Shown piece after piece: positions 1 through 64,000 of a stretch of 64,000 nucleotides of DNA. The translations under genes were made by a program, and so were the position numbers. The notes beneath the pieces are model-generated. The model did not search any database, was not told where the DNA came from, and worked only from the letters and a program-made list of their open reading frames with translations. Where the stretch lies: the NCBI GenBank assembly GCA_963706785.1, contig CAVPNJ010000012.1:19253-83252 (forward strand), read 5' to 3'. The stretch comes from an uncultured beta proteobacterium (lineage in GTDB: Bacteria > Pseudomonadota > Gammaproteobacteria > Burkholderiales > Burkholderiaceae_B). Numbering within the stretch: position 1 is the stretch's first letter; each line of letters begins with the position of its first letter.

Positions 1-22
1 CTTTTAATTTACTGAGTTTTCG

Positions 23-1233
23 ATGAACGTCCCAGGTACCCATCCCGGTAAATCGCCCCGGACCAAGCTAAGGCTGACGCCTGTGGAGCGTCGCGCCAGT
101 ATCACGCTGGCCTTGCTTTTTGCCTCGCGCATGCTGGGCTTGTTTTTGTTGACGCCCATCTTCGCGGTCGCGGCGCAGGCCATTCCGGGTGGCAACGATG
201 CGGCCAAGGTGGGCCTGGCGCTGGGCGCGTATGGTTTGACCCAGGCTATCATGCAAATTCCATTGGGCATGGCATCGGACCGCTTCGGCAGGCGGCCTGT
301 GATTGTTTTCGGCATGCTGCTGTTTATTGCCGGCGGCGTGAATGTGCGCCCTGGCCCCAAACGTAGACTGGATTATCGCCGGACGGATAATTCAGGGCCT
401 GGGCGCGATTTCGGCGGCGATTACCGCGTGGGTGGCCGATGCTACCCGCCCCGAGGTGCGTACGCGCGCCATGGCGCTAGTGGGCAGTTCTATCGGCATC
501 TCCTTCGCGGCATCCCTGGTGCTTTCCCCCATGCTGGTCGGGCGAATTTGGGCTGTCCGGCTTGTTCTGGGCGATCAGCCTGCTAGGATTCGTCTGCCTG
601 CTGATCGCTGCCTTCGTGGTTCCGGCCGTGCCTTTGGCTAAAACGCCTATCGTGCAAGCGCGTCCCCGCGATGTACTGGGTCATGTGGATTTGCTACGTT
701 TGAATTTTGGCGTCTTTTGCCTGCACTTCATTCTAATGGCCATATTCATTGTTGCTCCGGGATTGCTCGCCGCACTTGGCGGCTATGATTCCGCTCACTT
801 GTGGGAAGTGTATCTGCCGGTTATTTTGCTGTCTTTTGTTTTAATGGTTCCGGCCGTTTTTTATACGGAAACCCGGCATGCGCATAAAATTGCAATGGAA
901 ATAGCCGTCGCGGGTCTGGTCGTGGCGCTGGCCCTGATGCCCCTGGCAAGCCATAGCTTTTTTGCCTTTGTGGCGGCGCTGGTCGGCTTCTTCATTGCCT
1001 TCAACATACTTGAAGCGCTGCAGCCTTCGCTGGTGTCACGGGTTGCACCTCCTGAATACAAAGGTCTGGCGCTAGGCTTCTACAATACAGCCCAATCGCT
1101 AGGGATATTTGCCGGAGGCGTGGTAGGCGGCCTGCTTGCTTCGCATGACCGCGCGCCGGCCGTTTTCCTGGTTTCCGCTGCATTGGCATTTGCCTGGTTT
1201 TTAACCGCTCGAGGGTTCCGGTCGCCTTCTTAA
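23..1233 (+). pseudogene. MFS transporter, reading frame interrupted twice
   Basis: Three overlapping ORF pieces (23-586, 342-641, 562-1233) join into one MFS-like polytopic protein: ...LGMASDRFGRRPVIVFGMLLFIAGGV | MCALAPNVDWIIAGRIIQGLGAIS...SPMLVGRI | GLSGLFWAISLLGF... The junctions coincide with an aa run (341-342) and a ttt run (547-549). The gene sits directly upstream of ssb. Confidence 0.8.
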
Positions 1234-1339
1234 TGCGACTATTCTGATCCATCGTGATAGTACGCAGGCCTATGGAAAACGGTGTGTTTATCGTCGATAA
1301 TTACATCAACGTGAAATTTTTAAAGTTAAGGGTATTGTC

Positions 1340-1828
1340 ATGGCCTCAGTCAACAAAGTCATTCTCGTCGGCAATCTCGGACGAGACCCCGAAGTGCGCT
1401 ACAGCCCCGACGGTGCGGCTATCTGTAACGTCTCCATTGCCACTACCTCGCAATGGAAAGACAAGACCTCAGGTGAAAAACGCGAAGAAACCGAATGGCA
1501 TCGCGTGGTGTTTTATAACCGCCTGGCCGAAATCGCCGGCGAATACCTTAAAAAGGGCCGTTCAGTATATATAGAGGGGCGCCTCAAGACCCGCAAATGG
1601 CAAGACAAGGATACCGGCGCCGATCGTTTCAGCACCGACATCGTTGCCGACCAAATGCAAATGCTGGGCGGCCGTGAAGGCGAAGCCAGCATGGGCGGCG
1701 GCGGTGGCGACTATAACCAGGCACCGGCTCAGCCTCGTGCGCAGCGCCCTGCGCAGCCTCGTCCCGCTGCTCCGCAGGCGTCGCCAGCGGCAAATCTGGC
1801 CGATATGGACGACGATATTCCGTTCTAG
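1340..1828 (+). CDS. ssb: single-stranded DNA-binding protein
   Basis: 162 aa. OB-fold N-terminus [21 protein letters not shown]..., a Gly/Pro/Gln-rich linker, and the acidic tip DMDDDIPF typical of bacterial SSB. Confidence 0.97.
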
Positions 1829-1854
1829 GGACTACCTTAGGTAAAGGTGTAAAT

Positions 1855-1890
1855 AAAGCCCAGCATGCAATGCATTGCATGCTGGGCTTT
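1855..1890. terminator. bidirectional intrinsic terminator hairpin between ssb and the convergent lactonase gene
   Basis: Perfect 36-nt palindrome AAAGCCCAGCATGCAATG/CATTGCATGCTGGGCTTT. It is flanked by an A-rich stretch 5' and TTTATTATTGTTT 3'. Confidence 0.8.
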
Positions 1891-1924
1891 ATTATTGTTT
1901 ACAGATTTTGGCGTGTCGCCTCGT

Positions 1925-2829
1925 TCATCCTCGACAAACCGGTTCCTGCAAACCAACAACTCCTGGCCGCAGCGCGAACACGCCTCCAGCCAACGGCTGA
2001 TCTGACACGTCTCCTTCCGGTCGGATCGACGTGATGAACAAGCGTTTCCATGTCCCGGCCCACCGAAGGCGCACATGGCAGGTTTTTTCACAGGAAGGGG
2101 GATGGTTCGGTCGAGCCTGCCGTCCGGGGTAAAACGGTGTACGCAGCCCCCGTCGTTCCCGCAGATCCAATAGCAGCCATCGGCATCAATGGCGGCCCCA
2201 TCGGGCCTACCGGGCAATGTTTTCATATCGACAAATAATCTGCGGTTCGATGGTAAACCGGCTTCCAGATCGTAATCGAAGGCCCATATTGCCTGCACGG
2301 ATGGATGTGAGTCAGACAGGTACATGGTGCGTCCATCGGGACTGAAGGCCAATCCGTTGGGCACAATAAGCCCATTGACTATAGGTGGATTCAGCGACAT
2401 CGCGCTGCACGAAGCGTCTTCGAAGGTATGGCGGTAAAGGCCGCCCACAGCTGACGCTTTGGTCATGTCGAGCAGCATTGTGCCTGCCCAAAGTCGACCC
2501 TGGCGATCGCAACGGCCATCGTTGAAGCGCATGCCGCTGTGTGGATGCGTTACGCTGGCAATCGGCTCGAAATCCAGTAGGCCGCCGTTGCGTGGCGTCA
2601 GACGAAACAGGCCGGACTGCGCGGCGGCGATCCATCCTTCGCCACTGCGTGCAATGCACCCGAGCATTTCAGGCGCTGTCCAGGTACTGACTACTTCGTC
2701 AACCGAGCGCCACCGATGCAGTTGGCCGCGGGGAATATCGACCCACCAAAGTGATTGGCCGGCCGCATCCCATACGGGACTTTCTCCGGTAGAGCAGCGG
2801 GCGTCAACAACGAGTTCAACGTTCGGCAT
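1925..2829 (-). pseudogene. SMP-30/gluconolactonase/LRE family lactonase, frame-disrupted near the C-terminus
   Basis: From ATG 2829 (MPNVELVVDARCSTGESPVWD...) the family is recognisable. After ...PAMCAFGGP the conserved tail continues in another frame (ORF 1925-2170: ...LFITSIRPEGDVSDQPLAGGVFALRPGVVGLQEP). The best reconstruction, GGPDMETLFITS, needs two 1-nt insertions near 2040-2056. Confidence 0.75.
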
Positions 2830-2925
2830 GTTTATTTGGCATGGGAAGAAGACATTGCGGGCGCCGACGCCGCGTTCCATCGGAACGGGCGTGCGGCGGG
2901 TAAGGCAGGAATGTATTCTCTGCTG

Positions 2926-3903
2926 TTATTGGGCGGTGATGCCCCGGGCGTCAATCAGTTTCTTCCACTTCATCGCTTCTTGGCTTACAAGTTGCACCGC
3001 ATCTTCGGGCGAGCCGCCTTCCGGCTCAATGCTCAGTTCCTTCAGTTTGGCGACAATTTCATCGTCCTTCAGGGCGACATTAATCGCATTATTCAGCTTA
3101 TTGACAATGTCGTCGGGTGTGCCTTTCGGAGCGACGAGGGTATACCAGAGGAAGATTTCGAAGTCTTTAAGGCCGGCTTCGCTCATGGTCGGAAGATCGG
3201 GATACCGGCCGGAGCGTTCCAGCGTCGATATGGCCAACGCCCTTACGCGCCCTGACTCGTGGTAGGGCATCCCTTCTGGAACCAGGACCAACATCGCGTC
3301 TACTTGGCCGGAAATCAAGTCCTGCATGGCGGGCGCTCCGCCCCGGTAGGGCACATGCAACACATTGATGCCCGCGTTTTGCTTATACATCTCCATGCCA
3401 AGATGGCCGGGAGATCCGACGCCTGGCGAAGCATAGCTGCTGTTGGGATTCGCTTTGAAATATGCGGTCAGTTCCGAGAGGCTTTTGGCCGGAACTTTGG
3501 GGTTGACGGCCATTACTGCGGGCACGCTGGCGATGTGAGCGATCGGGCGAAAATCTTTTTGCGGGTTGTAGATGAGTGCTTCTTTGTAAAGAGCCGGGTT
3601 TACCGCCATGCTGGATAGTGTTGCCAGCATCAATGTGTAGCCATCGGCTGGAGCCGTGGCCGTTGCGCTTGCTCCGATGGCCTCGGCGGCGCCCGGTTTA
3701 TTGTCGATAATGACGGGTTGTTTAAGGTTGTTGCTTAGCTTGTTGCCCAATAAGCGACCCAATACATCCGAGGTGCCGCCTGGCGGATAGGGAACTATGA
3801 TCTTGATAGGTTTATTGGGATAGTCACCGCTGGCGACAGCGGCCGGGCTGACGGCAACTGCCGACAACATTACTGCGGCAGCGGATAAAAAAATGCGCTT
3901 CAT
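2926..3903 (-). CDS. Bug-family (TctC-like) tripartite tricarboxylate transporter substrate-binding protein
   Basis: 325 aa. It has a signal peptide (MKRIFLSAAAVMLSAVAVSPAAVA) followed by YPNKPIKIIVPYPPGGTSDVLGRL..., the typical Bug/TctC N-terminal signature. Confidence 0.9.
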   Translation of the reverse strand: MKRIFLSAAAVMLSAVAVSPAAVASGDYPNKPIKIIVPYPPGGTSDVLGRLLGNKLSNNLKQPVIIDNKPGAAEAIGASATATAPADGYTLMLATLSSMAVNPALYKEALIYNPQKDFRPIAHIASVPAVMAVNPKVPAKSLSELTAYFKANPNSSYASPGVGSPGHLGMEMYKQNAGINVLHVPYRGGAPAMQDLISGQVDAMLVLVPEGMPYHESGRVRALAISTLERSGRYPDLPTMSEAGLKDFEIFLWYTLVAPKGTPDDIVNKLNNAINVALKDDEIVAKLKELSIEPEGGSPEDAVQLVSQEAMKWKKLIDARGITAQ

Positions 3904-3960
3904 ATGGAGTCTCCTGTTGTTGTGCTTCTAGTTAAAAGCTACTTTTTTTGTTTTGCCTCT

Positions 3961-4968
3961 TTACCTCGATACCGGGCCGGCGATGATCGATTCGATGAGT
4001 TGATGTGTTTTCAGCGCTTCCATGCCGGTAACTAGCGGTTGCCGTCCACCTCTTACCGCCTGTGCGAAATCGGAAATCAACGCCTTGTGTGCCGCTGGGG
4101 AAAAGTCCATGATGCTGTCGCCGCTGCCGGATTTTCCCTCGGCTTCGACAGTTATGTGCCTGCCATCATGAAAATGCACATCCAGGCGACCGCCCTCTAG
4201 CCTTGCAGTTGCCCTCAGGCATATGATCTCGAGTGATTCGGCGCGGCCGGGATATGAGGCCGTGGTTGCTGTGATTGAGCCCGGCGCACCGTTGTCCAAT
4301 GTCAGTAGGGCGGCGACATAGTCTTCGGTTTCGATGGCGTGGATGTCAGTTGTGATGACCTGGGCCGCGACAACTTGTTTGACGCCTACCAGGCTGCGAA
4401 ACAGGTCGATAGCGTGAATAGCCTGCGTCAACAATACTCCCCCTCCATCTCGCGCACGGGTGCCTCGACCCGCCGCATCGTAGTATCCGGCTTGCGAGCG
4501 CCACCAAGGCATAGTCAGCGATGCGGCTTGTATCTCGCCCAGGTCGCCGGTTGCGAGTAGCTCTTGTAATCGCTGAGCGCCAGGGCGCAATCGATGTTGA
4601 AGCACCACGCCAAAGCATAGGCCGCTGGATTCGGCGCGCGCGACAAGCTCCTGTGCGCGTGCGAGTGAGACCTCGAGCGGCTTTTCCACGAGGGTGTGCT
4701 TGCCGGCGGCTAGACTGCGACCCGCAATATCCAAATGGGTTGCGGCAGGTGTTGCAACGATGACCATATCGACCCGTGGGTCGCTCAGAGCATGATCCAG
4801 GTCGGTGCTGGGTGTTACCCAATTGTTTAGCGGACCCGCCGGAACCCGCGAGGGGTCACGGCAGATAGCCCATCGAAGATCGAGATCGTCGCGCAGGTCG
4901 CGCAGGCTCGCGATGTGTGGCTGTGATCCGGGGCCGAGCCCGACCAGGGCGACGCCGAGTTTGCTCAT
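3961..4968 (-). CDS. Gfo/Idh/MocA family oxidoreductase
   Basis: 335 aa. N-terminal Rossmann motif LGVALVGLGPGS, and EKPL motif (VEKPLEVS). It overlaps the upstream gene by 4 nt, so they probably form an operon. Confidence 0.85.
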   Translation of the reverse strand: MSKLGVALVGLGPGSQPHIASLRDLRDDLDLRWAICRDPSRVPAGPLNNWVTPSTDLDHALSDPRVDMVIVATPAATHLDIAGRSLAAGKHTLVEKPLEVSLARAQELVARAESSGLCFGVVLQHRLRPGAQRLQELLATGDLGEIQAASLTMPWWRSQAGYYDAAGRGTRARDGGGVLLTQAIHAIDLFRSLVGVKQVVAAQVITTDIHAIETEDYVAALLTLDNGAPGSITATTASYPGRAESLEIICLRATARLEGGRLDVHFHDGRHITVEAEGKSGSGDSIMDFSPAAHKALISDFAQAVRGGRQPLVTGMEALKTHQLIESIIAGPVSR

Positions 4969-5981
4969 TGTGTGGTTCCTCGCGCAAACGCGTCGGCTTC
5001 AAGCGCAAGCCGGCTGACGGCGAAGACGTGAGATTGGCGCATGGCGGTCTCGCTGCGATTGCGAACGTCATCGATGAATTGGCGGAAAAACACCAGGGGC
5101 TCGTTCTGACAATTGATGTAGCGTGTGCCCTTTTTGTCGGCGAGGTAGAGGTGATCTGTACCGGGACGGCCCTCAAGGTCCAGGTATTTGCGAAGCTCCA
5201 GGCTTCCTTCGGTACCCATTACAAACAATCTGCCGTCTCCCCAAGTGGGTAAACCGTCGGGCGTGAACCAGTCGACCCGGATGTATCCACGCCGGCTCCG
5301 GCTGGGCGAATGCAGCGTTATCTCGCCGAAATCCTGGAACGACTCGGGGGTGTTCGGCCCGAAATGCCCCACCGCCGCGTGGACGATCTCGGCGTCATTG
5401 GAGTCGGTGAACATCATGAACTGATCAATTTGGTGAGAGGCAATGTCGACCAGAATGCCGCCATAGGCGGAGGTGTGGAAGAACCAGTCGGGACGGATGT
5501 CGCGGTTCAAGCGGTGGGGGCCCAGGCCTAGCGTCTGGATAACTTCGCCGATAGCGCCGTCGGCCACAAGTCGCAGGGCGGTTTGCACTGCCGGAACCAC
5601 CATACGCTCGGAAAAACATATCGAGAAGATCTTCCCGGTTTCTTGAACCGTGCGCTCGACGAGAGCGAGCTGTTCGAAGTCGATGATGCCTGGCTTGTCG
5701 GTAAGAACGTCTTTGCCGTGCCGCATTGCTTCTATTGCGATACCAGCGCGCTCCGACGGTATTGCGGCCGTTACGATAAGATCGATTTCAGCATCCTCTA
5801 ACAGCGCCTGGCGATCTTCGATAGCGAGGATTTGCGGAAAACGTTCCTGTACGCCCTTAAGCACACTCGGGTCGGAGGTCTGCGTCCAGTAGCCGACGCA
5901 ATTGGCGCCTGCCGCAAGCAGCTCTCCGATCAGGTGATAGACGTGGCGATGGTCCAAGCCGATAACAGCAAACTTGATCAC
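4965..5981 (-). CDS. Gfo/Idh/MocA family oxidoreductase
   Basis: 338 aa. It begins MIKFAVIGLDHRH, has TDKPG in place of EKP, and has family-like length and layout. Confidence 0.8.
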   Translation of the reverse strand: MIKFAVIGLDHRHVYHLIGELLAAGANCVGYWTQTSDPSVLKGVQERFPQILAIEDRQALLEDAEIDLIVTAAIPSERAGIAIEAMRHGKDVLTDKPGIIDFEQLALVERTVQETGKIFSICFSERMVVPAVQTALRLVADGAIGEVIQTLGLGPHRLNRDIRPDWFFHTSAYGGILVDIASHQIDQFMMFTDSNDAEIVHAAVGHFGPNTPESFQDFGEITLHSPSRSRRGYIRVDWFTPDGLPTWGDGRLFVMGTEGSLELRKYLDLEGRPGTDHLYLADKKGTRYINCQNEPLVFFRQFIDDVRNRSETAMRQSHVFAVSRLALEADAFARGTTQ

Positions 5982-6835
5982 GGCGCTTCCTTTAATTCGC
6001 GGTTGCCCCTACAGGGAGGAACTGGGCGAGCCGTAGCCGGTGTGTAGTCATTCACGACAAATGGGCCGCCCTGATAGTGCGAGGCCACGGGGTCGGCATG
6101 GGAGTCGATCGAATTGACTTCGTCGGCCCATCTCTCTGCATTGTGGCGCGGCGAGTAGCCAATCTCGTTGGGTTCGGTCATGTCATAGTAAGCACGAGTG
6201 TTGGCCGATATACCCCACACCTCGGTGTAGCCGACCTCTGGGGCTTCGATTGCACGTTGCACCAGGTGGATAAGGTCTTCAGTGCTTAGCCAAGTGCTCA
6301 GATGTCGGCGATTTTCAGGCGGGCCTTCCAAGGCGGTGCCGATGCGCAGGCAAACCGACTCGATGCCGTGCTTATCCCAGTACATGCGCGCCATGCCCTC
6401 GCCCCACATCTTGGACAGGCCGTAGAAGCCGTCAGGGCGGTAACACGCGTCCCGCCGCAAGGTATGTTCCACCGGGTGCATGCCAAACGCATGGTTTGAA
6501 CTGGCAAAGACAACGCGCTTGACGCGATGTCGGCGGGCGCCTTCGTAGACGGCGTGTAGAGCGACCAGGTTGTTATCGATGATTTCCGGCAACGGTCGTT
6601 CGACGCTGGTGCCCGCCATGTGCACAAGCACGTCGACGCCCTTGAGCAGTCGGTCGACGACCGCGGGGTCTCGCAGGTCGCCATGCATAACGTCTTCATG
6701 CGGGAAAAGGGGAGTCAGCACACTGCGCCCGCCGGCGCTGCGCACCGCATATCCAAGTTCAGGCAAGGCCTTGCGTAAGATGCGACCAAGATTGCCGGCT
6801 GCGCCGCTTAGGGCAACTGAAACAGGTGAAGTCAT
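5978..6835 (-). CDS. NAD-dependent epimerase/dehydratase family protein, uronate-dehydrogenase-like
   Basis: Start taken at the internal ATG (MTSPVSVALSGAAGNLG, a Rossmann motif). The stretch SSNHAFG...YGLSKMWGEGMARMY...STWLSTEDL resembles Udh-type uronate dehydrogenases. Confidence 0.7.
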   Translation of the reverse strand: MTSPVSVALSGAAGNLGRILRKALPELGYAVRSAGGRSVLTPLFPHEDVMHGDLRDPAVVDRLLKGVDVLVHMAGTSVERPLPEIIDNNLVALHAVYEGARRHRVKRVVFASSNHAFGMHPVEHTLRRDACYRPDGFYGLSKMWGEGMARMYWDKHGIESVCLRIGTALEGPPENRRHLSTWLSTEDLIHLVQRAIEAPEVGYTEVWGISANTRAYYDMTEPNEIGYSPRHNAERWADEVNSIDSHADPVASHYQGGPFVVNDYTPATARPVPPCRGNRELKEAP

Positions 6836-6962
6836 ATTTTTCGCCGCTCTTGAAGTCGATGCTATAAAGTCTGGTTCAATGTTGCGCAAAGTATGGTTTA
6901 TTGTTGGGCGCTGCGCTAATGCTAAATAAGTAATAGGCCTTACGGGTTTCGCAAGGGTGGGT

Positions 6963-7850
6963 ATGGATCTTAAACAGTTGACCTCATTTATTGCCGTGGC
7001 CGAAGAAGGACAGTTGAGCCGAGCGGCGGCCAGGCTGTGTTTATCGCAGCCGCCGCTGAGCCGTCATATCCATGCTCTGGAAGCGGAACTGGGGGCGCGT
7101 CTGTTCGACCGGACTGCGACGGGCATGACGCTGACTCAGGCCGGAGTCGCCTTGCTCGATAACGCACGCAGCATCGAGAGCCTGCTTCATCAAGCTCGAG
7201 ACAAAGTGCGGAAGGCGGGCCTGGGGCAATCTGGGCAGATGGATGTCGGCCTTTATGGGTCCTCGATTTACGGTGCCGTTCCCCGGATTCTCCGTCAGTT
7301 CAGAATTTCGCACCCGGATGTCGCCTTGAATTTGCACTACGCACAAACGCCAGAGCAGGTAAAAGCGCTGCGCCGCAAACAGGTACTTATCGTGTTCGAG
7401 CGGATGTTGCCTTCTGAACCGGATATTGAAGTGCTGCCGGTATGCCGTGAACGGCTTTATGTCGCAATCAGCGAAGAGCATCCTTTGGCGCAGAGCGAGT
7501 GGCTGGACATCGGCGAGCTGCGAGATGAAACGTTCATTCCTGGCACCGAAGTTACGGCGGCATCGCAGCTTGTCGAAATATGTCGCAAAGCAGGGTTTGT
7601 GCCGCGTATGACCCCACCTTCCAATAATATGGTGACCGCCACATTGCTTGCCGCCGTTGGGGTTGGAGTCAGTCTTGTGCCCGAATCGATGACCCATGTG
7701 CAACTTCCGGGCGTCGTCTATCGACAGTTGAATGACGGCGAATCGTACTCGATGGATTTACACTGCTTCTACCTTCAAAATAACTCCTCGCCGCTACTGG
7801 CCAGCATGCTCGAGGTCGTGCGCGGCGTTGCCGCGCCCCCGCGTGTCTAA
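6963..7850 (+). CDS. LysR family transcriptional regulator
   Basis: MDLKQLTSFIAVAEEGQLSRAAARLCLSQPPLSRHIHALEAELG is a canonical LysR helix-turn-helix. About 295 aa, divergent from the oxidoreductase operon. Confidence 0.92.
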   Translation: MDLKQLTSFIAVAEEGQLSRAAARLCLSQPPLSRHIHALEAELGARLFDRTATGMTLTQAGVALLDNARSIESLLHQARDKVRKAGLGQSGQMDVGLYGSSIYGAVPRILRQFRISHPDVALNLHYAQTPEQVKALRRKQVLIVFERMLPSEPDIEVLPVCRERLYVAISEEHPLAQSEWLDIGELRDETFIPGTEVTAASQLVEICRKAGFVPRMTPPSNNMVTATLLAAVGVGVSLVPESMTHVQLPGVVYRQLNDGESYSMDLHCFYLQNNSSPLLASMLEVVRGVAAPPRV

Positions 7851-7881
7851 GGCTGGTCGCCATCTATCCGGAGCAACTGAT

Positions 7882-8781
7882 ATGGTGCGCCTTGTTTTGC
7901 GTTCGGGCCAGGCTCATGCCAGCCTACTGCCCGATTTGGGCGCTCGTATCGCGCAGTGCACCCTTGTAACCGCCGGCGGCGTATCACGCGCATTGTTTTT
8001 CCCGTTTGATGAAACCGCGCATGCGCCCGATTCCTGGGCCAAAGGAGGTCTCTACCCGCTGGTGCCATTTTCCGGTCGCATTGCCGACGCAGAGCTTGAA
8101 GTGGATGGCCGCCGAATTCATTTGACGCCGCATTCTGCTTCGGACCCGCATGCCCTGCATGGGGTCGCCCAACGCAGGGCATGGGTCGTTGATGACGTCA
8201 CGGGGAACGCCGCATGGCTCTCTTATGCGCACGAGCCCGACGCCCATTGGCCCTGGCGTTTTTCAACGCAGATGGTGGTTGAGCTAACCCCCGCGACGCT
8301 CACCGTCAAGCTTTCGTGCCGCAATACTGACCGGTGTGCCTGGCCTGCGGGGGTGGGCCTGCATCCCTATCTACATTGGAATACTGACGATCGCTTGAGC
8401 TTTTCAGCACGGACTTTCTGGCCGGCCACGGCCGATAGCGTGGGGCTTCCCGGCCCTGTCGCTAGTGGGGAGTTTCGCCCCAGCCACGAAGACTGGGTTG
8501 AACAGGATTTAACGCATTTTTATCGACACTGGCAGAGTCAGGCAGCATTGTGTTGTGGCGCCACCGGGGAGCAGCTTCGCGTGAAAGCTTCGGCCTCGCT
8601 GGAACATGTCGTTCTTCATAAGCCTAGGGGCTGGCCGTATCTATGTATCGAGCCCGCAACTCACGTACCGAACGCCTTCAACCTTGCCGCTCAAGGTGTT
8701 GCGCAGACCGGCTGCCGCTGGCTGGAACCTGACGAAACAATCGATGGGTGGGTCGCGTTTACCTTGCTAGACCCACCCTGA
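7882..8781 (+). CDS. aldose 1-epimerase family protein
   Basis: 299 aa from ATG 7882. The calls rests on the GLHPY motif (AGVGLHPYLHW), CIEP (YLCIEPATHVPNAF) and overall mutarotase-like layout. Confidence 0.65.
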   Translation: MVRLVLRSGQAHASLLPDLGARIAQCTLVTAGGVSRALFFPFDETAHAPDSWAKGGLYPLVPFSGRIADAELEVDGRRIHLTPHSASDPHALHGVAQRRAWVVDDVTGNAAWLSYAHEPDAHWPWRFSTQMVVELTPATLTVKLSCRNTDRCAWPAGVGLHPYLHWNTDDRLSFSARTFWPATADSVGLPGPVASGEFRPSHEDWVEQDLTHFYRHWQSQAALCCGATGEQLRVKASASLEHVVLHKPRGWPYLCIEPATHVPNAFNLAAQGVAQTGCRWLEPDETIDGWVAFTLLDPP

Positions 8782-8899
8782 CCATGGAACAAAGCGCACG
8801 GCCGCGTAGCTAAAGCTGGACCGCGGCGTCGAACCGGGTTAAGGCTTCTTCAGGCAGTCCGTCATGCACCGTTCGTTCTTGACGTCAGGACGGTCGTCC

Positions 8900-9410
8900 T
8901 TATAGAAGCCGTCCTTGTTGGGCATTTGACCGCCCTGAGGCCTCGGCGTTTACGACCTTATCTGCACCGATCAAGCCGTACTCGTGCAAAAGGTAGCCTG
9001 TAACGGCATAGACTTCATCGTTAGTCAGGCTTTGCGGGGCCTGGAACGGCATGGCGCGGCGAATGTAGTCAAACGCCGTCGTTGCGTACGGCCAGTAGCT
9101 TTGCACTGTCTTCAGCGGCTTATCGCTGGCCAGTGAACCCACACCACCCGCCAGCGCTGGGCCGATTCCGCCTTCGAGTTTCGCGCCATGACAGGCCAGG
9201 CACTGCGTGTCGTAGACCTTCTTGCCCATTTCTATGGTTCCGCTACCCGGTGGTAGGTTCTTGCCGTCAGGCGCGATTTCGATATTCCAGCCGGCGATCT
9301 GTTCGGGTGTGGCGGTTGTGCCAGATTCCAAGCTGGTGTGCAGCGACGGGCGAACAGGCAAGGGCGAGTACGATTGCCGCGAGCGAGGGATAGTGTTTAT
9401 GCGCGACCAT
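8900..9410 (-). pseudogene. monohaem cytochrome c subunit of sulfite dehydrogenase (SorB/SoxD-like), frameshifted after the signal peptide
   Basis: ATG at 9410 gives the signal peptide MVAHKHYPSLAAIVLALACSPVAAHQ, and that frame stops soon after. The mature part, with CLACHG haem motif, is in the +1 frame (ORF 8900-9442). The junction lies within about 9312-9350. The start overlaps the stop of the upstream Mo subunit gene by 14 nt. Confidence 0.7.
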
Positions 9411-10783
9411 TCGTCACCTCTCCGGTGGTGCTGATCTTCCATGGCTGGATGGAATTATTGTGATAGAAGGAGACTTTGCCGCGCGCTTCGATCAACTGCT
9501 CGATCGTAGGCTGTACATAGCCCGTTTCGTCGACCGCCCGGCTCATGATTACCATCTCTTCTCCGTTCCATTCGAAGGGAGCGCGAAATGCGGTCAGCGC
9601 TTTGCTGCGTACGGGTTCTTGAAGGGCGGCTTCACGCCAGGTATTGCCACCATCGATCGACACGTCCACATGGGTGATCTTGCCATGGCCACTCCAGGCA
9701 ATGCCACGGATCTCGTGCTTGCCCTTGCGCGACAACTTTTGGGTACCCGAAGGCGAGGTGATAAGTGATTTGCACTCCATGACGAATGAAAACTTGCGCG
9801 CCTGTCCGTCTCCATCAAGTCGGTATATTTGCCGGTTTCCTCGCGAGAGTGGACAGGGGCGTCGGTGACATGCAGCCGCCTGAGCCATTTGATGTGCGTG
9901 TTGCCTTCATAGCCGGGCACGAACAGGCGTATCGGATAGCCTTGTTCGGGACGCAGGCGTTCGCCATTTTGGCTGTACACCACCATGACGTCATCCATGC
10001 ACTTTTCCATAGGGATGCTTCGATTCATGGCAGCTCCGTCGGCGCCTTCGGCAACTCACCCACGTGGCCTTCGGATCGACACCCGCTTCGTTTAGCAGCG
10101 TCTTCAAGGGCACGCCCGTCCATTCGGCACAGCTGACCAAGCCGGCCACTTCGGCCGCTGTCTTGCCATAGGGCGGTAGAAAAGACGGATTGCCTGAACA
10201 CTCCATGAAATAGATATGCGATTCAGCAGGAAACTGGCGCAGTTCTTCCATCGTGAAGACAAGTGGACGCTCGACCATGCCATGCATCATCAAGCGGTGC
10301 TGCGCCGGGTCGATTTCGGGCACGCCAGCGTGGTGGCGTTCATAGAACAGGCCGTTGGGCGTAATGGTGCCGTCGAGGTCCTGCAAGGGCGAGGTACTGT
10401 AGGCGGACATCGGTTCTTTCAGGCCCGGATACATATGGCGAATGACTTCGGACTCATATTTGGATGGGGTGCCATAGGGCACGGCGGTCGGGCCGCCCAG
10501 GGATCGGGTCCAGGGTGGAATGTTCGGTGGCAGATTCGCGTCACCAGAGGCCTGAATCGGCAGACTGTGCGACGGCGTTTCCAGCAATGCCCGCAGCGGC
10601 TACACCGCCAGCGAGCAGGCCGCCCTTGGCGAGAAATTCACGGCGATTCAGTGGACGCTGCTCTGGTACGGCGAGCTCCGTCTCAGTGCTTGTTGGAGGC
10701 TGTAAATGTTTATTGTTCAAGATCCCATTCTCCCAAGTTACGGATTGGATTTGACAGTAGTTGCCCGGACGCTTGCGACCCAA
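9397..10783 (-). pseudogene. sulfite dehydrogenase molybdopterin subunit (SorA/SoxC-like), three frame disruptions
   Basis: Four ORF pieces (10541-10783, 9991-10587, 9594-10028, 9397-9888) join in order. They give a Tat signal (NRREFLAKGGLLAGGVAAAG), then ...YERHHAGVPEIDP...FMECSGN..., ...YPIRLFVPGYEGNTHIKWLRRL..., and ...KFSFVMECKSLITSPSG...HVDVSIDGGNTW.... The true start codon is uncertain. Confidence 0.8.
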
Positions 10784-11031
10784 AGAAATCGAAGCCCTTT
10801 GGGAGACAAGTTTGGCATTGTGACCTTAACACTCATGTGAATCATCCGCCAAGCATTTGATGTACTAGGAAACGACCTTGAAGCCATCGTATTCGGTGAG
10901 AATGGCTTGCTTTGCACAGGGGGAAGTTCTAGACTGACCGAACGGCTAGCTGCACATTCGATACCCCAACGCCTGCTGATGGAACTCTATTTTCTGGATA
11001 GTCAACGCGTTCATTCTTGATGGGGAATGCC

Positions 11032-12012
11032 ATGTTTAACGGAACGCCCCGGGTCACCTGCACGGCCCTCATTGCAGCTTTTCTGTTAATTGGCGTTGGC
11101 CATGCCGCTGAAAGCTCCCGTCCCGCTTCGGTTAAAAATTTCGCGGCTTCAAGCGGTGCGCAGAACCAAGATCGCCCCCGGACGCTGCGCATGCCACAGG
11201 GCTCTGTTCCTGAGGGTATTGCAATCAAGGGTTCCATCGCCTACGTCACCTCGCTTTCCAGCGGGGCGGTGTATAAGCTCAACCTTGCGACGGGTGCGCA
11301 TGAGGTGTTGAATCCCGGAAAAAGCGACAGTGCCGCTGGGATTATGCTCGATGATCGCGGACGCCTATTTGTTGCCGGAGCCACGGGCGGATCGGTACAG
11401 GTAATCGACTCGAACAGCGGAGAGACACTTGCCAACTATAAGGTTGCGAGTGGTAAAAAGAGCTTCGTCAATGATGTCGCCCGGCTCGGCGATGCCGTCT
11501 ATGCTACGGACTCATTCGTACCCGTGATCTACAAGTTGCCGCTCGGAGAAGCGGGAGCGTTACCGGTACAAGCCGATATACAAACTATTCCCCTGACGGG
11601 CGTCACCTACGTTGAGGGTTTCAACGCTAACGGCATTTCGACAACCCCTGACGGTAAAGCGCTACTTATCATACAAACCAACACTGGCGCCTTGTTTCGC
11701 GTGGATCCGGCCAGCGGCGCCGTTACGCCCGTCGATATAGGCGCGACGGATTTAAAAGGGGGTGATGGCCTATTGCGGGAAGGCAAAACCCTATATGTTG
11801 TGCGCAATATACCCAATACCATCGCGGTCTTGGAAGTCGATGCGGCGGGAACTGTCGCGCGTTTAAAGACTGAACTGAAGGACCCGCGTTTCGACACGCC
11901 GACTGCGATTGCCCGTTCGGGTGATCGACTCTACCTTCCAAACGCACGCTTAACATTAAAGAATCCTGCGAATGCAGATTTCAACGTTACGGCTGTCTTA
12001 TACGAACCTTAA
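11032..12012 (+). CDS. secreted beta-propeller protein (SMP-30/NHL/strictosidine-synthase-like repeats)
   Basis: Signal peptide MFNGTPRVTCTALIAAFLLIGVGHA, followed by repeated GxxxD/V-strand blades (PEGIAIKGSIAYVTS, GIMLDDRGRLFVAG, NGISTTPDGKALLI). The start could also be 11020. Confidence 0.55.
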   Translation: MFNGTPRVTCTALIAAFLLIGVGHAAESSRPASVKNFAASSGAQNQDRPRTLRMPQGSVPEGIAIKGSIAYVTSLSSGAVYKLNLATGAHEVLNPGKSDSAAGIMLDDRGRLFVAGATGGSVQVIDSNSGETLANYKVASGKKSFVNDVARLGDAVYATDSFVPVIYKLPLGEAGALPVQADIQTIPLTGVTYVEGFNANGISTTPDGKALLIIQTNTGALFRVDPASGAVTPVDIGATDLKGGDGLLREGKTLYVVRNIPNTIAVLEVDAAGTVARLKTELKDPRFDTPTAIARSGDRLYLPNARLTLKNPANADFNVTAVLYEP

Positions 12013-12132
12013 TCTTGGCTTATAGCTGTCGCACATTCAGCGGGCCGCCCGGTCCAAACCCGTTGCTTACCGAGCAGCGCGACGGTCAATCCGACGGCTA
12101 CGCCTAAAGGTGGTCCGGACGAACTCAATATT

Positions 12133-13770
12133 TCAGTGCAAATCGGTATGTCCTGTATGTCCCTTCAAGGGCATATCGTCGCGCACCGGCACAGTTTGAC
12201 GTTCTATCATGCGATGAACCCGCGGCGGCTCGGCACCGCGGTGTAGCGATAGAAGTCGATCCGACAGACCGGCGTCGGCTTGAGTGCGCCGTTGATGGTG
12301 GCGCACATACTCGACCCAGGTAGGCACATGGTAGCTCTCGGTCCAGACTCTGGGGTTTTCAAGGTCTCGCAGAAGGGACCATTGCCGTGCACCATCGCGG
12401 ATTCGAATGCGCCGGCGTTGAGCCATTACAGAAAGAAAGGTCGGCACATCGTCTTGAGCAATTTCATAGTCCACCATGATCATGATGGGACCACTGCGCG
12501 GCTTCAGATCCAGCCGAAGTTCTGGTTCATGGAAGCGGTCTAGCGGATCGAGGTTCAATGAGCCAAATTCGGGCAGGGAAAAGCGCAGCCCTATCAGAGC
12601 CCCAAGAACGAGCACCACGCCAGAGACGATCAGCGCCGAATCAGCACCATGAACGTCTGCGACTCCGCCCCACAGCCAGCTGCCTGACGCCATGCCGCCA
12701 AACGTAGCCGTTTGATAAAGCGCAAGAGCGCGTCCCACGACCCATCGCGGGGTCGAAAGCTGTACCGTGACGTTGAAAAGCGACAAGGTCAGTACCCAGC
12801 ACGCTCCTGCCGGGATGATGGCCAGACAGCTTAGCCACATGTTACGGCTGAACGCGAGCACAACCACGCACACGGCAAAACCAAGGAAGGCAGCTCGCAC
12901 AATGGTCTCGTTACGCCAGCTTTCTCGAACCCGGGCGTTCAGCAGCGCGCCTGCGATCGCGCCCGCCCCGAAGCAGCCCAGCATGAACCCATAGGTAAAG
13001 GCGCCACCGCCGACGAAGTCTCTGGCGACCAATGGCAATAAAGCCAGGATGGAGATTGCCGCCAAGCCGAAAACGAAGCCGCGAAACAACACCTTTAATA
13101 GGTTGGGTGACATCGCGATATAGCGCAGGCCTGCGGAGATCGCGCTGCCGAAGTCTTCCCGTGGCAGGCTGCGCGCCGGGCGCAGTGTTTTCCATCGTAC
13201 GAGTGCCAAGATAAGTGGTATGTAGCTGATGGCATTCAACGCGAACGCAAATGCGGCTCCAGCCAAGGCAACGATCAGGCCGCCGATGGCCGGGCCGACG
13301 CTGCGCATGAGGTTGTAGCTCATGGAGTTCAGCGATACGGCTCCGGGCAAATCCTCGCGCGGAACGAGGTCTCCCATGGACGCCTGCCAGGACGGATTAT
13401 GCAGCGCCGTGCCGCAGCCTATAAAGAAGGTGAAGGCCAACAATAGCCACGGGGACAGCAGACCGGCGATGGCGAAGATGGCAAGGCCAGCTGAAACCAC
13501 CATCATGATGACCTGTGCGGTTAGCATGATGTTGCGGCGGTCGAAATTATCAGCTAGCGCACCCGCTGCCAGCGAGAAAATCATGATGGGCAGCGTGGTT
13601 GCCGCCTGCACGAGGGCCACCATGCCGTCCGAATCCGAAATTGTTGTCATGAGCCAGCCGGCTCCGACTGCTTGCACCAGGCCGCCCAGATTAGACGCAA
13701 GTGTCGCAGTCCATAACGCGCGGAAGCTGGCGTGTCGAAACGGGGCTAAGGGTGACGCTCGTTGGGGCAC
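12133..13770 (-). CDS. MFS transporter (EntS/MFS_3-like) with about 135-aa C-terminal soluble extension
   Basis: 545 aa. N-terminal FRALWTATLASNLGGLVQAVGAGWLM and 12 hydrophobic segments, then a non-membrane tail (IMIMVDYEIAQDDVPTFLSVMAQRRRIRIRDGARQW...). Confidence 0.8.
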   Translation of the reverse strand: MPQRASPLAPFRHASFRALWTATLASNLGGLVQAVGAGWLMTTISDSDGMVALVQAATTLPIMIFSLAAGALADNFDRRNIMLTAQVIMMVVSAGLAIFAIAGLLSPWLLLAFTFFIGCGTALHNPSWQASMGDLVPREDLPGAVSLNSMSYNLMRSVGPAIGGLIVALAGAAFAFALNAISYIPLILALVRWKTLRPARSLPREDFGSAISAGLRYIAMSPNLLKVLFRGFVFGLAAISILALLPLVARDFVGGGAFTYGFMLGCFGAGAIAGALLNARVRESWRNETIVRAAFLGFAVCVVVLAFSRNMWLSCLAIIPAGACWVLTLSLFNVTVQLSTPRWVVGRALALYQTATFGGMASGSWLWGGVADVHGADSALIVSGVVLVLGALIGLRFSLPEFGSLNLDPLDRFHEPELRLDLKPRSGPIMIMVDYEIAQDDVPTFLSVMAQRRRIRIRDGARQWSLLRDLENPRVWTESYHVPTWVEYVRHHQRRTQADAGLSDRLLSLHRGAEPPRVHRMIERQTVPVRDDMPLKGHTGHTDLH

Positions 13771-13902
13771 CTCGGTATCTCCTGTGCAGGCCCGCTCGTT
13801 ACACGAAATTTATTGTAGCAGCAGAGCATCGAATTCATTTAGTATGCACGCCGGTGCACAAGGCCGCCATATAAGGACAATAAGCAGGCTTGAAGCGGCT
13901 TA

Positions 13903-14481
13903 TCAGCGTAGCAGTGCGTCCAGCGCATCAAGCTGTTTTTCCAGGGGAAGGCCGGCGTCCAAGACGGGCACTCGTCCATCCTGAACCGGTATGGGGCGTT
14001 TCAGCGCTTCAGCATAGGCAGTCCAGTTTTTCAACTTCCACTGATCGCGCGGGTCGGCCCTGCGGGCGATACGGTTCTTGCGCTCGGTAAGTGATAACTC
14101 GAGCCAGACATGACGCAGGCGAGTCGAAGATGGAAACCCTAGTGCCGAGGCAGAGAAAAGCGCAGACGAGGCTAGTTCCCGGCTCCAGGGTCCTGGAAAA
14201 GCCACGTTAAGTCCGATTTCGAGTTGGTCTTTCGCAATTCGCAGCGTCGTCAGATATTCTAGGTCGCGCACGTTTTCTTTGAACAAAGGGCTGTCGCGGT
14301 CATTAGGATCGGCCCCAAGCGCACGCAGCATGGGGCCCGACCAGCATTCGCTGACCACATCCTTGTCCAGCACGCACCAAGCGGATGCCTTGTCGCGCTG
14401 GCGCTGAAGAAAATGAGTGGTAAGGAAAGACTTGCCCGTTCCGGCGTGTCCCAGGATGAAAAGTGCAGTGGGTTCAGCCAT
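13903..14481 (-). CDS. P-loop NTPase / AAA_33-like kinase family protein
   Basis: 192 aa. Walker A motif ILGHAGTGKSFL near the N-terminus. Small kinase-like size. Confidence 0.6.
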   Translation of the reverse strand: MAEPTALFILGHAGTGKSFLTTHFLQRQRDKASAWCVLDKDVVSECWSGPMLRALGADPNDRDSPLFKENVRDLEYLTTLRIAKDQLEIGLNVAFPGPWSRELASSALFSASALGFPSSTRLRHVWLELSLTERKNRIARRADPRDQWKLKNWTAYAEALKRPIPVQDGRVPVLDAGLPLEKQLDALDALLR

Positions 14482-14733
14482 GTATGCATCCGCAGGTTAA
14501 AGAAAGAATGGTACCGCTTTGGAAACCAGATAAGCTAATGGAAATAAGTGCTCTGCAAAGCCATAGTCAGCCGTTAACCTAACGTCTCTCGGGAATAATA
14601 AAGATTCAATCATGTCGCAAGCAAAACATAGCAGGTACTGGTCGCAGGCGAAGGGCAAGGAAAGCCATGGCCTGTTTACTCCGGCAAGCAGACGCGGGTT
14701 GCCACCTGCCGATGCCACTTTAAGGGTCATGTC

Positions 14734-15600
14734 ATGACGGCCCTTTTAGCGATGCCTCTGGACCATTTGGTGATCAACACGAAATTCGAAACAGACTGCG
14801 CAGCGGAACTGTTCCGTGCGCTGGGCTTTACGCTCACACCGCAGGGCAGGCACCCCATGGGGTCGGTGAATCATCTGATGGTGTTCCAGGACGATTATCT
14901 GGAATTGATTGGCTTGCCGACCGATGGCGGCAAACTGCGTGAAGAGGTTTTGAATAACCCCGAAGGCATTGATGGACTGGTATTCAGGACCGACGATGCA
15001 GATCGAGTGCATGCATTGTTAACAGCCGCTGGCGAGTCATTGCAGCCTCTACATGCCTTTTCCCGCCCGGTCGAATTGGATGGTCGAAGGTTCGAAGCGA
15101 GTTTTCGTACAGTGCGGTTTCAGTCCGATCAGTTTGAAGCCGGACGCGTCTATTTCTGCCAGCACATTACGCCGGAATTGATCTGGCGTGAACCCTGGCA
15201 GACGCACGCCAATACGGTCAGCGGTTTGGCCGGTTTGCTGGTGGTCAGCGAACAGCCTGGGGTCGATGCACTGCGTTTTGCGAGCGTGGCTGGCGGCCAG
15301 GTGTCCGCACCGGGCGAGCATGGCGAATTGCGGATAGACGGTGCACGTTATTCCATTGTTGTGACGACTCCCGACCGACTATTTGCGCCGCTACGGCGAT
15401 CTTGCTTGCGATGCGCTGGGACGATCCAGTTTCTTTGGTGCCATCGCGCTTCGCGTCCAGGATCCGGAGGCCGTCAAACATGCTTTGGCAGCGCCACGAG
15501 ATGGCATGCGTCATCGACAGGTAGATGGACGCAGCGTAGTCAGCTCTGGCCCGGCTTTAATTCTTTACTGGACTTTCTGGACGGGAACGACTCATTTTAA
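14734..15600 (+). pseudogene. VOC/glyoxalase-like (Glyoxalase_3-type) protein with an internal out-of-frame segment
   Basis: The ORF is open for 288 codons. Between about 15385 and 15545, however, it reads as Arg/Cys/Trp-rich nonsense (RRSCLRCAGTIQFLWCHRASRPGSGG...). The +1 frame there reads like the family: RRYGDLACDALGRSSFFGAIALRVQDPEAVKHAL. The C-terminus then returns to the original frame (GFNSLLDFLDGNDSF). Confidence 0.55.
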
Positions 15601-15777
15601 AGCGACGACCTGGGTGGCTGAGGCTCGACGAAAACAGCCTTTGACCATGCACTTTGTCAAGCTCGCGCTTGTTGTTTGTTGAACACAAGCGACAGCGCGA
15701 AAGTGCATAAATTTCAGAGTAATATTAGGCGCTTCCCTGATGACGATTTTTGTACCTCTATCGAGAGGAATTCATTG

Positions 15778-16939
15778 ATGACCGTGGTAAGCGACCCTGC
15801 CAAGCTGCTATTTTGCGGAATACGGATCTCCGCCCGAACGGAACCTGAAACCCAGGCCGCGCAACAGCGTTTTATGGACTATCTCCAAGATATCGATCTT
15901 GATCGATATGTAGAATGTGGCCAGTGGGGTGAAAATAGCGCATCGGCCGTCGACATCAAACTAAAAGAAACCTACGCGCTCGATCTGACGCCTGATTTCG
16001 ACACGACGTTGTTGTGTCAGAAGCTGCGGCTGGATACTCAGGAATCTGTCGCTGATCTCGATCGCGAAATAGTGCTGGCCATGTTGGCTAGCCCTATCCA
16101 TTTCGAGTTCCCCAGCTTCGACGAACTTCTGTCTGCGCTAAGCGTTCGAAAAAACATCGTTCAGAACGCGCGCCGTACGGCACTGGCTTTCGACACCGAA
16201 CACGCAGAACGCCCCGAAGAGTTCTGGACTTACGATGTGGCACGCGGATTCACGCTCAAGCCCGGCAAGCCGTTGATTGAGGCACTGCAAAAAACCACGC
16301 AGCCCGACCGTTCAGGCAAGCTTTATTCATTCTCCTGCTACCGGGCGACGGAATACGTGATTCTTGTTGAGCATCGCTCAAGAGCTCGCCTGCTGCAACC
16401 CGGATCTTTTGCTGCAGTTGCAGCAGCAATGGGAAACGCGCGCCATTATGTCGGGCCAGTTCCATGAAGTATTTCTGCACGAATATGGTTCGATGGACGA
16501 ACCTTTGCCGCCGAAGTATTACGTGCCCGGCGACAGACTCTGGTTTCGCAATCCTGACGAACATTCCTCCAATGTCGAGGGCTACGAAGGCTCATGGGTG
16601 TTTTATCTGGGCGACGGACTGTTCACCAATTTCTGGAAGCGTGATCAGCCATTCACGCTAAGTACAAAGTGCGTCGAGCTCTTCCATTGGCGCAATGCCA
16701 CCTATCGCAATGGTGATGGCAAGCTGCAGATAGATGACGATCTCGTCGACGAGCGCGTGGCGCAGTCTCTGCAGGATCCAGCCGAAGTCGCGGGCATCGT
16801 CCAGCAAATGTTGCGGCTGCGCGATCCAGGGGGCGTCTATCTTGATGGTGGCTGCATTGACACCACGCGGGAATGCGTTAGGCGATTGCACCCCGCAACG
16901 GGTCAGCTGGCGTTCCCAGGAACAGCTTATAGAAAGTGA
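15778..16939 (+). pseudogene. orphan protein with possible papain-fold (NlpC/P60- or transglutaminase-like) thiol-enzyme features, one frameshift
   Basis: ATG 15778 is preceded by GAGAGGA. ORFs 15676-16467 and 16364-16939 join at ...KLYSFSCYRATEYVIL | LSIAQELACCNPD..., at a tt run (16364-16365). The downstream segment PGDRLWFRNPDEHSSNVEGYEGSWVFYLGDGLF resembles the GDLxFF...YxGxG hairpin of NlpC/P60-type enzymes. Confidence 0.45.
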
Positions 16940-17396
16940 TCGAGCAGGCGCCGGCTTGGCTTGTCAAGGCGCAGCATATCGCGTATCAGGAACTGAACGC
17001 CATGCGCATCCGCAATCAACAGCGTCGCGGACGATAGCCGGCGAATATCTTCTTCAGCTTTCAGCAGCAACACGGCGTCACCCCGGTCGGTTTCCACTTG
17101 CCATCGGCTGGGGGTGGCAAAGCCGGAGACGTGGCGGATGGCGCGTATTTCCGGTATGAATTCCCGGCTGGCCAGTTCTTCTTCCAGACGAGGCGTCGGG
17201 CGTCCTCCGGTAGATCTTGCAAACGGTCTATCCACAATAGTTCGGTACCGCCCGCACCCACCAGGGCGATACCGTCATCAGGCGCGGAAATCGGAAAGCT
17301 GCGCACCGGTGCGACCGTTTCGTAGACATCGTCACCCAGTTCCAGCACCAGGCGGCCGAACGGATCACGGCGAAGCCGAAAATCATCAGTGTTCAT
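16927..17396 (-). pseudogene. DUF1854-family protein (cyanophycin-metabolism-associated type), one frameshift
   Basis: ORFs 17061-17396 (MNTDDFRLRRDPFGRLVLELGDDVYETVAPVRSFPIS...LWIDRLQDLPEDARRLV) and 16927-17235 (...EEELASREFIPEIRAIRHVSGFATPSRWQVETDRGD...) join near 17190. The gene lies immediately downstream of the ABC gene. Confidence 0.65.
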
Positions 17397-17412
17397 TTAT
17401 TTATCGCTTTGA

Positions 17413-19695
17413 TCATGCAATGTTTTTATCGGCATCTTCGTCCCAGCTGTCGTCGCTGGAATCCTCAACTTCCTGTGCCAGTTGCGCCTGATAAAGCTTG
17501 AAGTAAGGACCATTGCGCGCCATGAGTTCGTCATGCTTGCCCACTTCGACAATTTCCGCCGCGATCCAATACAACCAGACGGTCGGCCTGATGCAAGCGT
17601 GCTGAGCCGGTGAGCAATCGAGATTGTCGTACGGCCGCGCACAAGATTGTCGAGTGCTTTCTGGATTTCTTTTTCCGTCGCCGTATCCACTGACGATGTG
17701 GCCTCATCGAGGATCAGGATGGGTGGATCGATAAGCAAGGCCCTGGCGATAGAGATACGCTGGCGCTCGCCGCCCGACAAGGCTCTGACCGCGCTCGCCG
17801 ACCAGCGAATCATAGCCGTGGGGCAAACGCAGGATGAATTCATGGGCATTAGCCGCCCGCGCGGCCGCAATGATCTCTTGGTGGCTGGCCTGTGGCATGC
17901 CGTAAGCAATGTTCTCGGCGATAGTGCCAAAAAACAGGAAAGGCTCTTGAAGAACCAGCCCAATATTGCGCCGGTATTCGGAAATCGGCAGGGATCGGAT
18001 GTCGACGCCATCAAGGCGTATGGACCCTTGCGATACATCATAGAAACGGCATATCAGGTTTACCAGGGTGCTCTTGCCCGAACCGCTATGGCCGACAAGG
18101 CCTATCATTTCGCCCGGCGCTATATCCAGGTCGATGCCGCGCATAACCGTGCGGTTGCCATACCGGAAGCCCACGTTGCGCAATTCAATGCGTCCCTTGC
18201 ACGTGCTCGATATGCACCGGCTTGGCCGCTTCCGGTACGCTGGAGACGTGATCCAGGATGTCGAAGATCCGTTTGGCGCCGGCCGCTGCCTTTTGCGTGA
18301 AGGAAACGATACGGCTCATGGAGTCCAGCCGGATGTAGAAGCGGCTGATGTAGGTAAGGAAGGCCGTCAGCACCCCTACTGTGATTTCGCTATCGGATAC
18401 CAGCCAAATTCCGAAGGCCCAGACAACAAGCAGCCCGATTTCTGTCAACAGCGTGACAGTCGGCGAGAACAGCGACCAGATCCGGTTGACTCGATCATTG
18501 ACGCCCAGATTGCGGTTATTCGCCTCGCGAAATCGTGCGACTTCGCGGTTTTCCTGGGCGAAGGCTTTGACCACGCGTATGCCCGGTATGGTGTCGGCCA
18601 GTACATTAGTAATCTCAGACCAGATCCGATCGACTTTTTCGAATCCCCGGCGCAGGCGATCACGCACCAGATGAATCAGCCAGGCGATGAAAGGCAGCGG
18701 AATCAGGGTAACCACAGCCAGCCACGGGTTGATGGAAATCAGGATCGCGGCAGTCATCGCAATCATCAGCACATCTGTGGCGAAATCAAGCAGATGCAAT
18801 GACAGAAATACGCAGATACGATCAGATTCCGAACCAATGCGGGCGATCAGGTCGCCGGTGCGCTTGCCGCCGTAATACTGTAAAGACAGCTTCTGCAGAT
18901 GTTCGTAGGTGGTGGTGCGCAAGTCTGCGCCAATACGCTCACTGACCCAGGCGAGAATGTAGGTGCGACCCCAGCCCAGCACCCACGCGAGCAGCGACGA
19001 TGCAAACAGAGCGCCCAGATAAATTCGGACCAGACTCCAGTCGATGGGCTTGCCGTTCTGGAAGGGAATCAACACCTTGTCCATCAGCGGCATGGTCAGA
19101 TAGGGCGCGACCAAAGCCGCGGCGGTAGAGGCCAGTGTAAGCAGAAAGCCCGTCAGCAATAGCAAGCGATAGGGTCTGGCGAATCGCCATAGTCGCAATA
19201 ATGCCCAGGTCGATGGCGGCGATTGAATGGCCGAGACGCTGTCGTGATGCGTTTCGACGTCGCGTGCAGGGGCTGCGACCATTCCCAGCTGTCAGGTCGC
19301 GCTGCCGATCAAAGCTGGCAATGAATCGCAGGGCGGCGCGTATTGTGCCCCAAGGTATAGCGCCAGACCGCCAGGCGCGACTTGCTATCGCGCAATTCCA
19401 GCGTACCGACGCCAGCATGATCATGGTGAGTCATGACAAGCCCGGGGCGGAACGCCCAGACTTGCCATTCGGTGTCATCGGTTTCTTTGCTTAACACCCG
19501 CTGATCGGTCACCACGAGCAAGCCGGGGGCGAAGCGCAAATGGGAATCCAGGTCGATCGTGAACCAGGAAATTATTGTTTCCCGGTCGTTAAGGACCTCG
19601 CTCAAGGACGCGCGCCAAGATTCCGGCAAGTCTTCGGCGACGTGACCAGTATCGGTTGTTTCTATATTCATTAGTTCTGCGTGACGTGTCGCCAA
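17413..19695 (-). pseudogene. fused permease/ATPase ABC exporter with N-terminal extra domain (cyanophycin-metabolism-associated type), about six frame disruptions
   Basis: The pieces are: 19309-19695 (N-terminal soluble domain); a short linker in a second frame; 18185-19282 (6-TM exporter domain); 17704-18183 (Walker A GHSGSGKST, Q-loop); 17397-18041 ([32 protein letters not shown]). The tail [12 protein letters not shown] | [25 protein letters not shown]... is in two further frames and ends at TGA 17413-17415. One junction, VQG|RIELRNVGFRY, sits at a ccc/ggg run (18194-18196). Confidence 0.75.
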
Positions 19696-19909
19696 GAGGG
19701 GGTGCTTATAAAAGTATGGGGCGCTATTGTCACGTTGAAGGGCCGTGCTATGTAAGGGGAAAGGCGTTTTTGTGTGGTTTTTTTGCGTCTGGCACTGTAA
19801 TTTTCATCTGTTTACGCAAGCTTGGCAAACACTAAGCACAATAATTGCCGTTAAATATGCCTCAGGTCCCTTTATATTTATCGTTCCTGCAACATCGGCT
19901 TCATTTCAG

Positions 19910-22117
19910 ATGCAAAAGAAAAACATAGAATTCCTCAATATGATGTATTTGCGGGGACCAAATATATGGGCCTATCGCCCCATCATAGAGGCTTTGGTAG
20001 ATATCGGTGAATTAGAAGACTTTCCGTCTAACACCATTCCCGGACTCTACGAGCGCTTGAACGCGTGGTTGCCCTCATTGGTCGAACACCGGTGCAGCGT
20101 CGGCGAGCGAGGTGGCTTCCTGCAGCGCTTGCGCCAGGGAACCTGGCCGGCACATATTCTGGAACATGTCACACTGGAATTGCAAAATCTGGCCGGCATG
20201 CCTGGCGGGCTGGGTCGCGCGCGCGAGACTTCGGTGCGCGGCGTGTATAAAGTTATTGTGCGCGCTTGGCATGAGGAGGTAACCAAGGCTGCGCTTTATG
20301 CGGCGCGTGATCTTGTCATGGCAGCCATACAAGACCGGCCCTACGATGTTCAAGGAGCGATCGATACATTACGCGAACTCGCGGACGACCTGCGTTTGGG
20401 GCCCAGCACCGCATGCATTGTCGATGCCGCGGATGACCGCGATATTCCATGCATCCGTTTAAGCGATGCCAATCTGGTCCAGTTGGGCTATGGCGCACGG
20501 CAGCGCCGCATCTGGACAGCCGAGACCGATCGCACGAGTGCAATCGCCGAGAGCATTTCCAGCGATAAAGATCTGACCAAGAGTTTGCTCCAGGCTTGCG
20601 GCGTACCGGTTCCTGAGGGCCGCTTGGTCGATACCGCGCAAGAAGCTTGGGAAGCCGCTGAGTCGATCGGGCTTCCGGTCGTGGTCAAGCCATGCGATGG
20701 CAATCACGGGCGTGGGGTATTTACCAATCTGACTACGCAGGCGGAAATCGAAACCGCATACACCGTTGCCGTCGATGAAGGCAGTGGCGTCGTCGTCGAG
20801 CGCTTCATTCAGGGCGACGAGCATCGCTTGCTGGTAGTAGGCGACCGGATGGTTGCTGCCGCCCGTGGCGATGCAGCCACGGTCACAGGCGATGGCATTA
20901 GTACCATAGAAGAGTTGATTGAAAGTCAGTTGAATTCCGATCCGCGACGCGGTCGCGATGAAGATCATCCGCTTAATTTCATTCGGCTGGATTCAGCGGC
21001 CTTGCTGGAACTGAAGCGGCAAAACTTTGCACGCGACTCTGTGCCGCCAGCGGGCACGTCGGTGCTCATTCAACGCAATGGCAATGTTTCCATTGACGTA
21101 ACCGATCTGGTGCACCCTTCCGTCGCTGCAACCGTTGCGCTGGCCGCCCGTGTAGTGGGCCTGGACATCGCCGGTGTGGATCTGGTTGCGCAAGATATTT
21201 CCCAGCCGCTGGAAGGTCAGCGGGGGGCCATAGTTGAAGTCAATGCAGGCCCGGGCTTATTGATGCACCTGAAGCCGGCGGCGGGCGAGCCGCGCCCTGT
21301 AGGCAGAGCCATTATCGATCATTTATTTCCCGAAGGCGATTCGGGATATATCCCGATCGTAGGGATAAGCGGCAGCAAAGGAAAGACGACAGTGGCTTGT
21401 CTGGTGGCGCGTTTACTGCAGCTGAATGGTCAATACACAGGTCTGGCATGCAGTTCGGGTCTCTTCTTCGCCCGTCGACACGTTCAGAAAACCGACGCCG
21501 CAAACTGGGCGGCCGGACGCCGCGTGCTGCTCAATCGCGCCGTGCATGCAGCCGTCATTGAAAACGGACCTCGCAGTATTTTGTGCGAAGGCATGGCCTA
21601 CGAGCGGTGCAAGGTAGGTGTCATCACAAATCTAGACCCGGCCGAATCCTTTCCTGACCTGTATGTGAATGATATTGAACAGGTGGCCAAAGTATTCCGG
21701 ACTCAGGTCGATGTTGTGTTGCCCGATGGTGTGGCGGTGTTGAACGCCGACGACTTGACGGTAGCGGCAATGGCCTCTTTGTGCGACGGAGAAGTAATCT
21801 TCTTCGGCATGAACGCAGCGTCCGCAGTCATTTCGCAGCACCTCGAAGAAGGCGGCCGCGCCGTCTTTTTGCGCCACGAAAGCGTCTTGCTCGCTTCGGG
21901 CAGCGATGAAGTGGTCTTGACCGACATAGCTTCGATCCCCATGACCGAGGGCGGTCAGATCAGTTTCCAAATTGGCAACGTACTGGCCGCTGTCGCCGCT
22001 GCATGGGCCTTAGACATCAATCCCGATTTAATTCGTGCAGGCATAGAAACCTTTGATGTGAATCTGGTGGATTCAGTATCGGAAATCGCGGCTTCCTCCG
22101 TGGAAGCGTTGATCTGA
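19910..22117 (+). CDS. cphA': cyanophycin synthetase paralogue lacking the C-terminal Mur-ligase subdomain (CphA'-type)
   Basis: 735 aa from ATG 19910 (MQKKNIEFLNMMYLRGPNIW aligns with the start of the next gene). It has an N domain, an ATP-grasp G domain (VVVKPCDGNHGRGV...VEVNAGPGLLMH) and an M-domain P-loop GISGSKGKTT. It ends right after the central Mur domain, with no DYGHNP-type C-terminal part. Confidence 0.85.
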   Translation: MQKKNIEFLNMMYLRGPNIWAYRPIIEALVDIGELEDFPSNTIPGLYERLNAWLPSLVEHRCSVGERGGFLQRLRQGTWPAHILEHVTLELQNLAGMPGGLGRARETSVRGVYKVIVRAWHEEVTKAALYAARDLVMAAIQDRPYDVQGAIDTLRELADDLRLGPSTACIVDAADDRDIPCIRLSDANLVQLGYGARQRRIWTAETDRTSAIAESISSDKDLTKSLLQACGVPVPEGRLVDTAQEAWEAAESIGLPVVVKPCDGNHGRGVFTNLTTQAEIETAYTVAVDEGSGVVVERFIQGDEHRLLVVGDRMVAAARGDAATVTGDGISTIEELIESQLNSDPRRGRDEDHPLNFIRLDSAALLELKRQNFARDSVPPAGTSVLIQRNGNVSIDVTDLVHPSVAATVALAARVVGLDIAGVDLVAQDISQPLEGQRGAIVEVNAGPGLLMHLKPAAGEPRPVGRAIIDHLFPEGDSGYIPIVGISGSKGKTTVACLVARLLQLNGQYTGLACSSGLFFARRHVQKTDAANWAAGRRVLLNRAVHAAVIENGPRSILCEGMAYERCKVGVITNLDPAESFPDLYVNDIEQVAKVFRTQVDVVLPDGVAVLNADDLTVAAMASLCDGEVIFFGMNAASAVISQHLEEGGRAVFLRHESVLLASGSDEVVLTDIASIPMTEGGQISFQIGNVLAAVAAAWALDINPDLIRAGIETFDVNLVDSVSEIAASSVEALI

Positions 22118-22189
22118 AGCCTACGGGCGGCTATCAATAACATCAACATGGCCCTCGCGGCATTTGTGGCAATAAGGAAGTTTGGCTAA

Positions 22190-24769
22190 ATGGAAGTTTC
22201 TCGCGTAAGGGCCTTGCGCGGCCCGAATCTCTGGTGCCGTCAAACGGTCATAGAAGCCATCGTGGCTTGCGACGAGGCCGAGCGGGTTATCGGCGATATG
22301 GAGGCATTTGAGACCCGGATGCGCGCTCGCTTTTCGGATATCGATCTGCTGAAACCTCCCGGCCAGGAGCAGCCGAACTCAATGGCCCATGCTTTGGCGT
22401 CGGCGGCGTTGTGTCTGCAGACGAAAGTTGGATGTTTGTTGACCTACAGCCGGACTTCATTGACGATAGATCCAGGCGTATACCAGGTAGTTATTGAATA
22501 TAGTGAAGAAGCCGTGGGCCGGTTGGCATTCGATCTGGCTTACGAGCTATGCCTGGCCGCCATGCACGATCGGCCTTTTGATGTGCAGAGCGCGCTGTCG
22601 CGGCTGCGAGAGCTCAACGAAGACGAGCGTCTTGGGCCCAGCACAGGCGCGATCGTCGAGGCAGCGGTCAAGCGCGATATTCCGTATCGCCGACTAACGC
22701 GGGGCAGTTTGGTGCAGTTCGGGTGGGGCAGCAAACAGCGCCGCATTCAGGCCGCTGAATCCGATCGTAGCAGTGCGATTGCCGAGGCAATTGCCCAAGA
22801 TAAAGAACTTACCAAGACCCTTTTAGCGGCGGCTGGCGTTCCGGTTCCGGATGGGCGCTGTGTCAGCGACGCCGAGGATGCATGGACGGTCGCCTGCGAA
22901 ATAGGCGGGCCTGTAGTGGTTAAGCCGCGCGATGGTAACCAGGGCAAGGGGGTGGCAGTCAACGTGCAGGGTCGTGAACAGGTACTAGCGGCTTACGCAG
23001 GAGCAAGGGCCAACGGTCTCGATGTCATCGTTGAACGATATTTTCCTGGCCACGACTTCCGTTTGCTCGTCGTCGGCGACAAGCTCGTGGCGGCGGCGCG
23101 TCGCGATCCACCGCAAGTTATTGGCGATGGCGACCACAGCATTGCGGAGCTTGTCGAGATTATCAATAAAGACCCCCTGCGCGGGGAGGGCCACGGTACG
23201 TCTTTAACCAAAATCCGTCTGGACGATATTGCCTTGTCCACAATGGCCACACAGGGATATGCCGCTGATTCCATTCCTGACAAGGGCGTGCTGGTGACCT
23301 TACGGAATAACGCGAACCTGAGCACGGGAGGTACAGCCACCGACGTAACTGATCATGTGCATCCGGAATTGGCGGCTGGAGCGGTGGCGGCCGCGCAAAT
23401 GGTCGGCCTCGATATCTGCGGTTTGGATCTGGTAAGCGATAACGTTTACCAGCCGCTTGACGAGCAAGGTGGCTGCGTTGTCGAGGTCAATGCAGCGCCT
23501 GGCCTGCGCATGCACCTAAGCCCATCGTTCGGCAAAGGTCGCGAGGTGGGCGAAGCGATCATCAACGAGATGTTTGCTGAAAACGAAAACGGCCGGATTC
23601 CCTTGGTGTCCGTCGCCGGTACGAACGGCAAAACCACGACTGTCCGCCTGATTGCCCATCTGATTGGCAGCAGTGGCCGGCGCGTAGGGATGACTAACTC
23701 CGACGGTGTCTACATCGGTTCACAACGAATCGATACCGGCGACTGCAGTGGTCCTCGCAGTGCGCGTAATGTGCTCCTGCATCCTGACGTTGACGCCGCG
23801 GTATTTGAAACAGCTCGTGGCGGAATTCTGCGCGAAGGCCTTGGTTTCGACCGCTGCGCAGTGGCCGTCGTAACGAATGTGGGCATGGGCGACCACCTGG
23901 GCCTCAGCTACATCAGCACAGTCGAAGACTTGGCAATCGTCAAGCGCGTCATCGTGCAGAACGTCGATGCTTCTGGCGTGGCTGTATTGAATGCCGCTGA
24001 TCCGATTGTTGCTGCCATGGCCGACAACTGTCCCGGCGCAGTGACTTTTTTTGCCAACGACCGCAATCATCCGATATTGGCCACCCATCGGGCTCAGGGT
24101 CGGCGCGTGGTGTATGTCGAAGACGGCTCGGTTGTGCTGGCAGAAGGTGATTTTGAACGCCGATTTGATCTTGATGCCATCCCTCTTACCCGAAATGGAA
24201 CAATTGGCTTCCAGGTTGAGAATGTCATGGCAGCATTGGGCGCCGTATGGGGTCTGAGCCTCGACTGGGAAAGCATGCAAAAAGGACTGTCGTCATTTGT
24301 CAGCGATGCCGCGACCGCTCCCGGACGCTTCAATGTATTTTCATACCGCGGCGCCACTCTGGTCGCTGACTATGGCCACAATCCAGACGCCATTCAGGCG
24401 CTGGTACTCGCAATCGATACAATGCCTGCGGAGCGGCGCAGTGTCGTGATCAGTGGCGCCGGCGATCGGCGCGATGTAGACATCCGGCGCCAAACTGAAA
24501 TCTTGGGCGACGCCTTTGACGACGTAATTCTTTATCAGGACATGTGTCAACGTGGCCGGGTCGACGGCGAAGTGGTCACACTGCTGCGCGAGGGACTCGT
24601 CAACGCCCAAAGAACTACTCGCATCCAGGAGATTCGCGGTGAGTTCCTAGCGATCGATACGGCACTTGGACAATTGAAGGAAGGGGATCTGTGCTTGATT
24701 CTTGTGGATCAGGTCGAGGAGGCGCTAGGCCATATTGCCCATCGCATTGCTGAAAGTGTAGCCGCTTGA
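22190..24769 (+). CDS. cphA: cyanophycin synthetase, full length
   Basis: 859 aa. MEVSRVRALRGPNLW..., ATP-grasp VVVKPRDGNQGKGV...VEVNAAPGLRMH, Mur-ligase P-loop VAGTNGKTTT, and a C-terminal subdomain with ADYGHNPDA. Confidence 0.93.
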   Translation: MEVSRVRALRGPNLWCRQTVIEAIVACDEAERVIGDMEAFETRMRARFSDIDLLKPPGQEQPNSMAHALASAALCLQTKVGCLLTYSRTSLTIDPGVYQVVIEYSEEAVGRLAFDLAYELCLAAMHDRPFDVQSALSRLRELNEDERLGPSTGAIVEAAVKRDIPYRRLTRGSLVQFGWGSKQRRIQAAESDRSSAIAEAIAQDKELTKTLLAAAGVPVPDGRCVSDAEDAWTVACEIGGPVVVKPRDGNQGKGVAVNVQGREQVLAAYAGARANGLDVIVERYFPGHDFRLLVVGDKLVAAARRDPPQVIGDGDHSIAELVEIINKDPLRGEGHGTSLTKIRLDDIALSTMATQGYAADSIPDKGVLVTLRNNANLSTGGTATDVTDHVHPELAAGAVAAAQMVGLDICGLDLVSDNVYQPLDEQGGCVVEVNAAPGLRMHLSPSFGKGREVGEAIINEMFAENENGRIPLVSVAGTNGKTTTVRLIAHLIGSSGRRVGMTNSDGVYIGSQRIDTGDCSGPRSARNVLLHPDVDAAVFETARGGILREGLGFDRCAVAVVTNVGMGDHLGLSYISTVEDLAIVKRVIVQNVDASGVAVLNAADPIVAAMADNCPGAVTFFANDRNHPILATHRAQGRRVVYVEDGSVVLAEGDFERRFDLDAIPLTRNGTIGFQVENVMAALGAVWGLSLDWESMQKGLSSFVSDAATAPGRFNVFSYRGATLVADYGHNPDAIQALVLAIDTMPAERRSVVISGAGDRRDVDIRRQTEILGDAFDDVILYQDMCQRGRVDGEVVTLLREGLVNAQRTTRIQEIRGEFLAIDTALGQLKEGDLCLILVDQVEEALGHIAHRIAESVAA

Positions 24770-24874
24770 TTTTTCTTTACATATTTCCCATCTGGCGGGT
24801 TGAAATGCCCGCCATCCGCGGGAATAATAAGATGCTAGACGACTCTACACGATTCCAATTCCGGGAGGTTCATC

Positions 24875-25063
24875 ATGCCAGCAAAGTCTCAGGCCCAGCA
24901 AAAGGCAGCCGGTGCGGCGCTGTCGGCTAAGCGCGGGGAAACTAAAGCGGGCCAACTTAAAGGTGCCTCGAAGTCGATGTACAAGTCCATGAGCGAGAAA
25001 GAACTCGATGAGTTGGCTTCCACCAAGCGTAAGGGCAAGCCGGAACATAAATCTGACTCTTAG
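24875..25063 (+). CDS. DUF3008-like small basic protein
   Basis: 62 aa. MPAKSQAQQKAAGAALSAKRGE...SMSEKELDELASTKRKGKPE matches my memory of the DUF3008 family. It is followed by a strong terminator. Confidence 0.7.
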   Translation: MPAKSQAQQKAAGAALSAKRGETKAGQLKGASKSMYKSMSEKELDELASTKRKGKPEHKSDS

Positions 25064-25075
25064 CCACCATATCTA

Positions 25076-25110
25076 CCGGCACATCTCTTTAAGATGTGCC
25101 GGTTTTTTTT
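25076..25110 (+). terminator. rho-independent terminator
   Basis: 11-bp stem CCGGCACATCT/AGATGTGCCGG, loop CTTTA, then T8. Confidence 0.9.
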
Positions 25111-25122
25111 CAAGGGAACACC

Positions 25123-26007
25123 ATGAGCCGTTTGCCCGACACCGATTTTGACAGCCTATTGCCGCCGCTCGCATTGACCCGGCGGGGCTTTATCGTCACT
25201 TCGCTGGCTGGCGGATTCGCTTTGGCTGCCGGGCCCGTGATGGCCCAGACCGCCATCAAAACCGATACAAAAGGATTGGTGGCTGGCGAAGTGAAGATTC
25301 CGGTCGCTGACGGCAGCATTCCGGCCTATCGCGCCATGCCAGAGGGTAAAACCGTCGTCCCCGTCATTCTTGTCGTCCATGAAGCTTTTGGCGTTCACGA
25401 ATATATAAAAGATGTCTGTCGACGGCTTGCCAAAGAGGGCTATATGGCAATTGCGCCCGAACTTTACGCAAGGCAAGGCGATCCGTCGCGATATACCGAA
25501 ATTTCCCGGCTGCTTAGCGAGGTAGTCGACAAAGTTTCCGATGCGCAGGTGCTAGGCGATTTTGACGCGACAGTGTCCTGGGCTGCAAAGAACGGCGGCA
25601 ATACCGAGCGTCTTGGGATTACCGGTTTTTGTTGGGGCGGTCGCCTGGTCTGGCTGTACGACGCTCATAACCCTAAGGTCAAAGCCGCGGTCTCCTGGTA
25701 TGGGCAGTTGGTCGGTAATACCGACCCATTGCACCCAATGCAACCTGTCGATATCGCCACTAAACTGAACGGGCCGGTGCTTGGGCTTTATGGCGGCAGA
25801 GACGCAGGCATTACCCAAGACTCCATCGACGCGATGAAACAAGCCTTGGCTCAAGGCGATGACGTCGCCCAGGCTTCAACCTTTGTGGTGTACCCGGAGG
25901 CTGGGCACGCTTTTCATGCCGACTATCGGCCCAGCTACCGTGCCGATGCCGCAAAAGATGGATGGGCGCGGGCGATGAAATGGTTTCACACCTATCTAAA
26001 GTCGTAG
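25123..26007 (+). CDS. dienelactone hydrolase family protein, Tat-exported
   Basis: 294 aa from ATG 25123. Tat-like signal LTRRGFIVTSLAGGFALAAGPVMA. The motifs ILVVHEAFG, GITGFCWGG (nucleophile elbow with Cys) and GHAFHAD are typical of DLH. Confidence 0.88.
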   Translation: MSRLPDTDFDSLLPPLALTRRGFIVTSLAGGFALAAGPVMAQTAIKTDTKGLVAGEVKIPVADGSIPAYRAMPEGKTVVPVILVVHEAFGVHEYIKDVCRRLAKEGYMAIAPELYARQGDPSRYTEISRLLSEVVDKVSDAQVLGDFDATVSWAAKNGGNTERLGITGFCWGGRLVWLYDAHNPKVKAAVSWYGQLVGNTDPLHPMQPVDIATKLNGPVLGLYGGRDAGITQDSIDAMKQALAQGDDVAQASTFVVYPEAGHAFHADYRPSYRADAAKDGWARAMKWFHTYLKS

Positions 26008-26613
26008 GTAATCGCGGTCAGTGCGAAACCATCCTGTCAGGCTCCATCGTGTTTGAGCGCAAGGTAAGACTTCGTGGTGGATCAGGTCGCTACGAAAGAT
26101 GACAAGTCGGCCGGGTTGCGGCAAAATCCGGCTGATTTCGCGGCCGGCGTCTTCAGGCGAATAGATGCACAGTTGGCCTCCATCTGCGTCGGCCCACTGA
26201 CGATTCAAGTACAACACCAGCGATATGCGTCGATGCGGCTGCGCACGATGCTGGTCAAGGTGCTTCTTGTAGCCCCGGCCCTCGGGATAGCGGGCAAAAT
26301 GAAACTCTGTACTGCTCAGACCCGCGAAAAAGATCCGGTTCAAGTCTTGGCGCAGGGCGTCAGACCAGCGCAGAAATTCGTTTGATGCAGATCCTTCGTG
26401 GCCAGGCGTCAGCCAGCAAATAGAATCGCCCCGAATGTCCGATTTAAGCGATGAGCTATGCTGATGTCCGATACGTGCTTCGTGAAAACCGTCCGCATTC
26501 CATTCTTGCAGACAGTTTTGGTATAGACCTTCGTGCAAGGCTGAATCGATCAGGCCGTCGGCCACCACCCAGTGCTCTCGGGCCAAGGTGTCGAAAAGCT
26601 GTTCATGCACCAT
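25996..26613 (-). CDS. 2OG-Fe(II) oxygenase family protein
   Basis: 205 aa. HxD (KKHLDQH) and a distal His (LIHHEV), plus an RxS-like motif (TRWSLTGWF). Its 3' end overlaps the DLH gene convergently by 12 nt. Confidence 0.75.
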   Translation of the reverse strand: MVHEQLFDTLAREHWVVADGLIDSALHEGLYQNCLQEWNADGFHEARIGHQHSSSLKSDIRGDSICWLTPGHEGSASNEFLRWSDALRQDLNRIFFAGLSSTEFHFARYPEGRGYKKHLDQHRAQPHRRISLVLYLNRQWADADGGQLCIYSPEDAGREISRILPQPGRLVIFRSDLIHHEVLPCAQTRWSLTGWFRTDRDYLRL

Positions 26614-26856
26614 ATGATGCGGCTTGTATAAAGGTGTGCATCTTCTATATGGGGCCCGTGGAAATAGTGTTGCGCGGCCAAAAAGCCAGCATACGAATTA
26701 TATCGGTGTAGCGCTTCTTACCCTAGCCTTACTTAGCTGCGTACCGTGCTTATATTGGTGCATGAATCGGGCGTGCAAGTCTCTATAATGGATGGATACT
26801 GCAGAGGCTGTTGTAGCCGTCGATTCATCCTTTTTCGCAATTACCGAGGCGCGTTC

Positions 26857-28056
26857 ATGTTTGAGCATTTGGAAAAGTACGCTGGCGATCCGATTTTTGG
26901 GCTTAACGAGGCATTTCATCGTGACGTGCACCCGCAAAAAGTCAATCTGACGGTGGGCCTGTATTACGACAATGAAGGTCACATTCCAGTGCTCACTTCC
27001 GTCAAAACGGCAGAACAGCGCCGCGCCGAGAATCCCCAATCACGTCCCTATCTCCCCATGGAAGGGCTGGCTTCATATCGCGAAGCCGTTCAAAAGCTGG
27101 TTTTCGGCGCTTCGCACAAAGTTTTGCAAGACAGAAAGGTAGCCACCATCCAAAGTGTGGGCGGAACCGGTGCACTTAAGGTGGGGGCGGATTTCCTGCA
27201 TCTGGCTTATCCCGACAGCGATGTATGGATTAGTGATCCGGCCTGGGACAATCATCATTCCATTTTCCAAGGTGCCGGCGTCAAGTCGCACAGCTATAGC
27301 TATTACGATCCGCAGACCAAATCGCTGAAGTTCGATCAAATGCTGGCCGAGATCAGCGCACTTTCACCCAATAGCTTTGTCTTGCTACATCCGTGCTGCC
27401 ACAACCCGACGGGCGTCGATCTGTCGCAAGACCAATGGCTTCAACTGATACCCATACTGGCCGAACGGCAGCTTATCCCTTTCCTGGATATGGCGTATCA
27501 GGGCTTCGGCGCCGGCCTGGACGAAGACGCCTTCGCTGTCCGTGCCATGGCCGACGCCGGATTGACCTTCCTGGTGGCAAACTCCTTTTCAAAGAACTTG
27601 TCTTTTTATGGTGAGCGCTGCGGTGGTCTATCGGTGGTCTGTGCCTCCGCGGACGAAGCAGAGGGCGTGCTGGGCCAGCTAAAGGCCGTTGTGCGCCGGA
27701 TCTACTCCAGTCCTCCCATGCACGGAGGGCAAATTACCTCCGATGTACTGAACGATACGCAGCTATGCGCGGTGTGGGAGCAGGAAGTTGCCGATATGCG
27801 TCAACGCATTGCTTTCGTGCGCAAGCAGGCCCACGAACAATTGCGTACCAAAGTTCCCGATTACGACTCCAGCTATTTCGTAAAGCAGTGCGGCATGTTC
27901 ACCTATACGGGACTGTCCAGTGCACAGCTGGTGGCATTGCGTGACAGGCATGGTGTTTACATTATCGATTCGGGACGGATCAGTGTTCCGGGCCTGAATA
28001 CGCGCAACCTCGAATACTTTACCGATGCCATGGCAGACGTACTCAGCCTTAACTAG
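26857..28056 (+). CDS. aromatic-amino-acid/aspartate aminotransferase (AspC/TyrB family)
   Basis: 399 aa. MFEHLEKYAGDPIFGLNEAF...VNLTVGLYYDNEGHIPVL...SFSKNLSFYGERCG (PLP lysine motif). Closely similar in pattern to E. coli TyrB/AspC. Confidence 0.92.
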   Translation: MFEHLEKYAGDPIFGLNEAFHRDVHPQKVNLTVGLYYDNEGHIPVLTSVKTAEQRRAENPQSRPYLPMEGLASYREAVQKLVFGASHKVLQDRKVATIQSVGGTGALKVGADFLHLAYPDSDVWISDPAWDNHHSIFQGAGVKSHSYSYYDPQTKSLKFDQMLAEISALSPNSFVLLHPCCHNPTGVDLSQDQWLQLIPILAERQLIPFLDMAYQGFGAGLDEDAFAVRAMADAGLTFLVANSFSKNLSFYGERCGGLSVVCASADEAEGVLGQLKAVVRRIYSSPPMHGGQITSDVLNDTQLCAVWEQEVADMRQRIAFVRKQAHEQLRTKVPDYDSSYFVKQCGMFTYTGLSSAQLVALRDRHGVYIIDSGRISVPGLNTRNLEYFTDAMADVLSLN

Positions 28057-28309
28057 ATCTTTTTTTTACAAGGTTCAAGATGTTGACCACAGGCGAATGG
28101 ATAGTGTTGGGAATGTTCGGGGCGGGTGTAGTGTGCTCTTTGTCGTTATTTTGGTGGTTGCTGCGTATTGTGCGCCGCGACAAGCACGACGAAGCGTCGT
28201 AAAAAGGCCGCCGGCTGCGGCCCCGCCGATGCATTTCGCTCAATTCTTACCAAACTTGCGGTAATCTTAAGGGTTACCAATTTGTTCTTTACCGGGAATC
28301 TTCAGGAAT

Positions 28310-29506
28310 ATGGACTCGTATAGCCTTCCGTACACTTTTTCGCAGCGCGCACAACAACTTACCAGTTCAACAATCCGAGAGATTCTGAAAGTCACCGAGC
28401 GACCAGAGATCATTTCTTTCGCCGGGGGCTTGCCTGCTCCGAAGGGCTTCCCGATAGACATCATGAAGGCAGCCTTTGACCGAGTCCTGCAAAATAGCGG
28501 TCAATCGGCATTGCAGTATGGACCGACCGAAGGTTATGCGCCGCTACGTAGCTGGGTCGCAGAAGACCTGAAGCGAGTCGGGGCCAACGTATCGCCCGAC
28601 GAAGTGCTTATCGTCTCGGGATCGCAGCAAGCGCTTGATATGCTGGGCAAATTGTTTATTGATCCAGGCAGCAAGGTTTTGGTTGAAGCGCCCAGCTATC
28701 TGGGCGCACTGCAGTCATTTTCTTTGTTTGAGCCTGAATACCTGGCTGTGCCGACTGACGACGGCGGCTTGATCCCCGAGAGCCTTACCGAAGATCGCAC
28801 GGCAGGCGCGCGTTTCATTTATGTGCTGCCTAATTTTCAGAACCCCACCGGATTGACGCTAGACCTCGAACGGCGCAAAGCGCTGGTCGAGCGCTGTGCC
28901 GCGGCCCAATTGCCAATTATTGAAGATGACCCTTACGGCGAATTGCGCTACGCCGGGGAAGCTGAGCCTGGCTTACTGGGCCTGGGCCGTGCGGCCGGTG
29001 CAACGGTAATACGTCTGGGCACGTTCTCCAAAGTATTGGCCCCCGGTTTGCGCCTGGGCTATATCGTCGCGCCGAAACCAATCATTGCGAAGCTGGTCCA
29101 GATCAAGCAGGCTACCGACTTGCATACGTCCACGCTCACGCAGATGGCAGTTTATGAAACCGTCAAAGACGGGTTCCTTACAACGCATTTGCCCATGGTG
29201 CGCGACTTATACAAGGAACAGTGTGGTTTCATGCTCGAGGCTATGGACGAACACTTTCCGGCGACCGCCAGTTGGACGCGCCCCGAAGGCGGAATGTTTA
29301 TCTGGGTGACCCTGCCGGCTCATATCGACGCAAGCGAGCTGCTGACTAGGGCAATACAAAACAACGTCGCCTTTGTGCCGGGCGCACCGTTCTATGCCGG
29401 TTCGGAGCCACAGCTTAATACCTTGCGCCTAAGCTTCGTGACAGTGTCCGAAGCGAAAATCCGCGAGGGGATTGCCATACTGGGCAAGCTGATCAAGGAA
29501 AGTTGA
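28310..29506 (+). CDS. PLP-dependent aminotransferase, class I/II (2-aminoadipate/MocR-catalytic-domain-like)
   Basis: 398 aa. REILKVTERPEIISFAGGLPAP...YGPTEGYAPLR...TFSKVLAPGLRLGY. Confidence 0.85.
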   Translation: MDSYSLPYTFSQRAQQLTSSTIREILKVTERPEIISFAGGLPAPKGFPIDIMKAAFDRVLQNSGQSALQYGPTEGYAPLRSWVAEDLKRVGANVSPDEVLIVSGSQQALDMLGKLFIDPGSKVLVEAPSYLGALQSFSLFEPEYLAVPTDDGGLIPESLTEDRTAGARFIYVLPNFQNPTGLTLDLERRKALVERCAAAQLPIIEDDPYGELRYAGEAEPGLLGLGRAAGATVIRLGTFSKVLAPGLRLGYIVAPKPIIAKLVQIKQATDLHTSTLTQMAVYETVKDGFLTTHLPMVRDLYKEQCGFMLEAMDEHFPATASWTRPEGGMFIWVTLPAHIDASELLTRAIQNNVAFVPGAPFYAGSEPQLNTLRLSFVTVSEAKIREGIAILGKLIKES

Positions 29507-29566
29507 TAACTTTAGAAGCCTGATTGCGGCCGAGCCGCAACTGTAGATTCACGACTAGTCTGCATT

Positions 29567-29597
29567 AAAGGGCTGCGCATGCGCAGCCCTTTATTTT
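29567..29597. terminator. bidirectional terminator between convergent aminotransferase and CoA-transferase genes
   Basis: Perfect 26-nt palindrome AAAGGGCTGCGCA/TGCGCAGCCCTTT followed by ATTTT. A second small hairpin, TTGCGGC-CGA-GCCGCAA, lies at 29524-29540. Confidence 0.8.
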
Positions 29598-29622
29598 GGT
29601 CGTCGAAACTAGAGAGCGGCAC

Positions 29623-30864
29623 TTAGGCGCTAGTGATTTCGCGGTGGATATCTTGTACGACCCCCGTATCAATAAATGCATCGATTTCTGCTTCGCCGTA
29701 GCCAAATTCCTTCAATATCGCCATGGTATCCTCGCCTAAGCGCGGGGCCGCGCGGCGATATTGTGCCGGTGTGACCGATAGTTTTACCGGCATCCCTATA
29801 CTGCGTACATTGCCAGCCTGCGGATGCACTTGTTCGACGATCATGCCGCGTGCCAGTGTCTGGGGATGTGACAGCGCCTGACCGATAGAATGAACGGGGC
29901 CAGCGGGTACACCTGCTTCGTCGAAGGCGGCTAGCCAATCCTGCGCCGATCTGGTTTTCAGGATATCGCTCATCATTTCTACCAAAGTATCACGATTGCG
30001 CATGCGTCCTGCATTGAGCACAAAACGGGGATCGTCGCACCATTCCGGGTGGCCCAAAACTTCGGCGATACGTGTCCAGTTCCTTTCGTTCGCCCCTCCG
30101 ATGACGATCCAGTCTGTACCGGTGGGAAACGCCTGATAGGGCGCAGTCAACACGTGCGATGATCCTGTGGGGCCCGGTGATTCTCCGGTCCCAAAATAGA
30201 TCGCCGCGTGCCAATAAAGCTGCTGCAGACTTGCCTCAAGGAGCGATGTCTCGACGATCTGACCTTCGCCTGTTTTTTGTTTGTGCTGGTAGGCTGCAAG
30301 GATGCCGAATGCGGCCAGCAGGCCTGCATTAATGTCGGCGACCGAATTGCCGGTGCGCAGGGGTGGGCCGCCGGGTTCGCCTGTGATGCTCATCAGCCCC
30401 GAGAATCCTTGTGCAATCAGGTCAAAACCACCTTTGTCAGCATACGGGCCGCTGACACCATACCCGGACACTGCACAGTAGATCAGTCCAGGATTTTCTT
30501 TGCGCAAGGTCTCGTAACCCAGGCCGAGCTTTTCCATTGTGCCCTTGCGAAAATTTTCCGTGATGACATCTGCATCGCGGACCATGCGCAGTAGAATTTC
30601 TTTGCCTCTGGCACTTTTCAGATCCAAAGCGATAGCACGTTTGTTACGATTCAGCATCAGGAAGGGTGCGGAAACCCCCTTAATCTGAGGGTCCTGATAT
30701 TGTCGAGCATCGTCGCCACCGTTAAGTTTTTCTACCTTGATCACGTCGGCACCGAGGTCAGCCAGCATCATGCCGCATGTCGGGCCGGCCATGATTTGAG
30801 AAAGTTCGATGACGCGCATGCCGGCAAGAGCGCCGCGACTAGTTGTACTTTCATTTTTTAGCAT
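29623..30864 (-). CDS. CaiB/BaiF family (class III) CoA-transferase
   Basis: 413 aa from ATG 30864, with AAGGGAAG upstream. LAGMRVIELSQIMAGPTCGMMLADLGADVIKVE is the family signature. Confidence 0.9.
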   Translation of the reverse strand: MLKNESTTSRGALAGMRVIELSQIMAGPTCGMMLADLGADVIKVEKLNGGDDARQYQDPQIKGVSAPFLMLNRNKRAIALDLKSARGKEILLRMVRDADVITENFRKGTMEKLGLGYETLRKENPGLIYCAVSGYGVSGPYADKGGFDLIAQGFSGLMSITGEPGGPPLRTGNSVADINAGLLAAFGILAAYQHKQKTGEGQIVETSLLEASLQQLYWHAAIYFGTGESPGPTGSSHVLTAPYQAFPTGTDWIVIGGANERNWTRIAEVLGHPEWCDDPRFVLNAGRMRNRDTLVEMMSDILKTRSAQDWLAAFDEAGVPAGPVHSIGQALSHPQTLARGMIVEQVHPQAGNVRSIGMPVKLSVTPAQYRRAAPRLGEDTMAILKEFGYGEAEIDAFIDTGVVQDIHREITSA

Positions 30865-30874
30865 ATTCTTCCCT

Positions 30875-31672
30875 TTAACGACCCTTGAACTCTGGCATTT
30901 CTTTCTGCAGGAACGCACGAAAGCCGGTGCGAAAGTCTTCGGTATCGAAGCAGTCGAAGGCTTCATCCCTTTCGGCGTCGGTGAGTTCGTGTCCAGCCAG
31001 AAGCCTACGTATGAACTTCTTGTGCCAGCGTGCCACAAGCGGGGCGCCGCTGGCGATGCGCTCAGCTGTTTTGGCCGCTTCTTCAGCCACATCCGCGTCG
31101 GCTACAACTCGGGTAACAACTCCTAGTTCCAGGGCCCGTTGCGCATCGAAAATGGCCCCTTCAAGAAGTACGGCAAGTGCAGTAGAGGGGCCGACTAGTC
31201 TTAGGAGAGGGGCTAGTTCGGAATAGGACATCACTAGGCCGAGATTCTTGATTGGTATGCCGAACTTCGAACTGGTGCCGCAGATTCGAATATCGGCCAA
31301 GCTGGCAATTTCAAGTCCCCCGCCCACGCAGATTCCATGGATCTGGGCGACGACGGGATGCCGACAATTGGCTATGGCCTCTATCGTGCGGCGCATTACC
31401 ATCCCATACTCTATCGCTTGGACCTTATTGGAACGTGAGGTTTCGAACTCCGAGATGTCGTTGCCGGGAGAAAATGCCTTTTCCCCGGCGCCGCGTACCA
31501 CAATGCAGCGCACCGTATCGTCATCTGAAAGAGCGAGAAAATTGGTTCCGAGATCACGCCATACGTCGATCGTGAAGGCGTTAAGTTTCTCGGGACGGTT
31601 GACCGTGATGGTCACAATGGAATTTTCTCGACTGACGAGAAGATGAGGGTTCTGTGTTATTGCAGTATTCAT
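30875..31672 (-). CDS. enoyl-CoA hydratase/isomerase family protein
   Basis: 265 aa. ITVNRPEKLNAF...VVRGAGEKAFSPGNDI...GICVGGGLEIA. Confidence 0.9.
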   Translation of the reverse strand: MNTAITQNPHLLVSRENSIVTITVNRPEKLNAFTIDVWRDLGTNFLALSDDDTVRCIVVRGAGEKAFSPGNDISEFETSRSNKVQAIEYGMVMRRTIEAIANCRHPVVAQIHGICVGGGLEIASLADIRICGTSSKFGIPIKNLGLVMSYSELAPLLRLVGPSTALAVLLEGAIFDAQRALELGVVTRVVADADVAEEAAKTAERIASGAPLVARWHKKFIRRLLAGHELTDAERDEAFDCFDTEDFRTGFRAFLQKEMPEFKGR

Positions 31673-31696
31673 GTCACTATTCCGTTCGCTACGCTG

Positions 31697-32677
31697 TTAA
31701 GGCTTTTTCAGGCCAAGGTCTGCCGTGATGCGGCCGTACTTGGCATATTCTTCCTGTATGAAGGCCTGAAAATCTTTCGGACTGTCGGGTCCTCCGCCCA
31801 CGACCATGCCTTGATTTGCAAGTTTGGTGGCAACATCAGGATCTTTTAATGATGTCTTCAAAGCCTGATCGAGCTTGGCAAGGACCGCTGGAGGGACATT
31901 GGCGGGTGCCAACACGGCGTACCATTGTTCGACATCCATACCTTTGATCCCGGCCTCCGCAAGCGTTGGCACATCGGGCAATGATGCGGCCCGCCTGGCA
32001 CTGGTTAACGCCAGTGGCCGCAACTTTCCGGCTTTGACCTGACCGATTGCACCGGGCAGTGTGTCGAAATTCATGTCTACTTGCGCCCCAAGCAGATCGG
32101 TCATTGCCTGGCCACTACCTTTGTAGGGTATGTGTTCCATCGTGACGCCGGTAATTTGAGAAAAGCGCGCGGCGCTAAGGTGCTGAGGGCTGCCCATTCC
32201 GGAAGAAGCATAGGTGTACTTGCCCGGATTGGCCTTTACCAGGCCGATGAGTTCTTGAACTGATTTAACGTCATTTTTTGCCGGATTTATGACCAGAATG
32301 TTCGGAACAGACCCTACGTAGCGTACGGCGGTGAATCCCTTCACCGGATCGTAGGAAACCGGCAGTAAATAGGGCGCCGAGACTGTAGACTGCATATTTG
32401 CCAGCAGGAGCGTGTAGCCATCGGGCTCCGCCCTGGCGACCATCTCCCCGGCGATTAGGCCTGACGCCCCAGGTTTGTTCTCTACGATGATTTGTTGGCC
32501 AACTACTTCGGATAAGTTTTGCGCGATGATGCGAGCCGACACATCAGTTCCGCCGCCAGGCACAAATCCCACTACTAAACGTATAGGTTTACTCGGAAAG
32601 GAATCCGAGGCGTGAGAAATGCCCATTGGGGCTAACATAAGTGCGCCGAGGGCTATACAAGCTGTCTTTTTTATCAT
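31697..32677 (-). CDS. Bug-family (TctC-like) substrate-binding protein
   Basis: Start at ATG 32677 with GGAG upstream. A signal peptide is followed by FPSKPIRLVVGFVPGGGTDVSARI. Confidence 0.9.
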   Translation of the reverse strand: MIKKTACIALGALMLAPMGISHASDSFPSKPIRLVVGFVPGGGTDVSARIIAQNLSEVVGQQIIVENKPGASGLIAGEMVARAEPDGYTLLLANMQSTVSAPYLLPVSYDPVKGFTAVRYVGSVPNILVINPAKNDVKSVQELIGLVKANPGKYTYASSGMGSPQHLSAARFSQITGVTMEHIPYKGSGQAMTDLLGAQVDMNFDTLPGAIGQVKAGKLRPLALTSARRAASLPDVPTLAEAGIKGMDVEQWYAVLAPANVPPAVLAKLDQALKTSLKDPDVATKLANQGMVVGGGPDSPKDFQAFIQEEYAKYGRITADLGLKKP

Positions 32678-32765
32678 TACGTTGTCTCCTTCAGGTTTTA
32701 GCACTGCCGCGTGCTGTCATGATCTATGATGATCATTCGACAAAATCTTAGGTAAACTAACAATG

Positions 32766-32791
32766 CTGGTATCTGGTATACCAAATACCAG
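32766..32791. promoter_or_regulatory. candidate GntR/FadR-type operator in the divergent Bug/GntR intergenic region
   Basis: CTGGTATCTGGTATACCAAATACCAG. Outer inverted arms CTGGTAT/ATACCAG enclose the perfect 10-bp palindrome TGGTATACCA (32774-32783). Confidence 0.5.
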
Positions 32792-32826
32792 GAATAAGTT
32801 TACCGATTTCTGCTTAATACACATCT

Positions 32827-33552
32827 ATGGATTACCCTGACTCATCATCCGGGCCGTTAGCCGGCCTGCTCGCCGACCCGGTGGCTATCAATCACCCGAC
32901 TCTAGCGGCGGTGGTCGCCGATAAATTGCGCCAGCTCATAACCGACGGCACGCTGAAACCGGGAACCGCGCTTAATGAGCGCGACCTTTGCGATTTATTA
33001 GGAGTCTCTCGGACGCCTCTAAGGGAGGCCTACCGCATTCTCGCTGCGGATGGCTTAGTCAGCATTCAGGCCAAGCGAGGAGCTATGGTCATTGAGCATA
33101 CGCACGACGATATTGAAAACATTTTTGATGTGATTGCGGTCCTGGAAGGCCTGGCGATTCGGCAGGCAGTCGAGCGCGCCACCGATGCCGAACTAGCAGA
33201 GATTGCTGCATTGCATCAGCAGATGTTAAAAAGCTTTCATAGTCGAGATATCAAGTCGTACTTCGCGGCGAGTATGGGCACCCATGTGGCGATCAGCCGC
33301 GCAGCCCACAACCCCGCGCTCGCCGATACGTATACGCGCTTGAACCTGCAAGTACAGGCCCTGCGTTACAAGTCTAATTTGGATCCGGACGAATGGATGG
33401 CTGGCGTGGCCGACCACGAGCGTTTTGTCGACGCATTACTTGCGCGGGATGCCGAAGCTGCGGAAAAGCACATTCGTGACCATCTCGTTAACAAGAAGTC
33501 TTACCACTTGCAAGGCCCGGTTCCCGCTCAAACGCGACTTAGTAAACGTTGA
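32827..33552 (+). CDS. GntR family transcriptional regulator (FadR/FCD subfamily)
   Basis: 241 aa. Winged helix LNERDLCDLLGVSRTPLREAYRILAADGLV, plus a C-terminal all-helical FCD-like domain. Confidence 0.9.
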   Translation: MDYPDSSSGPLAGLLADPVAINHPTLAAVVADKLRQLITDGTLKPGTALNERDLCDLLGVSRTPLREAYRILAADGLVSIQAKRGAMVIEHTHDDIENIFDVIAVLEGLAIRQAVERATDAELAEIAALHQQMLKSFHSRDIKSYFAASMGTHVAISRAAHNPALADTYTRLNLQVQALRYKSNLDPDEWMAGVADHERFVDALLARDAEAAEKHIRDHLVNKKSYHLQGPVPAQTRLSKR

Positions 33553-33571
33553 ACACTCAAAAGGAAAATCT

Positions 33572-35041
33572 ATGAATCTTCATCGACCTTCTTTATTTCG
33601 CCAGCAGTGCCATATTGGGGGCAAATGGGTGGGAGCCGCCGACGGGGCTACGATTTCTGTGGTCAATCCGGCCGACAATAGTGTCATGGGTAGCATTCCC
33701 AGCTTGACCGCGGCAGATGTCAAAAGCGCTATTCAAGCGGCTAACGACGGGCTGCGGGCCTGGAAGGCATTAAGCGGAAAGGATCGTTCCCGTTTGCTGC
33801 GTCGCTGGTACGACCTATGCATGCAGCACCAAGAGGATCTGGCTGTCATTCTTACGATGGAGCAAGGCAAGCCACTAAAGGAATCGCGAGGCGAAATTGC
33901 CTACGGATCTTCATTCCTGGAATGGTTCGCCGAAGAAGCAAAACGCACCTACGGTGATGTGATTCCTGCTGCAAGCAATGATCGCCGCATCATTGTCATC
34001 AAACAACCCGTTGGTGTGGTCGCCGCCATTACGCCATGGAATTTCCCTAACGCAATGATCACTCGAAAGGCGGGCGCTGCGCTGGCAGCCGGCTGCACCA
34101 TCGTGGTCAAGCCGGCGACCGCCACACCCTATTCGGCGCTGGCGCTGGCGGAACTCGCCGCTGAAGCCGGAATTCCGCCGGGAGTTTTCAACGTCGTTAC
34201 AGGCAGTTCGTCTGTCATCGGCGCTGAACTGACAGGCAATCCCGTGGTGCGAAAGCTATCGTTTACAGGCTCTACATCGGTAGGCAAACAGCTTATGGCC
34301 CAGTGTGCCGGCACCATGAAGAAAGTGTCCATGGAGCTTGGCGGTAATGCGCCTTTCATCGTTTTTGATGATGCCGATCTGGATCAGGCGGTTGCTGGCG
34401 TTATGGCGTCGAAATTCCGCAATGCGGGCCAGACCTGTGTATGTGCAAACCGGATCTTTGTCCAGGAGGGTATCTACGACGCCTTCGCAGCAAGGTTAAA
34501 ACAGACGGTCGAGTCCCAAAAGGTGGGTAACGGCCTGAGCGACAATGTCGATTTGGGTCCATTGATCGACTCTGACGCCATCAGCAAGGTCCAGGAACAT
34601 ATCAGCGATGCGTTGTCACTAGGAGCAAACGTATTGACCGGCGGCGGCTCGCACGAGCTGGGCGGCTTATTCTTTCAGCCGACCATCCTGATCAACGTAT
34701 CGGCTAATGCCAAGCTGATGCAAGAGGAAACTTTCGGACCCGTGGCGCCTCTGATTCGCTTTTCAACCGAGGAGGAAGTGGTCGCGATGGCAAACGACAC
34801 GCCTTTTGGGCTGGCGGCTTACTTCTATACCAGCGACTATGAACGTTCATGGCGCGTCGCGGAAGCGCTCGAATGCGGCATCGTAGGGCTAAACGAGGGT
34901 ATTATTTCGACCGAGCTTGCGCCTTTTGGAGGTATCAAAGAATCGGGCGTCGGCCGCGAGGGGTCTAAGTACGGCATGGATGACTACCTCGAGATCAAAT
35001 ATATCTGCGCTGGCGGAATACGTAATAGCAAAACCACTTGA
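33572..35041 (+). CDS. gabD: NAD(P)-dependent succinate-semialdehyde dehydrogenase
   Basis: 489 aa from ATG 33572. FRQQCHIGGKWV..., VAAITPWNFP, MELGGNAPFIVFDDADLD, EETFGPVAPL. GabD-like throughout. Confidence 0.85.
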   Translation: MNLHRPSLFRQQCHIGGKWVGAADGATISVVNPADNSVMGSIPSLTAADVKSAIQAANDGLRAWKALSGKDRSRLLRRWYDLCMQHQEDLAVILTMEQGKPLKESRGEIAYGSSFLEWFAEEAKRTYGDVIPAASNDRRIIVIKQPVGVVAAITPWNFPNAMITRKAGAALAAGCTIVVKPATATPYSALALAELAAEAGIPPGVFNVVTGSSSVIGAELTGNPVVRKLSFTGSTSVGKQLMAQCAGTMKKVSMELGGNAPFIVFDDADLDQAVAGVMASKFRNAGQTCVCANRIFVQEGIYDAFAARLKQTVESQKVGNGLSDNVDLGPLIDSDAISKVQEHISDALSLGANVLTGGGSHELGGLFFQPTILINVSANAKLMQEETFGPVAPLIRFSTEEEVVAMANDTPFGLAAYFYTSDYERSWRVAEALECGIVGLNEGIISTELAPFGGIKESGVGREGSKYGMDDYLEIKYICAGGIRNSKTT

Positions 35042-35084
35042 AACCCTTCACTCGGACCAGACCAAAGCCATCTTGATTGTGCGT

Positions 35085-36077
35085 ATGACCCTTGCATCTT
35101 CTGAATCCTCCCCCAACCACGCTAAGTCTCTCGCAGATCGGGACGCCACATCCGCTGCCAAACCTGGCGCCACGGGGCCAGATTTATCTGACATCCGGCC
35201 CGATGATTGGGTAGAGCGCTGGCTGCCCCGGTCATGGGAGCCTTATGCACGATTGTGCCGGCTGGACCGGCCGGTCGGCACGTGGCTTACCCTGCTTCCT
35301 TGCCTTGCAGCGCTCGTGCAGGCAGCGGATGGCATGCCCACCTTGCTCCGGCTGGTGATATTCTCGTTGGGCGCTTTATTGATGCGCGGAATAGGTTGCT
35401 GTTTCAATGATATCTTTGATCGCGACATCGACAAGAAGGTGGAGCGTACCCGTTTCAGGCCTTTGACAAGCGGGCAGCTGAGTCTGAAAAATGCCTTGTG
35501 GTTCGTTCTGGCTCAGCTGCTGGTGTGTGGCTTGCTATTGCTCGCTCTTAACGAATACAGCCGCTGGCTCGCAGTGGCCCTTATGCCCATCGTCATTGTT
35601 TATCCCTTGTGTAAACGCTTCACTTACTGGCCGCAGGTGGTGTTGGGCATTGGATTCAACTGGGGCATGCTGATGGCATGGTCCGATACGCAAAATGCCG
35701 TCCCGCTGGCCGCGGTGGCGATGTGGCTGGGGGCGGTCCTTTGGCAGGTCGGTTATGACTCAATTTATGCCTATGTTGATGTCCGTGACGACAAGCAACT
35801 GGGCTTGCATTCGACCGCATTGCGTTTCGCAGACAAGGGAAGGGCATGGATCAGTGGTTTTTACATTGCCACGATGGCGCTATGGGTATGGGCCGGGGTA
35901 TCCATGCAGATGGCTTGGCCCTATTATGTGGTGATGGCGGCAATTGCCGGACACTTCATTTGGCAAATGCGCGTGTTCAACGTGGCACAGCCCGACCGCA
36001 ATTTCATGTTATTCCGGGCCAATATGGCCGTGGGCGTCATGCTGCTGGTGGCCGCCCTGGCGGGGACGTTGCTTTGA
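35085..36077 (+). CDS. ubiA: 4-hydroxybenzoate polyprenyltransferase
   Basis: 330 aa. LCRLDRPVGTWL..., NDIFDRDIDKKVERTRFRPL (UbiA Asp-rich motif), YAYVDVRDD. Confidence 0.88.
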   Translation: MTLASSESSPNHAKSLADRDATSAAKPGATGPDLSDIRPDDWVERWLPRSWEPYARLCRLDRPVGTWLTLLPCLAALVQAADGMPTLLRLVIFSLGALLMRGIGCCFNDIFDRDIDKKVERTRFRPLTSGQLSLKNALWFVLAQLLVCGLLLLALNEYSRWLAVALMPIVIVYPLCKRFTYWPQVVLGIGFNWGMLMAWSDTQNAVPLAAVAMWLGAVLWQVGYDSIYAYVDVRDDKQLGLHSTALRFADKGRAWISGFYIATMALWVWAGVSMQMAWPYYVVMAAIAGHFIWQMRVFNVAQPDRNFMLFRANMAVGVMLLVAALAGTLL

Positions 36078-36146
36078 AAAGATAAACCGCCACAATAGGC
36101 CGGCACAAAAACAAAAGATGCGGCGCAGCCGCCGGAGACAAGAACA

Positions 36147-37766
36147 ATGGCCGATACATCGGAACAAACTTCGCTCGAGTTTGATTACATTATCGTGGGC
36201 GCCGGATCGGCGGGCTGCTTGCTGGCAAACCGCCTGTCGGCCAATCCCGCACATCGCGTACTGCTGATCGAGGCGGGGGGGCGCGACAATTGGCACTGGA
36301 TCAACATTCCAGTTGGATATCTGTATTGCATAGGCAATGCCCGCACTGACTGGTGTTACCGTACCCAACCTGATCCGGGTATCAACGACCGTACGCTGGG
36401 ATATCCGCGCGGGCGGGTGCTAGGAGGCAGTTCGGCCATTAATGGCATGATCTACATGCGCGGTCAGGCCGCTGATTACGACGGCTGGGCTGCGCTGGGA
36501 AATACCGGCTGGGCCTGGGATGATGTATTGCCGGAATTCAGACGAACCGAAGATTATTATGCTGGCTCCAGCGAATTTCATGGCAGTTCAGGCGAGTGGC
36601 GGGTCGAACGGCAACGGTTGTCATGGAAGATTCTTGACGCCTTCCGGCAGGCGGCACAACAAGCCGGTATTCCGTCTGTCGATGACTTTAACCGCGGCGA
36701 TAACGAAGGCTGCGCTTATTTTGAAGTCAATCAGCGGCGTGGCGTGCGATGGACCGCGGCTAAGGCTTTTCTGCATCCAATCGCCGGCCGTTCCAATTTA
36801 ACGGTGCTTACGGGCGCCCAGGCCGAGCGGATTGTCTTTGATGGGCGCAGGGCCGACGGGGTGCGATTCTTGCACGACGGGCAGAAGAAGTTCGCGCGGG
36901 CGAAATCGGAGGTTATTCTGGCGTCCGGTTCGATTGGATCCGCGCAATTGCTTCAAGTGTCCGGTGTTGGTCCCGGCATGCACTTACAGACTTTAGGCAT
37001 TCCTGTCGTACACGACCTGCCCGGCGTCGGGCAAAATCTTCAGGACCACTTGCAGTTACGTCTTGTCTATAAGGTTCAAGGCGCTAAAACACTGAACACA
37101 ATGGTGGGGTCCGTATGGGGCAAGGCATTGATGGGGATTCAGTATGCGGTGCAAAAGCGCGGGCCCTTGTCGATGGCGCCATCACAGTTAGGCGCTTTCG
37201 CGCGTTCCAGTCCGGATCAGCCGCGCGCTAATCTGGAATACCATGTCCAACCTTTATCGCTGGAAAAATTCGGCGAGCCCTTGCACAATTTTCCTGCAAT
37301 AACCGCGTCGGTCTGTAACTTGCGTCCTACGAGCCGGGGACATGTCAGTATTGTGTCGCCCAATGCCAGCGATCCCCCAGCCATATTGTGTAACTATCTC
37401 CAGACGTCAGAAGACCGGCTGGTTGCCGCAGACAGCATTCGCCTAACCCGCAAAATCATGACGCAATCGGCAATGGCTCAGTTTCACCCGATAGAACACA
37501 AGCCCGGGTCGCATATTGAATCGCAGGCTGAACTCGAGCGGGCTGCTGGCGATATCGGCACAACCATTTTTCACCCGGTCGGTACTTGCAAAATGGGTGT
37601 GGATGCAATGGCGGTGGTAGATCCGCAGTTGCGGGTTTATGGCGTAGAAGGCTTGAGGGTAATCGATGCCTCTATCATGCCGACCATTACATCGGGGAAC
37701 ACCAATTCCCCTACCATCATGATCGCCGAGAAAGGTGCTGGGCTAATTCTAGGTGCACGCAAATGA
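36147..37766 (+). CDS. GMC family oxidoreductase (choline-dehydrogenase-like)
   Basis: 539 aa. FDYIIVGAGSAGCLLANRLS..., GGSSAINGMIYMRG, C-terminal HPVGTCKMG...VIDASIMP. Confidence 0.92.
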   Translation: MADTSEQTSLEFDYIIVGAGSAGCLLANRLSANPAHRVLLIEAGGRDNWHWINIPVGYLYCIGNARTDWCYRTQPDPGINDRTLGYPRGRVLGGSSAINGMIYMRGQAADYDGWAALGNTGWAWDDVLPEFRRTEDYYAGSSEFHGSSGEWRVERQRLSWKILDAFRQAAQQAGIPSVDDFNRGDNEGCAYFEVNQRRGVRWTAAKAFLHPIAGRSNLTVLTGAQAERIVFDGRRADGVRFLHDGQKKFARAKSEVILASGSIGSAQLLQVSGVGPGMHLQTLGIPVVHDLPGVGQNLQDHLQLRLVYKVQGAKTLNTMVGSVWGKALMGIQYAVQKRGPLSMAPSQLGAFARSSPDQPRANLEYHVQPLSLEKFGEPLHNFPAITASVCNLRPTSRGHVSIVSPNASDPPAILCNYLQTSEDRLVAADSIRLTRKIMTQSAMAQFHPIEHKPGSHIESQAELERAAGDIGTTIFHPVGTCKMGVDAMAVVDPQLRVYGVEGLRVIDASIMPTITSGNTNSPTIMIAEKGAGLILGARK

Positions 37767-37824
37767 GCGCTGCAAGAACGTGCGACAATTTGTACCCGCC
37801 TATTTAGTTCTGCAAGGTTAAAAC

Positions 37825-39099
37825 ATGCCCAGCTTTTTGGAGTATCTGGCTACTGCTTTATTCGCGATAGCTGTCATCCACACTTTCTCAGTACCTGTTT
37901 TCGCTCGCTTGGCGAATCGCGGCGGGCCGCATGCAGGTTTATGGCATTTGCTGTCCGAGGTGGAAGCGGTATTCGGGGTGTGGGCCTGTGTGCTCCTGGT
38001 CGCGATGGCGTTAATTTCCGGGGCGGGGGAAGCAGTCAACTATATCGATACGCGCAACTTTACCGAACCAGCCTTTGTGTTTGTAATCATGGTGGTGGCG
38101 GCTAGCCGACCAATACTGGAACTCGTCAATATGGCTGTCCGCACCTTCGCCCGAATCTTGCCGATTCGTAAAGAGCTGGCCATGTTCTTCGTCACCATGT
38201 CATTCGTACCTTTGGCTGGTTCGTTCATTACCGAGCCCGCGGCGATGACATTGGCGGCACTGCTATTGCGTGACGCGTATTTCGGCCGGCAGGGTCAGTC
38301 GGGATTCAAATACCTGACGATTGGGGTATTGTTTGTAAACATATCGATAGGCGGTGTGCTCACCGCCTACGCTGCGCCGCCGGTGCTGATGGTGGCGCAA
38401 ACATTCGACTGGGATACGGCCTACATGGCCACCCATTTCGGCTGGCGGGCCGCCTCGGCCGTTATTATCAACGCCGCAGTACTGACCTATGTGTGTCGCG
38501 CGCAATTGCTCGATGGCAGTATTGGCGGAAATGCAATTAAGGGCGCTACCCGAGCACCTGTTCCTTTAATCGTAATCGCCATACATACCTTATTCTTGGT
38601 GGGCATCGTTTTATCCGCCCATCATCCTATTATTTTCCTTGGCTATCTGATGCTCTTCATCGGGTATGCGCACGCCTATAAGAGTCACCAGAATCCCCTG
38701 CTGATTCGTGAAGGTCTAATGGTGGGCTTTTTCCTAGCCGGCCTGGTAATACTGGGCGGTCTTCAAAAATGGTGGCTGCAGGATTTGCTGGCCGGTCTTT
38801 CGCCCATGGTCCTGTATTGGGGCTCTCTGGCCTTGACTGCAGTCACCGATAACGCCGCACTGACTTACCTGGGGTCTTTGGTCGACGGCACCAACGAGCT
38901 GTGGCGCTATATGCTTGTGGCAGGCGCTGTCACAGGGGGTGGGCTTACCGTCATCGCCAATGCGCCGAATCCGGCAGGTTTCTCTATATTGAAGGGTACC
39001 TTTCCTGACGGCGCCATTTCACCGCTCAAGTTGCTGGGAGCCGCATCTTTACCGACCTTGGTTGCCGCCGCCATGTTCATGTTGCCAAATTCTTTTTAA
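37825..39099 (+). CDS. polytopic membrane protein, putative Na+/H+ antiporter family (DUF1504/PF07399-like)
   Basis: 424 aa with about 11 hydrophobic segments. The N-terminus LATALFAIAVIHTFSV...LSEVEAVFGVWA fits my memory of that family. Function is not verified. Confidence 0.5.
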   Translation: MPSFLEYLATALFAIAVIHTFSVPVFARLANRGGPHAGLWHLLSEVEAVFGVWACVLLVAMALISGAGEAVNYIDTRNFTEPAFVFVIMVVAASRPILELVNMAVRTFARILPIRKELAMFFVTMSFVPLAGSFITEPAAMTLAALLLRDAYFGRQGQSGFKYLTIGVLFVNISIGGVLTAYAAPPVLMVAQTFDWDTAYMATHFGWRAASAVIINAAVLTYVCRAQLLDGSIGGNAIKGATRAPVPLIVIAIHTLFLVGIVLSAHHPIIFLGYLMLFIGYAHAYKSHQNPLLIREGLMVGFFLAGLVILGGLQKWWLQDLLAGLSPMVLYWGSLALTAVTDNAALTYLGSLVDGTNELWRYMLVAGAVTGGGLTVIANAPNPAGFSILKGTFPDGAISPLKLLGAASLPTLVAAAMFMLPNSF

Positions 39100-39260
39100 A
39101 CAATAACGGCTTGCCCCCTTATGGCAGGCCTATCTCGATGCTAGTACCGAAAACCGGCTAAAATTACGTCTTTTAGTGCTTTGCCGCATCTTCTCGTTCT
39201 CGCACGGCGGGGCGGCTTCAAGCGGGTTTTTCCTCTGACAAACTTTCTTGGGATTCTTTC

Positions 39261-39578
39261 GTGCCTATTTATGCTTATAAATGCAGCGACTGTGGTCATG
39301 CACAGGATGTCTTGCAAAAAATGTCTGATCCGCTTTTGACGGATTGCCCGGAATGCGGGCAGAGTACCTATACGAAGCAAGTGACGGCAGCGGGCTTTCA
39401 ATTGAAAGGCTCAGGCTGGTACGTTACTGATTTTCGCAATAACGGGGCTGCGACGGGCGCCCCAGCTCCTGCTACGGCAAGCACTGCGGCAGGTTCTGGC
39501 AGCTCAACAGCTTCCGCCAGCCCTGCGGCTAGCAGCGCCACCCCTGCTCCGGGAGCATCTAGCTCGCCCTCTTCGTGA
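39261..39578 (+). CDS. FmdB-family zinc-ribbon protein
   Basis: GTG start. MPIYAYKCSDCGH...CPECG has two CxxC pairs, followed by a low-complexity Ala/Ser/Pro tail. It lies upstream of DUF502-aspS. Confidence 0.85.
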   Translation: MPIYAYKCSDCGHAQDVLQKMSDPLLTDCPECGQSTYTKQVTAAGFQLKGSGWYVTDFRNNGAATGAPAPATASTAAGSGSSTASASPAASSATPAPGASSSPSS

Positions 39579-39598
39579 TCCGGTGACCTGAAGGCTGC

Positions 39599-40291
39599 AT
39601 GCGTTTCTTTAAGCGATACTTTATTACCGGGCTGCTGATTTGGATTCCCCTGGTTATTACGATCTGGGTAATCACTCTGCTCATCGGCACGCTCGAAAGC
39701 TTCGTGCCGGCATTCCTGTCGTCGCAGTCTTTGTTCGGCTATCGCATTCCAGGCTTCCAGCTGTTACTGGTTCTGCTGGTCGTGCTCCTTACCGGACTGC
39801 TCGGGGCTAATTTTATTGGCCGGGCGATCGTCGATCGGTGGGAGCAGCTACTGGGGCGTATCCCACTGGTGCGCTCCATCTATAATTCCGTCAAGCAAGT
39901 CAGTGACACGGTGCTGTCGTCTAATGGTCAGGCCTTCCGTGAAGCGGTGCTAGTGCAGTATCCGCGGCAGGGCTCCTGGACGATCGCATTCCTGACCGGT
40001 GCGCCCAGTGGCGAAGTCGCCGACAAGCTCGGCGGCGACTACGTAAGCGTTTACGTACCGACGACGCCTAATCCCACTTCCGGTTTCTTTTTGATGATGC
40101 CGCGCCAAGATGTGCAGGTGCTCGATATGAGCGTCGACGCGGCACTTAAGTACATTGTTTCCATGGGCGTCGTGGCGCCTGTTTCGGGCAAGACCATCAA
40201 CGCCAGCTTCGAAGCGGTATCGGTCATCGATGCGGCACACGGCATTGATACGGTTGACGGAACGGGCCTGCCCCGTAAAGACCAGCCCTGA
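39599..40291 (+). CDS. DUF502 domain-containing membrane protein
   Basis: 230 aa. Two N-terminal TM helices, then IPLVRSIYNSVKQV...VYVPTTPNPTSGFFLMMP, typical of DUF502. Confidence 0.8.
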   Translation: MRFFKRYFITGLLIWIPLVITIWVITLLIGTLESFVPAFLSSQSLFGYRIPGFQLLLVLLVVLLTGLLGANFIGRAIVDRWEQLLGRIPLVRSIYNSVKQVSDTVLSSNGQAFREAVLVQYPRQGSWTIAFLTGAPSGEVADKLGGDYVSVYVPTTPNPTSGFFLMMPRQDVQVLDMSVDAALKYIVSMGVVAPVSGKTINASFEAVSVIDAAHGIDTVDGTGLPRKDQP

Positions 40292-40328
40292 TTCCCAATT
40301 TAAGAATTTTTATACGGAGTAATCCTTG

Positions 40329-42125
40329 ATGCGTACCTGCTATACCGGCGAGGTAAATAAAGACCACCTGAACCAGACAGTTACCTTGTTTGGCTGGGTC
40401 CATCGTCGCCGTGACCACGGGGGCGTCATTTTCATCGATTTGCGCGACCGGGCCGGGTTGGCGCAAATTGTGGTGGACCCCGATAACGTAGAGGCATTCG
40501 GTTCGGCCGAGCATATCCGTAACGAATTTTGCGTACGTATCACAGGCTTGGTGCGCCTGCGCCCAGAGGGCACCCGTAACCCAGAGCTGGCTTCGGGCGA
40601 AATTGAAATTTTGTGCCGTGAAATCGAAGTGTTGAACCCTTCGGTGACTCCGCCATTCCAGCTGGATGACGACAATCTTTCCGAAACGACGCGCCTGACC
40701 CATCGTGTTCTGGACCTGCGCCGTCCGCAAATGCAGCGCAACCTCATGCTGCGTTATCGTGTGTCCATCGAAGTCCGCAAGTATCTCGACAACTTAGGCT
40801 TTATCGACATCGAGACGCCCATGCTGACCAAGAGCACGCCAGAAGGCGCACGTGACTATCTGGTTCCGTCGCGCGTCAATGCCGGCGAATTTTTTGCTTT
40901 GCCGCAATCGCCTCAATTGTTCAAGCAAATGCTAATGGTGTCTGGCTTTGACCGCTACTACCAAATCACCAAGTGCTTCCGCGACGAAGACCTGCGCGCA
41001 GATCGCCAGCCGGAATTCACTCAGATCGACTGCGAGACTTCATTCCTGAACGAGGACCAGATCCGCGAGATTTTCGAGGGCATGATTCGTCACGTGTTCA
41101 CCAGCGTGCAGCAAGTGGAACTACCCGCCAGTTTTCCGACGATGACATGGGAAGAAGCCATGCGCCGTTATGGTTCCGACAAGCCCGATTTGCGTGTCAA
41201 GTTGGAATTCGTCGACGTGGCCGACTTGATGCGCGGAGTCGATTTCAAGGTGTTTGCAGCCTTGGCCGACGACCCGGCCAGCCGCGTCGTGGCTTTGCGC
41301 ATACCGGGCGGTGCCAGTATGCCGCGCAGTGAAATCGACGCTTACACCAAGTTTGTCGGTATCTATGGCGCAAAGGGCTTGGCTTACATCAAGGTCAATG
41401 ATGCCGCGGCTATTCCCGAGGGCCTGCAGTCGCCTATCGTCAAGAACATACACGTCGAAGCGTTGACACAGCTTATCGAACGCACCGGCGCCCAAAGCGG
41501 CGACTTGATCTTCTTTGGCGCCGACAAGGCCAAGGTCGTCAACGACGCCATCGGCGCTCTGCGCGTCAAAATCGGGCACAGCGAGTTCGGCAAAGAAAAC
41601 GGCCTACTCGAAACTGGCTGGAAGCCATTGTGGGTTGTTGATTTCCCCATGTTCGAGTACGACGAAGACGAGGGCCGTTATTTCGCTGCGCATCATCCAT
41701 TCACCAGCCCCAAAGACGGTCACGAGGACTTCCTGGAAACCGATCCCAGCAAGGCGATCGCCAAAGCGTATGATATGGTGTTGAATGGCTGGGAAATCGG
41801 CGGCGGCTCAGTTCGGATTCATCGCGCCGATGTGCAAAGCAAGGTGTTCCGGGCCCTGAATATCGGTGCCGAAGAAGCGCGTGAAAAATTCGGATTCTTA
41901 CTCGACGCTTTGCAGTATGGCGCACCCCCTCACGGCGGCGTGGCATTCGGCCTTGATCGTCTGGTTACGATGATGGCCGGTGCAGAATCCATACGCGACG
42001 TAATCGCCTTCCCCAAGACACAACGCGCTCAGTGTTTGCTAACCCAGGCTCCTTCGCCTGTAGACGAAAAGCAATTGCGTGAACTGCACATTCGCTTGCG
42101 CAATACCGAGGTGAAAACAGCATAG
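40329..42125 (+). CDS. aspS: aspartate--tRNA ligase
   Basis: About 598 aa. MRTCYTGEV...[20 protein letters not shown] (OB domain), class II motifs [18 protein letters not shown] and [10 protein letters not shown]. Confidence 0.97.
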
Positions 42126-42141
42126 TTATAGGGGAGCCGCA

Positions 42142-42999
42142 GTGTCGGTAATCCGGGTCGTAAGTTACAACATTCACAAGGGCCGCTCGGCCACGGGCAG
42201 CCGTGAATCGTTGGCGGACTTGCGGCTCGGTCTTTATAACTTGCGTCCGGATCTGCTATTTCTTCAAGAAGTTCAGGGCCGTAATAGCCGAAAGTCCAGC
42301 CTCGATGCGCAGCATGAATCGCTAGGAGCGGTCTTGTGCATGCAAACCGCCTATGGCTGCAACGCAGTGCGCGAGCTAACCGATCATGGCAATGCGCTGT
42401 TGTCGCGTTACCCGATACTCCAGCACGAAAACCAGGATATCTCCGACCACAAGATGGAGCAGCGAGGGCTGTTGCACGCCGTGGTCGAGGTGAATGGGAC
42501 GCCCGTGCATTGTCTCGTGGTGCATTTGGGTCTATTTGCCGGAGGCCGGTTGCGACAAGTAGCGGCCTTGGTTGAGCGTATCAAGCGCCTAGTACCACAC
42601 GACGAACCCATTCTTATTGCGGGTGACTTCAACGATTGGAACAATCGTCTGGCGCCGTTGTTCGTACAGCAACTTGGCTTGTACGAGGTGTTTGCCCTGG
42701 CGCCGCAGAATCGTCCTGTCCATGGGAAACTACGTGCGTCTGTCACCAAACTTCGCAATAGCTTGCGACCGTTTCCCCAACCATTGCCCCTGGTCCAGAA
42801 AGTACACGAGCTTGGCATGCATGGGTCGGCGCGCCTCACATTGCCGCCCCGCACTTTCCCCGCGGCATTTCCCTGGCTGCGTCTCGACCGCATTTACCAG
42901 CGCGGTTTCGCCGTGCGCAGCGCGCGCGTATTGCACGGGTCGCCCTGGAAACAGTTGTCGGACCACGCACCGCTTATTGCCGAGCTAGAGCTGCCATGA
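42142..42999 (+). CDS. endonuclease/exonuclease/phosphatase family protein (YbhP-like)
   Basis: 285 aa. GTG start after GGGGAG. SYNIHKG...LFLQEV...SDHAPLIAELE. It lies directly upstream of clsB, as in the E. coli ybhP-clsB arrangement. Confidence 0.85.
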   Translation: MSVIRVVSYNIHKGRSATGSRESLADLRLGLYNLRPDLLFLQEVQGRNSRKSSLDAQHESLGAVLCMQTAYGCNAVRELTDHGNALLSRYPILQHENQDISDHKMEQRGLLHAVVEVNGTPVHCLVVHLGLFAGGRLRQVAALVERIKRLVPHDEPILIAGDFNDWNNRLAPLFVQQLGLYEVFALAPQNRPVHGKLRASVTKLRNSLRPFPQPLPLVQKVHELGMHGSARLTLPPRTFPAAFPWLRLDRIYQRGFAVRSARVLHGSPWKQLSDHAPLIAELELP

Positions 43000-43109
43000 C
43001 CAATTTCAATTCTGGTTCAAACGTGCACTTGGTCGACTTCGCTTACTTTGCGCCAGTAATGTCTGCACTTCGCTTTCGCGTTAAGGTTTGATCCAGAAAC
43101 AAATTAAGC

Positions 43110-44378
43110 ATGCTTGATGCGGCAACGCCCGGGCAAAGGAACAAATGGATGGCGGGTAACTCTCTGCATTTGATTTGGCGCGATGGAAATCAGATCGACT
43201 TGCTGCACAATGGTGAAGAGTTCTTTCCTGCCTTGTGCGCTGCCATTGCGGCTGCCACGCGGAAAGTTCATCTTGAAACCTACATTTTCAATCTCGACAA
43301 GACCGGATTGTTGGTATTGGACCATTTGGGCGAAGCGTGTCGCAGGGGGGTGAAAGTCCGTGTTGTCATCGACGGCTTCGGAAGCAATCTGCACGCTCGG
43401 GAGATTGCACAAAGGCTTACCGAAATGGGAGCCCAGTACCGTATTTACAGGCCCGAGCCTACCGGCCTGCGTACCGTAAAATTCGACTTGCGCCGTCTGC
43501 GCCGACTGCACCGGAAAGTGACCGTGGTCGACGACTCGCTCGCTTTTGTCGGCGGCATAAATATACTTGATGACTACGTCAACGTGCCCAAAAACGGAAA
43601 GGGCCTGCGCCCGCGTTTCGATTTTGGCGTGCGTATGCAAGGACCTATCGTCACTGACGTCGCCAGGGCTCAGCGCGCCCTCTGGCTGCGCATGGCGTGG
43701 CGGCGGCGCGACGATTGGGCCGCTTTCTATCGCAGGCTTCGGGACTGGGGCAAATGGCGCAGGGCACGGCAGAAGTATGCCGTCACCACCTTTAGTCCGG
43801 GACAGCGCGCGGCGCTGCTATTGCGCGACAACATCCTCTTTCGTCAAACCATAGAAGACGTATATGTGGCTACCATCGCGCGCGCCACCGGCGATATTCT
43901 TATTGCCAACGCATATTTCTTTCCGGGTCGGCGATTACGCAAAGCGCTGCATAACGCGGCACAGCGCGGTGTGCGGGTAAGATTGCTGCTGCAGGGTAGA
44001 TCCGAATACCCCATGCAGTATCGGGCCTGCCGCTATATGTATTGCAAGATGCTGAATGATGGCATCGAAATTTACGAATATATGGCTAGTTATCTCCATG
44101 CCAAGGTCGCGGTGATTAATGATTACGCCATGGTGGGTTCATCAAACCTGGATCCATTCAGCCTTTTACTCGCGCGCGAAGCCAATGTCTTCGTTCATGA
44201 CCCAGCCTTCGCCGCCGAATTGAAGGCTGCGCTTGAAGCGGAAGTGCACAACGACGCTCACCAAGTAACGGATGACTACCTGAAGCAGCGCAGCTTTGTT
44301 GGACGTTGGATCGATGCTTTTGCATACTTTCTGCTGCGTGCAGGAGTCGGTTTAACCGGTAAGTCATCCGAGTATTAA
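43110..44378 (+). CDS. clsB: cardiolipin synthase ClsB (phospholipase D family)
   Basis: Two HKD motifs (RLHRKVTVVDD..., YLHAKVAVINDYAMVGSSNLD). No N-terminal TM segment. The start could be 43149. Confidence 0.85.
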   Translation: MLDAATPGQRNKWMAGNSLHLIWRDGNQIDLLHNGEEFFPALCAAIAAATRKVHLETYIFNLDKTGLLVLDHLGEACRRGVKVRVVIDGFGSNLHAREIAQRLTEMGAQYRIYRPEPTGLRTVKFDLRRLRRLHRKVTVVDDSLAFVGGINILDDYVNVPKNGKGLRPRFDFGVRMQGPIVTDVARAQRALWLRMAWRRRDDWAAFYRRLRDWGKWRRARQKYAVTTFSPGQRAALLLRDNILFRQTIEDVYVATIARATGDILIANAYFFPGRRLRKALHNAAQRGVRVRLLLQGRSEYPMQYRACRYMYCKMLNDGIEIYEYMASYLHAKVAVINDYAMVGSSNLDPFSLLLAREANVFVHDPAFAAELKAALEAEVHNDAHQVTDDYLKQRSFVGRWIDAFAYFLLRAGVGLTGKSSEY

Positions 44379-44564
44379 GTGGTGGCGGACACCTATTGGC
44401 TTTTTCCGTTGCGAAATTGCATCGACATCGTTTATACGAGCGTCACAACACAAAGAAACGGCGATTGGTGACAAACCCGTAATAAAATTAATCCATTGGC
44501 GCAAAACGTACACGGGTGTGCACGAATGTTCACCGCGCAAAGTTACTGAAAAAGAACCACCATC

Positions 44565-45395
44565 ATGTGTCAGCTGCTGGGCATGAATTGCGCTACGCCT
44601 ACCGATATCACGTTTTCATTTACGGGATTTGCCGCCCGAGGCGGACACACTGATCATCATGCCGATGGCTTCGGTGTAGGTTTTTTCGAGAGCAAGGCTT
44701 GCCGAGTGTTTATCGACAACCAGCCCTCGTGCAAGTCACCTGTTGCCGAACTGATCAAAAACTATCCCATCAAGTCCAAGAACGTAATTGCCCACATTCG
44801 CAAGGCAACGCAAGGCGCCACCGAGCTGGAGAATTGCCATCCTTTCATGCGCGAACTGTGGGGCCGGCATTGGATTTTTGCGCATAACGGCGACTTACTG
44901 GATTATCGGCCCGAGCTTAGCGGTCAGTATCAGGCGGTGGGCACAACCGATAGCGAAACCGCGTTCTGCCATATTATGCAGGGCTTGCGTGAGCGTTTTG
45001 GCAATATAGAACCTTCTACGGTCGATCTTTTTCACGCAATAGAAGAGCTAACGCACGAAATTACTATTCACGGCGTATTCAATTTTCTACTTTCCAATGG
45101 GCGTTCGCAGTTCGCGCATTGCTCGACTAACCTGCATTACATCGTGCGGGAGTGGCCCTTTAATAAGGCGCACTTGATCGATGCCGATATGACTGTGGAT
45201 TTTTCCCTGACCAATCGCCTGGGCGACTGCGTTTCGGTCATTGCCACCAAGCCATTAACCGACAACGAGGTCTGGACCCGATTCGAGGCAGGCCAGTTGA
45301 TCATGTTCGAGCAGGGCTGTTTGTCGCTGAGAACGATGGTGCCCATTCCGGAGTCGGTGCAAAAGAAGAACGCGGAAAATCTGGCTTGCGCCTGA
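44565..45395 (+). CDS. class II (Ntn) glutamine amidotransferase-like protein (YafJ/EgtC-like)
   Basis: 276 aa. MCQLLGM has Cys2 as the Ntn nucleophile; also HIRKATQG...NCHPF...FAHNGDL. Confidence 0.85.
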   Translation: MCQLLGMNCATPTDITFSFTGFAARGGHTDHHADGFGVGFFESKACRVFIDNQPSCKSPVAELIKNYPIKSKNVIAHIRKATQGATELENCHPFMRELWGRHWIFAHNGDLLDYRPELSGQYQAVGTTDSETAFCHIMQGLRERFGNIEPSTVDLFHAIEELTHEITIHGVFNFLLSNGRSQFAHCSTNLHYIVREWPFNKAHLIDADMTVDFSLTNRLGDCVSVIATKPLTDNEVWTRFEAGQLIMFEQGCLSLRTMVPIPESVQKKNAENLACA

Positions 45396-45420
45396 TTTAG
45401 TGCGGCGCCATTGCGTCTGC

Positions 45421-46134
45421 TTATCCCGCGACGGCAACGGACTGGCTATCCGGGGCGTTGGCAGTAACGGGTTTCAGCCGCGCAACTACGTCATCAGTAC
45501 CGAGAACATCACCGAAGAAAAGCATCCAGTTGATCAACGAATTATTGTGCTCGTCAGGCGTGACCGCGGATAAGGCGTCATCCACCATCACTGTGGCGTA
45601 GTCCATCATCATGGCGTCGCGGGCGGTGGACTCGCAACAGACATTAGTGACCGTCCCGCCTATGAGCACGGTTGTCACGCCGTTCGCTTGCAGAGTGTCA
45701 TGCAGAGATGACGAGCCCGGTGCCAAGGCGCTATAACAGCGTTTGACGACGCGCTTATCGTCTGCGTGGATGTCGAGCTGCGGTGGAAAGGCGTAGCCTT
45801 GATGGGCAGCGCTAAGTTCAAGTAAGCGGCGGGCGCTGCGTTCCGGCGTCAACATATGGCGATGGTGATGCGACCAAAACGTGTCGGCACCGTCGGAGCA
45901 GGTCTGTACCCAAATAACATGGCCGCCCGCCTGGCGCATAGCCGCGGCAAGCTTGTTGACAGCCGGAAAGGTTGCCCGCGAGGGTGCGCATTCACCCTGA
46001 AAGCCCGGCTGCGTGTAATAGTTTTGCAGATCTATAACCACGAATGCCGTTTTGCTGGCGTCGAATTCGGAATAGGGATGCAAGCGCCCCTGCCGGGCTA
46101 CAACGCGATCAACGACCCACTGGGGAAAGTCCAT
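45421..46134 (-). CDS. isochorismatase-family cysteine hydrolase
   Basis: 237 aa. FVVIDLQNYY..., catalytic Cys context GGTVTNVCCESTARDA. It is the last gene of the ABC transporter operon. Confidence 0.85.
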   Translation of the reverse strand: MDFPQWVVDRVVARQGRLHPYSEFDASKTAFVVIDLQNYYTQPGFQGECAPSRATFPAVNKLAAAMRQAGGHVIWVQTCSDGADTFWSHHHRHMLTPERSARRLLELSAAHQGYAFPPQLDIHADDKRVVKRCYSALAPGSSSLHDTLQANGVTTVLIGGTVTNVCCESTARDAMMMDYATVMVDDALSAVTPDEHNNSLINWMLFFGDVLGTDDVVARLKPVTANAPDSQSVAVAG

Positions 46135-46146
46135 GCTTCTGCTTCC

Positions 46147-47001
46147 TTAAGAGTATCGGCGCGAGGTGGCTGCCTCGAGGCGCGCGATAACCAAATACAT
46201 CAAACCGGAAATGATGGCCAGGACGACGATGGCCGTCATGACTATGTTCAGCTTGAAGACTTGGCTTCCATTAATGATCAGAAAGCCCAGGCCTTCGCTG
46301 GAAGACTGGAACTCACCTACGATCACACCGACCAAGGCCAGTCCGATATTCATCTTCAAGGCGGCCAGCAGTGTGGGGACGCTGCCTGGCAGTACAACCA
46401 TGCTCAGGACTTGCGCGCGCGTTGCGCCCAGGGTGAGCGCCAGCTTTATCTTGTTGGGGTCGATGCCGCGAAACCCTTCATAGACGACCATGATGGTTAT
46501 GAACACAGAGATGGCAACGGCCATGCCGTAAACCGAGTATTCCGAACCTAGCCATATATAGAAAATAGGCACGAAGGCGATTTTCGGCATGGCGTTGCTG
46601 ATGACCAGAAAGGGGTCGAGAACCTTGTAGAAGAAATCCGACCACCATAATGCCGCTGCAAGGGCTATGCCGACGACCATGCTAATGACAAAGCCGATAA
46701 GGGTCGCCTTGAACGTAGCCCAGGTATGCCATAGCAGATCGCCGTTCCGAAGCAAATCGAGAAAGGTCGGCCATACCGCACTGGGATAGCTGGTGAGCAT
46801 GGGATTGACGATATGGGTTTTCGCCATGATCTCCCAGACGGCCAGGAACGCAACCAACAGCAGTATGCGGCTGGCCATGATCATGGTTTGCCTGCGACTT
46901 TCGCGTTTCAGGTACGCGGCATAGGCAGGGCTGGGGGCCGAGGGGGCCGAGCTTGGACTGGAGGTGTCTTTGATAGTTACCGCTGCTGGACTGAGTGCCA
47001 T
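46147..47001 (-). CDS. ABC transporter permease (NitT/TauT family)
   Basis: 284 aa with 6 TM segments. EAA-like loop LTLGATRAQVLSMVVLPGSVPTLLAALK. Confidence 0.88.
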   Translation of the reverse strand: MALSPAAVTIKDTSSPSSAPSAPSPAYAAYLKRESRRQTMIMASRILLLVAFLAVWEIMAKTHIVNPMLTSYPSAVWPTFLDLLRNGDLLWHTWATFKATLIGFVISMVVGIALAAALWWSDFFYKVLDPFLVISNAMPKIAFVPIFYIWLGSEYSVYGMAVAISVFITIMVVYEGFRGIDPNKIKLALTLGATRAQVLSMVVLPGSVPTLLAALKMNIGLALVGVIVGEFQSSSEGLGFLIINGSQVFKLNIVMTAIVVLAIISGLMYLVIARLEAATSRRYS

Positions 47002-47016
47002 TGTGTGACTCCTGGT

Positions 47017-47853
47017 TTAGCCTTCGACGTGTACATCAAGCTCATCCCACAGAGTGCTGAAATAAGTGTTGAACTCGGGAAGGGACCGCGCTTCGAACGG
47101 TGTAGGCCGCCCACTAATATGGCTGGGGAACTGCATTAAGTGTTGCGACTTGATCCGGCCCGGTCGTCGCGACAACACGATGACCCGGTCTGTCATGGCA
47201 ATGGCTTCGCCAATGTCGTGCGTAACCAGCACGACCGACTTACCCTCGCTTCGCAACACGTCGACGACCTCGTCGGCGATAGCCAGGCGAGTTTGCGAGT
47301 CCAGCGCCGAAAAAGGTTCGTCGAGAAGGACAACATCGGGGTTCGTCGCCAGGGTTCTGGCCAAAGCCACACGTTGGCGCATGCCGCCCGAAAGAGCCCG
47401 TGGATAATGATTTAGGAAATTTCCCATGCCGCACTTTTCCAGCAGGTGGATGGCACGCTCACGTGCTTCCTTCATGTTTCTTTTCTGAATCTCCGCACCC
47501 AGCAGGGCATTATCCAGAATGGTGCGCCATTCATAAAGATAGTCTTGCTGCAGCATGTAGCCAATGCGCTGGGACGGCGCAGTCACCGGCTTTCCGCCGA
47601 CTCTGACCACCCCTGCTGAAGGTTCCAGAATGCCGGCGATGATGGATAGCAGCGTGCTTTTTCCACAGCCCGACTGGCCGATTATGCTGACGAACTCGCC
47701 GGCTTCGATGTTTAGCGAAATACCAGCTAATGCCTGGGTCTCGCCCTGTTTGGTGAAATAACGCAGCGATACGTCGTCGATTTCGATACGGGCGGCGCCC
47801 GCTGCAACGCGTGCAGTGCGCGATGCAGGTTCCATGGCGTCGTTCAGCATCAT
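47017..47853 (-). CDS. ABC transporter ATP-binding protein (NitT/TauT family)
   Basis: Walker A GQSGCGKST, signature LSGGMRQRVALAR, Walker B VVLLDEPFSALD. Confidence 0.93.
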   Translation of the reverse strand: MMLNDAMEPASRTARVAAGAARIEIDDVSLRYFTKQGETQALAGISLNIEAGEFVSIIGQSGCGKSTLLSIIAGILEPSAGVVRVGGKPVTAPSQRIGYMLQQDYLYEWRTILDNALLGAEIQKRNMKEARERAIHLLEKCGMGNFLNHYPRALSGGMRQRVALARTLATNPDVVLLDEPFSALDSQTRLAIADEVVDVLRSEGKSVVLVTHDIGEAIAMTDRVIVLSRRPGRIKSQHLMQFPSHISGRPTPFEARSLPEFNTYFSTLWDELDVHVEG

Positions 47854-48870
47854 TTATTTAGCCTCGCTTGCAAAGGTCGTATCGACGATACGGTCGTACT
47901 TGACGCGTTTGTCTTGTTCAAGCAGCCCACTGGCAACCAACATATCCTGGAGCTTTTCCATGGCCGCCTCTTCAACGGCTGGGGTCTTCTTCCATAAGTC
48001 GTATTGGCGGTAGCGGTCGATGGTGGTGACTAGTTCACCTTCGGAAAGACCCGGAAAGTATGAACTGATGTGTTGGGCCAGTGCAGCAGGAGGCGCATCT
48101 TGTACGTATTTTTGTGCCTTGTATATGGCGTTCGTCCAGGCTTGTGCCACCTTGGAGTTTTTCTTTAGGTAGGCATCGGTGGCGGTAAATGAAGTGAAGT
48201 CCACCGGCCCGACCTCGCGGCCTATCGATGCAACCACCTGACCTTTGCCGCTTTTCTCGAGGTTACTGGCCTCGGGTTCAAGGAAGATGGCGTAGTCGGC
48301 CTGGCCCGCCATCCAGGCGCCCGCCCGTGCTGCGGGGCCAATGTTGCTGATCATTTTGACGTCGGACTTAGGGTTCAAGCTATGTTTTCTTAGTGCGGTT
48401 TCCAAAAACACATCTGGATTTGAGCCTGGCCGGAAAGACATAACGCTTTTGCCCTTAAGCATGGCCCAGTCAAAGTCCTTTACTGGTTCGCGCGACAGTA
48501 GAAGAAAGCCGTCGGTTGCTGTAAGCCCGGCGAACACTTTGGGTTTTACCGGCGACTCGCTGTTGGCGACGTATATCGACGCTTCCGGGCCGACCAGGAC
48601 AATATCCGCACTGCCCGATAGCAGTGCGGCCATGCCTTTGTCAGTGCCTTGAGATGTTTTCAAGCTGACATCAAGCCCCGCCTCTTTAAAGTACCCTTGA
48701 TTCAATGCAACGTACATTGGCATGTAAAGCACAGAGCGAACCACCTCTTCATACCGTACTTTGGTGGGTTCCGCTGCGTTGGCTTGGGTTACGGCTGAAA
48801 GTGGAAATAACGCTGCGGATGCAATCAACAATTTGCGGGTAATAGAAAATCGGAGGGAAAGGCTGGGCAT
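47854..48870 (-). CDS. ABC transporter substrate-binding protein (NMT1/TauA/SsuA-like)
   Basis: 338 aa. A signal peptide is followed by a periplasmic-binding-protein layout. The gene abuts the ATPase gene. Confidence 0.8.
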   Translation of the reverse strand: MPSLSLRFSITRKLLIASAALFPLSAVTQANAAEPTKVRYEEVVRSVLYMPMYVALNQGYFKEAGLDVSLKTSQGTDKGMAALLSGSADIVLVGPEASIYVANSESPVKPKVFAGLTATDGFLLLSREPVKDFDWAMLKGKSVMSFRPGSNPDVFLETALRKHSLNPKSDVKMISNIGPAARAGAWMAGQADYAIFLEPEASNLEKSGKGQVVASIGREVGPVDFTSFTATDAYLKKNSKVAQAWTNAIYKAQKYVQDAPPAALAQHISSYFPGLSEGELVTTIDRYRQYDLWKKTPAVEEAAMEKLQDMLVASGLLEQDKRVKYDRIVDTTFASEAK

Positions 48871-48922
48871 GTCTTGCTCCTTGTGTGGTCACGTGCGGGA
48901 ATATCGCGCAAATGCAAAGTTG

Positions 48923-48932
48923 TATACAGTAT
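48923..48932. promoter_or_regulatory. candidate operator, copy 1 of the TATACA(G/A)TAT motif (upstream of the ABC operon)
   Basis: TTGTATACAGTATTC lies 50-60 nt upstream of the binding-protein start codon and contains the palindrome TGTATACA. Confidence 0.4.
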
Positions 48933-49116
48933 TCTAATTTTGATCTGGATCAAAAATAGCATGAATATTGCCCAGTACAAAGCAGGGGTTATCCCTAGGA
49001 AGGGGGTGGTCGGTGAAGAGGATTTAGACAGCGAAAGCCCCACCACTGCATGATTCAGTTGGCGGGGCTAAAAGGAAATAATACGGATAGCTTAGGGGCG
49101 CTGACGCCTAGCCGGT

Positions 49117-49860
49117 TTAGGGGATCGGGCGGGCTTCGGTATAGGCTTTGGCGGCATTGTGAACGTGCTGAGTGGCAAGCAACCCAGCGAGTTCGGCGTT
49201 GCCGTCGATGACGGCGTTAAGGATTTGCGCGTGCTCTTCCCAGTTTTGTTTTGCCCTGCGCATATTGCTGGGGGCAAACAAAAGCGCCGTACGGTCTCGA
49301 AGCGAGCGCATCAGTTCGGTCAACACGACATTGCCGGCAATAATGGCGAGTGCTTCATGGAATTGCGAGTTTAAGTCGCGGAACTTTTCGACGTTTTCTT
49401 TATTGATGGCATCTACGCCATCGTTCAGTATGCTTTGCAAGCGTTCTATCGTTTGTTTATCGCGCCGTTGCGCTGCCAGTCTGGCGTTGAGCCCTTCGAG
49501 CGCTGCACGAACCTCGACCATGTCGTAGGCGATATCGTCGGATAATATTGCCACCGAAGCGCCGCGCCGGGGTTCTATTGCTACCAGGCCTTCGGCAGCA
49601 AGGGCGCGTAGCGCTTCGCGCACGGGTATGCGGGACACCGCCATTTCAGTTGAAAGTTTACCTTCAATCAAGCGATCGCCAGGTCGGAATTCGCCGCTCA
49701 GAATGCGTTCGCGCAGTTTGTCGCGAATGACAGCAAACAGGGGGGAGTGTTGGTTCCCGATTTTTTGCGCCGCGACATCGCTTGGAGCTAGGCCAGGTTC
49801 AACAGTAGTGGAAGACGGTTTCATTATGCCGAGCGCGAAGTTGAACGTAGAGACGTCCAT
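49117..49860 (-). CDS. GntR family transcriptional regulator (FCD subfamily)
   Basis: LRERILSGEFRPGDRLIEGKLSTEMAVSRIPVREALRALAAEGLV, plus an FCD-like helical C-terminus. The start could be 49824. Confidence 0.9.
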   Translation of the reverse strand: MDVSTFNFALGIMKPSSTTVEPGLAPSDVAAQKIGNQHSPLFAVIRDKLRERILSGEFRPGDRLIEGKLSTEMAVSRIPVREALRALAAEGLVAIEPRRGASVAILSDDIAYDMVEVRAALEGLNARLAAQRRDKQTIERLQSILNDGVDAINKENVEKFRDLNSQFHEALAIIAGNVVLTELMRSLRDRTALLFAPSNMRRAKQNWEEHAQILNAVIDGNAELAGLLATQHVHNAAKAYTEARPIP

Positions 49861-49906
49861 TATAAATGATCCTTATATCCGTTATTCAACGCCCACAGGC
49901 ATCGAA

Positions 49907-50647
49907 CTATATCGCTTTTACGATCAGGCCCACTGCACTGAGCGCGCAAAAAACGAGCAGGACCTGCCGTATCCTGGCCGGGCTGATTTTTTGCCTGATG
50001 CGTCCTGAAAGCGAAAACCCAAGAAGCATGAACGGCACCAGCGTGAGGCTAAGCAGGAACTCGTGCCACCCGTAATGGCCGGTCAACGATAGTACGATCA
50101 GCGAAAACATCGAACCGCAAAACAATACGACGCCTATAGTTGCGCGCAAGCTGGGTGGGGAACTATGTTGCAAGGCGATCGCAAGCGGGGGGGCGCCAAC
50201 CGAAGTGAGCGTGCCCATGATACCCGAGACCAAACCGGCCACGCTTACATTAGTGCGTGTCGTGGCAATCCGCAATCCGGTCGCGCTTAGCACGACTGCC
50301 ATCAAAATAAGAACAGCGAACAGTACGTTCAAGGGTTTCGGTGCCAGATGCGCCATCGCGAACGCGGCGATGACAGTTCCGATCGAGCGTCCCACTAAAG
50401 CAGACCCCACGGATGGCCAGGCAATAAAGCGATATTCGCGCAAGGCAGTCAGCAATGTGACAAAGCCGCCCAGTGTAAGCAATGGGCCTGGCACCAGATC
50501 TGGGCAGAAGATGGCAGCAATGGGCGCGGCAAACATCGTGAAGCCCACGCCTCCTACCCCTTGCATAAATGCAGAGCCGCCAATAAGCACCGCCATCAAG
50601 CCATAAAGCTGGGGGTCCGAAAAAGGAAGCAGATCAGATATGAGCAT
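49907..50647 (-). CDS. TauE/SafE (DUF81) family anion exporter
   Basis: 246 aa with about 8 TM segments and Gly-rich helices typical of DUF81 proteins. Co-directional with the downstream GntR gene. Confidence 0.75.
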   Translation of the reverse strand: MLISDLLPFSDPQLYGLMAVLIGGSAFMQGVGGVGFTMFAAPIAAIFCPDLVPGPLLTLGGFVTLLTALREYRFIAWPSVGSALVGRSIGTVIAAFAMAHLAPKPLNVLFAVLILMAVVLSATGLRIATTRTNVSVAGLVSGIMGTLTSVGAPPLAIALQHSSPPSLRATIGVVLFCGSMFSLIVLSLTGHYGWHEFLLSLTLVPFMLLGFSLSGRIRQKISPARIRQVLLVFCALSAVGLIVKAI

Positions 50648-50755
50648 GGGCCGGGGTAGCAGCTAGATATAGGTGGTTCGCAATCCTGACGGGTGGGCTA
50701 TTTTCACTACGTAAGGGAAAACCACCTTGCTATGGTTTTTCTTATCAGAAGATAA

Positions 50756-50765
50756 TATACAGTAT
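50756..50765. promoter_or_regulatory. candidate operator, copy 2 of the TATACA(G/A)TAT motif (divergent TauE / permease promoter region)
   Basis: AATATACAGTATACAGTT contains the perfect 11-bp palindrome TATACAGTATA and a tandem TATACAG repeat. Confidence 0.4.
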
Positions 50766-50824
50766 ACAGTTTCTGGGTGTATTAACAATGTTAATTATTT
50801 AGCACCGCTAAAGAGAGAGGCCAA

Positions 50825-52369
50825 ATGCCGTCAGATGCCGTATTGAACATATCCCACTGGATATACCTGTTAAGCGTAGTAGTCATTATTGTGACCATGG
50901 TTCTACGCGCGAACGTTGTGGTGCCGTCCGTTATCGGCACTTTTTTAGTTGTTACCGCTATTACCGGCAATCCTATCAGCGGGCTTATCGGTATCTTCTC
51001 TGCCAGTTTTGTCGCCGCGAAAGAGTTGTTCAATATATTCCTGGTCATCACATTCATGACGGCGCTATTGAATGCACTGAAGGTGATCCAGGCCGATGTC
51101 CGCATGGTCGAGCCCTTTCGCAAAGTCATGACAGGCGGGCCCATCTCTTTTCTCGTGATAGCGCTTTCAACCTATACAATTTCATTGTTCTTCTGGCCGA
51201 CGCCCGCGGTGCCGCTGGTTTCGGCGATATTGCTACCCGCAGCCATTGCAGCCGGCCTGCCCCCCTTAACGGGGGCCATGGTTATTGCCATCGCGGGGCA
51301 GGGCATGGCTCTGTCTTCCGACTATGTCATTGGGGTCGCGCCCGGAATTAGTGCAAAGGCTGCCGGCGCAGCGATCAGTGTTGCGGCGGTTGCCGATCGT
51401 GCATTGGTGCTTTCGCTGATTACGGGCGTCATAGCACTGCTTATCACCTACATGGTGATGCGCAAGGGGTTCAAGCAACCTCACCCCGACTTGTTGGATG
51501 CCTGGCAAGCTCGCGCGGTCGATTCCTCATTAGAGGTCATAGAGAATTCGGGCAGCTTTGATAAAGCGGAGATGGTCCGTGGCCTGGGTTATGGCGATGA
51601 TGCCGACGAGGCGGCAGCCATCGCTGCCGCGGATCGCGCTTTACTCAGTGAAAAGCGAATCAAATGGTCGAAGCTTTTCGCCATCGTCACGCCGTTGGCT
51701 TTCCTGGGTGTAGTGTTCATCATGGTGCTCCCCGGACTCATACCCGGCCTGCCCACACTTCGCGGCGGAGATGCTGCCGGTCTGGTGGGTGGCGTGGCAT
51801 TTGTCTTGATGATGCTGGCGACGCTTGCGGCAGAGGGCCCGCGCAAAATGCTGGACGCCTGTCCCGAGCACATGACTGATGGTTTTGTGTTTGCATTTCG
51901 TGCCATGGGATCGGTATTGCCGATCGCGGGCTTCTTCTTTCTTGGCGCCAACGAGGCAACGGCGCAAATTCTGGGCGTACCGTTGGCCAACGCGCCTGGC
52001 TTGCTGTTCGAATTAATTGTTGCAGGACAGCACCTTATCCCCGATAACCACTTCATGGTCGCCTTTGGCGTGCTGCTGGTAGGCATGATTTCCGGCATCG
52101 ACGGATCCGGATTTTCCGGATTGCCATTGACCGGAACTTTGTCCGGCGCACTTGGACCGGTCGTGGGCATGGATACGGCGACTTTGGCCGCCGTAGGACA
52201 AATGGGCGCGATATGGACCGGAGGCGGTACGTTGATCGCATGGTCTTCCTTGATCGCTGTAGCGGGTTTCGCACGTGTCCACATTCTGGATCTGGTGCGC
52301 GCTTTGATGTTGCCCGTCGTGGTGGCGCTATTCTTGTCCACTATATGTGCGGTCCTTATCTTCAGGTGA
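50825..52369 (+). CDS. large polytopic permease, family unresolved (ion-transporter-superfamily-like)
   Basis: 514 aa with about 12-13 hydrophobic segments and a central hydrophilic loop. It is followed closely by the GGT-like gene. Confidence 0.6.
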   Translation: MPSDAVLNISHWIYLLSVVVIIVTMVLRANVVVPSVIGTFLVVTAITGNPISGLIGIFSASFVAAKELFNIFLVITFMTALLNALKVIQADVRMVEPFRKVMTGGPISFLVIALSTYTISLFFWPTPAVPLVSAILLPAAIAAGLPPLTGAMVIAIAGQGMALSSDYVIGVAPGISAKAAGAAISVAAVADRALVLSLITGVIALLITYMVMRKGFKQPHPDLLDAWQARAVDSSLEVIENSGSFDKAEMVRGLGYGDDADEAAAIAAADRALLSEKRIKWSKLFAIVTPLAFLGVVFIMVLPGLIPGLPTLRGGDAAGLVGGVAFVLMMLATLAAEGPRKMLDACPEHMTDGFVFAFRAMGSVLPIAGFFFLGANEATAQILGVPLANAPGLLFELIVAGQHLIPDNHFMVAFGVLLVGMISGIDGSGFSGLPLTGTLSGALGPVVGMDTATLAAVGQMGAIWTGGGTLIAWSSLIAVAGFARVHILDLVRALMLPVVVALFLSTICAVLIFR

Positions 52370-52412
52370 TGTCGCCTGGTGCGGCACATATAACACAGTG
52401 GTCAATCGAATA

Positions 52413-53873
52413 ATGGAAATAAAGAAAAGCGCAGTCGGCAGAAGAAGCATGGTCGCTACCGGTAATCCCTTGGCGGCCCGGGCAGCGCAAATGATATTGA
52501 ATATGGGCGGCAGTGCGGTCGACGCTGCTATATCGGCTGACGCAGTGCTGGGGGTCGTGGAGCCCATGGCAACCAGCATAGGCGGCGATCTTCTGGCGAT
52601 GATAGTGCAGCCCGATGGCGACGTTCAAAGCTATAACGGAACCGGCAGGTCGCCCGATGCGCTCACGCCCGATTTGGTCGAGGGTTTTGCTGACGCCAGG
52701 ATCCCTGAGCGCCACCCGTTGTCAGTAACAACGCCTGGGGCGGTGCGCGGCTGGCATGATTTGCACGCGCGTTACGGTCGTATGGATTGGGCCCGGCTAT
52801 TCGATACGGCCATACAACTGGCGCAAGAAGGCTTTCCTGTAGCACCGGTCGCGGCCAGGGAATGGGCTCTTTTCGATGGCGTGTTGCACAAGGATCCAAA
52901 CTGCGCTGCGTTATATAAAGCAGGAAATAGTCCTGCGCCCGGAGCCCATTTCCATAATCCCCATTTGGCGCAAGTGTTGCGGCGTATCGCTCAAGAGGGT
53001 TATCAGGCTTTCTATGGGGGTGCCGTGGCAGTCGCCGCATCGAGCGCAGTCCAAGCGATGGGCGGTGTGCTGGATGCGAGCGACTTCGCCAAGCATAGCG
53101 GCAATTATTGCAAGCCGGTCTCTACGGAGTTTGGCAACACCCGGGTGTATCAATGTCCTCCAAACACGCACGGCGTAGCGGTCTTGCACGCGCTGGACGG
53201 TCTTAGTGGGCTAAGTCTGGATCCGGAGGATCCTGCCGGTTTCGTGCAAATCGTCGAGGCAACCGAAAACGCCATGCGTTTCGCCAGTGCAACCGTGTGC
53301 GATCCCGCAGGCAATACCGTTTGCACCGTCGTTGTCGATTCAGATGGCCTGGCAATTACGCTTATGTCCAGCATTTTCAAAAGATTCGGGTCGGGAATTG
53401 TCGTGCCGGGCGGCGGCTTTGTACTGCAGAACCGTGGTTTCGGCTTTTCACCGCCCGGGCATATTAATGGAGTTGCGCCCGGGAAAAGGCCTTATCACAC
53501 CGTCGTACCAGGAGCTTCTACCCGGGATGGAAAATTCTTCTTGAGCATGGGTGTCGTCGGCGGGCTGATGCAACCGCAGGGACAAATCCAAATTCTTAAC
53601 CGGGTACTGGCGTGGGGCGAAGCGTTGCAATCGGCCATCGATGCGCCTCGGTGGCGGCTCGAGGCCGGCGGCACCCTGGCCATTGAAGCAGGCATGCCAG
53701 CTCCGATTGAGGCCTCTTTACGACAAGCTGGCTATAAGTTGCCGGCCACATCGACAGGCGAACTGGGGGGCCGTAGCGATTTTGGCGGTGCGCACGCGGT
53801 ATTGCGCGACGCAGACGGCCTGCTTCACGGGGCTGCCGATCGTAGAAAAGATGGGGTCTCAATAGCCGGATAA
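52413..53873 (+). CDS. gamma-glutamyltransferase family protein (Ntn amidohydrolase)
   Basis: 486 aa from ATG 52413, with no signal peptide. SMVATGNPLAARAAQMILNMGGSAVDAAI..., PAGNTVCTVVVDSDG (autoprocessing Thr region), FGSGIVVPGGGFVLQNRG. Confidence 0.85.
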   Translation: MEIKKSAVGRRSMVATGNPLAARAAQMILNMGGSAVDAAISADAVLGVVEPMATSIGGDLLAMIVQPDGDVQSYNGTGRSPDALTPDLVEGFADARIPERHPLSVTTPGAVRGWHDLHARYGRMDWARLFDTAIQLAQEGFPVAPVAAREWALFDGVLHKDPNCAALYKAGNSPAPGAHFHNPHLAQVLRRIAQEGYQAFYGGAVAVAASSAVQAMGGVLDASDFAKHSGNYCKPVSTEFGNTRVYQCPPNTHGVAVLHALDGLSGLSLDPEDPAGFVQIVEATENAMRFASATVCDPAGNTVCTVVVDSDGLAITLMSSIFKRFGSGIVVPGGGFVLQNRGFGFSPPGHINGVAPGKRPYHTVVPGASTRDGKFFLSMGVVGGLMQPQGQIQILNRVLAWGEALQSAIDAPRWRLEAGGTLAIEAGMPAPIEASLRQAGYKLPATSTGELGGRSDFGGAHAVLRDADGLLHGAADRRKDGVSIAG

Positions 53874-53916
53874 AGACCCTAGCGGGTTTTCCCCAGTATC
53901 AACGCCCCTATCACGG

Positions 53917-53926
53917 TATACAATAT
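53917..53926. promoter_or_regulatory. candidate operator, copy 3 of the TATACA(G/A)TAT motif (upstream of the di-iron protein operon)
   Basis: CGGTATACAATATGCAATGTAATAC lies about 85 nt upstream of ATG 54008. Confidence 0.35.
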
Positions 53927-54007
53927 GCAATGTAATACGTTGATTCGACCCTATGCCGCCAGATGCGGTGTCATGCACGCATGCGTGCGCTCCAAAAAGG
54001 ATAGATC

Positions 54008-54739
54008 ATGGCTGAACTAATGAACCGAGACGAATTTCGCACGGCCCTGGAAACGGCCATCAAAGGCAAAAGCGCCAATGCATCGCCTTTCAGCATCGCA
54101 TGGGCCAGCGGCAAATTAAGCCGCGACCACTTGGCTCGCTGGGCAGAAAACCACTATCACTACGTTGGCCCGTTTGCCGATTACTTGGCTTATGTTTATG
54201 CCCGCACCCCCGATCAATATACGGAAGCCAAAGACTTTCTTCTTGCGAATATGTACGAAGAAGAGATCGGCGGTGATCGCCACACCGATCTTTTGATCCG
54301 TTTTGCCGAAGCCTGCGGAACCACGCGCGAACGTGTAGTTAGCCCAGACAATATGTCGCCAACCACGCGAGCCTTGCAATCGTGGTGCTACGCCGTTGCC
54401 ATGCGCGAAGACCCCATTGTTGCCGTCGCCGGCCTTGTGGTCGGACTGGAATCTCAGGTGCCGTCTATATACCGCAAGCAGACGCCCACCTTGCGCGAAA
54501 AATACGGCTTCAGCGACGAAGAAGTCGAATTCTTCGATTTGCATATTGTATCCGACGAGATTCACGGCGAACGAGGCTATCAGATCGTGCTTGAGCACGC
54601 CAATACGGTGGAATTGCAACAGCGCTGCTTGAAAATTTGCGAGATTGGCGCGGAAATGCGGTTGTTGTATACCACCGCCTTGTATACCGATTATGTGCAG
54701 AAAGAGATCGCTTTGGAAGAGCTGGAAGTGGCAGCTTAA
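54008..54739 (+). CDS. heme-oxygenase-like di-iron protein (CADD/PqqC/TenA-fold, iron-containing redox enzyme family)
   Basis: 243 aa. Candidate ligand set E85-x6-H92 (YEEEIGGDRH), E148 (VGLESQ) and H179-x3-D183-x2-H186 (LHIVSDEIH). This is the same spacing I recall for the Chlamydia CADD di-iron site. Confidence 0.75.
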   Translation: MAELMNRDEFRTALETAIKGKSANASPFSIAWASGKLSRDHLARWAENHYHYVGPFADYLAYVYARTPDQYTEAKDFLLANMYEEEIGGDRHTDLLIRFAEACGTTRERVVSPDNMSPTTRALQSWCYAVAMREDPIVAVAGLVVGLESQVPSIYRKQTPTLREKYGFSDEEVEFFDLHIVSDEIHGERGYQIVLEHANTVELQQRCLKICEIGAEMRLLYTTALYTDYVQKEIALEELEVAA

Positions 54740-54819
54740 TTCTAAGACTTATCAGCAAGATGGCCGCTTTAGCGGCTTCTTGCCGGTACGTTGTAGCCCG
54801 TATTGAAGGAAGTCTGACA

Positions 54820-56280
54820 GTGCACGATCTAAAAAATCAAATATTTCAAAACTATATCGGCGGCAAATGGCTTGCAAGTGTCACCGGAAAAACATACCAG
54901 AATTCTAGCCCGGCTGACACGCGCGATATCGTCGGCAGTTTTCAGGATTCCAACGCCGATGACGCGGCCTTGGCGGTAAAAGCGGCGCAGGATGCGTTCG
55001 ACGGCTGGAAGAATACTCCGATTGCCAAGCGCGCCAAGATATTATTCGCGGCAGCCGACTACCTAGAGGCCCATGCGGATCAAATCGCGGAAGAGCTCAC
55101 CCGAGAAGAGGGCAAGGCGTTAAATCTTAGCCGAGACGAAGTCCTGCGTTCCGCGCAAACCTTGCGCTTCTATGCGGTGGAAGGGCAAACCTTTACAGGC
55201 GAAACCTTTCCACAAGATGATCCCGACATGGTTGTATATACCCAGCGCGAGCCGCTGGGGGTGGTTACCGTGATATCGCCGTGGAATTTTCCGATTTCCA
55301 TTCCTTCTCGAAAAATTGCGCCTGCACTGATCATGGGCAATACCGTGGTCTTCAAGCCGTCCACCGATGCGCCCTTAAGTGGATACCGTTTAGCCGAAGC
55401 CTTCGTCGAGGCCGGCATTCCTCCCGGCGTGCTGAATTTCATTACCGGACGGGCGTCGGCAGTGGGCAAGACCATTACCGAATCGTCTGCGATCCGGGCC
55501 ATATCATTTACTGGTTCGACCGCGGCAGGTGAATTCATTCATCGTTCCGTCGATATGACCACCCGAACTCAAATGGAGCTGGGCGGCAAGAACCCGCTGA
55601 TCGTTCTGGCCGATGCCGATCTGGACAAGGCGGTTGACTTGGTCATTAAAGGCGGCTTTTCGCTAAGTGGCCAGGCCTGCACGGGTACCAGCCGCGTATT
55701 AGTCGAATCGTCGATCAAACAAGTTTTCACAGATAAGCTGCTCGGCAGGATCAAGGCGTTGAAGATCGGCAACGGCATGAAGCCAGGCTTCGACCTTGGC
55801 CCTTTGGCGACACGCGCCCAACTAGACAATGTCCTGTCTTATATCGAAGTGGGCAAGGCAGAAGCGAAACTCTTGATTGGCGGGGATCGCTTGACGGGCG
55901 AAGAGTTCGACCACGGCTATTACATCAGTCCGGCCGTTTTCACCGACGTTACGCAAGATATGCGTATTGCCAGAGAAGAGATCTTCGGTCCGGTCATCGC
56001 CATTATCGAAGTGGCCGACTATGACGATGCCATTGCCAAAGCCAATGACACTCAATATGGTTTGTCGGCGGCAATTGCAACGCGGAACGCGGTATATGCC
56101 CATCGCTTTGCGAACGATATACAGTCAGGTACGGTAAAAATCAACCGCACAACCACAGGCAACTTGATCAATGCGCCTTTTGGTGGCCTGAAGCATTCCA
56201 GTACATCAACGTTCAGGGAATCGGGACGTGTGGGGCTAGAGTTCTACACGCAGACCAAGACTGTTTACAGAGCCGGCTAA
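54820..56280 (+). CDS. NAD(P)-dependent aldehyde dehydrogenase
   Basis: 486 aa from GTG 54820, with GAAGGA upstream (an alternative ATG is at 54760). VISPWNFP, FTGSTAAG, ELGGKNP, catalytic Cys in GQACTGTSR, EEIFGPV. Confidence 0.9.
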   Translation: MHDLKNQIFQNYIGGKWLASVTGKTYQNSSPADTRDIVGSFQDSNADDAALAVKAAQDAFDGWKNTPIAKRAKILFAAADYLEAHADQIAEELTREEGKALNLSRDEVLRSAQTLRFYAVEGQTFTGETFPQDDPDMVVYTQREPLGVVTVISPWNFPISIPSRKIAPALIMGNTVVFKPSTDAPLSGYRLAEAFVEAGIPPGVLNFITGRASAVGKTITESSAIRAISFTGSTAAGEFIHRSVDMTTRTQMELGGKNPLIVLADADLDKAVDLVIKGGFSLSGQACTGTSRVLVESSIKQVFTDKLLGRIKALKIGNGMKPGFDLGPLATRAQLDNVLSYIEVGKAEAKLLIGGDRLTGEEFDHGYYISPAVFTDVTQDMRIAREEIFGPVIAIIEVADYDDAIAKANDTQYGLSAAIATRNAVYAHRFANDIQSGTVKINRTTTGNLINAPFGGLKHSSTSTFRESGRVGLEFYTQTKTVYRAG

Positions 56281-56336
56281 GGCTGAACGGCCAGGCTCTA
56301 TAGCCCCCATTTTTCTAATTCAAGGTGAGGTTGTTA

Positions 56337-56816
56337 ATGAAGAATACTGTGCGTTTGGAAGTGGAAGAAGCCCGTTTGATGGTGGACGCTGCAGTTGCCA
56401 AATCCAAAGAGATCGGCGTGCTCGAAACGATTTGCGTTGTCGATGAAGGGGGGTTCCCCATCATCCTGGAACGCATGAATGGTGCGCGCATAACCGGGCC
56501 GCAAATCGCCTGGAACAAAGCATTCACGGCAGCGGGGCACAAACGCTCGACGCACTTGTTCACCACTCCTCCGAATGGTCCTGCTCTGCCTGGAAACGAA
56601 GCGTTTGGCATTCAGCTTAGTTTCGAGGGCCGGTTTGCAGCCTTTGTGGGTGGTTTCCCCATTGTGATTGATGATGAGGTCATTGGCGGCATAGGCCTAA
56701 GCGGTGGCAATGGCGAGCAGGACACCAAGGCAGGCCTCGCGGGGCTTCAGGCTTTAGCCGACGCGCTAGCGGACAAGGGCATGAAAGTGTTAGTACAGGC
56801 CGATATTAAAAAGTGA
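56337..56816 (+). CDS. GlcG/HbpS-like (DUF336) haem-binding protein
   Basis: 159 aa. ARLMVDAAVAKSKEIGV...ICVVDEGGFPI...GGFPIVIDDEVIGGIGLSGG. Confidence 0.85.
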   Translation: MKNTVRLEVEEARLMVDAAVAKSKEIGVLETICVVDEGGFPIILERMNGARITGPQIAWNKAFTAAGHKRSTHLFTTPPNGPALPGNEAFGIQLSFEGRFAAFVGGFPIVIDDEVIGGIGLSGGNGEQDTKAGLAGLQALADALADKGMKVLVQADIKK

Positions 56817-56878
56817 ACTTTGGCGGCGCGCATGGTGGCCGGTAAGGCGACTGGCATGCAAGCTACAGGAGGCGAATC

Positions 56879-57895
56879 ATGGCGTACCACGTTCATATTG
56901 CAGAAACCGATGAAGGCTTCGAGGTTGGCGACGACGAGTCCATTCTTGAAGCGGCCACGCGCGCCAATGTCAAAATGGCGCATGAGTGCCAGTTGGGCGG
57001 TTGCGGTACTTGCCGTATAAAGCTGCTCGAGGGATCCGTGCGCTACGACGAGTTTCCTATGGCGCTAACCGAGGAAGAGCATTTAGAAGGTTATGCGCTG
57101 GCATGCCAGGCTCGACCCAATGCCGATGTCGTAATCAGCGCGGCAGCCAAGGGCTTGGAATTCGCTTCGGCAGCAGTGGTCGAGGCACGCGTGAAAAGCG
57201 TAGTGCCGCTGACGGCGGATATCACTCATTTGACTCTGCAAGTATCCGAATCAGCGCCACTGGATTACCGCCCGGGTCAGTATATGAATATCCTGCTCGA
57301 GGACGGAAGCGCGCGTAGCTTCTCCATGGCGTCGGCACGTTTGCCAGATAACATGGTCGACTTTCATATTCGCCGCATCCAGGGTGGATTCTTTACCGGC
57401 GAGCAACTGCTTGCCATGCAGCCGCAGATGCCGCTATGTATAGAAATACCATTGGGAACGTTCTGCTATCACGAAGACGATTGGCGGCCTTTGATCATGG
57501 TGGCCACTGGCACGGGCTTGGCGCCCATTAAAGCCATTCTGGAATCATTGCTAGACAACGATGATTGCCCGCCGGTGTCGCTTTATTGGGGCATGCGCTC
57601 CGAGGCAGACCTGTACCTAAGCCAGGAAATCGAATCCTGGCAAGGACGTTTGTACGAATTCAACTTTATACCGGTGCTTTCCCGCGCCGGGGCGGAATGG
57701 CAAGGTCGTCGGGGCTATGTGCAGCATGCTGTTATCGACGACTTTGATGACTTATCCGAGCATGCAGTTTATATGTGTGGTTCTCCCGATATGATCGCCG
57801 AGGCGAAATCCCTGTTCGCGGGCAAAGGCGCAAGCCTGGATCACATCTATTCCGATAGCTTCACATTTCAGAAACCCGTGGCCCTGTTGACCTAA
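56879..57895 (+). CDS. [2Fe-2S] ferredoxin-FAD-NAD(P)H oxidoreductase (three-domain reductase component)
   Basis: 338 aa. Plant-type cluster motif CQLGGCGTC...LACQ, FAD motif RSFS, NAD motif GTGLAP, and C-terminal CGSPDM. The architecture matches the reductases of soluble di-iron monooxygenases and AscD. Confidence 0.88.
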   Translation: MAYHVHIAETDEGFEVGDDESILEAATRANVKMAHECQLGGCGTCRIKLLEGSVRYDEFPMALTEEEHLEGYALACQARPNADVVISAAAKGLEFASAAVVEARVKSVVPLTADITHLTLQVSESAPLDYRPGQYMNILLEDGSARSFSMASARLPDNMVDFHIRRIQGGFFTGEQLLAMQPQMPLCIEIPLGTFCYHEDDWRPLIMVATGTGLAPIKAILESLLDNDDCPPVSLYWGMRSEADLYLSQEIESWQGRLYEFNFIPVLSRAGAEWQGRRGYVQHAVIDDFDDLSEHAVYMCGSPDMIAEAKSLFAGKGASLDHIYSDSFTFQKPVALLT

Positions 57896-57946
57896 CCGTC
57901 TATATCGCCGCTCTTACATCTTAATTTTTCGCCGTGAGCTTACACA

Positions 57947-58255
57947 ATGCCTACAGTTGTTTTCCACAAGGCGGGTCAGACGTATACCGAAGTTGTTAAT
58001 GACAACACCAATCTGGTGGTGCGCGCCGGGATTAAACAATTCCCTTATCCCAATCTGAAATATCAATGCGGCATGGGCAAGTGCGCTACCTGTGCGTGCC
58101 GGGTTATTTCCGGTGGCGAACACCTGCCCCCTGCCAATTGGAAGGAAAAGAAGCAGTTGGGCGAGCGAATCGAGCAGGGATACCGGCTGGTCTGCCAACT
58201 ATGGTTAAGTCATGACATTGAGTTGACGCAGGATATTGCGCCGGCAGCTAAATAA
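57947..58255 (+). CDS. small plant-type [2Fe-2S] ferredoxin-like protein (copy 1)
   Basis: 102 aa. CGMGKCATCAC (C-x4-C-x2-C) and a distal Cys in GYRLVCQ. Confidence 0.8.
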   Translation: MPTVVFHKAGQTYTEVVNDNTNLVVRAGIKQFPYPNLKYQCGMGKCATCACRVISGGEHLPPANWKEKKQLGERIEQGYRLVCQLWLSHDIELTQDIAPAAK

Positions 58256-58270
58256 GATAAAAGGCCAGGT

Positions 58271-58591
58271 ATGTATGTGATTCTAGTGAGCAAACCCGGT
58301 ACGTATCATAGCCAGGTCGGCCCCGAGGCGAAAGTTATTGAATCGTACCAATATCGCTATTGCGGCAAGACCAAGGCTATCTACCAGCTCGTGGAGTTGG
58401 AAGGGGATACCCGCATCCGTATCACCGAGGATGATCCGCCCAATATTGTCAATAGCGTGCCCTCCAAGTTCCTGGAAAAATTCGACACGATAGAACAGGC
58501 GCGGGCCGAACTAAATCATTTGGCGCAGTTTGGCGGCCAGGATGCGGCGATGGTGCGCTGCGATAACGAGCGTCCTACGGGAATAATTTAA
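58271..58591 (+). CDS. hypothetical 106-aa protein between the two ferredoxin genes
   Basis: It is tightly packed in the operon (15 nt after ferredoxin 1, 2 nt before ferredoxin 2). The composition is protein-like and soluble. I recognise no motif. Confidence 0.6.
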   Translation: MYVILVSKPGTYHSQVGPEAKVIESYQYRYCGKTKAIYQLVELEGDTRIRITEDDPPNIVNSVPSKFLEKFDTIEQARAELNHLAQFGGQDAAMVRCDNERPTGII

Positions 58592-58593
58592 CT

Positions 58594-58872
58594 ATGGTTG
58601 AAATCACCTTCATCAACAATAACGGCTTGGTCGCTGCGGCCCCCGAAAACAGTAATCTACTTCGTGTGTCGATCAAGGAAAGAGGCGGCATTCCGTTCAA
58701 GTGCGGAGGGGGGCTTTGCGGTACATGCAAGTGCCACATCGTAGAAGGCATTGAAAATACCGACAAAATCAAGCCGAAAGAACGCAAGCACTTGAAACCT
58801 GAAGACTTTGAAAAGGGTTATCGCATGGCGTGCCAGACGTTTGTCATGGGAAATATCAAGGTTGCTTGGTAA
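58594..58872 (+). CDS. small plant-type [2Fe-2S] ferredoxin-like protein (copy 2)
   Basis: 92 aa. CGGGLCGTCKC and GYRMACQ. A clear paralogue of the 57947 protein. Confidence 0.8.
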   Translation: MVEITFINNNGLVAAAPENSNLLRVSIKERGGIPFKCGGGLCGTCKCHIVEGIENTDKIKPKERKHLKPEDFEKGYRMACQTFVMGNIKVAW

Positions 58873-58892
58873 AGCCGCAAGGAAGTCGATCT

Positions 58893-59825
58893 ATGTTGCA
58901 TATCTCCGACGAGATGGTGAACGCCGTCGTGGCGCCACGCGATGCGCAGGAAGTGTTGCTTGCCGCCTTTCTAAGCTACGCCGATGGCGAAGCCTCGATG
59001 CAGAAGCGCATTCGAACCGAGACTGACGGTGTCAAGCTTTCCACGTTAGGCGCAGTAATTCCAGGCCAGGGGGTCGCCGGTGCAAAGGTTTACACAACGA
59101 TAAATGGCCAGTTTTCCTTTGTGATCTTATTATTTTCAGCGCAAGATGGGCGCCCGTTGGCTACCTTCGACGCAGCCGCCCTTACCCGTATACGAACCGC
59201 CGCCTGCACGGTGTTACTAGCAAAAAAACTAGCACGTCGCTCGGCCAAAACCATGGGCTTGTTTGGCGCGGGAATCCAGGGGACCGAACATGCCGTCCAA
59301 CTGGCGCACGAATTCGGACTTGAGCAGATACTTGTCTGCGATCCCTACGCAGCTCCCGATACTGCGAATCGGCTGGCGACGGCATCCGGCGCGTCAGTCC
59401 AGATGGCGACGGCCGATGAAACGGTGGCCAGTGCCGATATTTTGGTTACGGCCTCGCGCTCGACTATGCCGCTTTTTTCTGGCGAGCTATTGCGCCCGGG
59501 TGCGTTTGTGGCAGCGATCGGATCCAGCTTGCCGACGACCCGCGAGCTGGACGATGCCGCCATGGCGAAGGCGAAAGCCATCGTCATCGAATGGCGGCAA
59601 CAGTCTTTGGAAGAGGCGGGGGATTTAATCCTTGCCCACCCTGAAGCATTGGTCAGCGCAAAGGTGGTCGAACTTGGGCACGTGCTGGCGGGCGCCAGCA
59701 TATGCCGGCAATCGGAAGATGATGTTTTCGTCTATAAGTCGGTAGGGGTGGGGCTGGAGGATATCGCGTTGGCCGGTCATGCGTATCGCCAGGTGGCACA
59801 GCTTAAGGGCTTGGCATTGCCATAG
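58893..59825 (+). CDS. ornithine cyclodeaminase/mu-crystallin family protein
   Basis: 310 aa from ATG 58893, with AAGGAAG upstream. LTRIRTAACTVLLAKKLA..., Rossmann motif GLFGAGIQG, GAFVAAIGS, VYKSVGVGLEDIA. Confidence 0.88.
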   Translation: MLHISDEMVNAVVAPRDAQEVLLAAFLSYADGEASMQKRIRTETDGVKLSTLGAVIPGQGVAGAKVYTTINGQFSFVILLFSAQDGRPLATFDAAALTRIRTAACTVLLAKKLARRSAKTMGLFGAGIQGTEHAVQLAHEFGLEQILVCDPYAAPDTANRLATASGASVQMATADETVASADILVTASRSTMPLFSGELLRPGAFVAAIGSSLPTTRELDDAAMAKAKAIVIEWRQQSLEEAGDLILAHPEALVSAKVVELGHVLAGASICRQSEDDVFVYKSVGVGLEDIALAGHAYRQVAQLKGLALP

Positions 59826-59893
59826 CCGCAGGCCGGAACAAGCGCCTTGGCGCGGTGCCCCGACTGACGACTAACGGTACCAACCGGCAGCAA

Positions 59894-61043
59894 TCACTTC
59901 AGCAAGCGCCATTGGCCATCTTTGACGGTGATTAGTTCACGGCCCCGATCATCGAATCCACTGTGGTCTTCGGGACTCATGTTGTAGACGCCTTGCGTAC
60001 CCACCAGTTCATGCGTTTTCTCCAGGGCATCGCGCAAGGCGCTGCGAAATTCCGGGGTGCCGGGCTTTCCTGCCTTGGCTGCAATAGGGATGGCCTGCTC
60101 GAGTAGTAGGCCGGCGTCCAACACATTGGCGCCGAAGGTAGCAGGTGGGGCTGCCATGCATTGCGGTGTAGCGGGTAATGTAGTCTTGCGCTATCTTTTT
60201 CGAAGGATTGCTGTCGGCGATCTCTGGTAGCACCAACATAAGCCCAGCCGCCAATATGGTGCCTTCGACATCTTTACCGCCCAATTTCAGGAAGGCGGGT
60301 AAAGCGGCGCCGTGAGTCTGATAGAACTGACCTTTGTAGCCTTGCTTGGCCAGGGTAGCCTGGGGTAGCACGGCGGCTGTACCGGTGCCGGCAATCAGTA
60401 CCGCATCTGGCTTCGAGGCCAGAACTTTTAGGGCCTGGCCGGTAACCGAGCTGTCGGATCGCTGATAACGTTCGACAGCCACGATCTTGATGTTGTTTTG
60501 TGCCGCCAGGCCGGTGAACACTTTCAGCCAGTTCTCGCCATACGCGTCGTTAAAGCCTATGAATCCCGCGGTCTTTACCCCCGTATTTGCCATATGCCCG
60601 ACAATGGCCTTGGCGATAAGATCGTCGTTCTGAGTAGTTTTGAACACCCATTTTTTTTCGGGCGTCATGGGCAGAATAACGGAAGCGGTACCAACCGGCG
60701 ACAGCATGGGTGTGCCCGATTCAGCTATAAACTGAATTACCGCCATGGCGTTGGGCGACCCCGTGGGGCCGATAATCGCGTCGACCTTTTCTTCGGTTAT
60801 CAGCTTCTTGAATATTGTGACAGACTGAGTAGGATCGCTGGTGTCATCCAACGAAATGTAATCTACCGTCAAATCGCCTATTTTTTTCGGAAGCAGTGGT
60901 ACCGTATTCTTCTGCGGGATGCCTACCATGGCCGTGGGGCCGGTAGCCGATGTAACGACGCCTATTTTGACTTGGGCCAATGCGGGCGTGGCACCTATCG
61001 CACCGAGCAGCATTGCGGCGACGGCTATCGTTTTGAACGGCAT
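59894..61043 (-). pseudogene. branched-chain-amino-acid-type (LivJ/Leu-Ile-Val-binding family) ABC substrate-binding protein, one frameshift
   Basis: ORF 60009-61043 (signal peptide, VKIGVVTSATGPTAMVGIP...) continues in ORF 59894-60157 (PPATFGANVLDAGLLLEQAI...). The junction is at a gggg/cccc run at 60147-60150. Confidence 0.8.
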
Positions 61044-61309
61044 GGACGGTTCTCCGGTAGAGAGTTAAAAGATATTGCTGTAAATACTTGAATTTCGTTA
61101 CTGTATTTTAGACGGCCGCAATGGCTTGCGCGGTATGCTACTTGCGTTTTTTGCCCTGTAAACCTGAAAAAAGCACTAAAACTTTGAACTTTCAAGCGTA
61201 TTTGGCCTCTATATTGCGAGTTTACCGAATATCGCTTCAAGTATTAGCACTCCGCTGACCGGAGTGCTAATATTAGACTATATCGTTTTTAGCGAGGACT
61301 GTTCATCCG

Positions 61310-62192
61310 ATGGCTCATAGTACGCATTCTTTAGCCCTTTCCAACCAGCAGTTGGCCGTGGCTATTTCCAATCCCGGTGCTTTGGGCACGATCGAGGCCT
61401 ATATTAGTGCTGTCAATCGTCTGCCTATGCTTACACACGAGCAAGAACTGGCTTTGGGCAAACGTTTGCGCGATGAATCAGATCTCGATGCAGCCCGTCA
61501 GCTTATTACGTCTCATTTGCGGCTTGTTGTCTCGATTGCCCGCCAGTATCTCGGCTACGGTCTGGCTCATGCAGACCTTATCCAGGAAGGTAATGTGGGT
61601 CTCATGAAAGCCGTCAAGCGTTTCGACCCTGAACGCGGGCGTTCGTTTGGTGTCATTCGCCGTTCACTGGATCAAGGCTGAAATACACGAGTACATCGTG
61701 CGCAATTGGCGCATGGTGAAAGTGGCTACCACCAAGGCGCAGCGCAAGTTGTTCTTCAACCTGCGTCGTATGCGTCCCGATGGCCAGACGCTCGATCCCG
61801 AACAGGTCGAGTCCATAGCGCGCGAACTCAATGTGCGGCCGGAAGATGTCAGCGAAATGGAAGTTCGCATGTCGGGCCGCGAAATGGCGCTTGAATCTCC
61901 CGGCGACGACGACGACCACTACGCTCCGATCGCCTACCTCTCTGACGAAGGGCAACAAGAACCGTCCCGTATTCTTGAACGTCGTGCACTCGACTCCTTA
62001 CAAGGGTCTGGCCTGACAGACGCCGTCGAAAGCCTTGACCCGCGCTCACGCCGGATTGTTCAGGCGCGTTGGCTGCAAGATGACGGCGGGGCAACTTTGC
62101 ACGAGCTGGCGGCAGAATTTGGTGTGTCGGCCGAGCGCATTCGTCAGATTGAATCGGCGGCATTCAAGAAGCTGCGTATTGCCTTAGCCTAG
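61310..62192 (+). pseudogene. rpoH: RNA polymerase sigma-32 (heat-shock sigma factor) with an apparent 1-nt insertion; likely functional in vivo if the frameshift is an artefact
   Basis: ORF 61310-61681 (...[21 protein letters not shown]) and ORF 61647-62192 ([39 protein letters not shown], the RpoH box, then ...region 4 LHELAAEFGVSAERIRQIE). The junction is at a ggg run at 61637-61639. Confidence 0.85.
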
Positions 62193-62316
62193 GGCGCAAT
62201 ACCGACATAAACTTTTACACGGTTTATTTCCGCAGTTTGCGAACTTATCATCGGCGGTACGTACTAACCAATATAGGCCATTGGTTTGCCATGCGATGCG
62301 CGAGCCGTACGTCTAT

Positions 62317-62394
62317 CGTCCGCTTCGGCTTCTCCTCTTCCCCTCCCTTTTGAAGCGGATGTTTATGGGACACCTCCTCGGTGTCCCATTTTTT
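62317..62394 (+). ncRNA. candidate small RNA or 3'-UTR element: two hairpins with CU-rich anti-Shine-Dalgarno loops, the second being an intrinsic terminator
   Basis: Hairpin 1 has a 10-bp stem (62317-62326 / 62352-62361) and the loop GGCUUCUCCUCUUCCCCUCCCUUUU. Hairpin 2 is GGGACACC-UCCUC-GGUGUCCC (62367-62387) followed by AUUUUUU. CCUCCU lies at 62373-62378. Confidence 0.4.
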
Positions 62395-62554
62395 ATGCCT
62401 GCCGCATATTGTCCACCCTAGCCGAAATACGCAACACTAAGGCGTCGTTCACAAATTTCGCTCTCTAATAAGAAAAAAATATAGCCGATCAAAAAAATCG
62501 GTCGAAAAAGCGATATTCTATGCAGGCATAGTACGGTGTAGCAAGGAAAGCAAC

Positions 62555-64000
62555 ATGCAAATAGGGCATGTAGTGTTTGGCTTGGCCGGCTTGCTGGCCC
62601 TGGTGTCTTTCATGCCTGCACTTGCCGGGCGTCTTCGGCTGCCTTATTCAATACTGCTCGCCATTGTCGGGTTTGCTCTTGGTCTGATCATCCATGTCCA
62701 TAGCTGGGCGCCTTTGGTCATGTCCGACTTCCTGGATTCGCTGCAGCATTTCGAAGTTTCCTCCGAAACTTTTCTTTTCGTCTTTCTTCCCGTTCTCTTG
62801 TTCGAGACGGCTTTAGCCCTTAACGTGCGGCGCCTGCTCGACGATATTGGCCCTATCCTGATGATGGCCATTGTCGCGGTGGTCGTGTGCACCTTGGCGG
62901 TCGGGTTTTCTCTTGATGCCGTGTCAGGCTATGGACTTGTGGTGTGCCTGATGCTGGGCGCGATTGTGGCAACGACGGATCCTATCGCCGTAGTGGGCGT
63001 ATTCCGCGAGGTCGGTGCACCCAAGCGGCTGACGACACTGGTTGAAGGCGAGTCTCTGTTTAACGATGCTGCCTCGATCGCCCTGTATTCCGTATTGCTT
63101 ACTGCTCTGTATGGCGGAGTCGAACTCTCGGCGGGACGGGTGTTTTCCAGTTTCGTGCTTAGTTTTGTGGGTGGCGCGGTAGTAGGCTTTCTGATGGCAC
63201 GGGCTGCCAGTAGCCTATTCTTCTGGTTGCGAGGCTGGCCCACTGCGGAAATCACCTTGACGGTGGCGCTCGCCTATCTGGCTTTCTATATATCGGAGCA
63301 CTATCTGGGCGTGTCGGGTGTGGTTGCCACGGTCATTGCAGGGCTGGTCGTGGGTTCGACCGGCCGCACACGGATGTCACCGACAACTTTCGAGCAACTA
63401 TCCGGGTCCTGGGCGCAATTTGGCTTCTGGGCGAACTCTCTTATTTTCGTGTTTGCCGCCATGTTGATCCCGCGCATGATGACGGAGATCACTTGGATGG
63501 AGATGCTGCTAATTTTGCTTGTCTTCGTCGTGACGCTGGCGGCGCGCGCGGTAATGGTGTTCGGTGTCGTGCCCATTCTGGGCCTGACCCGCTTTGGGAC
63601 CAAGGTCAGTCGAGCCTACCGCGTCGTGATGTGGTGGGGCGGCTTGCGCGGCGCTGTGTCACTGGCCCTGGCTCTGGCCGTGACGGAACAGGACAATGTC
63701 CCTTACGAGGCGCGGCAATTCGTGGCCGTTATCACGACCGGATTTGTCTTGATGACTTTATTCATCAATGGCATCAGTTTGCGGCCGCTCATACGGCGTC
63801 TGGGCTTGAACGAGCTTTCCTCTTTTGACAGAACCTTGCGCAATCAGGCCTTGGTGGTGGCGCTCGAGGACTTGCGCGATAAGACGGACGAAATTGCTTG
63901 GAAAGAACATATTGGTGAAGATGTGCGCAAGCGGGTGCATGCCGTATTCGATGCGAGCCAGGCCAGCGTGGACGTCGGAGAAGTCAATCGTTTATCCCAC
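62555..64000 (+). CDS. CPA1-family Na+/H+ exchanger (NhaP-type), 3' end outside the window
   Basis: ATG 62555 follows AAGGAAAG, and the frame is open to the window end (482 codons). This ORF is absent from the ORF track because there is no stop in the window. Signature motifs: LGAIVATTDPIAV and LVEGESLFNDAASIALY. Confidence 0.88.
   Translation, partial: MQIGHVVFGLAGLLALVSFMPALAGRLRLPYSILLAIVGFALGLIIHVHSWAPLVMSDFLDSLQHFEVSSETFLFVFLPVLLFETALALNVRRLLDDIGPILMMAIVAVVVCTLAVGFSLDAVSGYGLVVCLMLGAIVATTDPIAVVGVFREVGAPKRLTTLVEGESLFNDAASIALYSVLLTALYGGVELSAGRVFSSFVLSFVGGAVVGFLMARAASSLFFWLRGWPTAEITLTVALAYLAFYISEHYLGVSGVVATVIAGLVVGSTGRTRMSPTTFEQLSGSWAQFGFWANSLIFVFAAMLIPRMMTEITWMEMLLILLVFVVTLAARAVMVFGVVPILGLTRFGTKVSRAYRVVMWWGGLRGAVSLALALAVTEQDNVPYEARQFVAVITTGFVLMTLFINGISLRPLIRRLGLNELSSFDRTLRNQALVVALEDLRDKTDEIAWKEHIGEDVRKRVHAVFDASQASVDVGEVNRLSH

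Follow-up and report, generated by a model that had tools for sequence, protein, structure and literature searches.

In an uncultured beta proteobacterium, a heme-oxygenase-like diiron oxygenase (HDO) is encoded together with a reductase and two ferredoxins, in a cluster that is real, very widely conserved and apparently uncharacterised. We give a probability of roughly 0.55 to the reading that this cluster is an inducible catabolic regulon around a multicomponent HDO monooxygenase, the product of which would be a semialdehyde for an aldehyde dehydrogenase (ALDH) resembling 2-oxoglutarate-semialdehyde dehydrogenase (KGSADH). The HDO substrate may, speculatively, be sought among dipicolinate-type acids or sulfonates. 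Throughout, the window is the whole stretch of DNA that was analysed (64,000 nucleotides).

The HDO operon and its proposed wider regulon

Eight co-directional ORFs, all on the + strand in the ORF list of the window, occupy positions 54008-59825:

54008..54739 (+): HDO, heme-oxygenase-like diiron oxygenase, predicted catalytic component (243 aa; PF14518, 8e-39; PF03070, 4e-13)
54821..56280 (+): ALDH (PF00171, 2e-164; RBS and GTG start)
56337..56816 (+): GlcG/HbpS-like (DUF336) accessory protein (PF03928, 2e-30)
56879..57895 (+): NADH:ferredoxin reductase, BenC/MmoC class (Fer2, FAD_binding_6, NAD_binding_1)
57947..58255 (+): FdxA, plant-type [2Fe-2S] ferredoxin (102 aa; Fer2, 5e-9)
58271..58591 (+): orf106, conserved orphan without Pfam, NCBIfam or PDB match
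58594..58872 (+): FdxB, plant-type [2Fe-2S] ferredoxin (92 aa; Fer2, 7e-13)
58893..59825 (+): OCD/mu-crystallin-family NAD(P) enzyme, accessory (PF02423, 1.5e-39)

From HDO to OCD, the intergenic gaps are 81, 56, 62, 51, 15, 2 and 20 nt, as computed with the starts given above, including that of the ALDH. The likely true start of the latter is the GTG at 54821, which is preceded by the RBS GAAGGAAG and yields a protein of 486 aa, matching the orthologues; the ORF, ending at 56280, can also be read from 54757 or 54637. The tightly spaced eight-gene operon of the preliminary description is thus present, with genes 2-81 nt apart and the stated domains found in Pfam and NCBIfam, but the functional unit is larger than had been proposed, extending upstream to about 45421 and including perm514, GGT, TauE, GntR and an ABC/isochorismatase operon, with one operator common to all:

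45421..48870 (-): SsuA/NMT1-type ABC transporter and isochorismatase operon, lineage-specific regulon members (Pfam, NCBIfam), consisting of the next four genes
45421-46134 (-): isochorismatase-family amidohydrolase
46147-47001 (-): ABC permease
47017-47853 (-): ABC ATPase
47854-48870 (-): SBP
48922..48932 (+): operator copy upstream of the ABC/isochorismatase operon (exact motif match)
49117..49860 (-): GntR/FCD transcriptional regulator (PF00392 and PF07729)
49907..50647 (-): TauE/SafE (TSUP) anion permease, regulon member (PF01925, 4e-20)
50755..50772 (no strand assigned): overlapping operator copies in the divergent TauE-GntR/perm514-GGT promoter region (motif scan)
50825..52369 (+): perm514, polytopic membrane protein (two hydrophobic halves, about 11-13 segments)
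52413..53873 (+): GGT-family (Ntn) amide hydrolase, cytoplasmic, accessory (PF01019, 2e-108; ORF also from GTG 52347)
53916..53926 (+): predicted GntR operator upstream of HDO (GTATACA(A/G)TAT motif)

The operator, GTATACA(A/G)TAT, joins the HDO operon with perm514-GGT, the divergent TauE-GntR pair and the SsuA-like ABC/isochorismatase operon, and there are six sites in the window versus 0.63 expected. Upstream of HDO, the motif is conserved in both alpha- and beta-proteobacterial loci (59/68 loci); it also precedes perm514 (53/63), TauE (33/39), the amidase (14/14) and the SBP (5/5). The protein perm514, which has no Pfam match at E 10 and no PDB match and fits no described family, is presumed to be the substrate carrier. 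The TauE gene sits within the operon in Cupriavidus and Poseidonocella, the four-gene ABC/isochorismatase module is part of the cluster itself in Variovorax (L060, L074 and L077) as well as in loci L001 and L078, and in Roseococcus a different NMT1 ABC system is found downstream of GlcG.

The oxygenase and its predicted electron-delivery genes

The AF2 model of HDO (pLDDT 83) has the CADD fold, with CtCADD (8va9) as its best Foldseek match (TM 0.79/0.89). By alignment, the CADD metal ligands E81/H88/E142/H174/D178/H181 correspond to E85/H92/E148/H179/D183/H186 of HDO, such that the complete diiron ligand set previously ascribed to the 243-aa protein is borne out for all six residues, which are invariant across orthologues and relatives down to 29 % identity. 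HDO is thus a CADD-fold protein with a metal site and not of the cofactor-less PqqC/TenA type. It also differs from CADD, whose sacrificial Tyr27 and Lys152 are replaced by Ser29 and Gln158. Although CADD (69 bits) and PqqC (47 bits) are sequence relatives, HDO falls below the family cut-offs (in brackets) for CADD, 98.8 (200), PqqC, 54.9 (240), and TenA, 16.8 (130). In the source annotations it is named 'PQQ synthase' or 'TenA regulator'. Low dN (0.06-0.10, compared with 0.10-0.58 for the partner genes) and saturated synonymous sites indicate strong purifying selection and no recent transfer. HDO is the sole candidate O2-activating enzyme in the conserved gene set, and all-against-all ORF clustering over 80 loci revealed no further cross-genus enzyme family.

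Within the reductase, Fer2 (residues 6-80), FAD_binding_6 (104-197) and NAD_binding_1 (207-309) follow one another, the N-terminal plant-type [2Fe-2S] cysteines being Cys37/42/45/76; its profile scores of 178 bits for BenC and 161 bits for MmoC are both under cut-off. Cluster cysteines are likewise present in FdxA (Cys41/46/49/83) and in its 35 %-identical paralogue FdxB (Cys37/42/45/80). The orf106 product is unrelated to FdxB and lacks conserved cysteines. It has no match in Pfam even at E 10, in NCBIfam or, by sequence, in the PDB, and its AF2 model (pLDDT 85, beta-rich with one helix) found no structural match by Foldseek (best PDB E 0.19); it is a candidate effector, coupling or assembly subunit.

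Across hundreds of genomes, this HDO is genetically linked to a reductase of the BenC/MmoC class and to a pair of plant-type ferredoxins. The likeness to multicomponent (four-component) diiron monooxygenases, already remarked upon, gains support from a homologue with 50 % identity (locus L088), downstream of which lie a Rieske ferredoxin gene instead and then a GlcG gene. Such a non-orthologous swap is an argument that selection acts on electron delivery to HDO. The preliminary description had held that no HDO is known with operon-encoded electron delivery; this is outdated, as MboA/MboB (2026) is an HDO-reductase pair and sets a precedent for an HDO with a requirement for a flavin-[2Fe-2S] reductase (PMC13185094). 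Its view of the system as undescribed agrees with the open-access and bioRxiv literature, in which no published work on this cluster or its pathway was found.

Conservation of the cluster and its accessory enzymes

An HDO relative is encoded in at least 576 species genomes. Among 80 retrieved loci (HDO 86-96 % identical), the 65 long ones, from many genera, were used for a gene census, which gave HDO 65, GlcG 65, orf106 64, FdxB 64, FdxA 63, GntR 63, perm514 60, ALDH 58, reductase 53 and TauE 39. Since the gene set recurs in all 65 long loci and many genera despite shuffled order, the arrangement is far beyond chance. Two blocks stay intact through this shuffling, namely FdxA-orf106-FdxB, constant wherever present, and ALDH-GlcG-reductase, constant wherever ALDH is present (58 loci). 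The core therefore consists of HDO, GlcG, FdxA-orf106-FdxB, GntR, perm514, ALDH and the reductase; OCD, TauE and the amide hydrolases count as accessory. With its presence in 65/65 loci, the GlcG-like protein (PDB relatives 2a2l, NahX 9jth, EfgA 6bws and the PduO C-terminal domain) is a core HDO partner and no bystander. In several alphaproteobacterial loci, no reductase or ALDH gene lies within 10 kb, and over the same distance the loci of the strongly represented Achromobacter have neither hydrolase nor OCD. The neighbourhoods of more distant HDO relatives (36 % identity) likewise contain ALDH, GGT, isochorismatase and GntR-FCD genes.

The ALDH scores 559 bits on NF042993 GucD (KGSADH; cut-off 770) and 440 bits on HpaE, the next family not annotated as 2,5-dioxovalerate dehydrogenase. 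It thus appears closest to the 2-oxoglutarate-semialdehyde (2,5-dioxovalerate) dehydrogenases, and the identity of the aldehyde is a guess because the score lies under the equivalog cut-off. The OCD-family protein (401 bits to PDB 3hdj, 'probable ornithine cyclodeaminase') is probably an imine reductase or amino-acid dehydrogenase. It occurs in 33/65 loci, and an AspDH-like gene substitutes for it in four. OCD/AspDH and an amide hydrolase are found together in 27 of the 65 loci, OCD/AspDH only in 10, the hydrolase only in two and neither in 26. The earlier suggestion of an amino-acid-derived substrate had rested on OCD and is not supported, as this gene is accessory (37/65 loci with AspDH) and travels with the amide hydrolase; the carriers and the GntR-FCD regulator speak rather for an organic acid.

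The best PDB match of the GGT-family protein is 2nlz ('cephalosporin acylase', 253 bits); 5hft, labelled only gamma-glutamyltranspeptidase in the match list, was also matched (107 bits). We take 5hft to be the structure of HpxW, an oxamate amidohydrolase that is presumably itself a GGT-family protein. GGT is present in 13/65 loci, others having an AS amidase (14), an alpha/beta hydrolase, or a creatininase-like or isochorismatase-like enzyme. One accessory slot is thus filled by five unrelated amide-hydrolase families, and it co-occurs with OCD/AspDH.

Proposed function and competing explanations

According to the proposed mechanism, a small organic acid would cause the GntR/FCD repressor to leave its operators, releasing several transcription units, and would be taken up by perm514, or in some lineages by an ABC or MFS system. 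Electrons from NADH would pass through the Fer2-FAD-NAD reductase and, singly, via FdxA and FdxB to the HDO diiron site, with orf106 and the GlcG/DUF336 protein as obligatory helpers in effector action or gating, complex assembly, or cofactor upkeep or protection. Reduced HDO would activate O2 and either oxygenate the substrate at or beside a carbon-heteroatom bond or open a ring; the product would be, or collapse to, a semialdehyde, most likely 2,5-dioxopentanoate-like, which the ALDH would convert to a central metabolite such as 2-oxoglutarate while regenerating NADH. Where present, the amide hydrolase and the OCD-/AspDH-type imine reductase/dehydrogenase would recover a nitrogen-bearing fragment, and the TauE-like permease would remove an anionic by-product. 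The analysis itself establishes the fold and metal ligands, the domain architectures, the gene linkage, the common operator and the pattern of selection, whereas the direction in which electrons flow, the monooxygenase stoichiometry, the aldehyde product, the substrate and the roles of orf106, GlcG and TauE are inferred. This reading draws on the HDO fold with its six invariant ligands, the position of HDO as the only O2-activating candidate, the intact blocks of the 65-locus census, the Rieske ferredoxin, the operator shared by HDO, perm514, TauE, amidase and SBP, the GucD-over-HpaE preference of the ALDH, the five hydrolase families co-occurring with OCD/AspDH, the similar company kept by the 36 %-identity relatives, the low dN of HDO and the MboA/MboB precedent (PMC13185094). 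Against it count the alphaproteobacterial loci that have neither reductase nor ALDH nearby, the sub-cut-off ALDH score and the [2Fe-2S] domain of the BenC-type reductase itself, which leaves no obvious need for two further ferredoxins.

A further point against this reading is that generic reductants suffice for most characterised HDOs, and the oxidations carried out by several of them need no stoichiometric external electrons; the ferredoxins could therefore serve only in cofactor re-reduction or repair. HDO would then be an oxidase or an enzyme akin to a ring-cleaving dioxygenase, with a dimetal site that is labile or easily oxidised and is re-reduced from time to time, on the model of the XylT/NahT ferredoxins that reactivate catechol 2,3-dioxygenase. 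In favour of this, the net reaction of many HDOs is an oxidation, and their cofactor is lost or becomes oxidised as they turn over. A NahX-like DUF336 protein, small plant-type ferredoxins and a semialdehyde-type ALDH (HpaE-like, 440 bits) together resemble the accessory set of meta-cleavage operons, and the lack of a reductase near the cluster in several alphaproteobacteria also fits. Nonetheless, we regard a repair or activation role as rather unlikely, given a dedicated NADH reductase in 53/65 loci within a fixed ALDH-GlcG-reductase block, the almost universal retention of both ferredoxins and orf106, and a Rieske replacement that mirrors true multicomponent monooxygenases. That HDO is biosynthetic or cofactor-forming, be it a CADD-type self-sacrificial p-aminobenzoate synthase or PqqC-like or TenA-like, with unrelated neighbours, is highly improbable; the kinship to CADD and PqqC and the source annotations favour it, but it is strongly disfavoured by the loss of the Tyr/Lys pair, the sub-cut-off scores, a full metal site that excludes the cofactor-less types, and a neighbourhood, regulator, carriers and operator conserved across classes.

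As to the substrate, degradation of an N-heteroaromatic (di)carboxylate, e.g. dipicolinate (pyridine-2,6-dicarboxylate) from spores, is conceivable but unlikely. HDO would hydroxylate or open the ring to give an N-oxalyl enamine, the collapse or hydrolysis of which would yield oxamate or oxalate, ammonia and 2,5-dioxopentanoate; the ALDH would form 2-oxoglutarate, the amide hydrolase would take oxamate or an N-oxalyl amide, OCD/AspDH would reduce a 2-imino acid and TauE would export oxalate or oxamate. This would accommodate the KGSADH-like ALDH, the interchangeable small-amide hydrolases (a GGT-family enzyme among them), the imine-handling OCD/AspDH swap, the GntR-FCD regulator with an anion-type carrier, the sufficiency of one oxygenase and one ALDH to reach central metabolism, and the homology of HDO to PqqC and CADD, both acting on aromatic carboxylates. 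It would also suit the prominence of Achromobacter, one member of which was reported by Kobayashi and Arima (1962) to convert dipicolinate oxidatively, by way of 3-hydroxydipicolinate, into 2-oxoglutarate, oxalate and NH3. However, a true 3-hydroxydipicolinate intermediate leads one to expect a second ring-cleaving oxygenase, and none is conserved; within 10 kb the Achromobacter loci contain neither hydrolase nor OCD, and an aromatic-acid-type transporter signature was not found. Quite unlikely is a sulfonate monooxygenase, with HDO hydroxylating the sulfonated carbon of a carboxy- or amino-alkanesulfonate to release sulfite, for export by TauE, and an aldehyde for the ALDH, or, in a variant, with a taurine-like compound being deaminated and the sulfo-acid formed by the ALDH exported as in the SafD/SafE route. 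TauE/SafE-family permeases in 39/65 loci, often under the shared operator (33/39) and in-operon in two genera, would agree with this, as would the SsuA/TauA-like NMT1 ABC transporters adjoining the cluster in the window, Variovorax and Roseococcus. Yet members of the TSUP and NMT1 families have a wide range of functions, the SBP reaches just 70 bits on SsuA_fam (cut-off 163.5), ORF clustering of the 80 loci revealed no conserved sulfite dehydrogenase or other sulfur gene, the GntR-FCD regulator is of no sulfur-starvation type, and about 40 % of loci are without TauE. Returning to the favoured monooxygenase, the HDO system appears to be an oxygenase for nutrient degradation, and one of a hitherto undescribed kind.

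Gene content and conservation of the cluster

The preliminary description had recognized eight co-directional genes at 54008-59825 on the forward strand of the window, and the list of open reading frames together with Pfam and NCBIfam scans bears this out, with spacers of 2-81 nt between genes.

Genes of the operon
54008-54739 (+): heme-oxygenase-like diiron protein (HDO), 243 aa; PF14518 (8e-39) and PF03070 (4e-13)
54821-56280 (+): aldehyde dehydrogenase (ALDH), probable GTG start at 54821, 486 aa like its orthologues; ribosome-binding site GAAGGAAG; PF00171 (2e-164)
56337-56816 (+): GlcG/HbpS-like (DUF336) protein, here GlcG; PF03928 (2e-30)
56879-57895 (+): reductase (Red) with Fer2, FAD_binding_6 and NAD_binding_1 domains
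57947-58255 (+): ferredoxin FdxA, 102 aa; Fer2; Cys-X4-Cys-X2-Cys...Cys
58271-58591 (+): orf106, a 106-aa orphan without family matches
58594-58872 (+): ferredoxin FdxB, 92 aa; Fer2; cysteine pattern as in FdxA
58893-59825 (+): ornithine-cyclodeaminase/mu-crystallin enzyme (OCD); PF02423 (1.5e-39)

FdxA and FdxB are 35% identical. The transcription unit is taken to end at 59825, because the next downstream gene is convergent. Further along, an RpoH-like sigma factor gene (+, span 61310-62192) is split into overlapping reading frames at 61310-61681 and 61647-62192 that lie in different frames, and a LivK-like periplasmic binding protein gene (-, span 59894-61043) is likewise split, into 60009-61043 and 59894-60157. 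These splits are either assembly indel errors or pseudogenes; sequencing error is more likely, since rpoH is as a rule essential.

The neighbourhood, on whose recurrence in other genomes the preliminary description had made its case depend, is conserved. In a tblastn census of the window proteins against the fetched HDO-bearing loci, counted over the 65 loci of at least 15 kb, a core set recurs, with an order that varies at the level of the genus.

Occurrence of the window proteins at 65 HDO-bearing loci
HDO: 65/65
GlcG: 65/65
orf106: 64/65
FdxB: 64/65
FdxA: 63/65
GntR/FCD regulator: 63/65
perm514, a polytopic membrane protein and presumed substrate carrier: 60/65
ALDH: 58/65
Reductase, within 10 kb of HDO: 53/65
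TauE/SafE (TSUP) permease, TauE: 39/65
OCD: 33/65, plus an AspDH-like gene in 4
Amide hydrolase: 29/65 (GGT-like in 13, amidase-signature in 14, alpha/beta hydrolase, creatininase-like)

The blocks FdxA-orf106-FdxB and ALDH-GlcG-Red are unbroken, although genera differ in gene order, and several alphaproteobacteria have within 10 kb only perm514, HDO, FdxA-orf106-FdxB, GlcG and GntR. OCD or AspDH tends to travel with an amide hydrolase (both at 27 loci, OCD/AspDH only at 10, hydrolase only at 2, neither at 26). An isochorismatase-like hydrolase and an SsuA-type ABC transporter are linked in the window, in its close relatives and in Variovorax. When the open reading frames of 80 loci were clustered all against all, no other enzyme family proved common to different genera; a second oxygenase, CoA ligase, transaminase or sulfite dehydrogenase is not conserved among them. 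The feature is real and strongly conserved.

The HDO protein, its relatives and its selection

HDO scores 133.7 bits against PF14518 (cut-off 28.9). By sequence, its nearest solved relatives are 4-aminobenzoate synthases (9pj4 and the Chlamydia protein CADD, 1rcw and 8va9; E ~5e-18), followed by PqqC. An AlphaFold model (pLDDT 83) superposes best on CtCADD (TM 0.79/0.89, rmsd 2.2 A), and Foldseek then ranks PqqC, UndA, HrmI and FlcD; the AF2 model aligns with CADD, PqqC, UndA, HrmI and FlcD at TM values of 0.67-0.83. HDO is thus predicted to adopt the heme-oxygenase-like all-helical fold. In alignment, the CADD ligands E81, H88, E142, H174, D178 and H181 correspond to E85, H92, E148, H179, D183 and H186 of HDO, and none of these six varies in 24 orthologues or in family members with as little as 29% identity. 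The complete diiron ligand set of three histidines and three Glu/Asp residues, as first read from the window, therefore appears to be present and invariant when judged by alignment to CADD, and its invariance excludes the option of a cofactor-less protein of the PqqC/TenA type.

None of the three assignments closest at hand describes the protein. As a CADD-type p-aminobenzoate synthase (TIGR04305) it reaches 98.8 bits against a cut-off of 200. CADD (CT610) is the closest solved relative, at 25-27% identity and with all six metal ligands in common, but its sacrificial Tyr27 and Lys152 are replaced in HDO by Ser29 and Gln158, and CADD has no operon-encoded redox partners, regulator or carrier like those that accompany HDO in the window. 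As PqqC (TIGR02111) HDO scores 54.9 bits against 240, and as a TenA thiaminase II (TIGR04306) 16.8 bits against 130, with the complete set of metal ligands counting against both. Going by these family models, the protein is an HDO, but one outside every functionally defined HDO subfamily; no model specific to HDO, orf106 or perm514 exists in NCBIfam release 20.

More distant relatives occur in other settings. A 50%-identical HDO (P0182) precedes a Rieske ferredoxin of 101 aa and, after that, a GlcG/HbpS-like gene, on a contig of only 1.3 kb (L088, ena:ERZ27245924 k141_292308, 37-1221). In this lineage the type of ferredoxin has been swapped and the HDO-ferredoxin-GlcG link retained. Among the comparative evidence, this argues most strongly for ferredoxin-mediated electron delivery to HDO as the selected function. 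Two clusters of 36%-identical paralogues (L092/L093, 6481-16082; L090/L091, 1810-9459) have no ferredoxins. In one subfamily, HDO is flanked on both sides by ALDH genes, and genes for an MFS carrier, SBP_bac_5, isochorismatase, GGT and a GntR-FCD regulator are close by; the other relative belongs to a separate, degradative-looking cluster with arylmalonate-decarboxylase-like, ALDH, FAD monooxygenase and PrpD-like genes. These paralogues may represent further catabolic HDO families, and from gene content the placing of CADD-like HDOs among ALDHs in degradative clusters seems to be a pattern that recurs and has not been described.

A word-indexed search returned 1405 relatives of HDO, the best 120 of which all have identities of 84% or more and belong to the alpha-, beta- and gamma-proteobacteria. 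In a scan of GTDB species, the genomes of at least 576 encode a relative. Within a library of sequences clustered at 50% identity, the matches listed at 78% or more consist of one essentially full-length representative plus fragments, and the next full-length relatives there are 50%, 41% and 36% identical. The exact HDO sequence of the window is absent from the contig index. In comparisons of the window with Poseidonocella, Bradyrhizobium, Cupriavidus or Achromobacter, HDO has a dN of 0.06-0.10, a dS that exceeds 2 or is not computable, and third-position identity of ~50%, whereas its partner proteins have dN values of 0.10-0.58. Recent horizontal transfer is rejected as the source of HDO conservation, because synonymous sites are saturated and the partners are much more diverged; the same pattern of values identifies purifying selection as the cause. 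HDO is ~88% identical across bacterial classes despite saturated synonymous sites, which is unusual for a peripheral catabolic enzyme.

The whole cluster is also carried, beside ISNCY transposases, by the mobilizable 377-kb Caballeronia plasmid pSBC2-4 (L081), as well as by Cupriavidus chromids (L082 is the C. metallidurans CH34 megaplasmid). In four Cupriavidus records, the HDO region is without an annotated feature in the PLSDB table. The Bordetella pertussis matches P0009 and P0014 are partial products only, a 149-aa 'hypothetical protein, partial' and a 234-aa 'integral membrane protein', which is consistent with gene decay in a host-restricted species; in B. bronchiseptica (L026), the cluster is intact. 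A 90% protein cluster that contains HDO also holds 502-aa membrane proteins, a mixture that is probably a clustering artefact.

Partner proteins and a common operator

The reductase, with the domain order Fer2/FAD_binding_6/NAD_binding_1, scores 178 bits against the BenC model and 161 bits against the MmoC model, both below the equivalog cut-offs. ALDH is matched best by two families of 2-oxoglutarate-semialdehyde dehydrogenase, NF042993 GucD (559 bits, cut-off 770) and NF052305 (550 bits, cut-off 750). The next family not annotated as 2,5-dioxovalerate dehydrogenase is HpaE at 440 bits, a margin of ~120 bits, and the best PDB relatives are betaine-aldehyde dehydrogenases (350 bits). The OCD protein scores 136 bits against PF02423 and 401 bits against a solved close orthologue, PDB 3hdj ('probable ornithine cyclodeaminase'), with all equivalog models (OCD, Pyr2C reductase, BhcD, EutC and SbnB) far below their cut-offs. 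GlcG is related to DUF336 structures, namely NahX (65 bits), the formaldehyde sensor EfgA and the PduO C-terminal domain. TauE matches PF01925 (72.9 bits) and no NCBIfam equivalog.

Two partners belong to no described family. The sequence of orf106 has no match in Pfam (to E 10), in NCBIfam or among PDB sequences. Its structure is modelled with confidence (pLDDT 85) as six or seven strands plus a single helix, and Foldseek gives no PDB match for it (best E 0.19). Some NCBI records name it a ferredoxin, yet a degenerate ferredoxin is rejected on the lack of conserved cysteines and on an hhalign probability of 0.1% versus FdxB. The presumed carrier perm514 consists of two halves with ~11-13 hydrophobic segments; assignment to a described carrier (AbgT, GntP, DcuC) fails, as no Pfam, NCBIfam or PDB match appears even at E 10.

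A GntR-type palindrome, GTATACA(A/G)TAT, is conserved 5' of the HDO gene in loci from alpha- and beta-proteobacteria. In the window it has six matches versus 0.63 expected; five lie in three promoter regions and the sixth, with one mismatch, lies within the HDO gene.

Predicted operators in the window
53916: upstream of HDO
50755-50772: between the divergent TauE-GntR and perm514-GGT units (GGT, an Ntn amide hydrolase)
48922: upstream of the operon for an ABC substrate-binding protein (SBP), ATPase, permease and isochorismatase

Across the loci, the motif is found 5' of HDO in 59/68, perm514 in 53/63, TauE in 33/39, amidase in 14/14 and SBP in 5/5. Since it is common to these promoter regions, the functional unit in the window is placed at ~45421-59825. 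The 134 nt that separate the GGT gene from the HDO operon probably contain a separate regulated promoter for the latter; a scan for promoter and terminator consensus sequences performed no better than on shuffled sequence. An EgtC/YafJ-like class-II GATase_4 gene at 44565-45395 (+), convergent with the isochorismatase gene, was considered as a member of the unit and set aside, as it is missing beside the same ABC/isochorismatase module in Variovorax; it is probably unrelated.

Known systems, a proposed route and significance

The preliminary description knew of no characterised HDO with an operon-encoded electron-delivery chain, a statement now outdated by MboA/MboB of mangotoxin biosynthesis, an HDO acetylenase with a dedicated reductase (JACS 2026; PMC13185094). 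MboB is NADH-dependent and contains both a flavin and an Fe2S2 cluster, and turnover requires it; the authors of that study suggest that this may be the first case of an HDO paired with a dedicated redox partner (PMC13185094). Going by the description of MboB, both systems encode a flavin-[2Fe-2S] NADH reductase alongside an HDO with a 3-His/3-carboxylate diiron site. However, MboAB comprises two proteins, encoded in a small biosynthetic cluster for a peptide toxin that includes ATP-grasp ligases, whereas the window has a six-protein oxygenase set in a regulon of catabolic type, with two free ferredoxins, orf106 and the GlcG-like protein added, under GntR-FCD control together with carriers and ALDH; it occurs in the above-mentioned range of species and looks catabolic.

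The likeness to a bacterial multicomponent monooxygenase, also proposed at the outset, holds in part: the Fer2-FAD-NAD reductase is present, but an effector of the MmoB/DmpM type is absent. As in T4MO/ToMO (diiron hydroxylase, Rieske ferredoxin, effector and Fer2-FAD-NAD reductase), electrons would pass from an NADH reductase of the same class through a small ferredoxin to a diiron oxygenase, a cofactor-free protein of ~100 aa is present, and one HDO relative even uses a Rieske ferredoxin. In contrast to the ferritin-like alpha-beta-gamma hydroxylase of T4MO/ToMO, the oxygenase in the window is a single 243-aa protein of heme-oxygenase fold, and neither the window cluster nor the gene set conserved at 80 loci includes a ferritin-like alpha-subunit hydroxylase. 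Additionally, the ferredoxins are plant-type and two in number, GlcG is an extra obligatory partner, and orf106 has no detectable similarity to MmoB/DmpM/T4moD; a role for it as an MmoB/MmoD/PaaB-like effector is rejected, as neither Pfam nor Foldseek gives a match.

Meta-cleavage operons (XylT/NahT, NahX, hydroxymuconic-semialdehyde dehydrogenase) similarly combine a plant-type ferredoxin, a DUF336 protein and a semialdehyde ALDH beside a non-heme-iron oxygenase, a resemblance at the family level only. There the oxygenase is an extradiol dioxygenase that the ferredoxin merely repairs, and a dedicated reductase and orf106 are absent. In the vitamin B6 pathway, the ring-cleaving MHPC oxygenase gives an acylamino-enamine, from which a hydrolase yields succinic semialdehyde for an ALDH. 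This order of oxygenase, amide hydrolase, semialdehyde and ALDH fits the gene content of the window; the vitamin B6 oxygenase is a flavoprotein; no homology is implied, and the pathway serves as a template for the proposed chemistry only.

Gene content permits only a short route, consisting of uptake, one O2-dependent step and one aldehyde oxidation, with amide hydrolysis and imine reduction or amino-acid dehydrogenation as optional additions. Electrons would flow from NADH via Red (FAD, [2Fe-2S]) and FdxA/FdxB to the diiron HDO, with orf106 and GlcG as putative coupling, assembly or protective partners. Oxygenation at or beside a carbon-heteroatom bond, or ring opening, would release a semialdehyde to be oxidised by ALDH. 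That the hydrolases are interchangeable points to a small amide, the replacement of OCD by AspDH to a 2-imino or 2-amino acid, and the presence of TauE to the export of an anion. Candidate substrates are a dipicolinate-type N-heteroaromatic acid (an Achromobacter reportedly turns dipicolinate into 2-oxoglutarate, oxalate and ammonia), a sulfonate, put forward because TauE and SsuA-like ABC systems are present, and a C5 2-oxo or imino acid with a substituent on C5.

The cluster is classed as a multicomponent HDO oxygenase and is uncharacterised as far as can be checked: no publication on it was found in the open-access literature and bioRxiv, and a subscription journal may hold a description. 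To our knowledge, all HDOs that are named in the papers retrieved or among the structure matches (UndA, BesC, SznF, CADD, HrmI, FlcD, RohS, AetD and MboA) are biosynthetic, and only one dedicated HDO-redox partner pair has been reported, in 2026. The full reading, tentative and given a probability of about 0.45, is that this would be the first catabolic and truly multicomponent HDO oxygenase, with an HDO catalytic subunit, an NADH reductase, two ferredoxins (Rieske in a sister lineage), two obligatory partners unprecedented in this role (orf106, with its orphan fold, and DUF336/GlcG) and a new carrier family, perm514, forming a widespread alpha-, beta- and gamma-proteobacterial regulon for an acid common in the environment, and possibly constituting the aerobic pathway for dipicolinate that has long been missing. 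If true, a conserved catabolic HDO with a full electron-transfer chain would place the architecture of multicomponent oxygenases on a third diiron scaffold, would offer a testable role for DUF336/GlcG proteins and for the orphan families orf106 and perm514, and would point to an evidently important nutrient pathway in model organisms such as Cupriavidus necator, C. metallidurans, Bordetella bronchiseptica and Achromobacter.
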